Source: Candidatus Collierbacteria bacterium RIFOXYD2_FULL_45_13 (lineage in GTDB: Bacteria > Patescibacteriota > Microgenomatia > UBA1400 > MFAQ01). From it: a DNA stretch of 64,000 nt. The stretch spans positions 351,557-415,556 of the forward strand of contig MFAS01000001.1 of the NCBI GenBank assembly GCA_001774685.1, given 5' to 3'. The notes below the pieces were generated by a model. The model saw only the letters and a list, made by a program, of their open reading frames with translations, was not told the origin of the DNA and did no database searches. Every line of letters starts with the position of its first letter. Positions within the stretch are counted from its first letter, which is position 1. Both the position numbers and the translations under genes were made by a program. Of this stretch, positions 1 to 64,000 are shown piece by piece.

Positions 1-27
1 GGGTCTCTGGGATCGTCTGATCCCTCC

Positions 28-252
28 ATGTCTCGTCTCGTGGGCAAAGTAGTTAGTTATGCCGTCATGACGTTTTTCATTCTAGCCGCCCTTTCTCAGT
101 TGGGCATTGCTACTTTTTTCATCAATACGGTTTTTGTAGGCTTTATCATGGCCATTGCCCTTGCTCTAGGACTCAGTCTGGGTCTTGGTGCCAAAGATAT
201 TACCAAGAAGGTTCTCGAGGATTGGTACAAAAAAATCGATAAACAAGGTTAA
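28..252 (+). CDS. small hydrophobic membrane protein (frame is open to the window start; may be 5'-truncated)
   Basis: ORF track; two predicted TM helices; no upstream stop in frame back to position 1. Confidence 0.3.
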   Translation: MSRLVGKVVSYAVMTFFILAALSQLGIATFFINTVFVGFIMAIALALGLSLGLGAKDITKKVLEDWYKKIDKQG

Positions 253-800
253 ATTTGATCAGTCCTGCTCTCAATTGCTTTAATTAGAAGACTAGCAGTT
301 CTCAGAGTTGCTCTTGGAAAATTTTTTTCCAAAGTCAAATACATATTTGCTCCCATGTTTCTGTATCTATCACTGTCATAATGGAGTGTCAGTTCTGTCT
401 GACCATCGTCAGTTATTCTAGCCTGCGAAGTCCAAGTTCCGTCAGGTCGTCTTTCGCCGATAATCCAAGAACTAACCCCCTCTCTTTCGACTACGATACT
501 TGATTTTTCTCCGGTAATTGAATCTTCCATCACATCTGTCACCATATCTCCAAGGTTGGTGATTTTTTCTCGAATCTTTGCCCAACTCAGTTGAAAGTCC
601 TCCATCGGTCCATTCTTTAAGTCTTTGCTCATATCAGCCACAATCAGGGCTCTCGCTTTTGCCTCATCAATTTTGGGCGGAAAAGACTTTAGGCGTTCTA
701 GCGCCCATTTTTTTGCAATTCGTAACGTTTCTTTTTGCTCTTCTAATTTACTTCTTCTTTCAACTATGGGAACAATATCGCTATCAAATCTTTTCTCCAT
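249..800 (-). CDS. hypothetical protein
   Basis: 183-aa ORF, no recognisable motif. Confidence 0.35.
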   Translation of the reverse strand: MEKRFDSDIVPIVERRSKLEEQKETLRIAKKWALERLKSFPPKIDEAKARALIVADMSKDLKNGPMEDFQLSWAKIREKITNLGDMVTDVMEDSITGEKSSIVVEREGVSSWIIGERRPDGTWTSQARITDDGQTELTLHYDSDRYRNMGANMYLTLEKNFPRATLRTASLLIKAIESRTDQI

Positions 801-878
801 GATAATCTATATTTTAGGGTATCGCACCAAAAAACCCAAGATAGATTGCTCGCACTTGGGCTCTTGGATCGAACCAAA

Positions 879-1019
879 TTACTTGGCGCCGATTTTAAAC
901 ATCTTGGTTCCACAAACGGGGCAAACAGCTTTGACGGCTGGTTTACCATTTTTCATGGTAACTCTCTCGAATTCGGTTACGTCTCTTTTGGCTCTGCATT
1001 TTACACAATAGATCTGCAT
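879..1019 (-). CDS. small zinc-ribbon protein (46 aa)
   Basis: My translation of the minus strand gives MQIYCVKCRAKRDV...CPVCGTKMFKIGAK* with CxxC...CxxC. It is below the ORF-track cutoff. Confidence 0.45.
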   Translation of the reverse strand: MQIYCVKCRAKRDVTEFERVTMKNGKPAVKAVCPVCGTKMFKIGAK

Positions 1020-1046
1020 TTACTTGGTTCACCCCCTTTCTTTTTG

Positions 1047-1289
1047 TTAGTGCCTGGACAAATAACTCCAAATAGCTAGCTCCAAGGCTAGGACAAGCAT
1101 AGTCAGGATCGCAGTCTTTGTCAAGTCTGCCTTGAAAAATCTTGCACCTTCTCTGTCGAGCTCAGTTTTAATTATCGGCTTATTTGTTGTCAGCCACTCG
1201 TCCTTAATGGCAAATCCTTCGGCCTGTTGTTTTCTTTCTTGAGATATGATTTTTTCTCGTTTCGTTTTTCTTTGTCTGCTCATGCTCAA
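1047..1289 (-). CDS. hypothetical small protein with C-terminal TM helix
   Basis: ORF track; basic N-terminus, hydrophobic C-terminus. Confidence 0.3.
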   Translation of the reverse strand: MSMSRQRKTKREKIISQERKQQAEGFAIKDEWLTTNKPIIKTELDREGARFFKADLTKTAILTMLVLALELAIWSYLSRH

Positions 1290-1322
1290 TATTATATCTT
1301 TATATAGTAAAATGAATCCACT

Positions 1323-1775
1323 ATGGTACCGGCCAGTTTATTTTATGCGATTTTTGCCATTTGGCTGTTTGTCCTTACTTTCCTTTTGATTCGGCTGGTG
1401 GTTCATTATAACCGTCTCACAGCCGATGTATCCAAAAAAGATCTTATTTCGTCACTCAATCATCTAATCGACAACTTAGACCGAAATACTGACGATATCA
1501 ATTCTCTTCAAGAGAAACTCTCCTCCGAAGTTAACGAAAACAAAAAACACCTACAGCGTTTGGGTTTTAGGCGCTACAATCCCTTCACCGATACCGGCGG
1601 AGACCAAAGCTTTTCGGCTGCCTTTCTTGATGATAATGGGGACGGTATTATGATAAGCTCTTTACATAGTCGGGAAAATACCCGGCTCTATGCTAAAAAA
1701 GTTGAGGGAGGCAAGGTTACCAGCCAGGCTCTCTCCAAAGAAGAACAAGAAGTTATCAACGAAGCCATAAAATAA
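1323..1775 (+). CDS. DUF4446-like protein (N-terminal TM, conserved NPF...GGDQSF...LDDNGDG core)
   Basis: Motif resemblance to the DUF4446 family, recalled from memory. Confidence 0.45.
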   Translation: MVPASLFYAIFAIWLFVLTFLLIRLVVHYNRLTADVSKKDLISSLNHLIDNLDRNTDDINSLQEKLSSEVNENKKHLQRLGFRRYNPFTDTGGDQSFSAAFLDDNGDGIMISSLHSRENTRLYAKKVEGGKVTSQALSKEEQEVINEAIK

Positions 1776-1784
1776 ACATAATTT

Positions 1785-2987
1785 ATGAAACTCAGCTCCA
1801 AAACTATAGTCTCGTTAGTCATTACCTTTTTTGTTTCTGCCGGCTTAGCCTACGCAGTAGTGCCTTCCAACGGTGGGGGACTCGTTTCTCCGCAAGCTGA
1901 AACTCCCACCGAGAAAAAATCAGCCGGTTTTGGCCAATTTGCGGATGAGCCAAAGACCGAGGCCTGTCCACTGAACGGGAAGCTTTATTCGAAATCCGAA
2001 AAAACCTTGTGGGAAGCCAGGCGCCCCATCTTAGCCATGATCGAAAATGATATTCACGCCCGCCCACAGTCCGGACTTGCCTCGGCTGACATAGTTTATG
2101 AAGCAGTCGCCGAAGGGGGTATTACCCGTTTTATGGGTGTCTTCTATTGTGGAGCTCAGGCTGATACCGCCAAAGTCGCTCCTGTCAGAAGTGCCCGTAT
2201 ATATTTTGTAAACATTGCGGCCGAGTACAATACTCCCATTTATATGCATGTTGGTGGCGGCAACTGTAGTGCGGATGCGGCTAGTGGTCAATGCACTTCG
2301 AACAAAAAAGCCTTCGCCCTGGAGGAGTTAGTCAAGCTTGGTTGGAGGAAGGCCGGGGGTAACGATTTCGATACTATCGGCGATATCGGTATTCCGGTCA
2401 TGAAAAGAGACTATCAGCGCCTAGGTGCCGGAGTTGAGATTGCTACCGAGCATACTTATGTCGGGTATCTCTCTCACGCCTGGAGAGAAGCCGAAAAGCG
2501 TGGTTATAACCACCTGACGCCAAGTGGCAAGACCTGGCTCTCCGGAGTTAAATTGTGGAAAACCGGCACTTCTGATATAGCGGGACAGCCAGCCCAAAAT
2601 ATCAAATACGATTTTTGGTCAAACTACAAAGACTTTACTGTAGACTGGAAATACGACCCAACAACCAAGGAGTATCTAAGAAACCAAGGATCAGTCTCCC
2701 ATCTCGATCTAGAAACAGGCAAGCAAATTACTGTCCCCAACATCCTCGTGCAGTTTGCCAAGGAAGAAGGCCCTCTTGATGAACACAAACACATGTTCTA
2801 CACCGTGATTGGTGAGGGAACGGGATTGTACTTCACTGGGGGACAGGCTGTTGAAATTAAATGGAAGAAATCCAAGCAGATGGAGAGAACCATTTTTACC
2901 GACAAATCAGGCAAGGAGATTACCTTCACTCCAGGTGCCATTTGGATAAGTATTTTACCCATTGGCAACAAAGTAGTTTACAATTAA
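1785..2987 (+). CDS. DUF3048 (YerB-like) secreted/lipoprotein
   Basis: Signal-anchor N-terminus; motif ENDIHARPQSGLASADIVYEAVAEGGITRF typical of DUF3048. Confidence 0.5.
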   Translation: MKLSSKTIVSLVITFFVSAGLAYAVVPSNGGGLVSPQAETPTEKKSAGFGQFADEPKTEACPLNGKLYSKSEKTLWEARRPILAMIENDIHARPQSGLASADIVYEAVAEGGITRFMGVFYCGAQADTAKVAPVRSARIYFVNIAAEYNTPIYMHVGGGNCSADAASGQCTSNKKAFALEELVKLGWRKAGGNDFDTIGDIGIPVMKRDYQRLGAGVEIATEHTYVGYLSHAWREAEKRGYNHLTPSGKTWLSGVKLWKTGTSDIAGQPAQNIKYDFWSNYKDFTVDWKYDPTTKEYLRNQGSVSHLDLETGKQITVPNILVQFAKEEGPLDEHKHMFYTVIGEGTGLYFTGGQAVEIKWKKSKQMERTIFTDKSGKEITFTPGAIWISILPIGNKVVYN

Positions 2988-3007
2988 GGTCTAGGCCTGC
3001 CCCAAAT

Positions 3008-3589
3008 ATGGCCAAATTATCTGATCTAATAATTTCCAAAGTAAGAGTCAAACTCTTAAAATTATTTCTTTCTCAGACGAAAGAAATGTTTTACGTCCGT
3101 GAACTTACTCGCCTAACCAAGGAGGAAATCAATGCGGTCAGAAGAGAGCTTGATCACCTTCAAAAAGCCGGTCTGCTTACGAGCGAAAAACGGGGGAACC
3201 GTCTTTATTATTCGGTCAAAACTGCTTACGCTCTATATCCCGAGCTCACCAATCTCGTTATCAAGTCTACAGGCTTCGGTCGTTTGGTGATAAAAAATCG
3301 CAGCAAACTCGGCTTTGTAAAGTTTGCGTTTGTTTCACAAAAACTTTCCCGCGGACTCAAGCGTGACCCAGACGAAGTTGATCTCATGATCATCGGCAAG
3401 GTCATTATGCCCCAGGTGTCTTTAATCGTTAAGCAAATCGAGAAAATGCTAAACACCGAATTAAATTATTCGTGTATGACCGAAGAAGAGTTCAATTACC
3501 GCAAGTCCCACAAAGACCCCTTTATCGTCAAAGTTCTTCTTCAGTCAAGAATTACCCTGATCGGGGATGAAATTCAATTACTCAGTTGA
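3008..3589 (+). CDS. winged-helix DNA-binding protein with C-terminal nucleotidyltransferase-like domain
   Basis: The ORF track starts at 2861 inside the upstream gene; Met50 at 3008 chosen. N-terminal wHTH-like segment; C-terminal DLMIIG motif. Confidence 0.4.
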   Translation: MAKLSDLIISKVRVKLLKLFLSQTKEMFYVRELTRLTKEEINAVRRELDHLQKAGLLTSEKRGNRLYYSVKTAYALYPELTNLVIKSTGFGRLVIKNRSKLGFVKFAFVSQKLSRGLKRDPDEVDLMIIGKVIMPQVSLIVKQIEKMLNTELNYSCMTEEEFNYRKSHKDPFIVKVLLQSRITLIGDEIQLLS

Positions 3590-3795
3590 TGCCCACTCAA
3601 AAGATTTTAAAAGTCGGAAACTCACTGGGGGTCACCCTGCCTTCCAGTTTGGTAAAAAGTTTATCGCTTAAGCCGGGGGATCAAGTGGAGGTACTTAACA
3701 ATCTAAATAACTCCCTTACCCTGAATTTTATAGACAGCCACCAGCTCAGCTTAGGTCTTTCATCGATAAAAAAAGCGGCAAAAAAACTTATATAA
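3586..3795 (+). CDS. AbrB/MazE/SpoVT-type swapped-hairpin DNA-binding protein
   Basis: KVGNSLGVTLPSSLVKSLSLKPGDQVEV motif; start overlaps the upstream stop (ATGA). Confidence 0.55.
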   Translation: MMPTQKILKVGNSLGVTLPSSLVKSLSLKPGDQVEVLNNLNNSLTLNFIDSHQLSLGLSSIKKAAKKLI

Positions 3796-3820
3796 TCAAA
3801 TCGTTCGAGTAAAATAATCT

Positions 3821-5161
3821 ATGACGTTTTCCAAACCACAAAAGATTTCTTTCGCCATTCTAATTCTGACTCTCATCTCACTTTACATAATCCTACCCAC
3901 CAAATTGGGAAACTTTTCTATGCCTCGAATAAACTTCAAGATTGGTAATCTAGACTTTTCAAAAGAAATTGAACTTAAGCAAGGCCTGGATATCAAGGGG
4001 GGTTTACAGGTAGTTCTAAATGCGGACATGAAAGACATCGCTGGTGGTGATCGAACCTCTGCCCTGGAGTCACTCAAAGAAGTCATCGGACGTCGCGTTG
4101 ACCTCTTCGGAGTCTCGGAGTCTGGTGTCAAAACTGCCATATCGGGAAACGATTATCGTCTAATCTTAGAGCTTCCTGGGGTGACGGACCCCGAGCAAGC
4201 TCTCACTTTGATTGGCCAGACAGCCAAAATGGTTTTTGCTCTTCCCATATACACTCCCGGGGCTACCGCTACCGACTCTGCTACACTGACCGGTTTTGAG
4301 CCGACAGACCTTACCGGTGCCGATCTTGCACGGGCTCAAGTTACTTTTGAGTCGGAAGATCGTAGTCCTGCCGTCTCCATTACCTTTAAGGACTCCGGTA
4401 AAAATAAATTTTCTCAACTCACCAAAGAAAACATCGGTAAACCGGTTGCCATCCTATTGGACGGGTATCCCATTACCATGCCTACTGTCCAAGCCGAAAT
4501 TGACAGTGGTAATGCTGTGATCACCGGAAAGTTTTCCACCGAAGAAGCTAAATCCCTTGCCATTCAGCTCAATGCGGGAGCTCTGCCGGTCCCGGTTTCT
4601 ATCCTTAGTCAGAAAAACATTCCGGCCACCCTCGGGGCTGACTCCATCAAGAAAAGTGTTACCGCCGGCGCCATCGGCCTCTTTATGGTTATCTTTTTTA
4701 TGGTTGCTTACTACGGCAGGATGGGTTTTATTGCCTCTATCGGTCTTGTTTTATACGGAATCTTTACCTTGACTCTTTACAAACTTATTCCGGTAGTTTT
4801 GAGTCTTCCTGGCATTGCCGGCTTTCTCCTTTCGGTTGGCATGGCGGTCGATAGCAACATTTTGGTTTTTGAAAGATACAAGGAAGAAATAAGGGCAGGG
4901 AGAGACTGGCGAGTAGCTCTGGAGCTGGCATTCGGCCGGGCCTGGGACTCCATCAAAGACGCGAACACGGCTACTATTATCACCGGATTAATTCTATTTA
5001 ATCCACTGGACTGGAGTTTTTTAAATACTTCCGGTTCTGTTAGAGGCTTTGCCTTAACCTTAATTCTTGGAATCTTTATTTCTCTTTTCACAGGCATCGT
5101 GGTCACCAGGAATCTACTCCGTCTTTTCTTCAAAGACAAACCACGAACCAACAACAAATAA
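3821..5161 (+). CDS. secD: protein translocase subunit SecD
   Basis: N-terminal TM, periplasmic domain, C-terminal 6-TM SecD/SecF core; followed by secF. Confidence 0.85.
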   Translation: MTFSKPQKISFAILILTLISLYIILPTKLGNFSMPRINFKIGNLDFSKEIELKQGLDIKGGLQVVLNADMKDIAGGDRTSALESLKEVIGRRVDLFGVSESGVKTAISGNDYRLILELPGVTDPEQALTLIGQTAKMVFALPIYTPGATATDSATLTGFEPTDLTGADLARAQVTFESEDRSPAVSITFKDSGKNKFSQLTKENIGKPVAILLDGYPITMPTVQAEIDSGNAVITGKFSTEEAKSLAIQLNAGALPVPVSILSQKNIPATLGADSIKKSVTAGAIGLFMVIFFMVAYYGRMGFIASIGLVLYGIFTLTLYKLIPVVLSLPGIAGFLLSVGMAVDSNILVFERYKEEIRAGRDWRVALELAFGRAWDSIKDANTATIITGLILFNPLDWSFLNTSGSVRGFALTLILGIFISLFTGIVVTRNLLRLFFKDKPRTNNK

Positions 5162-5188
5162 CTAATAACTACAAACTCTTAACCCAAT

Positions 5189-6046
5189 ATGAACTGGATG
5201 AAATACCTCTCGCTTTATTTCCTTATCTCCGCCATCGTCATCCTTCCTGGCATCTACTCCCTCGTGCGATTCGGGCTCAAACCGTCCATAGAGTTTACCG
5301 GTGGCTCCCGTTTTACTCTGGTACAGTCAAAATCAACTCCAGACACAATTCTTCAATCATTCAAAGAATACACACCCGTTCTCGAGAGCTCAGACAACAA
5401 CAGTTTAACTATAAAGTCAAAAGAAATATCCCAGGAATCGGTTCAAAAAATTCTTGAAACGCTCAAGCCGGACAGCCCGGAAATCAAACTTACTGATTTC
5501 GAAACCATCGGTCCCGCCCTCGGCAAAGAAACCATCAAAAAAACAGCCAACGCTTTGATCATCGCCTCTTTTCTCTTATTGGCCTACATTAGTCTGGCCT
5601 TCAAACAATTAAAGTACGGCATTTGTGCCGTCTTGGCCATGTTTCACGATACAGCCGTTCTATTGGGATCATTTTCTTTGCTCGGTTATTTCTGGGGGAT
5701 AGAGGTTGACCTCCTATTTGTTACCGCCATCTTAACGATTCTCTCTTTCTCTGTTCACGACACCATTGTCGTCTACGACCGGATAAGGGAATTAAGCCAT
5801 AAACACAAAAACACCGACTATGTTTCGTTGATCAATCAGGCTGTCACCGAAACCATGGCCAGATCTCTAAACAATTCATTGACTATTATTTTTATGCTCC
5901 TTGCCATGTTCCTTATTGGTGGTGAAACTACTAAATATTTTTCCCTGGCTCTTCTCATCGGTACCATTACCGGAACTTACTCCTCAACCTTTACCGCCGC
6001 TCCGCTTCTCATCTTCTGGGAAAAGCATTTTTCCAAGAATAAATGA
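5189..6046 (+). CDS. secF: protein translocase subunit SecF
   Basis: FTGGSRFTL motif and SecF TM core; adjacent to secD. Confidence 0.85.
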   Translation: MNWMKYLSLYFLISAIVILPGIYSLVRFGLKPSIEFTGGSRFTLVQSKSTPDTILQSFKEYTPVLESSDNNSLTIKSKEISQESVQKILETLKPDSPEIKLTDFETIGPALGKETIKKTANALIIASFLLLAYISLAFKQLKYGICAVLAMFHDTAVLLGSFSLLGYFWGIEVDLLFVTAILTILSFSVHDTIVVYDRIRELSHKHKNTDYVSLINQAVTETMARSLNNSLTIIFMLLAMFLIGGETTKYFSLALLIGTITGTYSSTFTAAPLLIFWEKHFSKNK

Positions 6047-6085
6047 TACAATTCCCGACAGTACTTTATCAAATTAGGAGGTCGA

Positions 6086-6328
6086 ATGCCCACAATTTAC
6101 TTTGAAATCATCGGTTGGGTCGGGACGATTGCCATCATGGTTGCTTATTGGTTAGTCTCCATCGGCAAAATCTCTCCGGTTTCCAAAACCTACCAGCTTC
6201 TTAACCTGTTCGGTGCCGGCTTTGTGATTATAAACGTAGTTTTTCATGGGGCTCTTCCCTCGGTTGCCCTCAACACCATCTGGTTCTTTATCGCCCTCTT
6301 TGGACTTTTCCAAAAGTCCAAAAAATGA
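6086..6328 (+). CDS. small membrane protein
   Basis: AGGAGG RBS 8 nt upstream; three TM helices. Confidence 0.4.
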   Translation: MPTIYFEIIGWVGTIAIMVAYWLVSIGKISPVSKTYQLLNLFGAGFVIINVVFHGALPSVALNTIWFFIALFGLFQKSKK

Positions 6329-6334
6329 GATCCT

Positions 6335-6360
6335 TCCCCCGTTCCATCGGGGGATTTTTA
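6335..6360 (+). terminator. rho-independent terminator hairpin (TCCCCCG-TTCCAT-CGGGGGA + U-tract)
   Basis: Seen directly in the sequence, between convergent genes. Confidence 0.45.
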
Positions 6361-6365
6361 TAATT

Positions 6366-7052
6366 CTATGTGGTTGCCAGATAATAAGGAGGTTCTGGGG
6401 CTTTGGCAGCAAAAGGTGAAACCATGCCCACCAAGTAAGGTAGTTCACGTCCTTTATCCCCGGGCAAATCACAGCCCAAACCACCAACCCAGATGTCAGG
6501 ATGGACCATAAAAGCCGTTACCAGGTTCGGGATACCGACAGGTCCCCCTCCAGTTTTAGAAACATAAGCAAAAGTATGGTAGTTGGGATAATCAAGTTTT
6601 TGGCTGATTTCTAAACTGACTTTGTCTATCATGGCATTTATCTCTGCCATCGCCGCCAGCACCGTTGCTTGAGAATCCACTACGCACTCCGTAAAGACTA
6701 CCGGTCTGGTTACCCCATCTGGAGACAGTATTCTGGTAATATCCGGTGGTGCGATGCAAACGGGAGACGGCAGTCGACTGGTATCTTCTCGGTAATAGGA
6801 CATTTGCATGGGGTTCAATCGTACCTTGAGATGGTCGGTTAGTTCGCGTCCAAGTCTCGTACCGCTCTTCAGAATTGGAATTACGGATACTTCGTGTGGG
6901 TTTGGGAAGGTTGTGGAAAAGATTCTTCTCAGCCTTTTCAGAGCCAGTCTGCATTCTTCCTCGGTAACTATTGTTATCGCTTCCTCAGGTGTTCTGGCCT
7001 TCTCGATTTTATTTGTTCCGGAACCATGTAATTCTTTTTCTGATATCGTCAT
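6366..7052 (-). CDS. hypoxanthine/guanine phosphoribosyltransferase-like protein with N-terminal extension
   Basis: PRPP-binding motif VVFTECVVDSQATVLA and C-terminal VGGLGCDL...RELPYL resembling the Hpt VGYGLDY..YRNLPYI motif. Confidence 0.55.
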   Translation of the reverse strand: MTISEKELHGSGTNKIEKARTPEEAITIVTEEECRLALKRLRRIFSTTFPNPHEVSVIPILKSGTRLGRELTDHLKVRLNPMQMSYYREDTSRLPSPVCIAPPDITRILSPDGVTRPVVFTECVVDSQATVLAAMAEINAMIDKVSLEISQKLDYPNYHTFAYVSKTGGGPVGIPNLVTAFMVHPDIWVGGLGCDLPGDKGRELPYLVGMVSPFAAKAPEPPYYLATT

Positions 7053-7060
7053 TCCTCATT

Positions 7061-8194
7061 CTACTCCAAGGGATCCAAGAACCCCAAAGCATCATAAATA
7101 GTCTTGCTTTTGGTATGGAGCATTAGCTCCAACGCCTTAGGGGTGTCGAGATCTTGGTTCATAATATCGACAAACTTTGTTTTTCCGGTAGCGCGAAGTT
7201 TGCCAACCAAACCCCTTAACCTTTTTTCTGCCATGGCCAATTCCTCCTCTCTGTACTCCCAATTTTCTCGATAATGATGAGACAAAAGTAAAAAGCGAAC
7301 TGCATTGGCAGAGTATTTTTCCAATAAACGGGAAACCATTACCAAATTGCCTTTTGACTTACTCACTTTTTCCCCTTCATAGAATACTTGTCCGGTGTGT
7401 ATCCAATACTTTGCAAACGGAATTTTTTCCGTTGAGCCTTCACTTTGAATTATTTCCGCTTCATGGTGAGGAAAAACCAAATCCTTTCCTCCTCCGTGAA
7501 TATCTATCTGTTTCCCCAGAGAGCCGATGCTCATAGCAGAACACTCAATATGCCACCCCGGCCTACCTTTTCCAAAAGGACTTTCAAATGATGGTATGTG
7601 TATTTGCTGGTGTGGCTCGGTCGCCCTCCACAGAGTAATGTCAAGCGGGTTTCTCTTGTTAGGGTTATTAACGTCCTCCTCGAAGTTCTTTGCCATTTTT
7701 AGCATCTGAGCTTCTGTTAGCCTGGAAAGCTTCCCATAGCCCTTTTTCTTTGTAATGTCCAAATAAACACTATTGTTGTGTGAATAGGCAATTCCTCTTT
7801 CTAAGAGTCGCTGGATCAAGGAAACCATTATCTCAATACTCTCGGACGCTTTCAGGTAATGTGTGGGTGCCGTCCAGTTTAGGTCTTGCATATCCCTCAA
7901 AAACTTTTCTGTCCAAAAAGTAGCCAGGTCAGACCAGGAAATGTTTTGTATTCGCGCCCTCTCCAGAATATCCCCGTCTCTATCATTAATATCCGTAATA
8001 TTTTGCGAATATATCACCTCATACCCACGAAGTTTAAGAAATCGGATTAATGCATCAAAGCTGATGTATGTAAATGCATGTCCCAGATGGGTTGTGTCAT
8101 ACGGAGTAATCCCACAGACATATATCGTGACCTTTTTAGGAATAATTGTTGAGAACACACCCATCTTTCGGGTGAGAGAGTTGTAAATATACAT
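7061..8194 (-). CDS. cysS: cysteinyl-tRNA synthetase (short form, truncated C-terminal domain)
   Basis: HIGH-region motif TPYDTTHLGHAFTYISFD and KMSKS motif VSKSKGN; start moved to MYIYNSLTRK (Met13 of the ORF). Confidence 0.8.
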   Translation of the reverse strand: MYIYNSLTRKMGVFSTIIPKKVTIYVCGITPYDTTHLGHAFTYISFDALIRFLKLRGYEVIYSQNITDINDRDGDILERARIQNISWSDLATFWTEKFLRDMQDLNWTAPTHYLKASESIEIMVSLIQRLLERGIAYSHNNSVYLDITKKKGYGKLSRLTEAQMLKMAKNFEEDVNNPNKRNPLDITLWRATEPHQQIHIPSFESPFGKGRPGWHIECSAMSIGSLGKQIDIHGGGKDLVFPHHEAEIIQSEGSTEKIPFAKYWIHTGQVFYEGEKVSKSKGNLVMVSRLLEKYSANAVRFLLLSHHYRENWEYREEELAMAEKRLRGLVGKLRATGKTKFVDIMNQDLDTPKALELMLHTKSKTIYDALGFLDPLE

Positions 8195-8315
8195 ACCAAA
8201 AACTAGTATATTACTTTCACCAAAAAACACTAAGTTGAGTCACGATCCACCTCACCACCTGGCTCGATTTTCGAACTCTTGGTCGCAAACGATAGAACTT
8301 AGAGTTTATCCAAAA

Positions 8316-8621
8316 CTATATTTTGCCAATAAATAGCAGAATCAAAGCCACTACAGTCATAGCTGCAAAGATAGCTACAGTCTTAACAAATAGATTGATT
8401 GCCTCTTTTTTCTTACCGTCAATAAATAGCAGAAGGGGTTGGTAGAAAAACATGAACGCCATTACTACCACGGACAGGGTAAGTACCGATAAAAATACAA
8501 TTGGAGCAAAAAAAGTATCAGGCTTATTCTTTAGAGGCTGAGTCGCGAACGTCAGGGTCGTAACGACGAATATTATGTAGGTTAATGCCCCAAAGGCATT
8601 AATAATAGGATTCTTAGACAT
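8316..8621 (-). CDS. hypothetical 3-TM membrane protein
   Basis: ORF track; hydropathy. Confidence 0.35.
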   Translation of the reverse strand: MSKNPIINAFGALTYIIFVVTTLTFATQPLKNKPDTFFAPIVFLSVLTLSVVVMAFMFFYQPLLLFIDGKKKEAINLFVKTVAIFAAMTVVALILLFIGKI

Positions 8622-8687
8622 AATGTTAAGTATACTAAATTGGCTCGCAAGATAGGTTTTTCGAAACCTTACCTCACCGGTTTATTG

Positions 8688-10181
8688 CTATCCGGTCTTT
8701 CCTAGTTCCGCAATTCTGGTCAATAAATACTCCCGGTTATTTTTTTTGGTATCCTCCAATACTTCTTCGAATAATTCTTTAAGAACTTTTCCGATAATTG
8801 GCCCGGGGGTTACGTTAAGTACTTTCATTACATCTAGTCCGTTCACTACCATATCATTTATTTCCATCGGTTCGAAGAGCTGTTCTCCGATCCGCTTTTG
8901 GAGTTCCATAAATCTCCAGCTGGTTGTTTTGGCACCACTGCCCTTACGGTCGGCAATGCGTAGCATCACCATGTCATTAATATTCTCTTTGCCCACCTTA
9001 CGGATCAGGCGTCGAATGGCACTGTCGGTCATATCCGGCTGGTAAGCAAACATGTGCCATCGAACCAATGTCTCGATTTTATCGATTTGTTTTCGGTTAA
9101 ATTTGAGTCTCTCCGTAATTTCTTTTATCATCCTCGCCCCGATTACTTCATGGCCGTAGAACGTCACCATTCCCTTTGTCGGCTGGGTATATCCACAACT
9201 GGCACAAGTAGTCATTTCCTCGGACAAATCCCGGTACATCTTGGCACATTTTCGGCACTTAAATCTCTGGCTTCTCGGCTTTCCTATATCATGTACAAAG
9301 GTAGCCAAGCGGATGATCGGGTCGGTTGATGGACACTCGGCCAGAGCCTCCAGCATATGATCCAAGACCGACAGTTTGTGGTGTCCACCCTGCACCACAC
9401 CACGACCCTCCATTACTTCCGGCATGAAGTGGTCCATCAGCCCCGTTGAAATGAGCAGTCTTACCCCATCTGCCGGATAGTTAGATCCAAGGATTTTCAG
9501 AAACTCTTCTCTGATTCTCTCCTTGCTGATTTTTTCCAGAAGTACCGATTTTTCACCAATCGCAGTCAACGTGTTTTCCTCAATCAAAAACCCCAGTCTG
9601 GCGGCAAACCTGATCGCCCTCATCATTCGCAGTGCATCTTCGTTAAAGCGGATACGAGGATCTCCTACGGCTCTTATCAAACCATTTTCAAAATCTCTCA
9701 GTCCATCCACCATATCCACCAGCTCATATTCTCCTTTTGAGTTTTTGGGTTTTTGAGTTTTTGTGTTTTTTATTCCAATTACTATCGCATTTATCGTAAA
9801 ATCCCTTCTGGTGACATCTTCATCCAAAGTTTTTCCCCAAGACACATTGTCTGGGCGCCGATAATCGGAATACTCTTTCTCAGATCGGTATGTCGTTACC
9901 TCGTAAAGTTCCTCAATGCCATTGATGGTTACATTAAAAGACACCGTCCCAAAATCATTGTTATAAAATGGGCTGTGCATCCTCAACACCTCCAAGCTCT
10001 GTTCGGGCGTTGCGTTAGTTGTGAGATCACAGTTTTCCGGAACCTTTCCCAAAATCAAATTTCTCACCCCACCACCTACTAAATAAATCTCGAACCCAGC
10101 CTTTTGGTATTCATCAAATGTATTCTTTAGTGGTTCTGGAATCAGTGAAACCTCATCTGGTAATAGCTGTCTGGTGTACAC
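8688..10181 (-). CDS. cca: CCA-adding tRNA nucleotidyltransferase with HD domain
   Basis: GGGVRNLILG...DLTT polymerase-beta head; HDIGKP HD motif; Cys4 insertion CRKC...CASC inside the HD domain. Confidence 0.8.
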   Translation of the reverse strand: MYTRQLLPDEVSLIPEPLKNTFDEYQKAGFEIYLVGGGVRNLILGKVPENCDLTTNATPEQSLEVLRMHSPFYNNDFGTVSFNVTINGIEELYEVTTYRSEKEYSDYRRPDNVSWGKTLDEDVTRRDFTINAIVIGIKNTKTQKPKNSKGEYELVDMVDGLRDFENGLIRAVGDPRIRFNEDALRMMRAIRFAARLGFLIEENTLTAIGEKSVLLEKISKERIREEFLKILGSNYPADGVRLLISTGLMDHFMPEVMEGRGVVQGGHHKLSVLDHMLEALAECPSTDPIIRLATFVHDIGKPRSQRFKCRKCAKMYRDLSEEMTTCASCGYTQPTKGMVTFYGHEVIGARMIKEITERLKFNRKQIDKIETLVRWHMFAYQPDMTDSAIRRLIRKVGKENINDMVMLRIADRKGSGAKTTSWRFMELQKRIGEQLFEPMEINDMVVNGLDVMKVLNVTPGPIIGKVLKELFEEVLEDTKKNNREYLLTRIAELGKTG

Positions 10182-10223
10182 GCTTAAATCTTATCACGCT
10201 GAATCATGTAGAATAGCCTCGTA

Positions 10224-11711
10224 GTGATTATATTAAAGGACATAATTTTCGAGTTGGAAAAAAACGGCAATTCGGTCGATAAGATCCGTCTTGCCGGAGT
10301 CTATAAATATGTTCGCAACGCTCACTCTGGTCAGGTAAGACAGACAGGGGATCCTCTCTTCACTCATCCAGTCACCGTCGCTTACTACTTGGCTTCTTGG
10401 GGTTTGGATCAAGTCACCGTTGAAGCAGGTTTACTCCATGAGGTCATCGAAACATCAAAAGTAACTCTCAAAGATGTGGAATGGGTTTTTGGTGAAGAGT
10501 GTGCCCGGTTGGTTGACGGTGTTGCCCGCGTCGGACAGGTTAAGCTCAGAGGCAGTCGAGACGAAGAGTTTTTGGAAAATCTGCGCAGAATGTTCGTCGC
10601 CATGGCCCAAGATATCCGGGTGGTCATTATTCGGTTAGCAGACCGACTACATAATATTTCTACCTTAGATGCGGTTCCCATCTCCAAACAAAAAAGAATC
10701 TCTCTCGAAACCTTAGAGGTCTACGCCCCCCTTGCGGACAGGTTGGGCATGGGTAAGTTAAAAGGGGACTTGGAAGACTCGGCCTTTCCTTATGTTTATC
10801 CGGAAGAATACAACTGGTTAGTTACCATCGCCAAACCGCACTTCAAATATTCCGAAGATAACATTCTGGAAACAATTAACCGCATTCGGCAACAATTGGC
10901 CAAGCATGGAATCAAAGCCCATACCGAATATCGTCTCAAACGTAAATACAGTTTGTTTCGCAAACTACTCAGGCCGGAAATCAATCGTGATATTAGCCGG
11001 ATCCACGACTTAATGGCCATCAGGATCATCACCGAAGACACCGCCTCATGTTACTCCACTCTTGGCATAATTCATCAATACTGGAAACCGGTTCCCTTCT
11101 TAGGTATTTCCGATTTCATTTCCCAGCCAAAACCAAACGGCTATCAATCTATCCATACCAAGGTTTTCGACAACCGGGGCAATATCGTAGAAGTACAGAT
11201 TCGTTCCGAAGAAATGCATTTGCAGGCCGAGTTTGGCGCCGCCGCTCACTTTGCCTATACCAGAGCCAAACATGAAGGTGCCTCGGATGAGAAACTTGAG
11301 AAGGGAACCGCCTTCACCATTTCGGAAAAAATGGCTTGGGTTAAACAGCTGGCCGGTTGGCAGCAACAGGTCGTTGGTGTCAAAGAGACTTTATCTGATT
11401 TTCATCTTGATGCGCTTTCTCACCACATTTATGTATTCTCTCCCAAGGGGGACGTCTACGATCTTCCCGAAGACGCAACTCCTGTCGACTATGCGTTTAA
11501 TGTGCATTCTAACCTGGGGTTTTATATCCAGTCGGCCAAGATAAACGATAAAATTGCCTCCGTCGATGCCAAGCTTAAGAGCGGAGACGTGGTGGAAATA
11601 ATCAAAACAAAGAAACCCAAATTACCGAACAGAAACTGGTTGCGGTTTGTCAAAACTCACAAGGCCAAGTTGGAAATTAAAAAAGCCCTCGAGAAGGGTA
11701 CTGGGGTATAA
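10224..11711 (+). CDS. rel: RelA/SpoT-family bifunctional (p)ppGpp synthetase/hydrolase, short form (HD + synthetase + TGS, no ACT)
   Basis: HD hydrolase domain (HSGQVRQTGDPLFTHP), RelA/SpoT synthetase core and a TGS domain at the C-terminus. Confidence 0.8.
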   Translation: MIILKDIIFELEKNGNSVDKIRLAGVYKYVRNAHSGQVRQTGDPLFTHPVTVAYYLASWGLDQVTVEAGLLHEVIETSKVTLKDVEWVFGEECARLVDGVARVGQVKLRGSRDEEFLENLRRMFVAMAQDIRVVIIRLADRLHNISTLDAVPISKQKRISLETLEVYAPLADRLGMGKLKGDLEDSAFPYVYPEEYNWLVTIAKPHFKYSEDNILETINRIRQQLAKHGIKAHTEYRLKRKYSLFRKLLRPEINRDISRIHDLMAIRIITEDTASCYSTLGIIHQYWKPVPFLGISDFISQPKPNGYQSIHTKVFDNRGNIVEVQIRSEEMHLQAEFGAAAHFAYTRAKHEGASDEKLEKGTAFTISEKMAWVKQLAGWQQQVVGVKETLSDFHLDALSHHIYVFSPKGDVYDLPEDATPVDYAFNVHSNLGFYIQSAKINDKIASVDAKLKSGDVVEIIKTKKPKLPNRNWLRFVKTHKAKLEIKKALEKGTGV

Positions 11712-11722
11712 AATGGACTAAC

Positions 11723-12628
11723 TTGATGAAAAAATACCCCAAACTCCCAAGATTACTTCTCGACGCTTTTTCTCTCCTGGGAATTTGTTTATTTTTTGTT
11801 CTTTCGCCGGTCATTGGCAAGGTACCGGGCTCTAGCCAACCGGCGGTCAAAGCTGCATATGTTACAGAGCCAAACCTGCCCGTCCAAACCGGCGTCAGTG
11901 CTCCGAACCTGACCGCCCAGGGAGTTTTTATCATGGATGTGGACACTGGCACAATCCTCTATGACAAGAACCCGCACTTGCCTCTAAAGCCGGCATCTCT
12001 GACAAAAATAATGACAGCCCTCATCGCCATGGATTATTTCCAAGATGACTCGGTTCTCAAAGTAGTCAACGGTCAATCATCGCTTGGAAATACAGCCGAC
12101 TTGATCAAGGGTGATGAATTGACCGCCTTAGATTTATTTTATGCCCTACTTGTTCCATCGGGAAACGATGCCGCGGTTACTCTGGCAGAGAACTACCCCG
12201 GCGGCTATCGGATCTTTTTGGAAAGAATGAATCAAAAAGTGGGGGAGCTTGGTCTCAAGAATACTCACTTTGTGAACGTCTCCGGTGTCGAAAGCCCGGA
12301 TCACTACACCACTGCCTACGACATCGCCATGATAGCGAGAAAGGCTCTCGCCAGGCAGCGTTTTGCCACCATCGTTTCTACAAAAAGCATTACCCTCCGG
12401 AGTCTAAAAGGACATCTCTATCCCCTTACTTCCACTAACGTACTTCTGGAACAACCCGGCATTCTCGGTGTCAAGACCGGATGGACCCCAGAGGCGGGAG
12501 AGTGTTTGGTAATACTGGCCGAGAGAGACAGTCACCCAATATTAATCAGTTTACTCAATAGTAAAGATCGTTTCGGTGAAGGGGAAAAACTGGTCAAATG
12601 GGCCTACTCCAACTTCACCTGGCAATAA
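11723..12628 (+). CDS. D-alanyl-D-alanine carboxypeptidase (peptidase S11, PBP5-like)
   Basis: SxxK (ASLTK), SGN (PSGND) and KTG (VKTGWT) motifs; signal anchor. Confidence 0.75.
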   Translation: MMKKYPKLPRLLLDAFSLLGICLFFVLSPVIGKVPGSSQPAVKAAYVTEPNLPVQTGVSAPNLTAQGVFIMDVDTGTILYDKNPHLPLKPASLTKIMTALIAMDYFQDDSVLKVVNGQSSLGNTADLIKGDELTALDLFYALLVPSGNDAAVTLAENYPGGYRIFLERMNQKVGELGLKNTHFVNVSGVESPDHYTTAYDIAMIARKALARQRFATIVSTKSITLRSLKGHLYPLTSTNVLLEQPGILGVKTGWTPEAGECLVILAERDSHPILISLLNSKDRFGEGEKLVKWAYSNFTWQ

Positions 12629-13714
12629 TCATTTCTTCTCTATCCACTCGTTCCTCACCGCCGACACGTAGGCCGTAAAACCTTGATCCCCTAGGAATAC
12701 AAAAATTGGCATAGCGTATTTTTGGTTCTCATTTGAGTCATAATATCCCAAGAAGACTCTTCGGATTTTGACTTCTCCGGATCTCGGACCAATAGGAGTG
12801 ACAAACCCACCTCCTCCCGAAAGTTCATCCCAAGCCTCCTCACCTGTCTTTACCGGGTATGTCGAATTCTTGGCGTAGTCAATGTTAGTGTATTCATAGT
12901 CCATATACACAACTTTCTCGCTTTGGATCTTCGACCCGCTTACCACTACACGTATTAAACCCTTGCTCGGATCTGTCCGGTAAAACGGGTAACTTGCTTT
13001 AATTTCTTTTGTTTTGCTGTTTGGATCAATCTCATCAATATTTTTCCTAAACAAGTCCAATTGAACAAAATCAGCATCGGACAGGGAGAGAGCGGAAACC
13101 AATTTAGCTGCGTCATTTTTCAAATACGTTACTTTTTCAACTCCGACAGCGTCGTCGTTCAGGAGCCCAATTCTTTTTATATAATTCTCTGTCTCCGTTA
13201 TCACTTGTTTGTCAGACTGAAAATTACCCATTGTAGCCAGTGCCGGGTTGTTTTGCCACTGGCGTGAGAGGACAAAGTGCCCGGAAATAATATTCATCTC
13301 CAGCTTCGAGCTAAGTTGGTCTTGATTGGTCCAAATATAATCCGTTTCTGTTGGCTGAAAGGGTTTAAAGAGAAACCCAAGAGCTGTAGCTGTGTCTACT
13401 GCCGTATCTGCATCAGCAAAGCCGCTTCTCTTGGTCGGAGCCCAATAGACTCTCATGCGGTCAGGGAAAGCAGGTATTACCCCGGTCGGTAGTTCCAAAG
13501 ACATCTTTGGTCTATCTTTACTCGCCGGGAAATTGAGCTCGGATAAAACTCCAAAGCTTGCCCCAGCCGGAGGCAGGGGAGGAGGGTTAAGTAGCTTGTA
13601 GTAGTCCAGAGCGGCCACCCCAATGTACCAAAGGATAGTGATTCCGACGAACCCAATAGCCCCCCACTTTATTGCCTTTCTTGCCACCACAGATGCTTCG
13701 GTTAGTGTAGCCAT
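12629..13714 (-). CDS. hypothetical membrane-anchored protein
   Basis: ORF track 12629..13813; start moved to Met34 to avoid overlap with the gltX start; N-terminal TM helices; proline-rich linker. Confidence 0.35.
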   Translation of the reverse strand: MATLTEASVVARKAIKWGAIGFVGITILWYIGVAALDYYKLLNPPPLPPAGASFGVLSELNFPASKDRPKMSLELPTGVIPAFPDRMRVYWAPTKRSGFADADTAVDTATALGFLFKPFQPTETDYIWTNQDQLSSKLEMNIISGHFVLSRQWQNNPALATMGNFQSDKQVITETENYIKRIGLLNDDAVGVEKVTYLKNDAAKLVSALSLSDADFVQLDLFRKNIDEIDPNSKTKEIKASYPFYRTDPSKGLIRVVVSGSKIQSEKVVYMDYEYTNIDYAKNSTYPVKTGEEAWDELSGGGGFVTPIGPRSGEVKIRRVFLGYYDSNENQKYAMPIFVFLGDQGFTAYVSAVRNEWIEKK

Positions 13715-13739
13715 AGTCTTAATAAAGTATACTATCCAT

Positions 13740-15161
13740 ATGGCCGATACGCACGTCAGAACTAGAAATGCCCCTTCACCCACCGGTGTCCCCCATGTAG
13801 GGAATACTCGCACAGCACTTTTTGATTACCTTTTAGCCAAAAAATATGGTGGAGAATTTATTTTGCGTATCGAAGATACCGACCAAGATCGCTTTGTTCC
13901 GGGTTCCATAGAAAAAATCTACCAAATTCACGATCTTCTTGGTCTGGTGCGTGACGAAGATCCTGTGGTGGGTGGGCCTTTTGGTCCATACATTCAATCT
14001 CAAAGGCTGGAGATTTATCAAAAATATGCCAGTCTTCTTGTCGGCATAGACGCCGCCTATCCCTGTTTTTGTTCTGAGGAAAGATTAAAGTCACTTCATG
14101 AAAAAGATCAGTTTGCCAAATACGATCGTTTTTGTCGAAAACTTACCAGTGAAGAAGCCCAAAGGAAAATTGCAGCAGGTGAACCGTACGTCTTACGAGT
14201 CAAACTTCCTGAAACCGGTTTCACTATTTGGCACGACCTTGTTCAGGGAAAACTTAGTCTACCCAATAATGAATGTGACGACAAGGTAATAATGAAAACG
14301 ATCGGCATACCTACCTATCACCTGGCTGTAGTCATCGATGACCACCTCATGAAGATCAGTCATGTGCTTCGTGGAGTCGAGTGGATGGCCTCCACCCCGG
14401 TACATTTATTTCTTTACGAAGCACTCGGCTGGCAACCTCCCACTTTTGCCCACGTTCCACTGCTTCTTGGACCGGATAAAAGCAAACTCTCCAAGCGTCA
14501 CGGAGCCAAATCTGTCCTCGAATATGCCGAAGATGGTTACCTTCCGGAAGCCATTAACAACTTCCTTTTTTATCTTGGCTTCTCTTACAAAGACAATTCT
14601 GAGATGCTTACCCTCGATAAAATGGTCGAAATATTTGATGAAAAGAAAATTCAAAGACAAAACGCTATCTTTGATATCCAGCGTTTAAATTACCTCAACA
14701 GCCAATGGATCAAAAAAATGCCCATAGAAGATTTATTCTTAAGATTAAACACTTACATCCCGGCTGATTGGAATGATGAGAAGGTCAAGCAAATCCTGGC
14801 TTTAGTCAAAGAAAGGATGTTTACTTTGAGGGACTTTGCCCCGGCGGCGGAATATTTCTTTACGGCTCCAGTAGTCAGTGTCCAGTCTGTCTTGGATCAG
14901 TCCGGCCATTCAGAAAAAGAAACTGTGTCTTGGTTTGAGACGGTCAAATCGGTTATCAAAGATATCTCGGACTTTAATTCGACAGTTCTCCATGATGAGT
15001 TGGCCAAAGCCCAGGCCATTTCCGGCTTCTCTCCCAAAGAAGCTTTTATGTCACTCCGTGTGGCCATCTCGGGCCGTTCTGTCACCCCGCCACTCTTTGA
15101 CTGCATGGTAATTTTAGGCAAAGACGAAACTCTCAAGAGATTGTCCGCCATTATTTCTTGA
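13740..15161 (+). CDS. gltX: glutamyl-tRNA synthetase
   Basis: HIGH-region motif PSPTGVPHVGN and KMSKS motif KLSKRHG; the ORF-track N-terminal extension is discarded (start at MADTHVRTRNAPSPTG). Confidence 0.85.
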   Translation: MADTHVRTRNAPSPTGVPHVGNTRTALFDYLLAKKYGGEFILRIEDTDQDRFVPGSIEKIYQIHDLLGLVRDEDPVVGGPFGPYIQSQRLEIYQKYASLLVGIDAAYPCFCSEERLKSLHEKDQFAKYDRFCRKLTSEEAQRKIAAGEPYVLRVKLPETGFTIWHDLVQGKLSLPNNECDDKVIMKTIGIPTYHLAVVIDDHLMKISHVLRGVEWMASTPVHLFLYEALGWQPPTFAHVPLLLGPDKSKLSKRHGAKSVLEYAEDGYLPEAINNFLFYLGFSYKDNSEMLTLDKMVEIFDEKKIQRQNAIFDIQRLNYLNSQWIKKMPIEDLFLRLNTYIPADWNDEKVKQILALVKERMFTLRDFAPAAEYFFTAPVVSVQSVLDQSGHSEKETVSWFETVKSVIKDISDFNSTVLHDELAKAQAISGFSPKEAFMSLRVAISGRSVTPPLFDCMVILGKDETLKRLSAIIS

Positions 15162-15165
15162 TCTT

Positions 15166-16050
15166 ATGGCCACTACCAACCTACTTAAGTCGATTGAAAA
15201 GCTCGAGAAAAGGTCGTCTACACTCAGGCGCAAACTTCTGCGCCATTCGGCATCCAAAAAATTTTTTACCAAATCAAGTTTAATCGCTCACCGTCTGCGC
15301 CAAAGATCCAGCCAGATTCTTGCCGGTGCCGGACTGATTGGAGCCATCCTTACCATGCCGGCTCCTCCAAACCTTTCTATCGCCGGGCAGCTACCCGACT
15401 CTACTCAGAACCAGCCAATTGAAAATAAGCTTACAGTCAGGCAAAAATTAATGACCGGTTTACAGGAGTTACTACCTCACCAGCCGACCAAGCTTACTCC
15501 AGAGTCGGCCGAAAAAGTTGAGAGGGTCATCTTTGAGAACACCGGTATTATCGCCAAAGCCGTTTTGGAAGATCAGTCACTCAATCACCAGCTAGGCTAT
15601 ATCGGTTTTGAACAGCATTTGTTTCGTTTTCCGGGTGATTCTTTAGCCCAGCACGATGAAATACAGGAGGCTGGTATAGCGCCGGGTCGAGGAGCTTTTG
15701 GCTACTTCGCCAAAGACTCAGGTAGCTTCACCACTCGCGAATACCAGAGAGAGAAATATTACTGTGTGGTCCAAACTTTATATCTCGAAAGTTGGAATCG
15801 CGACCACAAGTTTCTCAAGGACTGGTATGCTTTTCGGAAAATGATCGTCATCAATCCGGTGAACGGTTTAGCTGTTGTCTGTGACATTGGTGACGCCGGC
15901 CCGGCCGACTGGACGGGGAAACAGTTTGGTGGCTCTCCGGAAACTATGCAATACTTGGATTTAAACAAGGGTCCGCGGAAAGGTCTGGTACTCATGCTTT
16001 TTATAGACGATCCCGATAATAAAGTCCCTCTCGGCCCAATAGTCAATTAA
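15166..16050 (+). CDS. secreted/membrane-anchored protein with C-terminal RlpA-like double-psi beta-barrel domain (tentative)
   Basis: N-terminal TM helix; C-terminal MIVINPVNGLAVVCDIGDAGP...LDL resembles the RlpA DPBB motif. Confidence 0.35.
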   Translation: MATTNLLKSIEKLEKRSSTLRRKLLRHSASKKFFTKSSLIAHRLRQRSSQILAGAGLIGAILTMPAPPNLSIAGQLPDSTQNQPIENKLTVRQKLMTGLQELLPHQPTKLTPESAEKVERVIFENTGIIAKAVLEDQSLNHQLGYIGFEQHLFRFPGDSLAQHDEIQEAGIAPGRGAFGYFAKDSGSFTTREYQREKYYCVVQTLYLESWNRDHKFLKDWYAFRKMIVINPVNGLAVVCDIGDAGPADWTGKQFGGSPETMQYLDLNKGPRKGLVLMLFIDDPDNKVPLGPIVN

Positions 16051-16106
16051 AATATTAATTATTAGTCATCTGGGAACCGAAATCTGAAAACTGAGATCTA
16101 AAACAC

Positions 16107-16430
16107 ATGGCAATACTTTTTTACGACCATCTCGTCGCCAAGTCTGAAATCGAGCAACTGCTGGCCGAAATTGACGAAGCGGAAAACCAAAAAGGTAAGA
16201 CTGTACAGCTTATCGATGACATTATTTTCCAGGGTATAGTCGGTTTTATTTTGGAAAAACTGGAGCCGCACCATCATCATGTTTTTTTAACAATTGTTCA
16301 CGAAAGACCATATGACCCTGAGATTATTTCCTATTTAAAGTTGCATGCCGGTTCCGATATCGAAGAGAAGATTCGCAGTGAAGCCGACCAGTTGGTCAAA
16401 ATGATTCTTCGCGATCTTCAAGTGGAATAG
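16107..16430 (+). CDS. hypothetical acidic protein
   Basis: ORF track only. Confidence 0.3.
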   Translation: MAILFYDHLVAKSEIEQLLAEIDEAENQKGKTVQLIDDIIFQGIVGFILEKLEPHHHHVFLTIVHERPYDPEIISYLKLHAGSDIEEKIRSEADQLVKMILRDLQVE

Positions 16431-16475
16431 GACGCAATCTATACAAACAAGTTCATCAGTGCTACCCTAATAGTT

Positions 16476-17003
16476 ATGAAAGACGAAAAATGCCCCAAGT
16501 GTGGTTCCCCCCTCGGAGAAATAGTGGAGACACCTTCAGGAAAAAGACTTCAGCGATGTTCCACCGGTAGTTGGAACAAAGAGACGAAAAAGTCCGAAGG
16601 CTGTGACTACGTTAAGTGGCTGGAGGTCGAACCCCAGACCCTAGACGAAAAATGCCCCAAGTGTGACTCTCCTTTGATACTTCAAGTCACCCGTTTTGGT
16701 AAAAAGATGAAAAAGTGTAGTACCAACGTTTGGAACAAAGAAACCAAAACCTCGGAAGGTTGTGATTATGTCGAGTGGATCAACGGTACCACCGAAAAGC
16801 TGGACGAAAAATGCCCACAGTGTGGCGAACCCTTGGTTCTCTTTACCACTACCGCCGGCAAGCGTCTTAAAAAGTGCTCTACTTCCGGCTGGGATCGGGA
16901 AGCCAAGAAAGCCACCGGTTGTGACTACGTACAGTGGCTCAAGGGTAACTTCAACGCTCCCGCCAACGGGGAAGAGTTCCTTCCACCTGAGGATATCTTC
17001 TAA
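16476..17003 (+). CDS. protein made of three tandem topoisomerase-type C4 zinc ribbons
   Basis: Three ~49-aa repeats of KCPxCxxPL...GK..xxCST..W...K.SEGCDYV.W (147-nt DNA period). Confidence 0.55.
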   Translation: MKDEKCPKCGSPLGEIVETPSGKRLQRCSTGSWNKETKKSEGCDYVKWLEVEPQTLDEKCPKCDSPLILQVTRFGKKMKKCSTNVWNKETKTSEGCDYVEWINGTTEKLDEKCPQCGEPLVLFTTTAGKRLKKCSTSGWDREAKKATGCDYVQWLKGNFNAPANGEEFLPPEDIF

Positions 17004-17068
17004 GTCCACCACCACTCCAACCTTATTCTTGGCATGACAAAAGAAATAATTGGTGCAACAATGAAGTA

Positions 17069-17482
17069 GTGCAGAAAAGATCAGACACTTCCATTGACCG
17101 ACTCTCCCAACGGGTGACCCATTATATTGGTACTACTACCTCTATCCTGATTCATACTCTTCTTTTTGCCGGCATTTTCTCCCTGCGTTTCTTTGGTTCT
17201 TCCACCGAAGAAATACTCTTGATTCTTACCACGGCGGTCTCCCTGGAAGCTATTTATCTGGCCATTTTTATCCAGATGACTGTCAATCGTACCACCGAGA
17301 GCCTGGCTGGTGTCGAGCGTGATATTGACGACATTCAGGAGGACATCGATGACATTCAGGAAGACGTCAGTGAGGACACCACCGACGAGGTGGACATGGT
17401 CTCCGTTCTCAAAGACATGGAGTTGAGGCTGCGGGAGCTCCAAAAGGACATCTCCACCCTCCAGAAACAAAGCAAAAGTTGA
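17069..17482 (+). CDS. DUF1003-like membrane protein with acidic coiled-coil tail
   Basis: Two TM helices followed by a QMTVNRTTESL motif; internal 21-nt tandem duplication (DIDDIQE x2). Confidence 0.4.
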   Translation: MQKRSDTSIDRLSQRVTHYIGTTTSILIHTLLFAGIFSLRFFGSSTEEILLILTTAVSLEAIYLAIFIQMTVNRTTESLAGVERDIDDIQEDIDDIQEDVSEDTTDEVDMVSVLKDMELRLRELQKDISTLQKQSKS

Positions 17483-17557
17483 CTTGCTTGTGCCTATAGG
17501 ATAGAATCTCCCTATTCTAGGTTCCTTAATAAATGAGCCTGTTTCAGGAGGTTTTTC

Positions 17558-18448
17558 ATGAAATTCCCCAAGATTCTGCTTATTCCTATCTTGTTGTTGA
17601 TCTTGTTGGTCGGCTGCGGCCCTCGTCCGGAAACAGGTGAAATTGGCTTCAAGGTTCCGACTGTTTCAGACAAGGGCTTCGCCACTTTCCACGATCCGGC
17701 GGAGGTTGGACAGCTTTCCATCTCGGTCTCGCTTTACTCTAGCTTCGAGATGGACAAGGAAGCTCGTATCTATGTCGACAATACCGGCCCCTACTCTTGT
17801 TGGCTGTCGGCAGGCATTACCAGCCCCTGCAACAACGTCCCTCTCTCCCAGCCTGGAGTTCATACTCTTCGAGCCGAAGTTGACAAGATGAACGGTGAGG
17901 TCGTTTCAACCGAAATCTCGGTCGAGTGGGTACCTTACAGCCCGATTGAAAGCTTCGCTCTCAATCTTGCTGGTAGAATGGGTATCCAGAGCCCTCAGCT
18001 AGGCTTCAACGTCATTGTCTTTATTTTTGCATCGCTTCTCGTTGTCCTTTTTCTCGCCCTCAAATCCAGCAAGGAAGGTGCAGTGGTTTTTTCCGTTCTG
18101 GTGTTGCTGGGTATCGTCTTCTTTGCACCTCCAGATATATCAGCACTGATTGTTGAGGGTCTTTACGGGGTGGCTGGGGGAATTATCTTCATCTACCTGA
18201 TCAAAGCCTTCTTCGACCGTATGCGACATCTCACTTTCATGCATGTCCCCGGAAAGTTCACCGGTGCCTATGCAGGTGCTGGTGGCGAAGAGGGAGCGAG
18301 TGTTGTGCGGGAATTGGGAAATGCTGGACAAAGAACTATCAGCGCCTCTGAAGACCAAACATATCTGCCTGGTTATGACGAGTCGGAATATCTACCTGGT
18401 GATGTTATAACACCACTAAGACTACCACCTGGTCGTCGCAGACGGTAG
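17558..18448 (+). CDS. lipoprotein with C-terminal membrane domain
   Basis: GGAGG RBS; lipobox LLVGCGP; several TM helices; RRRR tail. Confidence 0.5.
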   Translation: MKFPKILLIPILLLILLVGCGPRPETGEIGFKVPTVSDKGFATFHDPAEVGQLSISVSLYSSFEMDKEARIYVDNTGPYSCWLSAGITSPCNNVPLSQPGVHTLRAEVDKMNGEVVSTEISVEWVPYSPIESFALNLAGRMGIQSPQLGFNVIVFIFASLLVVLFLALKSSKEGAVVFSVLVLLGIVFFAPPDISALIVEGLYGVAGGIIFIYLIKAFFDRMRHLTFMHVPGKFTGAYAGAGGEEGASVVRELGNAGQRTISASEDQTYLPGYDESEYLPGDVITPLRLPPGRRRR

Positions 18449-18468
18449 AGTCACTCTATGCCGCTTCA

Positions 18469-18495
18469 CCCCTCATCTTTATGGTGAGGGTTTTT
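18469..18495. terminator. bidirectional terminator hairpin (CCCTCA...TGAGGG + TTTTT)
   Basis: Hairpin with a T-tract between convergent genes. Confidence 0.4.
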
Positions 18496-18496
18496 C

Positions 18497-20149
18497 TTAC
18501 CAATTTTCCCTCAAATGATCCATCGCAAACTTCAAGTCTCCCCTCACTTTTTTTCTGGGATTGAAGATTCCTTGAGGGTCAAAAATATTTTTGACCTGCT
18601 CAAATAACTTCACCATCTCTTCTCCAAACATCTGGCTTAAATAAGGTGTTCGGATCAGTCCATCATTATGTTCTCCGGTAATGGATCCTCCGTTTTCCGT
18701 AATTACTTTGTAGACTCTCTCCGCAATTTCGGGGATAGCGGTTCTCACTACTGGGTTTTTGATATCCACAATCGGGATAATATGAAAGTTTCCCTCACCC
18801 ACATGTCCGGCAACGGTAAAGATAAACTCCGGGTGTTCTGCCAAGATACTGGTTACTTTCGGCAGTACATCCTGAACTTTCTGCGGGTCAATCACAAAAT
18901 CATCAATAAAAGGAGCTGTGTGCTTGTCTCTGATTTTATTCCTTAGCAAATTAAAACTTTCTCGTCTAACCAGCCAGTACTTCTTTGCCTGGTCGCCCAC
19001 CGCCACTTGGGTTTTTAGGTTTAGTGGTTTCAAACTCATCAGCAACTCGTCGACTTTGGTTTTCAATTCCTCTTGAGTTTCTCCGGCAAAATCAATCTGC
19101 AAAATCAGTTTGGGTAGGCGCCCCAAAGCCATCATGACAAATGCCGGCAAGAAGGCCAGTCCTGCTTGGATCATTCCTGATATCCCTAGTTGTTTAGCGA
19201 ACTCAGGAAAATATCTCAACGCCAGTTTTAGGGTATTATCATCATAAGATTCAAAACTCTCCGGCCCCAAAGGTAAAATTTTTCTGATGATTTCTCCCAG
19301 GTGATCCATGCTTGGTAAGAATATCACTACCATTCGGTGATTTTTTTGCACCGGCACCAAGCCAATTTCGGCCGAAAGCATCAGTCCCAAAGTACCCTGT
19401 GCTCCCACCCAAAGTTTGGTCAGGTCAAATATCCCTGATTCGATATCCCAAACGTCCCACAGGTTATACCCGGCAGAGTTTTTGTGAACCGTGGGTTTTG
19501 CTTTGTGAATCAACTCCTGATTATCCAGTATCAATTTATATACTTTCCGGTAAGTTTCTCCCTCAAAGTCTTTCTGGTTCGTTTTTGTCTCCAGTTCGTT
19601 TTTGTTCAGAGGTCTTACCTCATAGGTATTTCCGTCTGAGAGCACCACTTTAATTTTCCGTACATATTCCTGAGTCTTGCCATACTTCAATGATTTCTCA
19701 CCACCGGAATTATTATTCACAATTCCTCCCATGGCACAGATCGATTTGGATGCCGGATAGGAAGGGAAGAGTAGTCCCCGTTTCAGAGTTTCGATCTCAA
19801 AGTCGCGGTAAAACACTCCCGGCTCGGTGACGGCTGACTCTTCTTGAACTGTCGGAAGATGGTTAAAGTATCTAGAAAACTCCACGATAATCGAGTCATT
19901 TAGTGGTCCGCCGGACATATCGGTTCCGGCCGCCCGTCCGGTGAGAGATAGGGCAGGGTATCTCTGTTTATTTCTGGCTACGATTTTCACCAACCTTTCG
20001 ACATCCTTTTGGTCTTTAGGAAAAACTACCACCTCGGGCTTCACTTCAAAAAGGCTGGCATCATGGCTATATTCTTTCAGTGTTTCCTCACCATGTTCCA
20101 CTTCTCCATCTATCCGGCTCTTGATCTCTTCAAGTAGCTCTGTTTTCAT
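18497..20149 (-). CDS. FAD-linked oxidase (GlcD/D-lactate dehydrogenase family)
   Basis: PCMH-type FAD-binding domain (LSLTGRAAGTDMSGG); C-terminal GHVGEGNFH motif. Confidence 0.75.
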   Translation of the reverse strand: MKTELLEEIKSRIDGEVEHGEETLKEYSHDASLFEVKPEVVVFPKDQKDVERLVKIVARNKQRYPALSLTGRAAGTDMSGGPLNDSIIVEFSRYFNHLPTVQEESAVTEPGVFYRDFEIETLKRGLLFPSYPASKSICAMGGIVNNNSGGEKSLKYGKTQEYVRKIKVVLSDGNTYEVRPLNKNELETKTNQKDFEGETYRKVYKLILDNQELIHKAKPTVHKNSAGYNLWDVWDIESGIFDLTKLWVGAQGTLGLMLSAEIGLVPVQKNHRMVVIFLPSMDHLGEIIRKILPLGPESFESYDDNTLKLALRYFPEFAKQLGISGMIQAGLAFLPAFVMMALGRLPKLILQIDFAGETQEELKTKVDELLMSLKPLNLKTQVAVGDQAKKYWLVRRESFNLLRNKIRDKHTAPFIDDFVIDPQKVQDVLPKVTSILAEHPEFIFTVAGHVGEGNFHIIPIVDIKNPVVRTAIPEIAERVYKVITENGGSITGEHNDGLIRTPYLSQMFGEEMVKLFEQVKNIFDPQGIFNPRKKVRGDLKFAMDHLRENW

Positions 20150-21136
20150 TTACTTTCGGGAGATAACTTTCTTGACCGCCTCCTTGATAGCATTCTTACC
20201 CATACCATACTTTTCGATGATGTCTTTCGGGCTTCCTGATTCGGCAAAGGTATTTTGTAGTCCAACAAACTCCATCGGAGCCGGTCTCTTTAGTGCCAGC
20301 AGTTCAGCGATGGCCCCTCCTAGTCCACCCATCACCTGATGATCTTCCACACTGACGGCGCAACCTGTCTTTTCAATGAGGTCAAGCACTCCTTCCGAGT
20401 CCAGTGGTTTAATAAAGGCGACATTGGCCACCAACACATTTATTCCTTCGCTTTCCAGTTCTTTTCCGGCCAGCATAGCGTAATAAAGCATGTGTCCTGT
20501 GCCAAAGATGGTGCACTGAGGGTTTTCTGTTACCCAGAAAGTTTGAATTTTTTTATCAAATGGAGTTTCTTCAGTGGTCATGACTACCGATTTATCCCGG
20601 CTAAATCGAAGATACACCGGTCCGTCAATCGTGGCAGACATGATGGTCGCTCTTTTACTCTCATGGCTGTCACAAGGGACAATCACTTCTATATCCGGCC
20701 AGCACCGTGTAATGGCGATATCTTCGGTTGCTTGATGTGTTGCTCCATCAGGTCCGGTCATAATTCCGCTATGATGCCCGGCTATTTTTACGTTGGAGTG
20801 ATTGTAAATAATTGTAGTTCGAATCGTTTCCCAGTTTTTTCCCGGAGAAAAAGTCGCGTAGGAGGACATAAAGGGAATTTTTTTACTGACACCTAGGCCG
20901 GCCGCCATCGCCGCCATGTTTTGCTCGGCCACTCCGCACTCAAAAAATCTCTCCGGAAATTTCTTGGAAAACTCTTCTGTTCTGGTGGACTCATTGAGAT
21001 CAGCCGTCAAAACAACCACCGCCGGGTTAGTTTCCCCCAAATATACCAGTCCGGTTCCAAAGCCGTCTCTGGTGGCTTTCATCTCGGCCGCCTCCTCGAA
21101 CATTGTTGGATTTAGTTTTAGGGCTGGGTTAAGCAT
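20150..21136 (-). CDS. transketolase, C-terminal (pyrimidine-binding) subunit
   Basis: Pyr-binding and C-terminal domains; adjacent to the N-terminal subunit. Confidence 0.8.
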   Translation of the reverse strand: MLNPALKLNPTMFEEAAEMKATRDGFGTGLVYLGETNPAVVVLTADLNESTRTEEFSKKFPERFFECGVAEQNMAAMAAGLGVSKKIPFMSSYATFSPGKNWETIRTTIIYNHSNVKIAGHHSGIMTGPDGATHQATEDIAITRCWPDIEVIVPCDSHESKRATIMSATIDGPVYLRFSRDKSVVMTTEETPFDKKIQTFWVTENPQCTIFGTGHMLYYAMLAGKELESEGINVLVANVAFIKPLDSEGVLDLIEKTGCAVSVEDHQVMGGLGGAIAELLALKRPAPMEFVGLQNTFAESGSPKDIIEKYGMGKNAIKEAVKKVISRK

Positions 21137-21141
21137 TTTCT

Positions 21142-22050
21142 TTATTGATGTTCACTTTCTATTTTTCCTTGTAACGTCCTTAGGTCTGCCAGTGCGGTTT
21201 TTGCCTGATCACCTTTTGCCGGCGAGCCGGCTACCTCACCGACATCCGGTGGCGCTCCGTGCCAGAGATAGTTATTTTCCATGAAGCTTACGCCTTTTCC
21301 CGGTATGGTGTGAGCGATAATCACCGTTGGTTTGTTAAAAATCGCCTTTGCTTCACGGACTGCATCTACAAAAGTTCGGATATTATTCCCATCTACCTCC
21401 AAGACGTGCCACCCAAACGCTTCATATTTTTCCCGTAATGGCTCAAGAGGCATTATGTCCTCGGTAAAGCCATCGATCTGGATATTATTTCGGTCTATGA
21501 TCACCGTCATGTTATTTATTTTATTTTTCCCTGCAAACATGATTGCTTCCCAGGTGTTTCCTTCTTGGTGTTCGCCATCGGAAGTAATACAATAGATATA
21601 GTGATCTTTGTTGTCCAGTTTAGCGGCCAGAGCATAGCCAATCGCTTGCGAGATACCCTCACCCAATGGTCCGGACGTCGTTTCTACACCATCCAAGGCT
21701 GTCCGGTGCGGGTGCCCCTGCAGTCTGGAGTTCAATTTTCTTAATGTCTTCAGTTCTTCAATTGGGAAGTATCCGGCCATCGCCATCACCACGTAGCGAA
21801 TGGGACAGATATGCCCGTTGCTAAGAATCAGCCTGTCTCTATCCGGCTTGTGGGGGTCCTTGGGGTCATGGTTCAAGATATGGAAGTAAAGCGCTACAAA
21901 AATATCCGCCATCCCAAGTGGTCCGGCGCTATGCCCCGACTTGGCTTCCAGCAGTGTTTCTATGACGAGCTCCCTGGCTTTGACAGCCTTTTCCTGCAGA
22001 TCTAAAAGTTTTTCTTGCGTCAGATCGACGTCTAGGTTATCGACAATCAT
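21142..22050 (-). CDS. transketolase, N-terminal (TPP-binding) subunit
   Basis: SGHSAGPLGMADI and GDGE-type TPP-binding motifs. Confidence 0.8.
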   Translation of the reverse strand: MIVDNLDVDLTQEKLLDLQEKAVKARELVIETLLEAKSGHSAGPLGMADIFVALYFHILNHDPKDPHKPDRDRLILSNGHICPIRYVVMAMAGYFPIEELKTLRKLNSRLQGHPHRTALDGVETTSGPLGEGISQAIGYALAAKLDNKDHYIYCITSDGEHQEGNTWEAIMFAGKNKINNMTVIIDRNNIQIDGFTEDIMPLEPLREKYEAFGWHVLEVDGNNIRTFVDAVREAKAIFNKPTVIIAHTIPGKGVSFMENNYLWHGAPPDVGEVAGSPAKGDQAKTALADLRTLQGKIESEHQ

Positions 22051-23318
22051 ATTTTTAATATCATAATCAGGTCCGTTACATTTGACCCTAATTTATCTGT
22101 TAAGATTCCGTCGTCAACTTGCTCAAAAAAACTCGAACTGTCATCATTTTTTAGAAACTCTTGGGGATCTATGTTTTGCTTCTTGGCCTTTTCCCAAGTA
22201 TGTTTGTCCGCAATAGCTCCTCCGAAATGATAATAGTCGATTCCGTCAGAATCAAACGATACTATCAGTGTATCATCCTCTATCGGCAAACTAGCCAGGA
22301 CTAGCGCTTGGTTTCTACCCCCCTTGCCGCTTCCTACCACTTTTATGGTGGTTTCTCCTCCGGCCAGTAGTATTTTGCCGGGCGGTGTCTGTACCATCAG
22401 TTTCTTACCCATTTTCCTGGCATCTCCTTGGATTCTGTCGGAAAAAATAAAACTCTTCAAGCCCAGACTTCTAGCTTCTTTATTCATTGCTTCCAGGGCG
22501 GTCATGTTGCTGAGCAGGATAATTGTGTCGACATTTTCAAAGTACTCTGCCTCTTTGGGTAACTCCGTCAATGACGCTTCGGGTATATCAGATCGGCTTA
22601 TTTCATATTTGTCTAAGATACTGAGGGCCTTTTTGATTGTCGAACTGTCTCGAACTGTAGGCCCGGAAGCGATCACCGACAAATCATTTCCGGGTACATC
22701 TGAGAATATCAAGTTTACTATCCTCGCCGGGAAGAGATGTTTGGCCAAGCCGCCACCTTTAACCTTGGACAGATGTCTGCGGACCACATTGATTTCGGAG
22801 ATAGTCGCTCCGGAGTTGATTAGTTTGGCGGATACTTCCCGCAGCTTTCCCATTGGTAGAGAATGGGGGGCTTCAAACAAAGCCGATCCTCCACCGCAAA
22901 CTACCACCAGCACCAAGTCCTTTTTCGTCATACCCACGGTTTCTTCCAGCACCTTTTCCGTAAAAGCTACGTTCTCTTCAGATGGTAGAGGATGGGTGCC
23001 AAGTGTAAAGAAAGTCCTCTTGAATTTTTTTGATACCGTGTCAATCACCCAGCCTTTGGTAAGTGAGACTCCAAGTTGGCTCTCGATGGAGCTCGAGACT
23101 TCGGCCGAACCCTTGCCAAATCCGATCAAAAATACTCTTTCAAATTTTGACAGCTTAATTCTTTTATTAGCTACTCTCAACACGCCATCTTCCAGATGGA
23201 TTTTCTCGTGGAGCACTTTCTCCGGTTGGATTGCCTCCAGCCCTGCCTCTAGGATTCTTAAGGCAGTCTTTCTCCTCTCGGACGTAGCTATGGTTGAATA
23301 ATTCTTAATGAGATTCAT
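22047..23318 (-). CDS. glycerate 2-kinase (MOFRL family)
   Basis: DUF4147 N-terminus plus MOFRL C-terminus pattern; ~420 aa. Confidence 0.6.
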   Translation of the reverse strand: MNLIKNYSTIATSERRKTALRILEAGLEAIQPEKVLHEKIHLEDGVLRVANKRIKLSKFERVFLIGFGKGSAEVSSSIESQLGVSLTKGWVIDTVSKKFKRTFFTLGTHPLPSEENVAFTEKVLEETVGMTKKDLVLVVVCGGGSALFEAPHSLPMGKLREVSAKLINSGATISEINVVRRHLSKVKGGGLAKHLFPARIVNLIFSDVPGNDLSVIASGPTVRDSSTIKKALSILDKYEISRSDIPEASLTELPKEAEYFENVDTIILLSNMTALEAMNKEARSLGLKSFIFSDRIQGDARKMGKKLMVQTPPGKILLAGGETTIKVVGSGKGGRNQALVLASLPIEDDTLIVSFDSDGIDYYHFGGAIADKHTWEKAKKQNIDPQEFLKNDDSSSFFEQVDDGILTDKLGSNVTDLIMILKI

Positions 23319-23815
23319 TTTCCAAAAAACAAATCATTAACCAACTGGGTCAGAGGGTCCACTCCTGGTCCAAAAGCCATTATCCCTCCCAAAGCTCCGG
23401 TAATTGTCAGTAATATCAAGCCGGTCAAGGCCAGCAGAACGAGCGTCCTTGGTCGAAAAATATTTTTGTTCAGTTCAGAAATATATCCCCACCAGTCAGA
23501 CCTTTTTGTCATTGAGTAAATATCTTTATCAATCCATGTTATTAAATACGATAATGCTATCAGACCATAAACTATGGCGGTAGTCTGTGCAAATGTGGAA
23601 TGCACTCGTACTATGCGCTCCGGAAACGAGTCGGCTATCAGCTTTCCAAACAAAATGGTGGGGATCGTTGCCAGAAATCCGATCACCAGCATTATGGCCT
23701 TAACATAGAACCAATAGCTTAGGCTCAACACTCTTTTAGATCTTACAAACTCGCCCAAACTATACAAGGTCAAGAGAGCAATCGGAAAATGAACGAGTAT
23801 TGGATGAAGGTTCAC
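23315..23815 (-). CDS. DUF2231-like membrane protein
   Basis: LHPILVHFPIALL N-terminal motif; 4 TM helices. Confidence 0.45.
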   Translation of the reverse strand: MNLHPILVHFPIALLTLYSLGEFVRSKRVLSLSYWFYVKAIMLVIGFLATIPTILFGKLIADSFPERIVRVHSTFAQTTAIVYGLIALSYLITWIDKDIYSMTKRSDWWGYISELNKNIFRPRTLVLLALTGLILLTITGALGGIMAFGPGVDPLTQLVNDLFFGK

Positions 23816-23861
23816 ATTTCCAGTTTATCATCATTTCCAGGTCGGCTTTCCGTACCCGTTC

Positions 23862-24410
23862 TCACTCCACTACCTGGTCAAGCTGTGACTTTACGAAATT
23901 GTCGTAGTACTTGATGACCACCGGGATGGTTCTTGTGTCTAGTAGCTGTTTGAGACTTTCGTATTCGTGATTCTCTAAAGCTTTTCTTACCTCGGTGGCG
24001 GATCTTATCCTTGGATCACCGTACCGGCTGGCCGCGATCTTTGTCATAAACTTCGTCGCCAGTACGGCCAGATCTTCATTGCTACCTCCATAGAAGACAA
24101 ACCGCACTGCCATGTTGTTTTCCAACTTTTTTATTTCCGCCAACCACTGATCATTCGTGCTACCGTCAAAATAAACCAGCTTGGGGTTTATGTCCGGCAA
24201 GGGGACAATCCTCATCGCCGGGTAAATCTGTTTAATGATCTCTCGTCTCTGTTCGTAAGAAAAGGGAGTTCTCTGGTTACATGAGTTCGATGAGCCTATT
24301 ATTATCATGCAGTTTTCCAAACCTCTTTCTGTGATCATCAAATCTACCTGAGCCTGATGACCTTTATGAAACGGGGAAAATCTACCTAGTAATACAGCTA
24401 CCTCTTTCAT
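23862..24410 (-). CDS. nicotinamide-nucleotide adenylyltransferase, archaeal NadM-type cytidylyltransferase fold
   Basis: GRFSPFHKGH motif near the N-terminus; ~180 aa. Confidence 0.55.
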   Translation of the reverse strand: MKEVAVLLGRFSPFHKGHQAQVDLMITERGLENCMIIIGSSNSCNQRTPFSYEQRREIIKQIYPAMRIVPLPDINPKLVYFDGSTNDQWLAEIKKLENNMAVRFVFYGGSNEDLAVLATKFMTKIAASRYGDPRIRSATEVRKALENHEYESLKQLLDTRTIPVVIKYYDNFVKSQLDQVVE

Positions 24411-24451
24411 TTATTGTTGCTTACCTTCTTGATAGTGTATAGCATACACGA

Positions 24452-25039
24452 TTAGATCATCCAACGCAAGACCTCTTGGTATACCTCCTCAATCTCTTTG
24501 TTGGCATTCACCGACCGTAGTTCCCAGTCCGGTTGCTCCTGAATAACGGATATCCTGTCGTGGAGTTGAAAGTGAAACTTGGATAGACGGCCAAAAACTC
24601 CCGAGAGAGTGTCGTCTGGTCTTTTTCTGGCATTCTTCCCGAACACTAGTCGCAAGTAACTTGTCCAGTAGGGGATTTGTAAATGTATCACCGTCAATGG
24701 CAGCTTCAAGTTAGCTTGGTCCAGAACCGATCTAAAGGCTCTGGTTTCTTGTAGGGTTCGCATTCCTCCGTCCAATATTAGACCTTCTGTTACATCATCC
24801 TGGCAAAAGCGCTGAACCAGGATTTTCAAGAGTGACTCTCCGGACAGATATCCTTTCGCCGCGAACATCGTTCTGCATTCTTCCCCCAGTGGCCCGGTAT
24901 CATTTTTGGCCAAGTCTCGAATAATGTCTCCCGTGGTGATTCTCGGTAGCCTTGATTGCTTTGAGAGCATGGTTGCCATCGTTGTCTTGTCGGATCCTTC
25001 GGGTCCGATAAATACTACAATTCTGCTCTTCAGATCCAT
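24452..25039 (-). CDS. adenylate-kinase-like nucleoside monophosphate kinase
   Basis: P-loop GPEGSDKTT; ILDGGMRT (ILDGFPRT-like) motif. Confidence 0.5.
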   Translation of the reverse strand: MDLKSRIVVFIGPEGSDKTTMATMLSKQSRLPRITTGDIIRDLAKNDTGPLGEECRTMFAAKGYLSGESLLKILVQRFCQDDVTEGLILDGGMRTLQETRAFRSVLDQANLKLPLTVIHLQIPYWTSYLRLVFGKNARKRPDDTLSGVFGRLSKFHFQLHDRISVIQEQPDWELRSVNANKEIEEVYQEVLRWMI

Positions 25040-25077
25040 AGAAAAATCCTAAGTCCCAAATGAGCAAAACACAACCC

Positions 25078-25350
25078 TCAAAACAATTTTCCGGCCACTA
25101 GCTTTTCTTTTTTCTCTTTTGTCCAAGTTCTCAGTTCTCTTTCCCTCCTCATCGCCTCGCCTCTGGTCGGTTGTTCCTCTGAATAAACAAGCTTTGCACT
25201 TTCAAAACATCGAATATACTTGGCTGACTTACTCGTCTTGCCCTCATGCTCCCTCAGTCTTCGTTCCAGATTGTTCGTCTGCCCGACATATAAGGTATTT
25301 GCTGAAGTTCTCAGCATATAGACAAAAAAAGACCTATTTGTACTACTCAT
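25078..25350 (-). CDS. GIY-YIG nuclease-domain protein (UPF0213-like)
   Basis: FFVYMLR...LYVGQTNNLERRLREH GIY-YIG motif. Confidence 0.65.
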   Translation of the reverse strand: MSSTNRSFFVYMLRTSANTLYVGQTNNLERRLREHEGKTSKSAKYIRCFESAKLVYSEEQPTRGEAMRRERELRTWTKEKKEKLVAGKLF

Positions 25351-27397
25351 ACCTTAGTGCATTCAAAGCCGATATTTTGGTAGCTCGTCTAGCCGGATAA
25401 ATACCGGTCACCATGCCTACAATGAAAGAGAGTAAGATGATGACCAAGACAAAGGTAATGGGTAAAAAGGAGATGTTTATATACCCTACTCCCTTAAATA
25501 TTGCGAAAGTAGAAAGGAGTAGCCCAAGAACTTTACCCGCCATATAGCCAAGGAATATTCCTAAGACGCCTCCAAAAAATCCCATCATCATCGATTCAGT
25601 CAGAAATAGTTCTTGAACCTCAGTCGACTTCATCCCCATTGCTTTCATTAGTCCGACCTCTCGTGTTCTTTCCAAAAGAGATACTGTCAGCGTGTTAAAC
25701 ATTCCCAAAGAGGCAACTGCTAGTGCCACCATACCTAGAATCCCAAGCACCACCCTTACCGTCCCAAATAAGCTAGTAATTTGTGACACTGTGTCGGCTA
25801 CACTCCTAGTAGAGTATCCAAGTCCTTCTATCTGGCGTCTTACTTTATCTAAAGCACTTTGGTCTTTCACCACCACCTTCACTTGAGAGTAATTTGTTAT
25901 CCCCAAAGTTCTAAGGTCTACAAAAGGTACGTAAAAGACCGGCGATTTTTCGTCGGGAACTACTCCCACGATCTTAAATTCTGCCGGAGAGGACTCCACT
26001 TTTTCTTTTGGATCGTCTAGGAGATCTCCGACTACCACAAACGAGACTGTAAACACTTTCCCCACCGCTTCTGATTCTTTGAGCCCCAGGACTTTAAGCA
26101 TCGATCTATTCACGACTGCTTGTTTAAGCGCACTTGCTCCTAGATCAATCTTTTTAACTTCAGCGGTACTGATCACTCCCGCCTCACTCGCAATCTCTAC
26201 CCAGCCAAGAGCTCCGTTTACTCCGGTTGCACTTGTAGTAGTGTCGGTTGTTAGAGCCAGGACACTTCCCTCTTTGATACCTATACTGGTCACTATTGTG
26301 TCCGCTAAAGGAGCAAAATAGCCAGTTCTTATTTCTTGTAGACCGCTTGCATCACGAGACACCAAGTATCCACCATCAGTACAGTCAGGTTGCTCTACGA
26401 CACTACACTTCTCTTTTTTCCATAGAGGCAGGCTAGCCTTTACCCATTTGCCCAAAGTTGCTCCATTTTCGTCCACTCCAGCTTCACCTCGATTGTCTTC
26501 CGAGGCATACTGCGACCCCCAAACTTCTTCCCCAGATGGACTACCCTCAACTCTTTTAGAGTATCCGATGATGTTACTAGTTTTATCCGGTTTTTCCCGA
26601 ATCCTGATCCATACGCCCTCTGGCAAAGAATAATTAACGTCTTGAATCTCCATACCATAGTAAGCAAAGTCTCGATCTGTAGATACTCCTGCCACCTGAC
26701 CTTCGGCCTCTTGCAACTTAGCTACCAGTTCATTGCTCTCAAATATTTTGCCTTCCACTGGTTTTATGGCCGACTGTGTTAAGTACTCAGTTGTCACCCC
26801 ATAAACTGCCATATCAGAAATCGAGTTTTGATAATTCACTCTTCCGACCACAGCAATGAGGGGCAAAACGGAAGTTACACTCGCCACACCTGAAAAATCA
26901 GCTAATGTCTTGTCGTTTATTTTAGCAATACTTCCCGTCTGGGAAGTTACATCTGTCTGCTTCATTTCATCTAGCCTAGCCACTCGGGATACTACCATGT
27001 GTTCTAGTCCATATCCCACCGACACCAAGAACACTATCGCCCCGATTCCGATAGCCATCCCTCCAACGGTGATCATGGTTCTAGTTTTTTTGGCCTTCAT
27101 ATTTTGGAAGGCTAGTTCTATCAGAGCGACTCTTGAGATGCTGGTAAAGTCCCTCCGGTCAAAGAAAGCCAGTGTTTTTATCTGTTGTTCGTAAAAGGGC
27201 TTCATTAAGCTGTCCTTTAGTTGTTTTGGGAACCAGCGAAGTCTTATAATGGCCGTCACACTTACCCCTAGGACATAAAACAGGAGTAAGGCTACAAAGT
27301 TGAGCCGTGAAAGCACCTCCAAGCCAAGCCACTTAATCTTCGGCCTTAAAGTCCTAAAGTCCAAAATAATTGAGATTTTTGATAATAGATTATTCAT
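25343..27397 (-). CDS. ABC transporter permease, FtsX/MacB-like with large extracytoplasmic domain
   Basis: Conserved N-terminus (ISRVALIELAFQNMKAKKTRTMITVGG), then a large extracytoplasmic domain, then a C-terminal FtsX 3-TM bundle. The true start may be Met65 at 27205. Confidence 0.7.
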   Translation of the reverse strand: MNNLLSKISIILDFRTLRPKIKWLGLEVLSRLNFVALLLFYVLGVSVTAIIRLRWFPKQLKDSLMKPFYEQQIKTLAFFDRRDFTSISRVALIELAFQNMKAKKTRTMITVGGMAIGIGAIVFLVSVGYGLEHMVVSRVARLDEMKQTDVTSQTGSIAKINDKTLADFSGVASVTSVLPLIAVVGRVNYQNSISDMAVYGVTTEYLTQSAIKPVEGKIFESNELVAKLQEAEGQVAGVSTDRDFAYYGMEIQDVNYSLPEGVWIRIREKPDKTSNIIGYSKRVEGSPSGEEVWGSQYASEDNRGEAGVDENGATLGKWVKASLPLWKKEKCSVVEQPDCTDGGYLVSRDASGLQEIRTGYFAPLADTIVTSIGIKEGSVLALTTDTTTSATGVNGALGWVEIASEAGVISTAEVKKIDLGASALKQAVVNRSMLKVLGLKESEAVGKVFTVSFVVVGDLLDDPKEKVESSPAEFKIVGVVPDEKSPVFYVPFVDLRTLGITNYSQVKVVVKDQSALDKVRRQIEGLGYSTRSVADTVSQITSLFGTVRVVLGILGMVALAVASLGMFNTLTVSLLERTREVGLMKAMGMKSTEVQELFLTESMMMGFFGGVLGIFLGYMAGKVLGLLLSTFAIFKGVGYINISFLPITFVLVIILLSFIVGMVTGIYPARRATKISALNALRYE

Positions 27398-27411
27398 TAA
27401 ATTGCTTTGTA

Positions 27412-28167
27412 TTAGGCCGTTTCGTAGCCACGTTTGTTTTTCATGTCCCGTGTGAGACGGTCCTTATTTTTTTCATCGTAAATATCGACTATTTGTCCGT
27501 CGAAAATACTGATGGCTGTTTTAGCGAACTTAAGATACTCCAAGTCGTGAGTCACCATAATTATCGTCTTGTTTTGTTTGGTATTCAATTCTTGCAGGAG
27601 CTTCATGAGGGACTGTCCGGAAACAAAATCCAAGTTGCCCGTCGGCTCGTCTGCAATGATTACCTCAGGATCAGTGACCATGGCTCTGATGAGAGCAATT
27701 CTCTGCTGCTGTCCTCCAGACAGTTCGGATGGCATATAGTGAGCCCACTCGAGCATCTCTATTGTTTGAAGTAGTTCGGTCGCTTTCGACAAACCTTCAT
27801 CTCGTGTTTTTCCGAGCAAGAGCTGGGGAAAAACCAGGTTATCAATCACAGATAAAGCTTTTATCCAGTTTGGCTGTTGGTAAACCATGCCAATGTGGAT
27901 TTTTCGAAACTGACTCCGGTCATCCTCAGTTGGCAGGTTGTAAAGATTTTCTCCAAAAAAGGTGACCGATCCTGTATTGGGACCCTCAAGACCTAGAAGT
28001 GCGTGTAATAACGTGGATTTGCCACATCCAGAGGGTCCAAAAATAATCACAAAGTCCCCGGACTTGACTTCAAAAGAAATATTTTTTAGTACCGGGATGT
28101 CCACCCCTCCCACAAAATATGCTTTAGAGACGTTATCAACTCTAATTATGTTATTTTTAGTATCCAT
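27412..28167 (-). CDS. ABC transporter ATP-binding protein (MacB/LolD-like)
   Basis: Walker A GPSGCGKST; signature LSGGQQQR; Walker B. Confidence 0.85.
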   Translation of the reverse strand: MDTKNNIIRVDNVSKAYFVGGVDIPVLKNISFEVKSGDFVIIFGPSGCGKSTLLHALLGLEGPNTGSVTFFGENLYNLPTEDDRSQFRKIHIGMVYQQPNWIKALSVIDNLVFPQLLLGKTRDEGLSKATELLQTIEMLEWAHYMPSELSGGQQQRIALIRAMVTDPEVIIADEPTGNLDFVSGQSLMKLLQELNTKQNKTIIMVTHDLEYLKFAKTAISIFDGQIVDIYDEKNKDRLTRDMKNKRGYETA

Positions 28168-28200
28168 GTCTATTGCCCCTAGTTTGTCATTTCATTATAG

Positions 28201-31200
28201 CTACATCCCTCCCAAGAAGCCAAAGGCTTCTCTAAGATTGGTAACTACCAGATTAAAAGCATTTTCTGTTGCCTTTGGAGTGATGGTCACTGTATCAATT
28301 GAGTTGCCTAGATTTCCCACCTTGTCTCTAGAGAGGGATCTTAGGTGGTAGACCTTAGATGGTGTCAGTGAAGAAATGATTACTAAGTGATTAAGTGTTA
28401 GGTTTGCATCCTCTTGAGTCTTCTGGGCATAGTTTGCTCCCGTTCCTTCACCAAACTCCACTTGAGAGGTAGCTGGTTCGTCCGTATTCCACGAGACTAG
28501 TAGTTGAGCTGTCGATTCTTGTTGGGTAGATGAAGAACTAGTCTGGACATTGGTACCCTCTACCCGAAGGTCACTCACTTGTGGTGGTCGAGTGTCTGTG
28601 GCTGTGGTTACCCTTTGAGTGTCAGAAGTTGCTTCGTTTCCGGCCTTGTCTCTCCCTTTTACTACCAAGACGTAGTCAGTTTGAGGCAGAAGACTACGGA
28701 TGATCATTCGATGTTCTCCCTTAGTCAGAGCCACATTCACTTCGTCACGAATCTCGGCAGGTCGACCACTGGGGTAGAAAGAGACTACCGAGGATACCTC
28801 AGTATTGGTTGTCCAAGTAATTAACAAGGTTGACTGGGCTGTATTGGCCACTTGCTGGATACGCACACTGGATATCTTGGGGCGGGGGAGGGTTTCAAAC
28901 GAGTAGACATTGCCTTCATACTCATTTCCATCTGAGTCAAAAGTATTAATCTTGTAGTAGTACTTGGTGCCGTCATTTAGATCGCTCAGCAAAACGTTAT
29001 ACGTCGACTCCCCAGTTCCTGTACTTGTGGTAGTCGTTCCGCCAAACGCAGTGCTAATGCCATAATAAATTTTTGCACTTGAAGCGGCAGTTGAAGTGAA
29101 TTGAATTATGGCTGACGATAAGCTAATTGAGGTGGCTTTGGCTTCCTTTATGTTTGGCGCTGCCGCAGTCGTAAAGCTCTTCTCCTCACTCGTCCCGGTA
29201 TTACCATCTTCATCAGTCCATTTTGCCTTGTAATAGTAGGTCGTCCCGGCTTTTAGGTTGGTGAGGTTCACAGTGTGACTAGAAACCTGAGATGAGTTAG
29301 ACACTTCGTCAGAGCCGTAAGATCCGCTCGTTGTCCCATACTGTATCTTCGAGTCAGACGATCGGCTAGTTCCCCAGGTAATGGTCGCTTTCTTGGTGGT
29401 GATGGAAGATGCAGAGGGTTGGGTATCTAGCGAAGGCGCGCTCGTCCACTTACCGGTTGGAGTGATCGAGACAGCATTGGTACCGGATGACAAAGCATCA
29501 GCCCCGTCTTGGGTATATACCTTGTAATAATAGATGGAACTTGTCGGTGTGCTGTCTACGTATGATAGTCCGGTTGTTGTTCCTACTTGAGTAAAAGTAG
29601 AGTTGTCTGTCGATCTTTTGACTAAGTAGGTTAAGTTTCCTGCTCCTTGGTATGTTGGAGCCGTCCAGGTAAGAGTTACATTCCACTGCTCCGATGCCTT
29701 AATTGAAGAGTCAGAAGCCACTACGTTTCCCACATTGTCAGGATCAGTGGAGTTTAAAGTGAAGACCCCCTTGATACAGTTACTCGAAGAGTAGTTTGGG
29801 GTAGTCGCATCATCTATGGCTACTACATATAGAGTGTTGGCGCCTTTGTTTACGTTTGGTAACGCCGCTGTCGCTACGGTTCTGACTAAGTCGTTGTCAA
29901 TATATGTTGAGCTGTTTCCTTGTAGCGTTGTTAGTGATGTTGGAGGTGAAGTGTTAATCATGTAGTAATAACTACCTACCGTATTTGATCCGGACGGACT
30001 CGCTGTCGGCCAAGAGAGGGCAAAGGAATTAGTATCCGAAGATGATGGCGTTACGGTGACGGAATCGGTAGCATCGCACGAAGATGTAAAGGATGGTGCT
30101 GCTCCACCGTATGAGAGAGATGCTGTTCTGTAAGTCGACGCAGAGGATAGATTTCCTGCGTTGTCTACAGTTCTAAAGTAGATAATGTTGGATCCATTCA
30201 CAATCGCACCTTCGTCTCTGGATGCTACTAGATAGTACGCCGAAGCTGTAGCTGGGATATAGTCTAGTCCAAGCGCTGAGTCTACAGTCGTTCCATGCCA
30301 CGTCCCACTACTGGAATTAATCTGATACTGCCATCCAAGGACTTGCGAAGCTGAGTCAGTCGCCACTCCCACCCCGGTCGTGGGCCAGCCAAAGAACATA
30401 TCAGTTACATTTGACAAGTTTCCGGAAGGGGCAGTAATGTACGTCACATTGGTTGGAGCTGTATCATCGTATTTAAAAGAAACCAGGTCTTGGTAATTTC
30501 CAGACGTTCCCGTGTAGACGTTTCCGGCCGAATCCACCGCTTTAATCGAAAAATAGTATTGTTTGTTAGAAGTGAGAGTCAGGCCGGCGACAGAAGCTAG
30601 GTTTAGTGAAGTACCCGTAGCAATATATCCACAAGTGGCGTTGTTAGTTACGCCGTCATCAATTCCGTTTAGTTTGCCCGCCGAAGTCTCTGGATCCAGA
30701 CTACTACTTACCCCAATTGTAGCTTCATCCAAAGAGACACAATACCCAGCCAGACCAATACCTCCAGCGTTGTCCGACCCAGCAGTCCAGGTAATAGTGG
30801 GTTCATTTTTAGACCAAGCTCCACTAGTTACTCCGGTAATGGCGACAGCTGTTGCATTTACATCTGGCTTTACTTGGTCAGAAGCCGTGAAAGGAATCGA
30901 GATGTCATAAAACTCGGGTGATAGGGCTCCTTGAATAGCCAAAGTAACCTGGTACTGCAAATATCGATGTTGGTCTGTCACACAGCCACTAGCGGATAGG
31001 TCGGTAGAGGTAGCAATACCGGAACAAGATCCCCAAGCCGTTGCTCCGGACATGTCAGAGTTACTACTCGTCCTTACTTTTACCGTCACTCCCGAAGCCG
31101 AGGCGGTATATGTCAGCGTCCCCCAATCCGCTGCAAATCCAGCGTCAAAAACAGTAGACGTTAAGGATCCCGAAGCCGTATAGGATGTTTCTTCTGTTGA

Positions 31201-32397
31201 CGGGGATCCCACCGTTGGGGCGGAGACTGTGTATTGTCTGGCTAGAATCCAGTCTATGGCTATATCTTCGATATCGGTCGCTCCTGCCGCAGACCCAGTG
31301 AAAAAACCAAGTGAGATAAAATAATTTCCAGTCCAAGCTCCGGAATAGGAGTTTGTAATCGCTCGGTCTTTATAAAAAATCTCCTGAGAACCAGTTACTG
31401 CCATTCCAATTATCTGTGAAGTTCCCACACTGGTTGTAAACTGGGAGCTACCGCTATTAATGTTATAGCTGGCAGAGCTACCATCGGCACCGTATGACAA
31501 GATAGTTGTACTTCCTGGATTGGTAATTAACATGGCTAATTTATCACTTCCGCTATTACCCCCGGAGATAGTTTGATCACCGGAAATCGCCAACCCGGAA
31601 TAAGATCCCGTTACAGTGTTCCATTTCACTTTAGCCTCGACTATTGTGTTAGGCTGCGTTCCAGCCGCGGCATTCGAATATACTGCACCGGTACTCACGG
31701 TTATTTCACTTGAGGTAACCACCTGTGTTCCGGTCGTTGTCCAAGTGCTAGTGTTAAAGCTATCAAAAGTATCAAAAAAGGTGAATGTATTGGTGCCACT
31801 ACTGCCGGCCGCTGCACCTGAGCTTCCATAGTACATATAGATAGTACTGCTTCCTGAGGCGACACTGCTGACTTTTACCCATACAGTTGTTGATGTTGAG
31901 TTACATCCTGTTTCAACCCAATAAGGTAATGCAGTTCCACTGGAGCTAGCAAAGCGCAAATCCTGACAGCTACTTTGAAGTTTGCCAGCAGAGATCAACG
32001 TTTGGGTGTTTACTATTACGGGGATCTGATAGTTGGTTAGTGTTGAGCCAGAGTTAGAAATAGATATATTTTGGCGGTATAACCATTCTGCATAGCTTGC
32101 AGACCATCCTGATGTGGCAACCAAGCTGATCCGTCCCGCACTAGCTGTTGCCTCTGTGCCACTCAAAGCCGACCAAGTCGTCACTGTTCCAGTAGCGAGA
32201 GACGGACTGTCTCCTCCCACCCAACTAGTTTGAGTCCAGGGAGACGTGGCCGCAAAGATCGAAACAATGCCTCGAAGAGTAAAGTACGATCCCGTCGCAA
32301 AACCAATGGAAACCAGTACCAAAGTAATCAGGTTAAACTGAATCCTATTAAAATGAAAATGTGGTTCTAAAAAATACGCCCTTATCTTAGATGTCAT
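28201..32397 (-). CDS. giant N-terminally anchored cell-surface protein (DUF2341/LamG-like region, S/T-rich, >=4 C-terminal FN3-like repeats)
   Basis: 1398 aa; N-terminal TM helix; LRFASSSGTALPYWVE DUF2341-like segment; repeats with TxYYYK...D..GN; no LPXTG. Confidence 0.7.
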   Translation of the reverse strand: MTSKIRAYFLEPHFHFNRIQFNLITLVLVSIGFATGSYFTLRGIVSIFAATSPWTQTSWVGGDSPSLATGTVTTWSALSGTEATASAGRISLVATSGWSASYAEWLYRQNISISNSGSTLTNYQIPVIVNTQTLISAGKLQSSCQDLRFASSSGTALPYWVETGCNSTSTTVWVKVSSVASGSSTIYMYYGSSGAAAGSSGTNTFTFFDTFDSFNTSTWTTTGTQVVTSSEITVSTGAVYSNAAAGTQPNTIVEAKVKWNTVTGSYSGLAISGDQTISGGNSGSDKLAMLITNPGSTTILSYGADGSSASYNINSGSSQFTTSVGTSQIIGMAVTGSQEIFYKDRAITNSYSGAWTGNYFISLGFFTGSAAGATDIEDIAIDWILARQYTVSAPTVGSPSTEETSYTASGSLTSTVFDAGFAADWGTLTYTASASGVTVKVRTSSNSDMSGATAWGSCSGIATSTDLSASGCVTDQHRYLQYQVTLAIQGALSPEFYDISIPFTASDQVKPDVNATAVAITGVTSGAWSKNEPTITWTAGSDNAGGIGLAGYCVSLDEATIGVSSSLDPETSAGKLNGIDDGVTNNATCGYIATGTSLNLASVAGLTLTSNKQYYFSIKAVDSAGNVYTGTSGNYQDLVSFKYDDTAPTNVTYITAPSGNLSNVTDMFFGWPTTGVGVATDSASQVLGWQYQINSSSGTWHGTTVDSALGLDYIPATASAYYLVASRDEGAIVNGSNIIYFRTVDNAGNLSSASTYRTASLSYGGAAPSFTSSCDATDSVTVTPSSSDTNSFALSWPTASPSGSNTVGSYYYMINTSPPTSLTTLQGNSSTYIDNDLVRTVATAALPNVNKGANTLYVVAIDDATTPNYSSSNCIKGVFTLNSTDPDNVGNVVASDSSIKASEQWNVTLTWTAPTYQGAGNLTYLVKRSTDNSTFTQVGTTTGLSYVDSTPTSSIYYYKVYTQDGADALSSGTNAVSITPTGKWTSAPSLDTQPSASSITTKKATITWGTSRSSDSKIQYGTTSGSYGSDEVSNSSQVSSHTVNLTNLKAGTTYYYKAKWTDEDGNTGTSEEKSFTTAAAPNIKEAKATSISLSSAIIQFTSTAASSAKIYYGISTAFGGTTTTSTGTGESTYNVLLSDLNDGTKYYYKINTFDSDGNEYEGNVYSFETLPRPKISSVRIQQVANTAQSTLLITWTTNTEVSSVVSFYPSGRPAEIRDEVNVALTKGEHRMIIRSLLPQTDYVLVVKGRDKAGNEATSDTQRVTTATDTRPPQVSDLRVEGTNVQTSSSSTQQESTAQLLVSWNTDEPATSQVEFGEGTGANYAQKTQEDANLTLNHLVIISSLTPSKVYHLRSLSRDKVGNLGNSIDTVTITPKATENAFNLVVTNLREAFGFLGGM

Positions 32398-32493
32398 ACG
32401 TCAATATATGCCCATATAATCCTGGCATTGCAACTTTCATTATGACTTATTTTCATCGGTTTATCACTCCCGAGATATGTTATTCCAGGCCCA

Positions 32494-33171
32494 TTACTCA
32501 AACAGCTTGAGCACCACCTCGGTAAAAAAAGATTCCACGATAAACCTCTTTGTTTTCAAGTCCGCCTTGCCAGGTATTTCTGGCAGCAAATATTCATCCG
32601 CAATGTGTCGATTCAGCACCCAAGCCGAAATGGTGCCGTCGTCCAGGCTACTTTGTTGGAAATCAAGTTTGTGGTACCCCTCGCTAAATACATATCCCAA
32701 ACTTTCATCTTCGGGATCATCAACTCCATTGAGCAAACCTACCCCGTGCCGTTTCAGCAACTGATTGTGTATTAGTACCCGTTCGTTGGTCGCTTTTCTA
32801 TACGCCACATCATAAAGATAGTAGTCCGGTCCACTCGGATCTTCATGAAACGATATAAACAAATCAAACTTATTCCCCATCATCACCTCAATATTGGCCC
32901 TCACTTCTGGGTCATTCGAGTCAGAAAAAAACTTTCTGTTCATATCATGATTAAGGTAATTATTCCTAGTACCCCGTTTCACGGCCGAAGGGGACACCTC
33001 GGGCACAAATATAAAATCAGGTAACTCCTTACTGTATTTCTGGAGAGCCATTGTTACATATTCAGTCACCTCCGACTCATCCCCGTGAGTACCGGAATGT
33101 ATTAATAGTTTTGGGCTATCACCTGAGACGAAAAAATGAAAATCCGAATATTTGGTGGCGATTTTTCGCAT
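32494..33171 (-). CDS. M14-like zinc carboxypeptidase / AstE-AspA family protein
   Basis: HSGTHGDE motif; ~225 aa. Confidence 0.5.
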   Translation of the reverse strand: MRKIATKYSDFHFFVSGDSPKLLIHSGTHGDESEVTEYVTMALQKYSKELPDFIFVPEVSPSAVKRGTRNNYLNHDMNRKFFSDSNDPEVRANIEVMMGNKFDLFISFHEDPSGPDYYLYDVAYRKATNERVLIHNQLLKRHGVGLLNGVDDPEDESLGYVFSEGYHKLDFQQSSLDDGTISAWVLNRHIADEYLLPEIPGKADLKTKRFIVESFFTEVVLKLFE

Positions 33172-33229
33172 TCTGCTATTTTACCAGCCACAAAAAAACC
33201 AGCCGGTTATCGGCTGGTTGTTTCGTTTC

Positions 33230-33673
33230 TTATCGGGCTCCCAAAATATAGGACTCCATCTGCATAGCCAAAAGTTCTTGATTCTTCCAAAGCATGTGGA
33301 ATATGTCCCTGAGCGAAACAATTCCCACCAGTTTGCCTTCGTCCAGTACCGGCATATGTCTGGACTTCTTCGTTTTCATCAGTTGCATACAGTCCATAAT
33401 GTCGCTGAAAGGCGTTACGTAAGCTGGCTCCGAGACCATAAACTTGGCCACGGTCACGGTTCTCGGATCAATCCCCTCAGCCGTTACCTTGTAGGTTATA
33501 TCTCGTTCCGAAATTATTCCCACTAGCCGCCCTTCTTCCAGTACCGGCAAAGCGCCAATTTGTTTGTCCCGTAACAGTCGTGCTGCTTCAACAATTAATG
33601 TTCCCGGGCTTACTGTGTGGACCTTGTCACCTTCAGAGTGTGCACTCTTTAACAATTGAGATACTCTTGACAT
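33230..33673 (-). CDS. CBS-domain pair protein
   Basis: Two CBS motifs; AGAGGAG RBS 7 nt upstream of MSRVSQ (Met14 of the track ORF). Confidence 0.7.
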   Translation of the reverse strand: MSRVSQLLKSAHSEGDKVHTVSPGTLIVEAARLLRDKQIGALPVLEEGRLVGIISERDITYKVTAEGIDPRTVTVAKFMVSEPAYVTPFSDIMDCMQLMKTKKSRHMPVLDEGKLVGIVSLRDIFHMLWKNQELLAMQMESYILGAR

Positions 33674-33771
33674 AGGATTCTCCTCTTTGGGTTTGGAAAC
33701 GTGCAAGATCAATATTCTAACTCATTGTGCTACATTTGTCTTCTTGATAAGGAAGTTGGATAATAATACTT

Positions 33772-34437
33772 ATGAAAAAACTACTGATCGGTTTAGTTGT
33801 TCTGGTCATTTTAGTAATTGCCGGTTTGAGTTATCTCGGGTTTATGCCTTTTCTTTCTGGTTATCTTGCCAAGCAGGTTGACCTGGGTATCAAAGCCGAT
33901 CCCGCCTTTGTCACTGCTTTCGAGTCCAAATACGGCACTCCCAACGGAACGGGCAAGGTCAGCCTAGATGTCACCCTATCCAGCGCTGAGGTTACTTCCA
34001 TCTTCGCTGTCTGGGAGGAAAGAGACAAACACTTTCCTCTCCATAACGTACAAATCAGGTTTAATCCAGATGGCACCGGTGAAGCTTCCGGTTTTCTTAA
34101 GGTGTCTACAGCTATTTCCTTGGCCAAAAATCTCGGCTACTCCGACTCCGACATCGAACAGGGCAAACAGTACGTTCAGTATGTTGCGGGAGATCTACCC
34201 TTTTACGTCAAAGGCACTGGGGGAATGACCAATAACACCCTCTCCATAAATCCTTCTACTTTCCAGATCGGCAGAGTGACTGTCCCGGAATCCATTACCA
34301 AGCCGGTCGCCGTCGCGGTTGGCGACATGATCGAACGCCGCATCAGTCAAATAGGAGGAGCCAACATCCAAGAAGCCAGTTTCAAATCGGGCTCTTTCCG
34401 TCTCGTTGGTTCAGTCCCCGAGACCATTAAATACTAA
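33772..34437 (+). CDS. hypothetical membrane-anchored protein
   Basis: N-terminal TM helix. Confidence 0.35.
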   Translation: MKKLLIGLVVLVILVIAGLSYLGFMPFLSGYLAKQVDLGIKADPAFVTAFESKYGTPNGTGKVSLDVTLSSAEVTSIFAVWEERDKHFPLHNVQIRFNPDGTGEASGFLKVSTAISLAKNLGYSDSDIEQGKQYVQYVAGDLPFYVKGTGGMTNNTLSINPSTFQIGRVTVPESITKPVAVAVGDMIERRISQIGGANIQEASFKSGSFRLVGSVPETIKY

Positions 34438-34515
34438 AAAAAGACCGTTCTCGGTCAGCGAACCACCATTAGGTGGTAACTTTTTTGACTGCGTTCAACC
34501 AGTCTCTGATTCTGT

Positions 34516-34731
34516 TTACATTATGCGTATTGAAGTAATCCATTCGGCGGTCTCTACGACGGAATACCTCATACCTTCGAACTCAAACTCGCCGCGGCAT
34601 ACATCTAAAATTAGCGATGTCTTTCTTGGATCCCAAACAACAGTTTCATTCACCATTGCATTGAGTACAGACTCGAGTTTGGAAAACGGTAAGTTCGTCG
34701 CAATCGATTTGTGATCATTGGGAACGGCCAC
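34516..34731 (-). CDS. hypothetical protein
   Basis: ORF track only. Confidence 0.2.
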   Translation of the reverse strand: MAVPNDHKSIATNLPFSKLESVLNAMVNETVVWDPRKTSLILDVCRGEFEFEGMRYSVVETAEWITSIRIM

Positions 34732-34791
34732 GATAATCTCCTTTGTTAAAGAATGAGAAAAGATACCAGCTTTCTATAATTTCGTCAACAG

Positions 34792-35136
34792 CTAGCTAAT
34801 CTTAATTTTCTTTACCATGCCGGTATTAGCTAAGCTATCAAAAACCGGACCAATAGCTTTCTCTGGTTCACTGCTACCCATATCAGCCCAAAAAGAAAAG
34901 GTGGTATCTTTTTTGGTCCAAGACGTTTCGCCAATTTCCCAACTGTGCATAAATCCACCGTATCCTTTCTCGACACCGATATTCGCCCAAGTTGACACTA
35001 TTTCCTGAATCGTAATTTTATCCGTGGAAGATAGTGGATTTTGAAAAAAAACCGTATAGGTTAAATCTGACCAGTCCGAGTTTGGGGAAAACTCAACTTT
35101 AAATGGCCACTCTTCCTCTCCCTGCCTTTCCGTCAT
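34792..35136 (-). CDS. hypothetical protein
   Basis: ORF track only. Confidence 0.3.
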   Translation of the reverse strand: MTERQGEEEWPFKVEFSPNSDWSDLTYTVFFQNPLSSTDKITIQEIVSTWANIGVEKGYGGFMHSWEIGETSWTKKDTTFSFWADMGSSEPEKAIGPVFDSLANTGMVKKIKIS

Positions 35137-35246
35137 ATCAGCAATCTTACACCCAAAACTACTGGTAATGTACGGAGCAGGAAGCTGTTCAGGCAGGTTT
35201 CACCAAGTCCCCGAACTGTAAATAAGGTCCTCACTACGCTTCCTTA

Positions 35247-36023
35247 CTAGCTAAACTGCTTCCACTTTTTATCCGTCCTCGTTCTATGTATCTTCACCAG
35301 TTTTCTTTGTTCCCTTTGCCATTTAGCGAAAGATCCACGACAGTGTACGTCATTTGTATAAGTGTTTATCCATCGTACCGCTGACCATTCACCAACAGAT
35401 CTGCATTTGGTATATTTGTAAACCACAAAGTCACGATACTTATTCATTTCTCCGTCAGGCACCAGAGGAGTTGGCCTTTTGACAATTTTCAGGAGGCATG
35501 TGTTCACAATGGGGGTAGGGTAAAAGTCGGTTCTTTCGAAAACGTGGCCGACTGTGATATCAAACCAGGGATAAAACAATATTGAGAGCATACTCTGCTT
35601 TTTCGGATTAATCACGAATTTTTGAGCAGCCTCTTTCTGGACAATCAGAACACAGGTCTCTGGTGGATTATCCGAAAATAATAGCTTCTTCACAATCTCT
35701 CCCGTAATAGCAAACGGTATGTTTGAAAAGACCTTGTATGGTTCTTTGGGAAGGTCAAAGTCCAAAAAGTCTCCACAGACAATCCCCAAAGCTTTATGGT
35801 TCTCCAACCGTCTAGACATTTGGACAGCCAGCGCTTTGTCTATTTCAATAGCTATCACTTTCCTGGAAATAGATAGTAAAGCTTCTGCAATATTGCCGTT
35901 TCCGGCCCCAATATCCAAAACTGTATCTTTGCACGAAATACCCGAGGCCCTAATGAGCCGAGTTATCAGCCCCTCGTCCCTAAGAAAGTTCTGCGATAGT
36001 AGTTTCCGCCTTGTTTTGAACAT
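35247..36023 (-). CDS. rRNA adenine N6-dimethyltransferase, Erm/KsgA family (Erm-like signature)
   Basis: LSQNFL, LDIGAGNGNI (SAM binding) and FSNIPFAITGEIVKKLLFSD (close to Erm GNIPYNISTDIIRKIVF) motifs. Confidence 0.65.
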   Translation of the reverse strand: MFKTRRKLLSQNFLRDEGLITRLIRASGISCKDTVLDIGAGNGNIAEALLSISRKVIAIEIDKALAVQMSRRLENHKALGIVCGDFLDFDLPKEPYKVFSNIPFAITGEIVKKLLFSDNPPETCVLIVQKEAAQKFVINPKKQSMLSILFYPWFDITVGHVFERTDFYPTPIVNTCLLKIVKRPTPLVPDGEMNKYRDFVVYKYTKCRSVGEWSAVRWINTYTNDVHCRGSFAKWQREQRKLVKIHRTRTDKKWKQFS

Positions 36024-36095
36024 GGCGGAGGATGATGCAAGTAATCATAATAGCCTCATTATAACAGGATTTACCATCCTGTCAACTGCTATAGG

Positions 36096-37604
36096 TTAGA
36101 TTGGGTTTGGCAAAACTCCCTGCTCGGGTTTCATGGAATGGTCTACCGAAATCAGTTTATTCCCTCCACTTTTCTTCACCATACCGGTCATGGGGAACGT
36201 CACATAAAAAGTAGTTCCCTTCCCTTCCTCGGACTCAAACCTGATACTTCCACCGGAGTTTTTTACAACTTCGTGAATAATATAAAGCCCTAATCCTGAT
36301 CCACCGGGATCAATACTTTTTACATTGTCGGAGCGGAACAGCTTTCCAAAAATTTTGTCTTGGTCTTTTTGCGGTATGCCCACGCCTGTATCCGAAACAA
36401 TAATGTTTAACAAGCCGTTTTCTCTTTTTATCGCAATGGTTACATCACCACCAATGGGAGTGTATTTTACGGCATTTGTCAGCAGGTTCTGAAATATTAT
36501 TTCCAGAAGATCGGGGTCTCCGGGAAACGAAATTGCGTTGGGGTCATATTCTTCTTTTAAGGTTAGATGTTTGCTTTCAATTTGTAAGCTTAGAGTTTCC
36601 AGATTTAGTTTAGCAATTTCAACGGGATTTACCATTTTTGGTTCTATCGTAAAAGTTCCCATTTCCAGGCTGGACACGTTGAGAAGTGAATTTACTAAAG
36701 CCGACATTCTTTTACTGGCAAGATTGATTTCCTGTGCAAATTGTCCTCTTTTTTCCACCGATGCCAAGTATTTTACCGATTGCAGCAGCTCGGAGTACCA
36801 GTTTATTGCCGTCAGAGGTGTCCTCATCTGATGAGATGCCAAGGAAACAAACTCGGTTTTTGTTTTATCGATATCATGTTCTCTAGTGGCATCGTAGATA
36901 GCAAACACGCAGCCATAAGCTGACCCTCCAATGCCGGGAATTGGGGAAGCGGAGCCTGCCACCGGCGTTTTCGTGCCGTTTTTGTTTACCAGCAAAGTTT
37001 GTTTTTCCAGTCTTATTACTCTATTTTCGGCAATCACCTTAGAGGCAAATTCAGAGTAGATTGCTCCGTCGCTTTCTCTTACCAATTTCAAGATCTCATC
37101 GTACTGGACTCCTATCGCTTCAATGGCGGAAACCCCACTTAATTTTTCCGCAATCTTATTGAACAGATTTATCTTCCCCCCTTTGTCACAAACAATCACG
37201 GCCTCATCCACCGAAGAGAGAATGGCATCATTGAAAGACTTACCGGAGGCCAATTTATACTCGATATTTTTTAAATCCGTAATATCGTGACCGTAGATTC
37301 TCAGTCTGTCCGGGCTGATGAATTTTATATCTTGTAGATACCATCGACCGTTGATCTGCATTTCCCTTCTTTCCACTCTTTTATCGGTATCGTTTAGCTC
37401 CCTAAAGTACTTCTCGGACTCATTTACATAAGGGTGGCTCATCTTCAGATCGCCAATTTCAGGGAAAAGTGCCGCAGCCACAGGGTTAACATAGGTAATA
37501 CCGGCACCCTTTTCCATTTCCAGTATCGGGCTAGTGTCTTGGTCCGGGAACGAAGCCAGCCATTTTACTTTGATCTCAGCTTTAGTCAAACTCAGATTCC
37601 ACAA
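36096..37604 (-). CDS. cytoplasmic PAS-domain sensor histidine kinase
   Basis: HisKA H-box ASHQMRTPLTAI and HATPase_c G-boxes. The ORF track uses a TTG start abutting the sortase start; the true start may be the Met at 37517. Confidence 0.75.
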   Translation of the reverse strand: MWNLSLTKAEIKVKWLASFPDQDTSPILEMEKGAGITYVNPVAAALFPEIGDLKMSHPYVNESEKYFRELNDTDKRVERREMQINGRWYLQDIKFISPDRLRIYGHDITDLKNIEYKLASGKSFNDAILSSVDEAVIVCDKGGKINLFNKIAEKLSGVSAIEAIGVQYDEILKLVRESDGAIYSEFASKVIAENRVIRLEKQTLLVNKNGTKTPVAGSASPIPGIGGSAYGCVFAIYDATREHDIDKTKTEFVSLASHQMRTPLTAINWYSELLQSVKYLASVEKRGQFAQEINLASKRMSALVNSLLNVSSLEMGTFTIEPKMVNPVEIAKLNLETLSLQIESKHLTLKEEYDPNAISFPGDPDLLEIIFQNLLTNAVKYTPIGGDVTIAIKRENGLLNIIVSDTGVGIPQKDQDKIFGKLFRSDNVKSIDPGGSGLGLYIIHEVVKNSGGSIRFESEEGKGTTFYVTFPMTGMVKKSGGNKLISVDHSMKPEQGVLPNPI

Positions 37605-38207
37605 ATGAAACCAAAATTTTCTCTATTATTTTTCTTTTGCTTGGCGTTTTCTCCTATTATTCTTTTATCTCTTGGTTTGTTTGGTGGCCGAATATATATT
37701 AGTGAGAACACGAAACAGATCAAGTTGACCAACACTGTTATGGGGGTAAGTACTCCGGAGAGGTTCGGAGGTGTTCCTGTCCGTCTCATAATACCCAGTA
37801 TCCGTGTAAACACTTCTATCCAAAGTGTCTGGCTTGATCAAGAGGGGACTGTGGGAGTTCCGGATAGTCCCCTGGAAGTTGGCTGGCTAGATCTGGAGAT
37901 ACTTTCGGGCAGTATCGGTAGTGCTGTTATTTCCGGTCATCTAAACCAGGAAAACGGCGAGCCCGGAGTTTTTGCCGAGCTGAATAAATTAAAGGTGGGC
38001 GAGACAATATTTTTACAAAAGGTAAGCGGTGATGAAGTAGCCTTCAAGGTCAGTGAAATCCATACTTATGACTCTGATTACACCGAGGACGTCTTTGGAG
38101 TACATGAGGGAGGGAGACTCTCTCTAGTTACGTGCAATGGTGTCTGGGACAAAAAAGCCAAAAGTTACGACAAAAGACTGGTCGTTACGGCTCTACGCAT
38201 TCCGTAG
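37605..38207 (+). CDS. sortase-family transpeptidase
   Basis: N-terminal TM helix; catalytic His (ISGHL) and LVTC Cys motif; the track ORF (37434) trimmed to the in-frame ATG. Confidence 0.6.
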   Translation: MKPKFSLLFFFCLAFSPIILLSLGLFGGRIYISENTKQIKLTNTVMGVSTPERFGGVPVRLIIPSIRVNTSIQSVWLDQEGTVGVPDSPLEVGWLDLEILSGSIGSAVISGHLNQENGEPGVFAELNKLKVGETIFLQKVSGDEVAFKVSEIHTYDSDYTEDVFGVHEGGRLSLVTCNGVWDKKAKSYDKRLVVTALRIP

Positions 38208-38224
38208 ATTAGATCAACGAGGAA

Positions 38225-38443
38225 CTATTTTGTCTGGTTGATATTTACATCAATCTCACTAGGTATGTTTATCTGAGGAGTACCCACCTGCATATTTCTG
38301 AACGCCGGCAGTCCATATACCCACAGTAGATATCCAAGAACCAGCAAGATGACTAGTCCGACCATCATTCCCATACCTCCTCCCGAATCACTGGAGGGAT
38401 TATTAATAATCGTCGTTGTTTTTTCGCTACTTTTTTTAGCCAT
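38225..38443 (-). CDS. small membrane protein
   Basis: One TM helix; G/M-rich. Confidence 0.3.
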   Translation of the reverse strand: MAKKSSEKTTTIINNPSSDSGGGMGMMVGLVILLVLGYLLWVYGLPAFRNMQVGTPQINIPSEIDVNINQTK

Positions 38444-38449
38444 ATTGGT

Positions 38450-38587
38450 TTAACTTAATAATCGGACCACAAATACTATCACCGCCACCACCAGCAACAG
38501 ATGAATCAGTCCTCCACCCAACCTCAACGAAAACCCACCCAACCAAGAGATAATCAGGATCAAAATAATAATATCCAAAATACTCAT
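38450..38587 (-). CDS. lmo0937-family small membrane protein (45 aa)
   Basis: My minus-strand translation gives MSILDIIILILIISWLGGFSLRLGGGLIHLLLVVAVIVFVVRLLS*, which matches the GGGLIHLLLV motif of this family. Confidence 0.5.
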   Translation of the reverse strand: MSILDIIILILIISWLGGFSLRLGGGLIHLLLVVAVIVFVVRLLS

Positions 38588-38723
38588 AAATCCATTCCTT
38601 TCATATTATTAATTTGTAAACAAACTTACAATTTAAGTATAGCAAAAAATATTATTCCATATACCCCGTGTGAGACACCATACCCCTTCGAATCTTTATA
38701 GTAGATTATTTCCAAATTAGTTA

Positions 38724-39149
38724 TTGATATATACTTTATATCAAGAGATTATGAACAACTCCTACACTTGGTACTCAACACTTATCAAACCTGCCTGGTC
38801 GCCTCCAGGTTGGCTTTTTGGTCCGGTGTGGACTTGTCTTTATATTTTGATCGCTATTTCTTTTGGGAAAGTGTTCTTGATGGGTTGGAAAAAAGAAATT
38901 GCTTTTATTGTTGTTCTACCTTTTATCCTCAATCTTGTTTTTAACCTTGCCTTTACTCCCTTGCAGTTTGGATTAAAGAATAATTTGTTTGCCGCTATCG
39001 ACATTCTTCTTGTCTTGGTCACTCTGGTCTGGTCCCTGGTTGCCATATATCCTCATGCCAAGTGGGTTACCTATATCCAAACTCCATACCTGCTGTGGGT
39101 ATCATTCGCCACAATTTTGCAGTTAACCATTACCTATTTAAATAAATAA
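38724..39149 (+). CDS. tspO: TspO/MBR tryptophan-rich sensory protein
   Basis: PPGWLFGPVWTCLY motif; 5 TM helices; the start may be the ATG at 38751. Confidence 0.7.
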   Translation: MIYTLYQEIMNNSYTWYSTLIKPAWSPPGWLFGPVWTCLYILIAISFGKVFLMGWKKEIAFIVVLPFILNLVFNLAFTPLQFGLKNNLFAAIDILLVLVTLVWSLVAIYPHAKWVTYIQTPYLLWVSFATILQLTITYLNK

Positions 39150-39150
39150 G

Positions 39151-39550
39151 GTGTTCGTCAAGCTCTATCTTATTGCCCTTCCTGTATTTTTGGCAATCGA
39201 TATGATTTGGCTGACTTTAGTTGCCAAGAATTTTTATGCCAAGCAGATCGGATTTTTAATGACAAAGAATCCAAATCTCTTGGCCGCCCTGATTTTTTTA
39301 TCTTATTTTTATTGCCGGATTGATCTTTTTTGTAATCACTCCTGCACTTGATAAAAAGATATGGACTCAAGCACTTCTGGCTGGGGCATTTTTCGGTCTC
39401 GTGACTTACGCCACATATGATCTCACAAATTTGGCCACTGTCAAAGACTGGCCGCTTCTGGTTACCATCATCGACCTTCTCTGGGGTATGACTCTCTCCG
39501 CCACCGTTTCCGCCATCACCTACTTTATCGCCACCAAAATTGGCATCTGA
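39151..39550 (+). pseudogene. DUF2177-family membrane protein interrupted by a +1 frameshift in a T7 homopolymer (~39300-39312)
   Basis: Two adjacent ORFs (39151..39351 and 39320..39550) each match half of DUF2177. Removing one T from the run restores LIFYLIFIAGLIFFVITPAL. Confidence 0.5.
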
Positions 39551-39584
39551 CCTTTTATCCAAAAACGGGCAGGGAATCCTTTTC

Positions 39585-39976
39585 TGTTGTCTGTTATAAC
39601 GAAATTCGAACTTATTTTCGGGACCATTACTAATCTATTGGCTCACCGATCAACACTTCATGTCTCGCGGTTCGCCACCGCCAGCCCTGCCGGTCCGCCT
39701 TTGGCGGAGGCGGAAACCCTTGCGCGCGATTAATAATGTATCCCGACTGCGGTCGGGATAATTGCTCTTTCGAGCAAGCGCCAGCTATCACTGTCGCATC
39801 TTTATGTTCGCCACAACTTCACATCCAGTGATTGTGGCGAAACTGTTCTCAATATATGGCTCGAATTTCAAACTCGCCATAAAATATCAGCTAGTTAGGA
39901 AAAGATTTTACTATCTGATATTCCAGAATTGAGACAGCATTTGGCCTTCAGGCCAAAGTGCCTGCTCCGCAGGCAC
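39585..39976 (+). repeat. repeat family copy 1 (~392 nt, non-coding, several hairpins)
   Basis: Near-identical to 45747..46204 and partly to 50857..50959 (inverted); no ORF. Confidence 0.6.
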
Positions 39977-40027
39977 AATAACTATTTCTGGTTGCTATGA
40001 TACACAGAAAGACATAAAATACAAACA

Positions 40028-40555
40028 ATGGAACAAATAATTTTAGCGAGACACTGTCAGACAGATCTATTAGCCTCTGGTGATAGTAGTACAAGAAGAA
40101 ACGATTCTCCTTTATCAGAGTTGGGATTGAAGCAAGCAGCTCAAGTCAGTAAGTTTGTAAACAAATTCGAATATGATGCAGTTTTTTCAAGTTTGTTTAT
40201 TCGAACGATAAAAACAGCAGAAATAATAAACGAGAACAAAAAACCTCAATTCGCCAATATTAATTTGAGTGAGTATTTTGCCGGTGACGACGGAAAAGGA
40301 AGAGAATCAACAACTATGGGAATAGCTAGAACGATGTCTTTTATTTACCCCATGTTTGATCTATACAAATCAATTGTAATTGTCGGTCACAACGCCATAA
40401 ACTCCACAATTCTTAGGTCTTTTCTTAATATGGAATTTGAGGAGGCTGAAGGCTATTTCAAATCAGTCGGTCAAGTACTGGTACTTAGACGAGATTGGCA
40501 AAAAGGAGATAAGGTTTGGCACATAGAGGACAAATTTACCCCTGACCAAGAATAA
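40028..40555 (+). CDS. histidine phosphatase (phosphoglycerate-mutase-like) family protein
   Basis: N-terminal LARHCQT (RHG) catalytic motif. Confidence 0.55.
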   Translation: MEQIILARHCQTDLLASGDSSTRRNDSPLSELGLKQAAQVSKFVNKFEYDAVFSSLFIRTIKTAEIINENKKPQFANINLSEYFAGDDGKGRESTTMGIARTMSFIYPMFDLYKSIVIVGHNAINSTILRSFLNMEFEEAEGYFKSVGQVLVLRRDWQKGDKVWHIEDKFTPDQE

Positions 40556-40556
40556 T

Positions 40557-41663
40557 TTATTTAATTGTTGAGTTTAATAGAGAGATCACCTCTTTGGCGT
40601 GAGTCTCTATAGAGAATTTATCTCTTCGCTTCTCTGATTCCAGTTCATATATTCTTCTTATCTTAGGGTCGAGTAATTTATCTATGGCCTCCGCAAATAA
40701 TTTTGTATCACCAGTTAGAGTAATAATTCCACCACTTCCTATGTATTCTGGCACCGAAGCTTCATTAAGCCCCAAACAAGCCTTGCCTTCATAAATAAAG
40801 TTTGGAATTGTTCCAGAACCCTGAAATATTTCATCTCCATCTGGTTGTCTATACGGGAATATTCCAAATGCGCTATATGAAGAAAGATATTTATATTCTT
40901 TTGAATTTAAGTATTTATCTACTACATAAATTTCAGCCTTTCCAATTATTTTTTTATCAAAGCCTAACTTTTTATACCAACCTCTTCCCGCAATAACCAA
41001 TCTCATCTTTTTATTTACATAAGTTAGTGAATTTACTAGGAATTCATGATCTTTGTAATTAGCAGGGAATCCAGGCAAATACACTGTTGGTACGCTTTCA
41101 GAATGGTTAAATGTATTTTTGAATTCTCGGATTTCGCTTTCTGATAATATTTCATGAGAATGGGTTTCGGGAAGAAAAGAAACCACCCCCGATAAAGAAT
41201 TACCGGATTGTTTTTCCATATACTTTCTAGCAAATGTTCCAAAAAATAAGTAGGACTTGAAAAATTCACATACTGCCTTTTCCACTTCTTTCTGAGTTTT
41301 ATCATCTTTGAGATATTGAGAAAATAAGTTCCTGCTTAGAAAATGGGTAAAATATATTGGATTATTTATTTTCTTTCCGATATTTGATAACACAACAGGT
41401 AGGTACTGTTCAATATCATTCTTTCCATAATGAAAAATAACTGAGTCATATTTATCAAAATCAATTCTTGAGGCGATTTTAGAAACGATCTCTTTGACTC
41501 TATCTGATGAAAGCCACTCCCTCTTTGCTACATCAAAAGCCGACTCTTCTTTTGTCGATCCATCAATATCAACTAAAATATTATGTTCGCGCAGTATCTC
41601 AGATAGTCTATTTACATAAACATCAATGCCACCGCTCGATGGGGAAATCATTAATATTTTCAT
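40557..41663 (-). CDS. putative glycosyltransferase (GT-B, GT4-like)
   Basis: KILMISPSSGG N-terminus; C-terminal EASVPEYIGSGGIITL motif; position inside a GT cluster. Confidence 0.4.
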   Translation of the reverse strand: MKILMISPSSGGIDVYVNRLSEILREHNILVDIDGSTKEESAFDVAKREWLSSDRVKEIVSKIASRIDFDKYDSVIFHYGKNDIEQYLPVVLSNIGKKINNPIYFTHFLSRNLFSQYLKDDKTQKEVEKAVCEFFKSYLFFGTFARKYMEKQSGNSLSGVVSFLPETHSHEILSESEIREFKNTFNHSESVPTVYLPGFPANYKDHEFLVNSLTYVNKKMRLVIAGRGWYKKLGFDKKIIGKAEIYVVDKYLNSKEYKYLSSYSAFGIFPYRQPDGDEIFQGSGTIPNFIYEGKACLGLNEASVPEYIGSGGIITLTGDTKLFAEAIDKLLDPKIRRIYELESEKRRDKFSIETHAKEVISLLNSTIK

Positions 41664-42739
41664 TTTAGAAGTTCTTCATATACCTTTAAGCTTTCATCAA
41701 TCATATGCTCCCTATGAAATTCCGCATTGAGCCTATCATAATTCACTTTATATTTAGACAATTCCTTTATTTTCCTTAGGATGTTTTCAACATTACTTGG
41801 GTCTACATACTCAATCGCTTCATTTGGTTGAAACTCTTTATATACCTGACAATCTTCGTTTACTAACGCAGGCAAGCCAAGTGCTAGTGCTTCAGCTAAT
41901 GCTAATCCAAAACCCTCGACTCTAGAGGTTGACAAAAAGACATCGCAGTTCTTCCAGATATTAACTTGATCTTGTCTCGCTAGGTTGTTAAGGATTACGA
42001 CATTTTCTTTTTTTAGATCATCTCGCAATACCTCTTCAATTGAATTTCCAATATTCAGAATCCAATTTATATCATTTGGAGATTCAGCAATTAGTACCTT
42101 TAATAGGTCAAAGCCCTTCATTAGGGTAGTTTTTCCACACCAAAAAACATTGATTTTGTCTCGAGCAATACATTCAGGTATGCGTACTGATTCTGGAATA
42201 ATTAAAGTATTCGTATCAATGCTGTTGTGGATTACACGGACGTCCTTGAGGCCGTATTTTTTCATAATATCTTTTTTGGCAAACTCACTAACGGCTAAAA
42301 CCATATCGGCATTTAGACACAGTTCTTTTTCCAGTTGAGCCAAATTATCCAAGTCGATCCCGAAAAGGGTTGTGGCGCTCGGATCAGATCTCACCACCAC
42401 CCTTGCGAACCTACTTTGGCGTTTTGAGTAGTCTAGTAGTTCAAATTTCCAGTTAGAGCACTCTACAATGTCAGGTTTGAACTTCTCAACCACCTCCGAA
42501 ACCATTTCTGAATACAAAATAGGGTCTTTGGTAGTTGGAAGGGTAACTATGTTGATCCCAGGCATGGAAAACTCCCTCTGGGTAATACAGCTTACTCTCC
42601 ACCCGCTACTCGTCAAACCAGCCATAATAGCCTTGAAAAGCACGCAAACTCCTCCTCGGTCAATGTCCCCAATGTCCTTGTGTACGAAGCAAATTGATTT
42701 CATATGGTTTAGTAGTATAATTATATAGGATGAAAACAA
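41660..42739 (-). CDS. glycosyltransferase family 4
   Basis: EGFGLALAEALALGLPAL motif. Confidence 0.75.
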   Translation of the reverse strand: MFSSYIIILLNHMKSICFVHKDIGDIDRGGVCVLFKAIMAGLTSSGWRVSCITQREFSMPGINIVTLPTTKDPILYSEMVSEVVEKFKPDIVECSNWKFELLDYSKRQSRFARVVVRSDPSATTLFGIDLDNLAQLEKELCLNADMVLAVSEFAKKDIMKKYGLKDVRVIHNSIDTNTLIIPESVRIPECIARDKINVFWCGKTTLMKGFDLLKVLIAESPNDINWILNIGNSIEEVLRDDLKKENVVILNNLARQDQVNIWKNCDVFLSTSRVEGFGLALAEALALGLPALVNEDCQVYKEFQPNEAIEYVDPSNVENILRKIKELSKYKVNYDRLNAEFHREHMIDESLKVYEELLK

Positions 42740-43779
42740 AGCTGTCCATGCCTGAATTCACGTTTCTTCTTATCAGTAGAAACGCCTCAAATACTATTCT
42801 AAAGACTATCCAGTCAATTAGAAAGCTGTCTCGTGGCAAGAATATCGAAATTATACTGGTGGATGATCATTCGGAGGATGCCACTGTTTCTATGGCCAAA
42901 CCACTCTGCGACAAGGTTTTGGTAAACAAAGCTAGAATGGGGATTGGCTTTTCTAGGCAAAAAGGGTTAGCCTTGGCATCAGCCAATAGAGTGTTTATCA
43001 TCGATTCCGACATTGAAATAACATCAATAAATTTTAAGAAACTGGATCAGTTATTTTCTGAAGGCATTGTGGCTATTTCAGGTAGTTATAATTCCAACGA
43101 CAATCAGTCAAACTGGAATAAAGCTCTTGATCTGAGAAGAAAATATATTTATTTCAAGGATAAGAGGGTGTCCATAGCGGACAAGAGCCGATATGTAACT
43201 TTTTCAGGAGGATTTTGTGTCATTGATATAGAGAAGATTGGTGGAATAAAATATTTTGGAAAGAAAGACACTTCGGCAGAAGATGTTTTATTTCAGCTAA
43301 AGCTATTACATCGTGGCCTAAAGACTGCTTATTCACCGGCATTGGTGGGTATTCACCACCACCATCGAAACACCAGAAGTTTTTTCCAAAAAGTTATGGC
43401 CGATTCCGTCGCCTATCCATGGTTGATGTCCTTATGTCTAAAAAATAAAATAAGTATGCCAGTTTTGGAACAAGCCTTCAATTTTCCAATTTTTCTGATC
43501 ACCTCATTTTTTATACCTAATCTTCAAATAAAATTACTATTGCTAATACTAGAGTTTTTCCCACAGATATACATATTATTCACAGAAAGATTCAGTCCTA
43601 ATTCCATAAGATTGCTTATTTATGCCATTGCTCAATCTTTAATAAAGGTATTAGCCTGCGCTAAAGATTTAATTTTTGGTAAATATAGTTCGTCAGACAG
43701 GATTCTATATATAAAAAATCTATTAACCTCTGATTTTATTTCAAAAACTAACTGGTTTAAGCAGACATTTATCCAATAA
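42730..43779 (+). CDS. glycosyltransferase family 2 with C-terminal TM region
   Basis: FLLISRNASNTILKTIQS...ILVDDHSED GT2 motifs. Confidence 0.7.
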   Translation: MKTKLSMPEFTFLLISRNASNTILKTIQSIRKLSRGKNIEIILVDDHSEDATVSMAKPLCDKVLVNKARMGIGFSRQKGLALASANRVFIIDSDIEITSINFKKLDQLFSEGIVAISGSYNSNDNQSNWNKALDLRRKYIYFKDKRVSIADKSRYVTFSGGFCVIDIEKIGGIKYFGKKDTSAEDVLFQLKLLHRGLKTAYSPALVGIHHHHRNTRSFFQKVMADSVAYPWLMSLCLKNKISMPVLEQAFNFPIFLITSFFIPNLQIKLLLLILEFFPQIYILFTERFSPNSIRLLIYAIAQSLIKVLACAKDLIFGKYSSSDRILYIKNLLTSDFISKTNWFKQTFIQ

Positions 43780-43785
43780 AAAAAT

Positions 43786-44913
43786 ATGGAATTTGAAGTA
43801 AACAAGGAAATAAACCAGTGTAACCCGTACGAAAGATCTGTGGGCGGGTCATTGTTTCGAATCTATGCCACCGAAGCGCAGATTAAATACGTAGACAGAG
43901 TCTTAGAAGGTTCGATAGATGAGTTCAGGGACAGTACCCAAGAGGCTATTGAAGTCGTTTGTACAGACAACACTGAGCTTTCAGAAGATATATTAAGCAA
44001 ATCATCTCTACAAGAAAACTCATCAGCTCTAATCGCCGGAGAGATTGAAGGTGGTAAATTTGTCAGTCTAAAAGGTGTATTCATGGATATTCTAATGTCA
44101 AAAACCGACAATACCCCGTTAACTCATATTTCAATAAGCCAAAATCCTGAATACGGAGCAATTACCTTTATTAAGTCGTATTTGTTAAATAAATATGTAA
44201 ACCAGCAGGAGGCTCTGGTGTTTCACGCAGGGTCGATGACATCATTAGACAATTCATCAAGCTTCGTAATATCTGCCTTAAGTCATCACATTAACAACGG
44301 TGATAACTCAGGAAAAACAACCGCCATATTAGCAAGTTGTGCTAGAGAAAACGCCAACTTCGCATATTCGTCAAACGATGAAGTTATTTTATCTATTTTA
44401 GATAACGCCACTGAGGTTAAAGCGCTTCCGTTTCCAAGTCAGATCACGATAAGGGGAAAATCATTAGAAACGTTAAAGACTGATGGAGTAAATTTCAATC
44501 TCGAAGATTGGAATGGTGTTGATAGTATTACTGGTCAATCTGTAAGTGTGGTCACTCCAAGAGGGGTGATTGAAGCGGGATATCAGGTCTTACCCGTGAA
44601 TCCATCCAGATTAGATTGGTGCTTCATAGAAATTGACCCAAACTTGGCTGATTATTCTTGTGTAGAAGCAGATCCGCAAGCATCAAGACAGCTTTTTTGG
44701 GGTGCAGTTTCAAAAAGAAGAATGAATCAAGCCTTAAACCCATTGTTTTTAGGAGAAACAAGTAACACCCAAGCTTATGATCCAATTACATGTCAGCCAA
44801 AGGTGGATGAAATATTCAATCGTTTGGTCTTATCCGGTACAAAATTTTACATTCTTCGAGGAGGAGCAGACAGGGATAAATTAAACGCAATCTTTACTAA
44901 GTTAAAGCGATAA
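43786..44913 (+). CDS. hypothetical protein with P-loop-like GDNSGKTT (HPr-kinase-C-like?)
   Basis: FHAGSMTS...GDNSGKTTAILA; no firm family. Confidence 0.3.
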   Translation: MEFEVNKEINQCNPYERSVGGSLFRIYATEAQIKYVDRVLEGSIDEFRDSTQEAIEVVCTDNTELSEDILSKSSLQENSSALIAGEIEGGKFVSLKGVFMDILMSKTDNTPLTHISISQNPEYGAITFIKSYLLNKYVNQQEALVFHAGSMTSLDNSSSFVISALSHHINNGDNSGKTTAILASCARENANFAYSSNDEVILSILDNATEVKALPFPSQITIRGKSLETLKTDGVNFNLEDWNGVDSITGQSVSVVTPRGVIEAGYQVLPVNPSRLDWCFIEIDPNLADYSCVEADPQASRQLFWGAVSKRRMNQALNPLFLGETSNTQAYDPITCQPKVDEIFNRLVLSGTKFYILRGGADRDKLNAIFTKLKR

Positions 44914-44916
44914 AAG

Positions 44917-45708
44917 ATGAAATACAAAGCTTTATTGCTCGATATTGATGGCGTCTTGCTTAACAAGGAGGATGATACGGATCAGAAAACTTGGGAAGCA
45001 ATAAATGATCTCATCGCCCGTGGTATTCAGGTATCCTTTGTAACTTCGCGCCCATACGGACTAGCGTCACATCTTGTCAAAAAGATATCTGACCACGGTA
45101 TCCATGTATTTGAAAATGGAAACTTTATTTATGAACCAAAAGACAAAAAGGTTCATAAAGCTGAGTACTTAGAAACACAGCTCTCCGGAGAAGTTATTCA
45201 GATGGTAAAACCTCATGAAGGAAATATAAAAATAGGGTACTCGTTGGGAGACAAGTTTATGGTTAATGAAAACTACTTCGATAATTTGAAGTCATATATG
45301 CCGGTAAACGACTACTCAAAAATAGATGAATATTGTGAATATAACTACGTTTCAATTTGGCTCAAAGATATTCCAAGTTATTTCGGCAAAAAAATTATTG
45401 AGATTGTAAAAAACAATGCCCGTATTAATATCTATCATCAAAACGAACTTCTTGATTCGGTATTTATCCACCCAGAATCAGGCAATAAATTGGAGGGGGT
45501 AAAAGAGTTATCAAAATTAACGGGAAGATCTCTAGAGTCCTCGGTCTTTATCGGAAATGATTCGGATGATATCTGCTTGGCTCGTGAGGTCGGACTTTCG
45601 GCGACTCCAGCAAATGGCATTGATGAACTCAAGAAAGTTTCAGTTATTGTCTCAAGCTATGAGTATTCACTTTCAATAAGCGATATCATACAAAAAGTGT
45701 GGGGATAA
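44917..45708 (+). CDS. HAD-superfamily hydrolase, subfamily IIB (Cof-like sugar phosphatase)
   Basis: LLDIDGVLL (DxD) motif I; GNDSDD motif IV. Confidence 0.7.
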   Translation: MKYKALLLDIDGVLLNKEDDTDQKTWEAINDLIARGIQVSFVTSRPYGLASHLVKKISDHGIHVFENGNFIYEPKDKKVHKAEYLETQLSGEVIQMVKPHEGNIKIGYSLGDKFMVNENYFDNLKSYMPVNDYSKIDEYCEYNYVSIWLKDIPSYFGKKIIEIVKNNARINIYHQNELLDSVFIHPESGNKLEGVKELSKLTGRSLESSVFIGNDSDDICLAREVGLSATPANGIDELKKVSVIVSSYEYSLSISDIIQKVWG

Positions 45709-45746
45709 ACTATCCGCGCGGGCGACATATCCGACTGATGCCGGAA

Positions 45747-46204
45747 AATCTCAATCTGTTGTCTGTTATAACGAAATTCGAACTTATTTTCGGGACCATT
45801 ACTAATCTATTGGCTCACCGATCAACACTTCGTGTCTCGCGGTTCGCCACCGCCTGCCCTGCCGGTCCGCCTTTGGCGGAGGCGGAACCACTTGCGCGCG
45901 ATTAATAATGTATCCCGACCTCATCATCATTGCGAGGTTCGGTGCTCCGAGCCGTGGCAATCTCACACCATTCTGATTCGGTCGTGATGGTTGCTCTTGC
46001 GAGCAAGCGCCAGCGTTCGCTGTCGCATCTTTATGTTCGTCCCAACTTCGCATTCAGCGATTGGGACGAAACAGTCTCAATATATGCTCAAATTAGCAAT
46101 TTCGCCATAAAATATCAGCTAGTTAGGAGAATATTTTACTAGCTGATATTTAGGACTTGAGACAGCATTTGGCCTGTCGGCCAAAGTGCCTGCTTCGCAG
46201 GCAC
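45747..46204 (+). repeat. repeat family copy 2 (~458 nt; ~60-nt insertion relative to copy 1)
   Basis: Alignment to copy 1 by eye, with compensatory substitutions in two stems. Confidence 0.6.
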
Positions 46205-46220
46205 AAAATATTTTGAGTAA

Positions 46221-46250
46221 TTGACAGTAATGTATACGTTGTCATACAAT
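46221..46250 (+). promoter_or_regulatory. sigma70-like promoter TTGACA-N18-TACAAT overlapping direct ATGTATAC repeats (probable RHH operator); near-leaderless start at 46259
   Basis: ttgacagtaatgtatacgttgtcatacaatgtatacatATG. Confidence 0.4.
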
Positions 46251-46258
46251 GTATACAT

Positions 46259-46657
46259 ATGACAACCAACAAAGTTCTCAACGCCAGAGTTTCAGACAAG
46301 CTATACGAAAAAATATCTGATAAAGCTAAGAAAAATAGAACTACTGTTTCTAACTTAATCAGAAACTTAGTCGAAGATGCATTGGAGATCCACGAAGATT
46401 TTCATGAAGCCGTAGACAAGAAAATCAGGAAATATCTTTCAGAAACTGAAAAACAAGACATTTTGGGATACCAGGAGATGGTACTTGTTAAAGATACTGA
46501 ATGCGACAACTGTGGTATGTTACTCAAAGTATCAGAAACAGCATATTTTGCCTTTTTCGAAGACAGGGATGTTAAGGCTATTCTCTGTGCCACCTGTAAA
46601 AACGAAAGTTTACAACCGGAGAAAACAAAAGCGCATGAGAATACTTCAAATAAGTAA
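46259..46657 (+). CDS. ribbon-helix-helix (CopG/Arc-like) DNA-binding protein with C-terminal CxxC...CxxC zinc ribbon
   Basis: N-terminal VSDKLYEKISDKAKKNRTTVSNLIRNLVEDAL RHH pattern. Confidence 0.45.
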   Translation: MTTNKVLNARVSDKLYEKISDKAKKNRTTVSNLIRNLVEDALEIHEDFHEAVDKKIRKYLSETEKQDILGYQEMVLVKDTECDNCGMLLKVSETAYFAFFEDRDVKAILCATCKNESLQPEKTKAHENTSNK

Positions 46658-48008
46658 GGAGTTACTTGCCCTAAGTATCCAAACTAAGCCTTGGGATAAA
46701 GATGGGTTTGCCTCTAAAACAAATGCTATCTTGATTCGAAAGTCCCTAGAGAGATTGGGTTCTGTATTTGTGAAGTTGGGGCAGATGTTGGCATTGCGGC
46801 CAGATTTTATCCCTGTCATTTTTTGCAATGAGCTATACAAACTACTAGATCAAGTTCCCCCTTTCGAGTCAAAACTTGCACTAGACATCCTTCGACATGA
46901 GCTCGGAAATAATAAATTCTCAAAACTTCTAGAACTCAATCCCAATCCTGTTGCCTCAGCTTCCTTTGCACAAGTTCATAAAGCAAAATTGGCTAATGGT
47001 GATGTTGTGGCTGTCAAAATTCAAAGACCAAATGTTGAACTGGTGATTCACGGAGATTTAGCAATTATGAGGTTCATGTCAAAATTATTTGATTTTTGGT
47101 TCCACCCAGCAAATAAGTTAATAAACATCGTGGAAGAGTTTGAAGCCTGGACAAAAGATGAGCTTGATTATTCACTAGAGGCCAGCAATATAGAAAAGTT
47201 TAATGACACTGCCGAGCTTGTGGGAGATGGTATTCGTGGTCCAAATGTATACAGGGAACTAAGTACATCTAAGGTGATAACAATGGAATTCATTGATGGT
47301 TACAGCTTAACCAAAATAATTACCCTTTTGCAAGAAGGAAATAAGAAACAAGTTCGAGAGCTTGGTTTTGATGGTAAAGATATTGTCGATAAATTAATCA
47401 AAAATATGTTGGAAATGTCCCATGTTCATGGTTTCTTCCATGCGGACCCTCACCCAGCCAATATTATTTTCACCCTAGAAAAAGAACTGGTATTAATTGA
47501 TTTTGGCATAGTGGGCAATCTTTCAAGAAAAGAAAGAACCCTAATGCTAAGGTACTTCCGAACACTAATGGCAGGCAATGCTAAGGATTCGTTTGATTCG
47601 TTACTTGAACTTTGTGGTAATAAACAACCAGAAAATTTAGACCAAGTCAAAGAACGATATTCTACTTTGATTGATAAGTTTGCGGCAACATTCAGTTCAA
47701 AAACTTACTTGGAGCAACAAATAAAGTCTGGCCCCATTCTAGCCGAAACACTTAGTCTTATGCAAGGTAATGGTATGAAAGTTCCAGTTAGCATTGTCAG
47801 ATACTTCAAGGCATTCGAAACAGTCGAGGGTCTGATTTTTGCACTTTACCCAAAACTACAAATCCAAGATATGCTCAAAGAATTTAGGCGGGTATCAATA
47901 ATAAATATCGTCGATTCCATCCCCACAAAATTTGATTCGGTAAACATTGATTCCTTAATGCTCAAGATTATCGATTCTGTGGAAAAAAGTTTGTTACTTG
48001 ACGACTAG
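46635..48008 (+). CDS. ABC1/UbiB-family atypical protein kinase
   Basis: FVKLGQMLALRPDFIP motif; kinase catalytic motifs. The track ORF (46485) is trimmed to Met51, which overlaps the upstream gene by 23 nt. Confidence 0.7.
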   Translation: MRILQISKELLALSIQTKPWDKDGFASKTNAILIRKSLERLGSVFVKLGQMLALRPDFIPVIFCNELYKLLDQVPPFESKLALDILRHELGNNKFSKLLELNPNPVASASFAQVHKAKLANGDVVAVKIQRPNVELVIHGDLAIMRFMSKLFDFWFHPANKLINIVEEFEAWTKDELDYSLEASNIEKFNDTAELVGDGIRGPNVYRELSTSKVITMEFIDGYSLTKIITLLQEGNKKQVRELGFDGKDIVDKLIKNMLEMSHVHGFFHADPHPANIIFTLEKELVLIDFGIVGNLSRKERTLMLRYFRTLMAGNAKDSFDSLLELCGNKQPENLDQVKERYSTLIDKFAATFSSKTYLEQQIKSGPILAETLSLMQGNGMKVPVSIVRYFKAFETVEGLIFALYPKLQIQDMLKEFRRVSIINIVDSIPTKFDSVNIDSLMLKIIDSVEKSLLLDD

Positions 48009-48047
48009 GAAGACTAGCGGAACAACGTTAAGGGTTACAATAAAAGT

Positions 48048-48344
48048 ATGAGCAAAGCATTTCGACTACTTTTTATTACAATACTAATATTTTCAGCATA
48101 TCATCTGATCCGTGATTTACTCACAAATTTTGGAATTCATAACTATATTGTAGATTTTGCACATCGTCCTCACTTGTGGTGTGGAAAATTTTATCCTTGG
48201 GTTTGTCATTGGATTACAGTTCCTCCTGAGATTTTTACGTTAATAGTGTCAATAATCGTATTAAAGCGAAACAGGGTAGGAGTACTTGGGTTTTTAGTTT
48301 TATTACAAGTACCACTGTGGTTATTATTAGTCTTGTTACCTTAG
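48048..48344 (+). CDS. small 3-TM membrane protein
   Basis: ORF track; hydropathy. Confidence 0.3.
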   Translation: MSKAFRLLFITILIFSAYHLIRDLLTNFGIHNYIVDFAHRPHLWCGKFYPWVCHWITVPPEIFTLIVSIIVLKRNRVGVLGFLVLLQVPLWLLLVLLP

Positions 48345-48350
48345 CAAATA

Positions 48351-48917
48351 ATGTTTCGCTCACTTTTCCAAAAAATTGTAAGACAAAGATCTGAAGTTGT
48401 TATTAGTCGCATCTTTCCATTTCTCAAAGACTCAAAAAAGATTTTAGATATTGGTTCTGGGACGGGTGATGTAGCATTTCTGCTAGGGGAACATGGAAAA
48501 GACGTAACGCCTGTTGATGTTAGCGATTTTCATGGTCCTAGACTTGTAAAAACCACGATCTACGACGGACGAAAACTACCATTTCCGAATAACTCATTTG
48601 ATACTGCCATGCTGCTTATGGTTATGCACCACACCCCTAACCCAGAAATTGTCTTTGATGAAGCATCGAGGGTAGCCAAAGAATTAGTAATTATTGAAAC
48701 TTCATACACGACTCCGATAAACAGATGGTTTACTATAGTCTCTGATGCTCTAGGAAATCTTCGCCTTGAAGCCTTTTGGTCATCATATAAATCTGATTCT
48801 GAGTGGAAGGAACTTTTTGCAAAAAAGAAATTCGAAATAGTTAAAACTCAAAAATATAACGACAGAAATTTTGGTCTCCCATTTCTACACATCGCCTATT
48901 ATTTACGACGAAAATAG
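48351..48917 (+). CDS. class I SAM-dependent methyltransferase
   Basis: ILDIGSGTGDV motif I. Confidence 0.65.
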   Translation: MFRSLFQKIVRQRSEVVISRIFPFLKDSKKILDIGSGTGDVAFLLGEHGKDVTPVDVSDFHGPRLVKTTIYDGRKLPFPNNSFDTAMLLMVMHHTPNPEIVFDEASRVAKELVIIETSYTTPINRWFTIVSDALGNLRLEAFWSSYKSDSEWKELFAKKKFEIVKTQKYNDRNFGLPFLHIAYYLRRK

Positions 48918-49555
48918 TTTTTAACCCACTTCCTCCCAAACTTAATCCATCCAAAATATATTGTGCCAGACGCATAAGCAAAAATCCAACTGATAGCAGT
49001 GAATGATACAGCATCGGTAACTTTAAGAGATATTAGGTACCAAATTATCGTGGCGGGTATCATGCCCAAAGTCGATACCATAAAATATTGAGAGAATTTG
49101 AGATTAGTCAGTCCAAAAGCATAAGAAATTACATCGTGAAATTCCTTCATAAATAATCGAAATACAAAGAGAGTTTGTAATCCATAGTCTTTTGTCAGTC
49201 CGTCTAGCTTTTCTAAGGCGTCCAAACCAGCCACTTTTTCTACTACCTTTCTACCCCAAATCCTTCCTATCCAAAAGTTTGTTATCGAGGCAATCACGGC
49301 AGCGATAAAGGCATAGACCACAGACATTTGTCCGTATAGATAAAATCCAGCGAACAGAAACGGTGAACCACTTAAGGGGGCAGCCACATTTGTTATCCAT
49401 AAGCAGAAAATAAGTAGCACAACACCCCACGGTCCAGCACTTGCCATAGTTGTTCTTATTGTCGTTTCCGGTATCATCGTGCCAATCAAAATCATGATTA
49501 AAAAAGTGAGAACGATCAGAAATATGGGCAAATAGTTTCTTTTGTGAATCTTCAT
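48899..49555 (-). CDS. DedA/TVP38-family membrane protein
   Basis: PLSGSPFLFAGFYLYG motif; multi-TM. Confidence 0.65.
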   Translation of the reverse strand: MKIHKRNYLPIFLIVLTFLIMILIGTMIPETTIRTTMASAGPWGVVLLIFCLWITNVAAPLSGSPFLFAGFYLYGQMSVVYAFIAAVIASITNFWIGRIWGRKVVEKVAGLDALEKLDGLTKDYGLQTLFVFRLFMKEFHDVISYAFGLTNLKFSQYFMVSTLGMIPATIIWYLISLKVTDAVSFTAISWIFAYASGTIYFGWIKFGRKWVKNYFRRK

Positions 49556-49617
49556 GCGATTGGTAAATTATACCCCGCCGATTCTAACTGTTTTGATCAT
49601 TCTCGATCCGTCAATCA

Positions 49618-49642
49618 GCCAAAGTGCCTGCTTCGCAAGCAC
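49618..49642. repeat. solo copy of the repeat-family terminal hairpin (GCCAAAGTGCCTGC-TTCG-CAAGCAC)
   Basis: Matches the 3' end of repeat copies 1 and 2. Confidence 0.4.
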
Positions 49643-49651
49643 GCCTAAATC

Positions 49652-50689
49652 TTATTTGATTGGAGTAAGAGGTAATTGACTGGAAATATATGAAGCAATT
49701 ACTTGCTGGGCAATGGGTTCTACTCTTCGGCCAACCCACGATGCTGCTTTTCCTATATTTCCAAGTAATAACTTAATTTTTTCAATATCATGCGGTTTCT
49801 TGATTTCATCTTGTAACGCACCAAGATTTTTCATTATTTCTTCTTTATTCTCTGGATTTTTCTCGTCAATTTCCTTACGAATACTATCAAAACTTGTGTC
49901 AATATCAGCATTTATGTTTACTGGACTATTGTTTCCAGTAGTTATGTTGATATTGTGTCCATATCTTACTTTTTTAATCATTTCCTTTTTATCATTGCTT
50001 TTAAGACTAATTCCTGTGAGAAATTGTACTCCCTCTGGTTTTATCTTGATACTAATATATGATCCTGTTGAGTCTCTCAATATTTCAATAAAATTATTAA
50101 ACTCTAGAATTTCTAAATTTGAATCTATAGTATTTTTATCAAAGGGAAAGATAGATCTCATAAGGTCAATATGTAAATTCGTGGAATAACTATCTTTTCT
50201 GTGCATATATAGCGGTTCCAATATCGCCTTTGCCATAAGTTCATCGGTCATATGGTCGCCGAACATTTTGATCTGAAATGTTTTTTCCATCGAATCATGG
50301 ACTTTGATATTGTGAATTCTAGAATCTTGCTGACGTCCATCCTCGAGGTCTCGAATAAACCTAAATATGAAACTTTCACTTTGACTTGTAAGGACATCTT
50401 TATCAAATGGAAGGTAGTGTAGTAAGTTCACTAATGCTTCTTCAAGAAATGGTTCTTGGGGAAACTTTTTACTTTTTGGGTCTGCCCACAAATAATCTAA
50501 GAGCATAGACTGTTGGAAGCATATCTTCCCAACAAGCTCCTTATCATTTTCATCATATATTCTAAAAGCGGCAATCCATACTAAAAAATTTCCGTTTACC
50601 TGATTGTTTCTTCCCGTGAGATTTACTGCGTGCGCCGTGTATATGCCACTCCCATTCCTAAATTTTATTTTTTTGAATTCGTCATCCAT
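49652..50689 (-). CDS. hypothetical protein (345 aa), island cargo next to the recombinase
   Basis: AT-rich ORF; no recognisable family. Confidence 0.4.
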   Translation of the reverse strand: MDDEFKKIKFRNGSGIYTAHAVNLTGRNNQVNGNFLVWIAAFRIYDENDKELVGKICFQQSMLLDYLWADPKSKKFPQEPFLEEALVNLLHYLPFDKDVLTSQSESFIFRFIRDLEDGRQQDSRIHNIKVHDSMEKTFQIKMFGDHMTDELMAKAILEPLYMHRKDSYSTNLHIDLMRSIFPFDKNTIDSNLEILEFNNFIEILRDSTGSYISIKIKPEGVQFLTGISLKSNDKKEMIKKVRYGHNINITTGNNSPVNINADIDTSFDSIRKEIDEKNPENKEEIMKNLGALQDEIKKPHDIEKIKLLLGNIGKAASWVGRRVEPIAQQVIASYISSQLPLTPIK

Positions 50690-50856
50690 AATTTACAGCA
50701 ATTCTATATCTTTCAGTATCATAAGTATATGCGTTGTTGATATTTTCAATATAATTTAGTTAATAAAAATCCCGAGCTCGAACACTATAGGAAAAAACCA
50801 ATTTTTGCGTTTTCTGTCATGGCTACTGCGGTAGCCATCGTTCGAACCGATGTTAC

Positions 50857-50959
50857 GGCAGGCGGTGGCGAACCGCGAGACACGAAAGTGTTGAGCGGTG
50901 AGCCAATAGATTAGTAATGGTCCCGAAAATAAGTTCGAATTTCGTTATAACAGACAACA
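50857..50959 (-). repeat. repeat family copy 3 (partial, inverted; first ~100 nt of the core)
   Basis: Reverse complement aligns to the 5' part of copies 1 and 2, then diverges into a unique hairpin ATGGCTAC-TGCG-GTAGCCAT (50824-50843). Confidence 0.5.
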
Positions 50960-50989
50960 CTTCGGGATAAATCGGGAGAGTCGGGGTAA

Positions 50990-51022
50990 GTCGCCCGCGC
51001 GCCCGCCCACGCGCGGAGCGAC
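50990..51022. repeat. 33-bp GC-rich palindromic hairpin, left inverted repeat flanking the recombinase gene
   Basis: GTCGCCCGCGCGCCCGCCCACGCGCGGAGCGAC; the reverse complement recurs at 52563-52596 with 1 mismatch. Confidence 0.55.
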
Positions 51023-51130
51023 GCTCAGTTCTTTAATAATCTGTATCTTTCAAAAAGCGACAGAAAACGCAAAAATAAATTCGGTAAAACTTCTGCGGAA
51101 GTTTTGGGTCTTTTATGGTTAAATGAATGT

Positions 51131-52726
51131 ATGACCAAGTACATTGCGTACTGTCGGAAATCAACAGACGAGAAAGATCGACAAGTTTTGTCGATCGAAG
51201 CCCAGATTGCCGAGCTAAAAGAATTCGCCAAGAGGGAGAAGCTTCACATTGTCGAAATTTTAGTTGAAAGTAAAACCGCCAAAGAGCCGGGGAGGCTTGT
51301 CTTTCAACAAATGATAAAGCTTCTCCAGTCCGGCCAAGCCAACGCCATTCTTTCATGGCACCCAGATAGACTAGCCAGAAATAGTGTCGACGGAGGTCAG
51401 ATAATATATCTCGTCGACACAGGTGTAATTACAGATTTGAAGTTTCCCTCGTTCTGGTTTGAGAACACCCCTCAAGGCAAGTTTATGCTAAACATTGCCT
51501 TTGGCCAGTCTAAATACTATGTCGATAACCTCTCTGAGAATGTTAAGCGCGGTAATCGCCAAAAATTAAGGAATGGCGTTTGGCCGAACAAAGCTCCTCT
51601 TGGCTACAAAAATATTGTCGAGAACAAATCAATTGACATCGATCCGGAAGAAGCCAAAGTCGTCAGAAAAGCTTTTGAAATGTTTGCTGATGAAAAATAC
51701 TCTTTCATTCACATTGCTCGCTTCATGGCACAAGGGGGAATAACAAGCGCCCTCGGGAAGCCTTTGAAGATTGACCAAATCAAAAGTATGCTCCAGAAAA
51801 AATTCTACATCGGCACGATGGAATTTAATGGCGAAGAGTTCAAGGCTTCCCATCCAACTTTCATCAGCAAACAACTTTTTGAAAGAGTCCAAAGTAACAT
51901 TCAAAAGTTTTCTAGACCAAGGGAAACCAGTCACGACTTTGCTTTTTCCGGTTTGATGCGGTGTGGGGAGTGCGGCGCTACCATCACGGCTGAGCAACAC
52001 ATCAAGCACTACAAAAGAACCAATCGCACAGTCAAATATATTTACTATCGCTGTACAAAGAAAATAAAGGCCTGTTCTCAGCCGTATCTGGAAGAAAACA
52101 ATCTCTTTGATCAACTGAAGAGTGAGATTGGCCCCTCCGCCCTCCCCAAATCTTGGCAACGTGAGTGGAAAACTCGATTGGCACAGGATAAAGTCCTAGC
52201 GGATGAGTCCAAAGAAAAAGTTCTCGCCCTGCTTCATACCCAAACCGAAAGTTTTGATACCAAACTAAATACTCTTCTCGATGGATATCTGGACGGCACA
52301 GTTGACTCCGACATCTACAAAACCAAAAAGAGTCAGCTGTTCCAAGAAAAGCTCAAACTTGAGAGCCAGATATCCAAAACAGAAGAAGAAGGTTGTAGTT
52401 GGCTCGAACCTTTTTCTAAGTTTGTAAATAGCGCCATACTGGCGCAAAAAATCGCGCGCAAGGGTTCCGTGGACTCAGAACTGCGGTTCTTCGTCCAAAA
52501 CATCGGTTCGAACTTCTTTTTGAAAGATAAACAGATTATGGTGGAATGGGAAAAGCCCTTCGCATCGCTCCGCGCGTGGGCGGGCGCGCGGGCGACTACC
52601 CCGAAAACGGGCGGGGAATCCCAGAGTGTTGCCGGACTAGGATTCGAACCTAGAATATTCGCCTCCAGAGGGCGACGTCCTACCATTAGACGACTCGGCA
52701 ATACGAGCTCTATTTTACCTCATTAG
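51131..52726 (+). CDS. large serine recombinase (integrase/resolvase type)
   Basis: N-terminal catalytic YCRKSTDEKDRQVLSIEAQ motif, recombinase domain, Cys4 zinc-ribbon CGECG...YRCTKK, coiled-coil region. The ORF has no stop until 52726, so the C-terminus runs through the right IR and antisense tRNA-Gln and the true end is uncertain. Confidence 0.75.
   Translation: MTKYIAYCRKSTDEKDRQVLSIEAQIAELKEFAKREKLHIVEILVESKTAKEPGRLVFQQMIKLLQSGQANAILSWHPDRLARNSVDGGQIIYLVDTGVITDLKFPSFWFENTPQGKFMLNIAFGQSKYYVDNLSENVKRGNRQKLRNGVWPNKAPLGYKNIVENKSIDIDPEEAKVVRKAFEMFADEKYSFIHIARFMAQGGITSALGKPLKIDQIKSMLQKKFYIGTMEFNGEEFKASHPTFISKQLFERVQSNIQKFSRPRETSHDFAFSGLMRCGECGATITAEQHIKHYKRTNRTVKYIYYRCTKKIKACSQPYLEENNLFDQLKSEIGPSALPKSWQREWKTRLAQDKVLADESKEKVLALLHTQTESFDTKLNTLLDGYLDGTVDSDIYKTKKSQLFQEKLKLESQISKTEEEGCSWLEPFSKFVNSAILAQKIARKGSVDSELRFFVQNIGSNFFLKDKQIMVEWEKPFASLRAWAGARATTPKTGGESQSVAGLGFEPRIFASRGRRPTIRRLGNTSSILPH
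52563..52596. repeat. 33-bp GC-rich palindromic hairpin, right inverted repeat
   Basis: Reverse complement of the 50990-51022 sequence (1 mismatch). Confidence 0.55.
52629..52700 (-). tRNA. tRNA-Gln (anticodon CUG)
   Basis: Cloverleaf folded by hand. Acceptor arm 6/7 bp with a U1:A72 pair. D-loop AAUGGUA. Anticodon stem UCGCC/GGCGA with loop CUCUGGA. T-arm CUAGG-UUCGAAU-CCUAG. CCA is not encoded. Confidence 0.7.
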
Positions 52727-52732
52727 ACATAA

Positions 52733-52758
52733 CAAAAGGCCGGATTACTCCGGCCAGA
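52733..52758 (-). terminator. terminator hairpin GGCCGGA-GTAAT-TCCGGCC + TTTTGTT for the minus-strand gene ending at 52762
   Basis: Seen directly in the sequence. Confidence 0.4.
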
Positions 52759-52761
52759 AAA

Positions 52762-53244
52762 CTACCAATCTGGAAAAATTGACTTCCAGCCCCCTTCAGC
52801 CAACTGCTTTCTGATTTTTTCCACCTCTTCCATGACGCCTACGCTATAGACTTCCTCAAAGAGTACCATCATGTCGTCAGGCAGGAAGTCCACGGGCAAT
52901 ACCAAGTTTCCGCAGGAAAAACCCTCAATACTGCTCATGTCTACGCAGAGTAGGGCGATCCATCTCAGTCGTTCCACAGGATCAATTGGCAATAGAATAC
53001 AGCCACTTTCGTAGACAGTTCTAAAGATGTCCATCAGCTTGTGATCTTGCCACCAGAAATGTCCTTGGTCTTGTGCCTCAATCTGAGATAGCCGATCGAC
53101 CACCTCTTCCCTTAGTTTTTCGACCTCCAGCGCCTCCGCCAAGATCTCCGCATTCTGTTTCCCCGGCATTATTGGCGAGAACAAAGAGTTTACCGCAGAC
53201 TCCATTTGGGCCTCCAGCTTGTCGTGTAGAGTGAATGTGCTCAC
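52762..53244 (-). CDS. hypothetical protein
   Basis: ORF track only. Confidence 0.35.
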   Translation of the reverse strand: MSTFTLHDKLEAQMESAVNSLFSPIMPGKQNAEILAEALEVEKLREEVVDRLSQIEAQDQGHFWWQDHKLMDIFRTVYESGCILLPIDPVERLRWIALLCVDMSSIEGFSCGNLVLPVDFLPDDMMVLFEEVYSVGVMEEVEKIRKQLAEGGWKSIFPDW

Positions 53245-53254
53245 CTATTTTACT

Positions 53255-53437
53255 CTATTTACCTGTCTGGACTTGGTCACCTCCTTCCTCGTTTGAGGCT
53301 TCCAGGGCTGCAACCATCTCTATCATTTCTTGTGTCACAAACTCTCCCGCATCGTGTCCCCAAAACTCAATCTCCTGTAAACTAGTTGAATCTTTGACCA
53401 AGCCGGACATTTGAAAAGTTATTTTCTCAACCATCAA
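53255..53437 (-). CDS. hypothetical small acidic protein
   Basis: ORF track only. Confidence 0.25.
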   Translation of the reverse strand: MMVEKITFQMSGLVKDSTSLQEIEFWGHDAGEFVTQEMIEMVAALEASNEEGGDQVQTGK

Positions 53438-53474
53438 ATCTCACCCCCTTCCGGCAAAAATCGTCAAAAAAAAG

Positions 53475-53503
53475 AGGCCCTTCGGCCTTTTTGACGACGT
53501 CAC
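53475..53503. terminator. bidirectional rho-independent terminator (A-tract, GGCC-CTTC-GGCC, T-tract)
   Basis: Downstream of the minus-strand gene 53604..54482. Confidence 0.5.
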
Positions 53504-53603
53504 TTTTTGTATCCTGGTATTTCTTCATTCCCAGAAATCCAGTCTAGTGGAAATCTGCTCACCTGTCAAATCGTTCGTTTGGCTTGCCGGCAAGAGGAAA
53601 ATC

Positions 53604-54482
53604 TTATTTTCTGGCTACAACAATACCGGTTGACCTAAAACTTTCCAGCTCCGCTTCGGAGAATCCAAAGTCACTTTCCCATTTTTCTTTCAGATAGGGG
53701 ATGGTGGAGGATCTTTGGAACAACACTTGCATGCCCAAAAGTTTAAAGATCTGATCGTATTGTTCAAAAGAAACCGGCACATAATTTTCCCCACCTTCTC
53801 TTTCCCAATTATCGGCGTACATGTACTTCAGTAGGAAGTGGTTCAGCTGTTTGATCGTCTTTGTGGGTCCAAAGATTGTTTCAAAATCCGTCAGAAGGTG
53901 CGTGACCTCCTCCTTGGCTATTACCTTATTTTTTGTCTCCTCTACCCACAGTTCGGATTTATCGGCGTAGTCATACAAGATCATGTCCCGCAGAATCAGG
54001 ACACCGCCTTTGTTTAGTGTTTCGTGGGCATCGGAAAGGGCTTTGACAATTGTCGAGATTCCTTCTCCATAACTAAAAAATTCGTGAAGAACAGAACAGA
54101 AGAGAACCACATCAAACCTTTCCGGATTACTCAGCCTCTCTCGCAAATAGCCGTGCTCAAAACTTACATTTTTTCTCTCCCCGATTCTTCCTCGGGCGAT
54201 GTTAATGAAATCCTCGTTCAAATCAATCCCCACAAAACTCATTTCCGGATACATGTCCGCCAGTGCCAAAGTGATGGTTCCGTCTGCACAGCCCACGTCC
54301 AAGAGAGTACTGGCCGCCTGTGGTATGTACTTGGCGATTTTTAGCTTCTCCTGCAGGGGTTTACTCATTCTTTCCAAGTAACGTTGTGGGTTCACTATAT
54401 CTTCCATGGGTTCATTATATTCCATAAGATAGTGTTGACAAGACACTAAAGAGGGTGTATAACATACACTATGACCATACAA
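53604..54482 (-). CDS. class I SAM-dependent methyltransferase
   Basis: LDVGCADGTITL motif I. The start is probably an internal Met (~54425), because the track start overlaps the pnuC start. Confidence 0.6.
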   Translation of the reverse strand: MYGHSVCYTPSLVSCQHYLMEYNEPMEDIVNPQRYLERMSKPLQEKLKIAKYIPQAASTLLDVGCADGTITLALADMYPEMSFVGIDLNEDFINIARGRIGERKNVSFEHGYLRERLSNPERFDVVLFCSVLHEFFSYGEGISTIVKALSDAHETLNKGGVLILRDMILYDYADKSELWVEETKNKVIAKEEVTHLLTDFETIFGPTKTIKQLNHFLLKYMYADNWEREGGENYVPVSFEQYDQIFKLLGMQVLFQRSSTIPYLKEKWESDFGFSEAELESFRSTGIVVARK

Positions 54483-55142
54483 AACTTCTTTGGGGTGGAT
54501 ACCATCTTCTTTACCCTTCTCAACTACCCCATGAGCTATATCGAGTTCTTTGGCACCATTTTTACGGGCTGGTCCGTATACCTTTCCGCCAAGAACAAGG
54601 TTATTTCCTGGCCAGTTGGGCTGGTTGGGGTCGTTCTATACGGTTTCTTGTTTTACCAAATCCAGCTTTATTCCGACCTTTTCGAGCAGCTCTACTACCT
54701 TCTCACGGGCTTCTGGGGTTGGTGGGTCTGGACTCACCCGGCGGCCAAAGAAAGAGATACCAACAGCGAGCTGGTCATTAGCCGGACCAGTCGAAACTTC
54801 AACCTGATCGGGTTAGCCTCCATCGTCATTCTTACCTTTTCTTTGAGCAGTTTTATGTCCAACATTCACTTGATTTTCCCGGTACTGTTTCCCGTTGCCG
54901 CTTCATTTCCCTTTATGGATGCCTTCACCACCGCAGCCAGTTTTGTCGCCAACGTCTATCTGGTCAAAAGAAAAATTGAGAACTGGTATCTGTGGATTAT
55001 TGTCGATATCATCGGTGTCTTTCTCTACTATCAAAAAGGAGTCATATTCCTCGCTCTGTTGTACGTCTTCTTCTTGATAAACGCCTTCAAGGGAGTTTAC
55101 GACTGGTCAAAAACTCTCAAAGGATATGCCAAAAAAGTTTAG
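54471..55142 (+). CDS. pnuC: nicotinamide riboside transporter PnuC
   Basis: 7-TM PnuC pattern; LTGFWGWWVW motif; 17-nt overlap with the downstream nadR-like gene. Confidence 0.7.
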   Translation: MTIQNFFGVDTIFFTLLNYPMSYIEFFGTIFTGWSVYLSAKNKVISWPVGLVGVVLYGFLFYQIQLYSDLFEQLYYLLTGFWGWWVWTHPAAKERDTNSELVISRTSRNFNLIGLASIVILTFSLSSFMSNIHLIFPVLFPVAASFPFMDAFTTAASFVANVYLVKRKIENWYLWIIVDIIGVFLYYQKGVIFLALLYVFFLINAFKGVYDWSKTLKGYAKKV

Positions 55143-56142
55143 TACGGGTCTCGTTATCGGTAAGTTTTATCCTTTTCACCAAGGCCATCAATTTTTAATC
55201 AAGACTGCCCTCAAGAACTCCGCTTCGGTAACCGTCATTGTCTGTCAAACCGATCGGTATCTCATTCCTGCCGATATTAGAGCCTGGTGGATCAGAGAGA
55301 CTTTTCCCAAGGTGGAAGTGCGTATCTTGAATCATGACGCCTCTCTGGACTCGGACTCTACCGATGTCTCCAAGGCCTGGGCCGATCTTACAGTCAAGTT
55401 TTTGGGCTATGCCCCAGACGCCGTTTTTACTTCCGAGATCTACGGTGCATCTTATGCCAAGTTCATGGGTAGTCACCATGTCATGGTGGATTTGAAAAGA
55501 CAGATTTTTCCTATAAGTGCTACCAAAATTAGATCGGCTGTGGATAAATACTGGAAATATTTACCGAGCGCCACCCAAGAATACTTCACACAAAAGATTG
55601 TGGTACTTGGTGCCGAGTCCACCGGTACTACCACCCTAGCCCAAGATCTCGCTCGTTACTATCATACTGTTTGGGTCCCGGAGTATGGCCGATTCTATTA
55701 TGAAGGTAAAATGTTTTCTCAAAACGCTTCTGACTGGAAAACTGATGAGTTCGTTCATATTGCTACCAACCAAAACCACCTTGAAGACGCTTTAATAAAA
55801 AAAGCCAATAGACTTCTAATCTGTGACACAGATGCTTTCGCCACCACCCTTTGGCACGAGCGTTATGTCGGCAAAGAGAGTCGGAAGCTGGAAAGAATTG
55901 TTAAGCGGCAGAAGCCTCTTCTATACATTCTCACGGACATCGACATTCCCTTTGTTCAGGATGGTACCCGGGACGGCGAACATATTAGACAAAATATGCA
56001 CCATAGATTTATCGAGGAGTTAAGTAGACGCAAACTAAATTACATAGTCGTCAGTGGAGACAAAGAAAAGAGACTGGCTGAATCGGTTAAGAAAATCGAC
56101 GAGTTAATTGCACTTCGAAATGTGCTATATTCGTCACCATGA
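55126..56142 (+). CDS. nadR: NadR-type bifunctional NMN adenylyltransferase / ribosylnicotinamide kinase (no HTH domain)
   Basis: GKFYPFHQGH nucleotidyltransferase motif; P-loop LGAESTGTTTL kinase domain. Confidence 0.7.
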   Translation: MPKKFSTGLVIGKFYPFHQGHQFLIKTALKNSASVTVIVCQTDRYLIPADIRAWWIRETFPKVEVRILNHDASLDSDSTDVSKAWADLTVKFLGYAPDAVFTSEIYGASYAKFMGSHHVMVDLKRQIFPISATKIRSAVDKYWKYLPSATQEYFTQKIVVLGAESTGTTTLAQDLARYYHTVWVPEYGRFYYEGKMFSQNASDWKTDEFVHIATNQNHLEDALIKKANRLLICDTDAFATTLWHERYVGKESRKLERIVKRQKPLLYILTDIDIPFVQDGTRDGEHIRQNMHHRFIEELSRRKLNYIVVSGDKEKRLAESVKKIDELIALRNVLYSSP

Positions 56143-56744
56143 GGTTAACCGAAAAAGAAGCGAACACAAGAGACCAATACAACAAAAACGCATCTGAGTG
56201 GCTCAAGTATTCAGGAGGAGAAAAAAGACCTTGTTTCTGGTCAGCCGAAATGAAGGATTTTGTCTCGTATCTATCTGGAAGTACCGTTCTTGATCTCGGT
56301 GCCGGACCGGCAACCGATAGTAGTTACTTGAGAGAATTCGGGCTGGATGTCATCTCAACTGATTATTCAAGAAGTATGTTAGGCATTGCTCATTCCCTGG
56401 ACCCAAAACTAAATCTGGTCGAATCAAACACCTACCTCTCACCGTTTAAGAACAACTCTTTTGACGGGGTTTGGTTTTGTGCTTCGTTACTACATTTAGA
56501 AAATCCGAATCTTGCCATGTTAGAAGTTAAACGTCTTCTCAAAGAAAAAGGAATCTGTTTTGTTTCGGTCAAGCAAGGTACGGGAGACAAGGTAGATCCC
56601 AAAACGGGTTACTACTTCAAATATTTTCTTGACGAAGAACTACAGCACTTGTTCGGCCTCACTGGTTTTGACATATTAAAATCACAGTCAAGGGAAGGAA
56701 CTGTCGGCCATCCCTGGCTTACTTATCAGCTAATTAAGCCTTAA
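56139..56744 (+). CDS. class I SAM-dependent methyltransferase
   Basis: VLDLGAGPATD motif I. Confidence 0.6.
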   Translation: MRLTEKEANTRDQYNKNASEWLKYSGGEKRPCFWSAEMKDFVSYLSGSTVLDLGAGPATDSSYLREFGLDVISTDYSRSMLGIAHSLDPKLNLVESNTYLSPFKNNSFDGVWFCASLLHLENPNLAMLEVKRLLKEKGICFVSVKQGTGDKVDPKTGYYFKYFLDEELQHLFGLTGFDILKSQSREGTVGHPWLTYQLIKP

Positions 56745-56748
56745 GGTC

Positions 56749-57504
56749 TTACTTTTTTACAGCCAATATTGCCATAAACATCGGGAACTCCTCACGCGCA
56801 CGGTTTTCCATCTTGGCTGCTTTTCCCTCGCTTTTTTTCTCTGATGTCCACTCCTCAATTTTTTTGATGAGGAAACCGTTACCAAAAAGGTAGTTGGAAT
56901 AATCTTCAACCGGGTGGTGGAAAGACCAAGTCACTGGGGAGTTCTCTTCTCCGGGATGGGTATTTATAGGTATCTCTAAAGGGGACATGTATCGATTAAT
57001 TCTCCTGTATTGCATTTTGTTTGCTTTGTCTTCTTCCCAACTGCTCTGTCTGGGGATTCTGAAACAGGGATGATTCAACACTATGACCAATTCACCGCTC
57101 TTCTCCATTACCTCACTCAAATGCTGTATTGTTTTTTCCGGCTCTTTAATGTTTTGAAGTGCCAGAATGATCGCCGCCTTGTTAAAAGTTTCCTTCAGCC
57201 CAAAACTCTTGGTGGCGTCGGTTACCAAATATCTATGTGACTTGTTATTATCCAGACTCTTTGCTTCATCAATCAGCTTCTTTGACGCGTCCAGCCCTAC
57301 ATACTTTACCGACTCCGGCAACCTTCGGGAGAGCACTCCTTGACCACAAGCGACATCAATCAATCTGTCTCCAGGCTTCACCTCCAAGAGTTTAAGTGTT
57401 TGGGGAATAATCAGTGATTGGTGATAGAAATGTCCTTTCTCGCCTACAATCGATCCATACCATTTACTTACTTTTTCCCACGATGTATTTTTGTCATCCC
57501 TCAT
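56749..57504 (-). CDS. class I SAM-dependent methyltransferase
   Basis: RLIDVACGQGVLS motif I. Confidence 0.6.
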   Translation of the reverse strand: MRDDKNTSWEKVSKWYGSIVGEKGHFYHQSLIIPQTLKLLEVKPGDRLIDVACGQGVLSRRLPESVKYVGLDASKKLIDEAKSLDNNKSHRYLVTDATKSFGLKETFNKAAIILALQNIKEPEKTIQHLSEVMEKSGELVIVLNHPCFRIPRQSSWEEDKANKMQYRRINRYMSPLEIPINTHPGEENSPVTWSFHHPVEDYSNYLFGNGFLIKKIEEWTSEKKSEGKAAKMENRAREEFPMFMAILAVKK

Positions 57505-57560
57505 TTAGCTATTTTCTCACACTTCTGATAAACTAAGTTTAACCCAAACAAAAACCGAAC

Positions 57561-58718
57561 ATGACCAAATCAGTCGAACCATTGGCTTCCCGCATTCGTC
57601 CTTCTAACTTGGAAGAGTTCATCGGCCAGGATCACCTTACGGGGGAGGGGAAACCCCTTCGTCTGGCTATCAAAAACAAATTGATTTTTTCTTTCATATT
57701 GTGGGGATCTCCCGGCACCGGAAAAACCACTATCGCCAGAATCTACGCGGACGCCATCGATGCTGATTTCCACGAGTTGTCAGCCGTCTCAGCCGGCAAA
57801 GACGATATTCGTCAAATCGCCGGAGAGAAAAATAAAGCTACCAAACCCATCGTCATTTTTTTGGACGAAATACATCGTTTCAACAAAGCTCAGCAGGATT
57901 TTCTTCTGCCCTTTGTTGAGTCGGGCAAGATTACTCTCATTGGGGCTACTACCGAAAATCCCAGTTTCGAAATTATTCCCCCGCTACTTTCCCGGTGCCG
58001 GGTTTTCGTTCTCAAGGAACATTCTCCGGAGGATATTGCTCAGATCATCGACCGTGCCACCAAGGCTCTAAAAACCAAGATGGACAATGATGTAAGGGAG
58101 TGGCTCTCGGAGTTTGCCAACGGGGACGCCCGTCAGGCCATAGGGCTAATCGAGTCCACCTTCAATCTTTACAAGGCCCTCACCATAGACAACTTTAAAA
58201 ACGCTATTCAAAATAAATTCTTAAGGTTTGACAAAAAAGGGGAGGAGCACTACAACGTCATTTCCGCCTTTATCAAATCCATGAGAGCCGGCAATCAGGA
58301 CGCCGCCATCTATTATCTGGCTCGTCTGGTAGATAGTGGCGAGGACCCTTTGTTTATCGCCCGCCGCATGGTTATCTTCGCCAGTGAAGATATTGGGGTT
58401 GCCCAGCCCACGGCACTGGTTGTCGCCAACGCCGTATTTCAGGCCTGTCAACAAATTGGTTATCCGGAATGCGCCATCAATTTGGCACACGGAGTCACGT
58501 ATCTGGCCGGCTGTACCAAAAACCGTTCGGCTTATGATGCTCTTCGGGCTGCCCAGGCTGACGTCACTCAACACGGAAATCTACCCATTCCTCTGAATCT
58601 TCGCAATGCCCCGACCAAGTTAATGAAGGGACTCGGTTACGGTTCCGGATACGAAATGTACTCCCAAGAAGATCTCCTTCCCATGAAGCTCAAAGGCAAA
58701 AAATATTTGAATAAATAG
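57561..58718 (+). CDS. rarA: replication-associated recombination protein A (RarA/MgsA AAA+ ATPase), short form
   Basis: Walker [10 protein letters not shown]; RarA-specific C-terminal helical domains. Confidence 0.8.
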
Positions 58719-58745
58719 AAAAAAATGGTCTTCAATACCATATAA

Positions 58746-59213
58746 TTGTTCTTAACCATGAGGTCCAAAATCTACCTATATATACTCATCGGGCTGGGAG
58801 CCTTTTTCTTTCTTGTCTATTTCAATTATTTTAAAGCACAGTTGGCAATCAAAAACACACGACCCTCTCCGTTATTGATCGAACTGGTATCCTACCCGGA
58901 GTCTCTGCCTTACGGCAAAGAAGGAACTTTTTTGTGGCATGTCCAGTCAAGTCCTGATCTGTTTACTTCATTTTCCACCATATACTGGAGTTACCAAGCC
59001 AGTCCAAGCGCTCTGACGAAGCTTGACTCTCCACAGGCAGCAGCCTACCCTTTTTCTCTTCTGGACTACTCTGCCGGCAGATATAAGCTTCCCAACGATT
59101 TTAGTCTCGGCATCAAGTTTAATAAACCCGGAACAATTTTTTTTCGTGCGTACGCCAAGGTGGGCAACGAACACCTATGGTCCGAAGAAAAAAGCCTGGA
59201 GGTAATCAAATAG
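58746..59213 (+). CDS. hypothetical membrane-anchored protein
   Basis: N-terminal TM helix. Confidence 0.35.
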   Translation: MFLTMRSKIYLYILIGLGAFFFLVYFNYFKAQLAIKNTRPSPLLIELVSYPESLPYGKEGTFLWHVQSSPDLFTSFSTIYWSYQASPSALTKLDSPQAAAYPFSLLDYSAGRYKLPNDFSLGIKFNKPGTIFFRAYAKVGNEHLWSEEKSLEVIK

Positions 59214-59358
59214 TATGCCATCAAAACAAAAATTTTCGCTATCATTTTTTCTTATTATCACCGGTCTTACCATACTGGCAACCATTCTTTTGGGCCTCAG
59301 ATTCCTCGTTTTTTAACCGGTTAGCAATTTATCTCTTCATCTGCTAAAATCTTTAACT

Positions 59359-61719
59359 ATGGCAGAAAACGAACTCAAAAAAGACTTACCTCAGACAAGT
59401 CTCGTCCCCTTTATCGGACTTAGGGAAGGTGTTATTTTCCCGGACACAGAAGCCGTCCTTACTTTTGGCAGACCGGCTTCCATTTCCGGTATTAGTGAGG
59501 CCTACGCCAACGATCAGGAGGTCTGCTTTGCTTCACAGATAGATCCTAAAGCCAATGCAGAAAGTCTGACTGACTACTACACTATCGGAACTGTCTGTAA
59601 AATCACCAAGACCTTACCGGTAAATGACGAGCTGCACGCCATCGTCAAGGGGCTCCAAAAGGTCCACATCTCTCAGCTGGAAACACGCGACGGTCGTATG
59701 TGGTCGGTAGTCGAAGACATCGAAGAAATCACAGAAACCTCGCCGGAAATGATTGCCTTAGGCAATCGGGCAGTAGCGGAAATTAAGAAAGCTCAGGATC
59801 TGGGAAAGGCCAATATCGACCCAAGTATCTTGACGAAAATAATGAGCAGTGCCGATCCCGCTCTTATTGCCAATCAGATTTCTGCGGTTCTTGATGTCAA
59901 AAACGATGAAAAGCAGAGACTTTTGGAAGAGAACTCTACCGAAGACAGGCTCAATTTCATCTGTAAACGGCTCAACGAGGAAATAAAGATACTGGAGCTG
60001 GAGAAGAAAATCGAAAACAAAACTCAAAAAAGGTTTGACGAAAGCATGAAAGAGGCGGTTCTTCGTGAAAGGATGAGAGCCATTCAAAAAGAACTGGGGG
60101 AAGGCGGCGAAGAAGAGGAGATTGGAGAATTGAAGGGAAAACTGAAAAAAGCTAAACTTCCCAAAGAGATATATGCCAAAGTGAACAAAGAGCTGGAGCG
60201 TCTGGCCAAGCTGTCCATCCACAATCCGGAAACTTCATATCTCAGAACATGGATCGAGACAATTCTGGAACTACCTTGGGGTGAATACACCAAAAGCAGT
60301 TACTCGCTTGCCAAAGCGGAGAAAATCCTCAATCAGGATCACTATGGACTGGAAAAAGTCAAAGAAAGAATTCTGGAATATATCGCTGTCCTAAAGCTAA
60401 AGTCGGAACAGGTAAAAAATTCCAAAAAACACTCCGCCGTCCCACCAACCATACTCTGTTTTGTCGGGCCTCCGGGCGTTGGAAAAACATCTGTCGGCAG
60501 ATCCATTTCCAAAGCCATTGGCCGCAAGTTTGTCAAAATGTCTTTGGGAGGTGTTAAAGACGAAGCCGAAATACGCGGCCATCGTCGCACATATGTTGGT
60601 GCAATGCCCGGAAGGATTATTCAATCCATTAAGGACAGTGGTTCAAACAATCCGGTGTTTATGTTGGATGAAATAGACAAGATCGGTGCCGACTTTCGTG
60701 GAGACCCCAGCTCGGCCCTTCTTGAAGCTCTGGATCCCGAGCAGAACTTTGCTTTCCAAGATCACTACCTGGATATTCCCTATGATCTATCCCAAGTTCT
60801 TTTTATTACAACAGCAAACGTTCTGGATACCATTCCACCCGCACTTCGGGACCGATTGGAGGTTATAGAATTCTCCGGTTACACCGAAGAAGAAAAATTC
60901 CATATTGCCAAAAAATATTTACTCAAGAAACAAGCAGAGGTAAACGCTTTGGAACCCAAAGACGTCGATCTAAGTTCTCCCATGCTTCGTTATATAGTTC
61001 GCTACTACACGCGTGAAGCCGGTGTCCGAAATTTGGAAAGACAAGTAGCCTCAATCATGCGCAAAGCCGCCAAGGTCAAAGCTTCCGGCAAAGATCTTCC
61101 CATCATTGTTACCAAAGAGTTGATCCATAAATATCTTGGTCCCATTATGTTCAGTCACACTTTGGCCGAAGATACAGATCAAATCGGTCTGGTAACCGGT
61201 CTGGCTTACACCAAAGTCGGGGGAGATATTCTTTTTATCGAAGTCGCTCTCATGCCGGGACAGGGCAAGGTTACTCTCACCGGGCAGCTTGGTGATGTCA
61301 TGAAAGAGTCGGCCAAAGCGGCCTACTCCTATGTCCGCTCTCACTGCCACGAACTGGGCATAAAAGAACAGATAATTTCCAAATCGGACATTCACATTCA
61401 CGTACCGGAAGGTGCCGTTCCCAAAGACGGACCTAGCGCTGGTTTAGCGATCACCACCGCCATCATTTCTGCTTTCACAAAAAAGCCGGTTCCGAAAGAT
61501 CTGGCTATGACAGGGGAGGTTACTCTACGGGGTCGGGCTCTGGAGATCGGCGGAGTTCGCGAAAAAGTAGTCGCCGCCCACCGTGCAGGCATTAAACAGG
61601 TTATTCTTCCCAAGGAAAACGAAAAGAACATGGTCGATCTACCAGAAAAAGTGAAAAAGGATCTTAAGTTCTACTTTGCCAAGAGTATGGACGACGTGGT
61701 CAAAATCGTTTTTGGGTAG
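59359..61719 (+). CDS. lon: ATP-dependent Lon protease
   Basis: LON N-domain, AAA+ GPPGVGKTS, protease domain with PKDGPSAG catalytic Ser. Confidence 0.9.
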   Translation: MAENELKKDLPQTSLVPFIGLREGVIFPDTEAVLTFGRPASISGISEAYANDQEVCFASQIDPKANAESLTDYYTIGTVCKITKTLPVNDELHAIVKGLQKVHISQLETRDGRMWSVVEDIEEITETSPEMIALGNRAVAEIKKAQDLGKANIDPSILTKIMSSADPALIANQISAVLDVKNDEKQRLLEENSTEDRLNFICKRLNEEIKILELEKKIENKTQKRFDESMKEAVLRERMRAIQKELGEGGEEEEIGELKGKLKKAKLPKEIYAKVNKELERLAKLSIHNPETSYLRTWIETILELPWGEYTKSSYSLAKAEKILNQDHYGLEKVKERILEYIAVLKLKSEQVKNSKKHSAVPPTILCFVGPPGVGKTSVGRSISKAIGRKFVKMSLGGVKDEAEIRGHRRTYVGAMPGRIIQSIKDSGSNNPVFMLDEIDKIGADFRGDPSSALLEALDPEQNFAFQDHYLDIPYDLSQVLFITTANVLDTIPPALRDRLEVIEFSGYTEEEKFHIAKKYLLKKQAEVNALEPKDVDLSSPMLRYIVRYYTREAGVRNLERQVASIMRKAAKVKASGKDLPIIVTKELIHKYLGPIMFSHTLAEDTDQIGLVTGLAYTKVGGDILFIEVALMPGQGKVTLTGQLGDVMKESAKAAYSYVRSHCHELGIKEQIISKSDIHIHVPEGAVPKDGPSAGLAITTAIISAFTKKPVPKDLAMTGEVTLRGRALEIGGVREKVVAAHRAGIKQVILPKENEKNMVDLPEKVKKDLKFYFAKSMDDVVKIVFG

Positions 61720-61755
61720 ATGAATTGCTTCATATCACTTATGATTTAAGGTGAG

Positions 61756-62457
61756 ATGGTTAAACACAAAACTATCGGCGTTCTCGGGGGTTCAGGTCCC
61801 ATTGCAGGAGCCAATGTCTACATCCGGATGCTACGACACGCCCAATTAAAGTATCATGCCGTTCAAGACACTGACTATCCACCCACGATTCTGTATAGTC
61901 TGCCTCTGGAAGGTTTCACAGAAAAGGGTAGTGTTGATAATCACTTGTTAAGGGTTCAATTCAGACATGGCTTGTCGGTTCTTCAGAACTCGGGCAGCGA
62001 TATCATTATCATCGCTTGTAACACCTTACACACTTTGCTTCCGGAGTTCAAAGACGAAATCTCAATTCCTATTCTGGACATGATTTCCCTTACGGTAGAC
62101 AGTGTTGTCGACTCACACGTCCGGACCGTCGGTGTACTCGCATCCGAGGAGAGCCATAGAAAACAGTTATATGGTCAACTCTTGAGTACTAAAGACATTG
62201 AGGTTCTCGAAGTCGATGACATGGCTCAGATTGATCTAAACAACATTATTCTTCATGTCATGGGGGGCACTTATTCGGTATTAGATAACCAGGTTCTCAT
62301 GAAAGTAATCAATTCACTAGTGGCCAGAGGCGCCGAAAGTGTCATAATTGGATGTACCGAATTATCAATTGTGGCTGAGCATATTAAACCATCCATCAAG
62401 CTACATGACAGTGCCGATATTCTTGCCGTTGCCGTGGTAGATTATGCAATGAAATAA
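61756..62457 (+). CDS. aspartate/glutamate racemase family protein
   Basis: IGVLGGSGP..., IIIACNTLH and IGCTEL motifs. Confidence 0.7.
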   Translation: MVKHKTIGVLGGSGPIAGANVYIRMLRHAQLKYHAVQDTDYPPTILYSLPLEGFTEKGSVDNHLLRVQFRHGLSVLQNSGSDIIIIACNTLHTLLPEFKDEISIPILDMISLTVDSVVDSHVRTVGVLASEESHRKQLYGQLLSTKDIEVLEVDDMAQIDLNNIILHVMGGTYSVLDNQVLMKVINSLVARGAESVIIGCTELSIVAEHIKPSIKLHDSADILAVAVVDYAMK

Positions 62458-62473
62458 TTATTAAATAATAAAT

Positions 62474-63439
62474 ATGAAGATATACAATCTCCAAACGGAC
62501 AAAGACCTTGTCCCGGAACTTAAAGAAGTCCTTGAACATTTGCGCCAGCAAAGAAACTTTGACGAGAGTTATTACCTGAAAAAGAAGTTGGGCTTATTGA
62601 ATGACTATATGCGCGAATTTAGTCTAAAATCCTGTGTCGTCGCGGTCAGTGGTGGAATTGACTCGGCCGTAACTTTGGGGATTGTCCATTCGGCTTCAAA
62701 AGAACCCAATTCGCCGATTAAGAAGATAGTGCCCGTCTTCCTGCCGGTTTTCTCGAAAGAGTCAGCTTCAAATCAGGAGTCCACAGTCGACCGTGGTCTG
62801 GATTTGGTCAATCACTTTGGATTAACTCCAGCTAAGGTAGATCTTACCGAATGTCATGCCGTGATGAAAAAAACCGTGGACTCCGCCATGCGGTTTACCG
62901 GAGCCGGTTGGGCCTCTGGCCAGCTCGTTTCCTATATGAGGACTCCCGCTCTTTATTACATCACCAGCCTTTTGTCGGAGATGAGCATGCCAGGGATATT
63001 GTGTGGTACTACCAACAGAGATGAGGGTGCATACATCGGTTATTTTGGTAAAGCCTCCGACGGTCTTGTAGATGTTCAAATTATCTCCGATATTCATAAA
63101 AGCGAAGTTTATCGGATGGCGAAAGTGCTTGACTTGCCCAAAAGCGTCATCGACGCTATTCCCTCAGGTGATATGTACGATGCACGACCAGACGAGGAAG
63201 TGTTTGGTGCGACGTATGATTTTGTTGAGCTATACATGCTTTATCTTTCTTTAAACTCTCCCGAAACCAAGAGCCATCTTCGTAGGGGCTGGAGCCAAGC
63301 AGCCATTGATCAATTTGAGCTTCTAAGCTCCAGACTAGAATCAATGCACTCGTATAACAAACATAAGTATCTGGGAAAAAATCCATCCGTTCACTTTGAT
63401 ATTTATGAAAGGTTCGTTCCTGGTGGTTGGATGGACTAA
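62474..63439 (+). CDS. nadE: NH3-dependent NAD+ synthetase
   Basis: PP-loop VAVSGGIDSAV; ~320 aa. Confidence 0.8.
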   Translation: MKIYNLQTDKDLVPELKEVLEHLRQQRNFDESYYLKKKLGLLNDYMREFSLKSCVVAVSGGIDSAVTLGIVHSASKEPNSPIKKIVPVFLPVFSKESASNQESTVDRGLDLVNHFGLTPAKVDLTECHAVMKKTVDSAMRFTGAGWASGQLVSYMRTPALYYITSLLSEMSMPGILCGTTNRDEGAYIGYFGKASDGLVDVQIISDIHKSEVYRMAKVLDLPKSVIDAIPSGDMYDARPDEEVFGATYDFVELYMLYLSLNSPETKSHLRRGWSQAAIDQFELLSSRLESMHSYNKHKYLGKNPSVHFDIYERFVPGGWMD

Positions 63440-63442
63440 ATT

Positions 63443-64000
63443 ATGAAAGATCTTTGGAGTGATTTTGGAGTAAGACCTGGTGTGACCGTCGAGGAACTCG
63501 ATAGATCATATGTTCTTCGCCGGTCAAAGGCAAAAGGTAAACACAAAGATCTCCGTTTGGCCTGGAAAATTCTTAGAGATCCCTATGCCGCCGCCGCCTA
63601 CGGCAATTACAAACAAATCCGTTCCGTCATTGAGGCCGGTTTTTTTGATGACGAGGTTGAGCCGGAAAATTACAAACCTGAAAGAAATGACCTAAACTGG
63701 CTGACCACTCCCTTTCAGAAAATCATTAACAATATCCACGATCTCGATTCGGATACAATTGACCATTTTCAAAAGATACCACCTGTAGTTTTACTATCCA
63801 CCGGAGCTTTTTCACCCATCCACCAAGGGCATCTCATGATGATGGAAAATGCCAAAAAGGAACTGGAGAACAGAGGGAGAACTGTCCTGGGAGGATACAT
63901 TTCTCCCTCTCACGACAAATATGTGTTTGGAAAATACAAAGATGTTCTCTTTCTTGACACATCGCATAGGCTGAGGTTATGTGAGAAAGCCGTTGCTCAT
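63443..64000 (+). CDS. partial (3' end off-window) protein: J-domain-like N-terminus fused to an NMNAT/NadD-type nucleotidyltransferase
   Basis: Not in the ORF track because it has no stop. My translation gives MKDLWSDFGVRPG...VLLSTGAFSPIHQGHLMMMENAKKEL, which carries the (H/T)xGH nucleotidyltransferase motif. Confidence 0.45.
   Translation, partial: MKDLWSDFGVRPGVTVEELDRSYVLRRSKAKGKHKDLRLAWKILRDPYAAAAYGNYKQIRSVIEAGFFDDEVEPENYKPERNDLNWLTTPFQKIINNIHDLDSDTIDHFQKIPPVVLLSTGAFSPIHQGHLMMMENAKKELENRGRTVLGGYISPSHDKYVFGKYKDVLFLDTSHRLRLCEKAVAH

What the first reader, a model, noticed from the sequence alone, without database searches (positions are those of the whole stretch)
50990..52596. Large serine recombinase gene bracketed by two inverted copies of a 33-bp GC-rich palindromic hairpin
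Seen directly: GTCGCCCGCGCGCCCGCCCACGCGCGGAGCGAC at 50990-51022 and its reverse complement (1 mismatch) at 52563-52596, about 1.54 kb apart, enclosing only the recombinase. Each copy is itself a near-perfect hairpin, so both can pair within one strand and between the two sites. The pair could be the terminal inverted repeats of a compact IS-like unit, the recombination (inversion or excision) sites of the recombinase, or strong terminators. The right copy lies inside the recombinase reading frame, which lacks a stop codon until 52726 and reads through the antisense tRNA. These GC-rich tracts stand out in a moderate-GC genome.
Basis: seen in the sequence. Interest (0 to 1): 0.65.

Follow-up and report, generated by a model that had tools for sequence, protein, structure and literature searches.

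The report
Recombinase gene split by its own attachment site
The two GC hairpins belong to inverted copies of the 3' end of a serine-recombinase gene whose attachment site lies inside the gene, so insertion of this mobile island next to a tRNA gene cuts off the enzyme's conserved last ~15 codons; self-splitting of this kind is recorded only for archaeal tyrosine integrases.

Summary
The 33-mer lies at 50990-51022 (+) and 52564-52596 (-, one mismatch), each a 12-bp hairpin.

It is not an IS end, a REP or the crossover site. It is the best-kept part of a ~75-160 nt inverted repeat (R). That repeat flanks the large serine recombinase (LSR) gene in about 60 related Patescibacteria loci.

In this family:
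- The LSR always abuts the 3' end of an antisense tRNA gene (13 amino-acid types).
- The LSR frame stays open up to the tRNA in 63 of 64 loci.
- Joining it to the island's far-end junction restores a conserved tail ([YF][ED]K[IV]RT.F) plus a stop codon.

So attP lies inside the LSR gene, and integration at the last 4-6 nt of the tRNA detaches the tail. In this window the detached tails sit at 45758-45805 and, from an older tandem island, at 39586-39633.

The left hairpin belongs to a second, intact, inverted copy of that 3' end (an intact attP) just upstream of the LSR. The two copies evolve in concert.

The anatomy is well supported. The roles of the spare copy and of the hairpin are inferred. 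I found no published description of this arrangement.

The parts
39559..39686 (+). Junction alpha-1, the far end of the older, outer island. It holds an R-like remnant (39559-39585), the core GTTG (39586-39589), and a detached copy of the LSR's last codons plus stop (39586-39633, VVCYNEIRTYFRDHY*) followed by 3'-UTR hairpins (the P arm).
39690..39976 (+). X element, copy 1. This is a conserved multi-hairpin non-coding region that follows the P arm on the element side.
45715..45757 (+). Truncated R remnant of a different R type (like L108). It starts with half a hairpin, CGCGCGGGCGAC, at 45715-45726. It is what is left of an older element's LSR end after its LSR was deleted.
45758..45858 (+). 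Junction alpha-2, the far end of the present island. It holds the core GTTG (45758-45761) and the detached tail codons plus stop of the present LSR (45758-45805), followed by the P-arm hairpins.
45881..46207 (+). X element, copy 2. It carries an inserted mini-hairpin repeat at 45928-45963.
50801..50818 (+). Motif A (ATTTTTGCGTTTTCTGTC). It is the left arm of an 18-nt perfect inverted repeat that closes the beta module. Its partner, A', lies at 51059-51076.
50856..50958 (-). P arm of the beta module. On the minus strand it is an intact spare copy of the LSR tail codons plus stop (50958 down to 50911) and the 3'-UTR hairpins. The core CAAC lies at 50955-50958.
50959..51057 (+). Left copy of R (the inverted duplicate of the linker-coding stretch), including the left GC hairpin at 50990-51022 and motif D at 51044-51057.
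51131..52726 (+). Large serine recombinase ORF as it stands in the integrated state. The conserved body runs to about 52560, the linker is encoded by R', and residues 501-531 are read from antisense tRNA and its upstream flank.
52552..52627 (-). Right copy of R. It serves both as the tRNA trailer and as the LSR linker-coding stretch, and it includes the right GC hairpin at 52564-52596.
52628..52631 (.). Core (GTTG, or CAAC on the other strand) shared by the tRNA junction, the beta module and the alpha junctions. This is the inferred crossover region, in the last 4 nt of the tRNA.
52628..52700 (-). tRNA-Gln(CTG), the integration target (the attB side).

Best explanation
The two hairpins are the best-conserved part of an inverted duplication of the 3' end of a large serine recombinase (LSR) gene. 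The LSR sits at the end of a genomic island inserted at the 3' end of tRNA-Gln(CTG).

In this LSR family, which is spread across Patescibacteria, the attachment site attP lies inside the recombinase gene, about 15 codons before its stop. Recombination with the last 4-6 nt of a tRNA gene inserts the element. This separates the conserved C-terminal peptide and the stop codon from the rest of the gene. They end up at the far end of the island, and the truncated ORF runs on through the antisense tRNA.

The stretch between the folded body of the enzyme and the crossover is called R here. It is about 100 nt long, encodes a disordered linker, and contains the GC hairpin. That is the right copy.

A second, uninterrupted copy of linker, tail, stop and 3' UTR lies inverted just upstream of the LSR gene. 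This is an intact attP-type site and it carries the left copy. Gene conversion keeps the two copies alike.

The window holds two tandem islands: 45758-52631 with the LSR, and 39586-45757, whose LSR has been lost.

Shown: the anatomy, its conservation across loci, the ORF that spans the site, the conserved tail, the hybrid junctions, and the concerted evolution of the two copies.

Inferred: the full-length enzyme from the free form performs the integration. The hairpin acts at the RNA level, as a trailer or insulator placed next to the tRNA and, in the spare copy, in front of the LSR. The spare copy serves either to regulate the truncated gene or to restore it by inversion across R.
For: - Domains and family. 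The ORF has Resolvase, Recombinase and Zn_ribbon_recom domains. The homologue search returned 7796 homologues at E <= 0.001, the few named ones from Patescibacteria.
- tRNA adjacency. In the loci with complete flanks the LSR abuts an antisense tRNA, of 13 amino-acid types in all. A 75-158 nt inverted repeat, usually 95-100% identical within a locus but unrelated between distant loci, flanks the gene.
- Far-end junction. In about 40 loci a further copy of the P arm lies 0.6-8.5 kb upstream, in direct orientation relative to the tRNA. Its identity ends 1-8 nt into R.
- Open frame. The LSR frame is open through R' in 63 of 64 distinct loci, against 24 and 15 of 64 for the other two frames. The stop lies beyond the crossover in 62 of 64.
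- Conserved tail. Joining LSR-R' to the reverse-complemented P arm gives a conserved peptide ending in a stop 10-19 codons later. The RT motif is present in 44 of 48 loci, and Arg is encoded by CGA, AGA or CGG.
- Intact tails exist in nature. Five of 120 database homologues end with exactly this tail. Contig L089 shows LSR-R'|P-X, an attP-type junction.
- Tandem integration. In L141 a foreign LSR has been joined at the core to a window-type P arm, showing integration into an occupied site.
- Concerted evolution. 92 of 94 between-locus differences in R are present in both inverted copies.
- Hairpin structure. The hairpin is conserved with compensatory changes: 72% of cells paired against 25-44% for slid partners, and 0 of 500 shuffles reach the observed score.
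- Protein model. The AF2 model is confidently folded to about residue 476 (KPFAS). The linker and tail are of low confidence.
- Horizontal movement. The window LSR is 95% identical to that of L001, while the flanking MgsA, Lon and methyltransferase proteins are 69-81% identical.
Against: - No empty attB and no circular junction could be recovered for this lineage. L089 could come from a tandem array rather than from a free circle.
- Short contigs that carry intact tails could in principle be mis-joined across the exact inverted repeat.
- In the window itself the two R copies are only 79% alike over 90 nt and are of different R types, so this element is a mosaic or is decayed.
- The hairpin is not a canonical intrinsic terminator in either direction. 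The strand bias of G-U pairs is weak (161 vs 111, p = 0.07).
- Nothing here shows that losing the tail changes the enzyme's activity.
- The inverted orientation of the gene was never observed.
Confidence: 0.8

Rival explanations
1. The LSR gene between the two repeats is an invertible switch. RecA-dependent or LSR-catalysed inversion across R would join the LSR to the spare tail and stop in the upstream module. That would restore the full-length gene and place it downstream of the tRNA promoter, toggling the island between locked and excision-competent states. This is a proposed function for the spare copy and is compatible with the best explanation.
For: - The geometry fits. The spare copy holds exactly the missing codons, stop and 3' UTR in inverted orientation.
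- The repeats are long and 95-100% identical.
- They are homogenised, with 92 of 94 differences shared, so the two copies do recombine on evolutionary time scales.
- The elements move between species even though the integrated gene is truncated.
Against: - The inverted state, with the tRNA on the same strand upstream of the LSR, was not seen in about 70 contexts. The one exception, L011, may be a misassembly or a second attB event.
- Gene conversion alone explains the homogenisation.
- In the window the identity is too short (33 + 14 nt) for efficient homologous inversion.
Confidence: 0.25
2. The hairpins are RNA-level barriers. The element brings a structured trailer or terminator to the tRNA whose native downstream sequence it displaces. 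This stops tRNA read-through from running antisense into the LSR. The upstream copy likewise insulates the LSR from cargo transcription. This is also compatible with the best explanation.
For: - The hairpin sits at a fixed distance, about 25-35 nt after the tRNA 3' end, in all R types. Its stem is kept by compensatory changes while its sequence varies.
- G-U pairs and folding energy slightly favour the tRNA-sense strand.
- Many R copies begin with CCA, so the element rebuilds the tRNA 3' terminus.
Against: - No U-tract directly follows the stem, and the terminator scan does not call it.
- The strand bias is not significant (p = 0.07).
- A palindromic protein-binding site, or selection on DNA structure, would leave the same covariation.
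Confidence: 0.35
3. A compact IS-like element made only of the recombinase and its two terminal inverted repeats.
For: An inverted repeat brackets a single recombinase gene. The cassette with its repeats is conserved as a module next to varied cargo.
Against: - The right repeat always ends inside a tRNA 3' end, and the left one continues into the P arm. A third copy of the P arm lies kilobases away in direct orientation to the tRNA.
- Hybrid junctions define the whole island as the unit that recombines.
- There are no target-site duplications and no scattered copies in the window.
Confidence: 0.05
4. The hairpin itself is the LSR's recombination site, with crossover in the loop.
For: It is a GC-rich palindrome about as long as an LSR site. 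Several remnants, such as window 45715-26, L099 and L133, are truncated within the hairpin.
Against: - In 27 loci the three-way identity breakpoints of the alpha, beta and gamma sites fall at the tRNA 3' end, 30 nt or more from the hairpin.
- The hairpin sequence differs freely between loci whose cores lie at the equivalent position.
- The truncations occur at varied points and look like deletion endpoints.
Confidence: 0.05
5. A generic REP element or terminator, or a chance or assembly artefact.
For: It is a GC-rich hairpin in a genome of moderate GC content.
Against: - There are only two full copies in 64 kb, both at the LSR.
- The same arrangement recurs in independent assemblies from many samples.
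Confidence: 0.02

Closest known systems
Large serine integrases of phages and integrative elements (Bxb1, phiC31, TP901-1, A118, TnpX/TndX, CcrAB)
   Same: It has the same domain architecture: a resolvase catalytic domain, a recombinase domain, and a zinc ribbon with a long coiled-coil insertion. The site logic is the same: short att sites with a very short common core, hybrid junctions after integration, and the recombinase gene at the element's edge.
   Different: - The target is the 3' terminus of tRNA genes of many kinds. From my own knowledge, serine integrases usually target protein-coding genes.
- attP lies inside the integrase ORF.
- A second, inverted attP copy is present.
- No conserved neighbouring gene that could encode an RDF is present.
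- Integration into an already occupied (attL-type) site seems to occur (L141).
SSV-type 'suicidal' tyrosine integrases of archaeal viruses and plasmids (SSV1, pTN3, pT26-2)
   Same: The att site lies within the integrase's own gene. Integration into a tRNA gene partitions the gene, which raises the same question of how excision is achieved (PMC8371274).
   Different: - That family is made of tyrosine recombinases. The review describes it as exclusively archaeal, and it splits the gene into two sizeable pseudogenes.
- Here the enzyme is a serine recombinase in bacteria.
- Only the last ~15 codons are detached.
- A spare copy of the detached part is kept in cis.
tRNA-associated genomic islands and tycheposons
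   Same: These also integrate next to tRNA genes, carry variable and often defence-type cargo, and build tandem arrays in which newcomers push older, decaying elements outward (bioRxiv 10.1101/2020.12.28.424599; window islands 39586-45757 and 45758-52631).
   Different: Those elements mostly use tyrosine integrases, and their ends are marked by partial tRNA copies. Here the crossover lies in the last 4-6 nt of the tRNA. The distal marker is the recombinase's own 3' end, not a tRNA fragment.
att sites inside regulatory or integrase genes of temperate phages: integration-dependent immunity of cluster G mycobacteriophages, and int of phage 21/e14 (own knowledge, not checked here)
   Same: Integration changes the C-terminus of a phage protein because attP lies in its coding sequence, so the protein's form reports the integration state.
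   Different: Those are tyrosine-integrase systems, and in the first case the affected protein is the repressor. No inverted spare copy is known for them.
Hin/Gin-type invertible segments
   Same: A serine recombinase gene is bracketed by inverted repeats.
   Different: Those systems use small serine invertases with 26-bp sites and an enhancer, and both orientations coexist in populations. Here only one orientation was seen, and the repeats are duplicated coding sequence 75-160 nt long.

Membership tests
Large serine recombinase (integrase) family | N-terminal resolvase-type catalytic domain | tested here: met
   PF00239, E = 4e-20, residues 5-151. The PDB matches 3g13 and 3guv cover the catalytic domain only.
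Large serine recombinase (integrase) family | Recombinase domain plus a zinc-ribbon domain carrying a coiled-coil insertion | tested here: met
   PF07508 (E = 1.6e-16) and PF13408 (E = 1.5e-9). The AF2 model of homologue P0038 has long helices at residues 338-385 and 391-417, between the zinc-ribbon strands and the final beta-hairpin.
Large serine recombinase (integrase) family | Recombination between short attP and attB sites at a 2-bp crossover, giving hybrid attL and attR sites | tested here: inconclusive
   Hybrid junctions share a 4-6 nt core in 27 loci, and there is an attP-type junction in L089. No empty attB was found, and the exact crossover dinucleotide cannot be mapped from sequence.
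Large serine recombinase (integrase) family | Excision needs a separate recombination directionality factor | not tested
   The genes next to the LSR module differ between loci, so no conserved neighbour is apparent. The genes of the islands were not searched for RDFs.
tRNA-integrating genomic island | Integrase gene next to a tRNA gene, with repeated junction sequences at both island ends and variable cargo between them | tested here: met
   tRNA-Gln lies at 52628-52700. The core plus P arm is repeated at 45758 and 39586. There is a low-GC cargo region at about 40-51 kb. Related loci carry different cargo at the same tRNA.
SSV-type suicidal integrases | The att site lies inside the integrase gene, so the gene is partitioned on integration | tested here: met
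   The ORF is open to the crossover in 63 of 64 loci, and the conserved tail plus stop lies on the P arm. Intact-tail proteins exist in databases.
SSV-type suicidal integrases | Tyrosine recombinase fold and catalytic residues, in an archaeal host | tested here: not met
   The enzyme is a serine recombinase and the hosts are Patescibacteria. This is therefore an analogue, not a member.
IS or transposon with terminal inverted repeats | The inverted repeats are the element's termini, and copies occur at varied sites, often with target duplications | tested here: not met
   The repeats are internal to the recombining unit. The window has one LSR and no other full repeat copy. The location at a tRNA 3' end is invariant.
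Invertible DNA switch | Both orientations of the bracketed segment occur in populations | tested here: not met
   No inverted-state context was found in the GTDB and metagenome loci, apart from the ambiguous L011. Read-level data were not available.
Intrinsic terminator or REP element | A GC hairpin directly followed by a U-tract, or many dispersed intergenic copies | tested here: not met
   The terminator scan does not call it, no adjacent T-run is present, and there are only two copies.

The most novel reading that the evidence does not exclude
The detachable C-terminal peptide is a built-in directionality device. The full-length LSR, made only when attP is intact, integrates. The tail-less, junk-tailed enzyme made from the integrated gene has a different activity: it is either inert and so locked, or it can excise without an RDF. 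The inverted spare copy of the 3' end then works as a cis-encoded reset, restoring the full-length gene by inversion across R. That would give a serine integrase whose direction is set by the state of its own gene rather than by a separate RDF, in a family that naturally targets the conserved 3' end of tRNA genes.
Probability: 0.2. Interest if true: 0.85.

Novelty: new variant of a known kind. Interest (0 to 1): 0.66.

Why it matters
Serine integrases are major genome-engineering tools. How their direction is controlled is an active question.

It has three unusual features:
- It targets the 3' end of tRNA genes of many kinds.
- It carries attP inside the integrase ORF, so a conserved C-terminal peptide is removed on integration.
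- It keeps an inverted, homogenised spare attP next to the gene.

It is a bacterial, serine-recombinase counterpart of the "suicidal" integrases that a 2021 review calls exclusively archaeal.

It also appears to be a main vehicle of island turnover in Patescibacteria. The cargo includes defence and cell-surface genes.

The idea that the tail controls activity or direction can be tested directly with two protein constructs and three DNA sites.

Tried and rejected
- Rfam. At gathering threshold the whole window gives only the tRNA. At E <= 1 the upstream module gives nothing and the X region gives only a chance miRNA hit.
- tRNA-like RNA or small protein. I considered that the upstream module is a tRNA-like RNA or encodes a small protein. 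ARAGORN finds no tRNA there. The minus-strand frame extends only about 10 codons beyond the repeat and has no consistent start codon. Rejected.
- Terminator. The terminator and promoter scan is uninformative for the hairpins.
- Empty attB. A search among about 140 held loci found none.
- Viral contigs. They contain no copy of the P-arm 31-mer.
- PDB. A sequence search matches only the catalytic domain, so the tail cannot be compared with solved LSRs.
- Tail structure. AF2 gives the tail low confidence, with only 3 intact-tail sequences in the alignment.
- T-loop mimicry. I first read GTTCGAAT in the P arm as a T-loop mimic placed for attP-type binding. It lies 4 bp further from the core than the real T-loop. 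But it also encodes the conserved I-R-T, and it changes synonymously in distant loci. The DNA-mimicry idea is therefore left open, not claimed.
- Core script. My first script for core mapping printed nothing. The corrected version has a 1-nt offset in one row, so the cores were read by eye.
Full report
**1. The observation**

- The 33-mer occurs at 50990-51022 (+) and, with one mismatch, at 52564-52596 (-). Nothing like it appears in 100 shuffles, and the window has no other full copy.
- Each copy is a 12-bp GC stem with one bulged A and an 8-nt loop.
It spans 50984-51034 / 52552-52602 (86%), with a colinear 14-mer at 51044-57 / 52516-29. An 18-nt perfect inverted repeat (50801-18 / 51059-76) also brackets the left copy.
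- Between the copies lies one gene with Resolvase, Recombinase and Zn_ribbon_recom domains.
- Its ORF passes through the right hairpin and through antisense tRNA-Gln(CTG) at 52628-52700, and stops at 52724-26.

**2. The arrangement is a family trait**

- The protein belongs to a very large family of large serine recombinases (LSRs). The search gave 7796 hits at E <= 0.001, and the few hits that carry a source name are Patescibacteria.
- In an alignment of 27 members down to 53% identity, the stretch encoded by the hairpin (KPFASLRAxxGARA) appears conserved. Every protein then reads into G[FLIV]EP, which is a tRNA T-arm read backwards.
- I fetched 7 loci by protein identity and 80 from GTDB species genomes.
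- Wherever both flanks are complete, two features recur:
  - An antisense tRNA abuts the LSR 3' end. The tRNAs cover 13 amino-acid types.
  - A 75-158 nt inverted repeat, called R here, links a stretch 50-150 nt upstream of the start codon with the stretch between the LSR body and the tRNA.
- R is usually 95-100% identical within a locus but unrelated in sequence between distant loci.
- Its outer edge lies 3-5 nt inside the tRNA 3' end.
- The window's pair is unusually poor, at 79% over 90 nt. Its left R resembles the R type of L096/L102, and its right R resembles that of L001/L117.

**3. Three kinds of site define the mobile unit**

- The ~100-175 nt immediately left of the upstream R is called the P arm here. 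In about 40 loci it recurs 0.6-8.5 kb further upstream, inverted, which puts it in direct orientation relative to the tRNA. It is 97-100% identical, and the identity ends 1-8 nt into R.
- Aligning the three sites in 27 loci gives:
  - alpha = P|host flank
  - beta = P|R
  - gamma = tRNA|R
- The common core is 4-6 nt at the very end of the tRNA: CAAC(A), TCAC(AC), CTGCA and so on. Many R copies begin with CCA.
- Alpha and gamma are what integration of a P|R site (attP) into a tRNA 3' end would leave.
- In the window, gamma is at 52628-31. The alpha junctions are at 45758-61 and 39586-89.
- The inner alpha junction is joined to a truncated R of another type that begins with half a hairpin (45715-26). 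Similar truncated remnants occur in L097, L099, L113, L119, L133 and L140.
- So the window carries two tandem islands:
  - 45758-52631 holds an ABC1 kinase, a methyltransferase, a VTT-domain protein, an unknown protein and the LSR.
  - 39586-45757 holds a histidine phosphatase, glycosyltransferases and a HAD hydrolase. Its LSR has been lost.
- These islands match the low-GC block at 40-51 kb.
- Contig L141 shows an array being built. An LSR of a 53%-identity subfamily keeps its own R on both sides, but at the core it is joined to a window-type P arm plus X. A newcomer therefore integrated into an already occupied tRNA|R site.

**4. attP lies inside the recombinase gene**

- In 63 of 64 distinct loci the LSR frame has no stop in the last 100 nt before the tRNA. 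The other two frames are open in 24 and 15 of 64. In 62 of 64 loci the stop lies beyond the crossover.
- I joined LSR-R' to the reverse complement of the P arm, which is the predicted uninterrupted state. The frame then continues into a conserved peptide and stops 10-19 codons later. Examples are VVCYNEIRTYFRDHY*, NVFEQIRTYFKGSGG*, SLYEKIRTIFQR* and KILNEARTLFEQID*.
- The motif [YF][ED][KQ][IVLA]RT.F is present in 44 of 48 loci.
- The underlying DNA changes synonymously: Arg is CGA, AGA or CGG, and Thr is ACT, ACC or ACG. The constraint is therefore on the protein.
- Five of the 120 best database homologues end with this tail.
- One of them sits on contig L089. The order there is: upstream R at the contig start, a full LSR, R', the core, the P arm, and then the X-type flank typical of alpha junctions. 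It does not carry the A/B flank of the beta module. This is therefore a genuine attP-type junction, from a free form or an array, and not a mis-join with beta.
- The AF2 model of that protein is confidently folded to about residue 476 (…KPFAS). Residues 479-512 have pLDDT below 50, with a short terminal helix.
- The hairpin therefore encodes the start of a disordered linker, and the tail is a tethered short motif.
- Integration replaces the tail with residues read from the antisense tRNA. In the window these are 31 residues, from 52631 to 52723.

**5. What the left hairpin is**

- The beta module (50801-51076) is an inverted duplicate of the gene's 3' end. On the minus strand it reads linker, tail, stop (50958 down to 50911) and 3'-UTR hairpins. 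It is an intact attP-type site lying just upstream of the LSR.
- It has no ORF of its own. The frame extends only about 10 codons beyond the repeat and has no consistent start.
- It folds strongly on either strand, with z = -6.8 and -5.6. It matches no Rfam family.
- Its R evolves in concert with the R at the gene's 3' end. Of 94 differences between related loci, 92 are present in both copies.
- The geometry would allow inversion across R to rejoin the LSR to the spare tail and place it downstream of the tRNA. I found that orientation in none of about 70 contexts.
- L011 is the one odd case. Its LSR is flanked by two convergent tRNA-Glu genes. That could be a second attB event at beta or a misassembly across the repeat.

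**6. The hairpin itself**

- In all R types a 12-13 bp GC hairpin with a 6-8 nt loop sits about 25-35 nt from the tRNA end.
- Across 24 diverse R sequences, 72% of cells pair, against 25-44% when partners are slid. Eleven of 14 pairs show double changes, and no shuffle reaches the observed score.
- It lies outside the ~25-bp half-site expected for an LSR (own knowledge) and is not the crossover.
- It is not a canonical terminator.
- G-U pairs (161 vs 111) and folding energy weakly favour the tRNA-sense strand (p = 0.07).
- My best guess is an RNA-level trailer or insulator that the element places behind the tRNA and, through the duplicate, in front of the LSR. A DNA-level role cannot be excluded.

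**7. Mobility and context**

- The LSR is far more similar between genomes than the neighbouring core genes. Against L001 it is 95% identical. The neighbouring proteins are 77% (MgsA), 81% (Lon) and 69% (methyltransferase) identical. The left flanks share no genes.
- Cargo in relatives includes a type I restriction-modification system (L004), a reverse transcriptase with an HTH protein (L006), an AAA_13 ATPase (L001), and an HNH protein with pP_pnuc (L002).
- Many contigs end at the repeat.

**8. Comparison with what is known**

- The enzyme is a bona fide large serine recombinase, and the element is a tRNA-associated genomic island.
- The att site inside the integrase's own gene parallels the SSV-type "suicidal" tyrosine integrases. 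A 2021 review describes these as exclusive to archaea (PMC8371274).
- Here the enzyme is a serine recombinase, the hosts are bacteria, only about 15 codons are detached, and a spare copy is kept.
- Seven full-text searches found no description of this arrangement. The large LSR survey on bioRxiv (10.1101/2021.11.05.467528) does not mention tRNA targets or Patescibacteria. The library is incomplete, so prior description cannot be excluded.

**9. Verdict**

The repeat is linked to the recombinase and the missing stop is meaningful. But the repeat is not an IS end, not the crossover site and not a plain terminator.
- The anatomy and the integration logic are well supported.
- The functions of the detached tail, the spare copy and the hairpin remain inferences that simple experiments could settle.

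Noticed in passing
window 39634-40000 and 45806-46207; also L089 1709-2165, L002 969-1368, L001 2531-2800: A conserved non-coding region of ~300 nt ('X') always follows the P arm on the element side. It has at least 5 hairpins and a multi-stem junction. Thirteen pairs show compensatory changes across 17 copies, and near-invariant G-U pairs favour the + (LSR-sense) strand. It has no Rfam match. It could be a structured RNA or a DNA origin or transfer site of the element.
   Followed up: partly
window 50801-50818 and 51059-51076: An 18-nt perfect inverted repeat (ATTTTTGCGTTTTCTGTC / GACAGAAAACGCAAAAAT) closes the upstream module. The TTTTGCG...CGCAAAA pair, 250-300 nt apart, recurs in 34 loci of the closer subfamily. 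The right arm, together with TTCAAA 16 nt upstream of its AAAAAT, could be the LSR promoter.
   Followed up: partly
window 50840-50854 and 52499-52513: A 15-nt perfect inverted match links the left edge of the upstream module (GTTCGAACCGATGTT) with the codons for the invariant NIGSN motif of the LSR. More distant subfamilies have analogous 27-28 nt matches. Its meaning is unknown.
   Followed up: no
window 45928-45963: A mini-hairpin repeat, CATTGCGAG...GCAATCT, is inserted in X copy 2 only. The same kind of insert sits at different positions of X in L002, L119, L121, L127, L133, L137 and L089. It looks like a small mobile palindromic insert.
   Followed up: no
L011 9791-9960 and 11431-11602: Here the LSR is flanked by two convergent real tRNA-Glu genes (TTC upstream, CTC downstream), with no P arm upstream. 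Either the spare attP has recombined with a second tRNA, or the contig is mis-joined across the repeat.
   Followed up: partly
L141 3990-5700; L121 10736-12985: These are tandem arrays with hybrid junctions and LSR remnants. In L141 an LSR of another subfamily now reads into a window-type tail, so a newcomer's integration gives the resident LSR a foreign tail.
   Followed up: partly
L088 3416-6151 (P0037) and P0015-P0025: Relatives of about 900 aa carry a second Recombinase plus Zn-ribbon unit. At least two of them (P0037, P0024) end with the same conserved tail. L066 has an LSR frame that stays open for 2.3 kb past its tRNA.
   Followed up: no
window 52762-56744: About 4 kb of genes lie between tRNA-Gln and the methyltransferase at 56749-57504. 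L001 and L002 have no counterpart to them, so the other side of the tRNA is also variable.
   Followed up: no
window 51086-51106: A small hairpin, AAAACTTCTGCGGAAGTTTT, lies 25 nt before the LSR start codon. It is conserved in the close relatives L001, L002 and L006 and absent from distant ones.
   Followed up: no
L008-L087: Many contigs begin or end within 100-300 nt of the LSR. This is consistent with the exact inverted repeat breaking short-read assemblies. LSR islands of this family are probably under-assembled in Patescibacteria MAGs.
   Followed up: no
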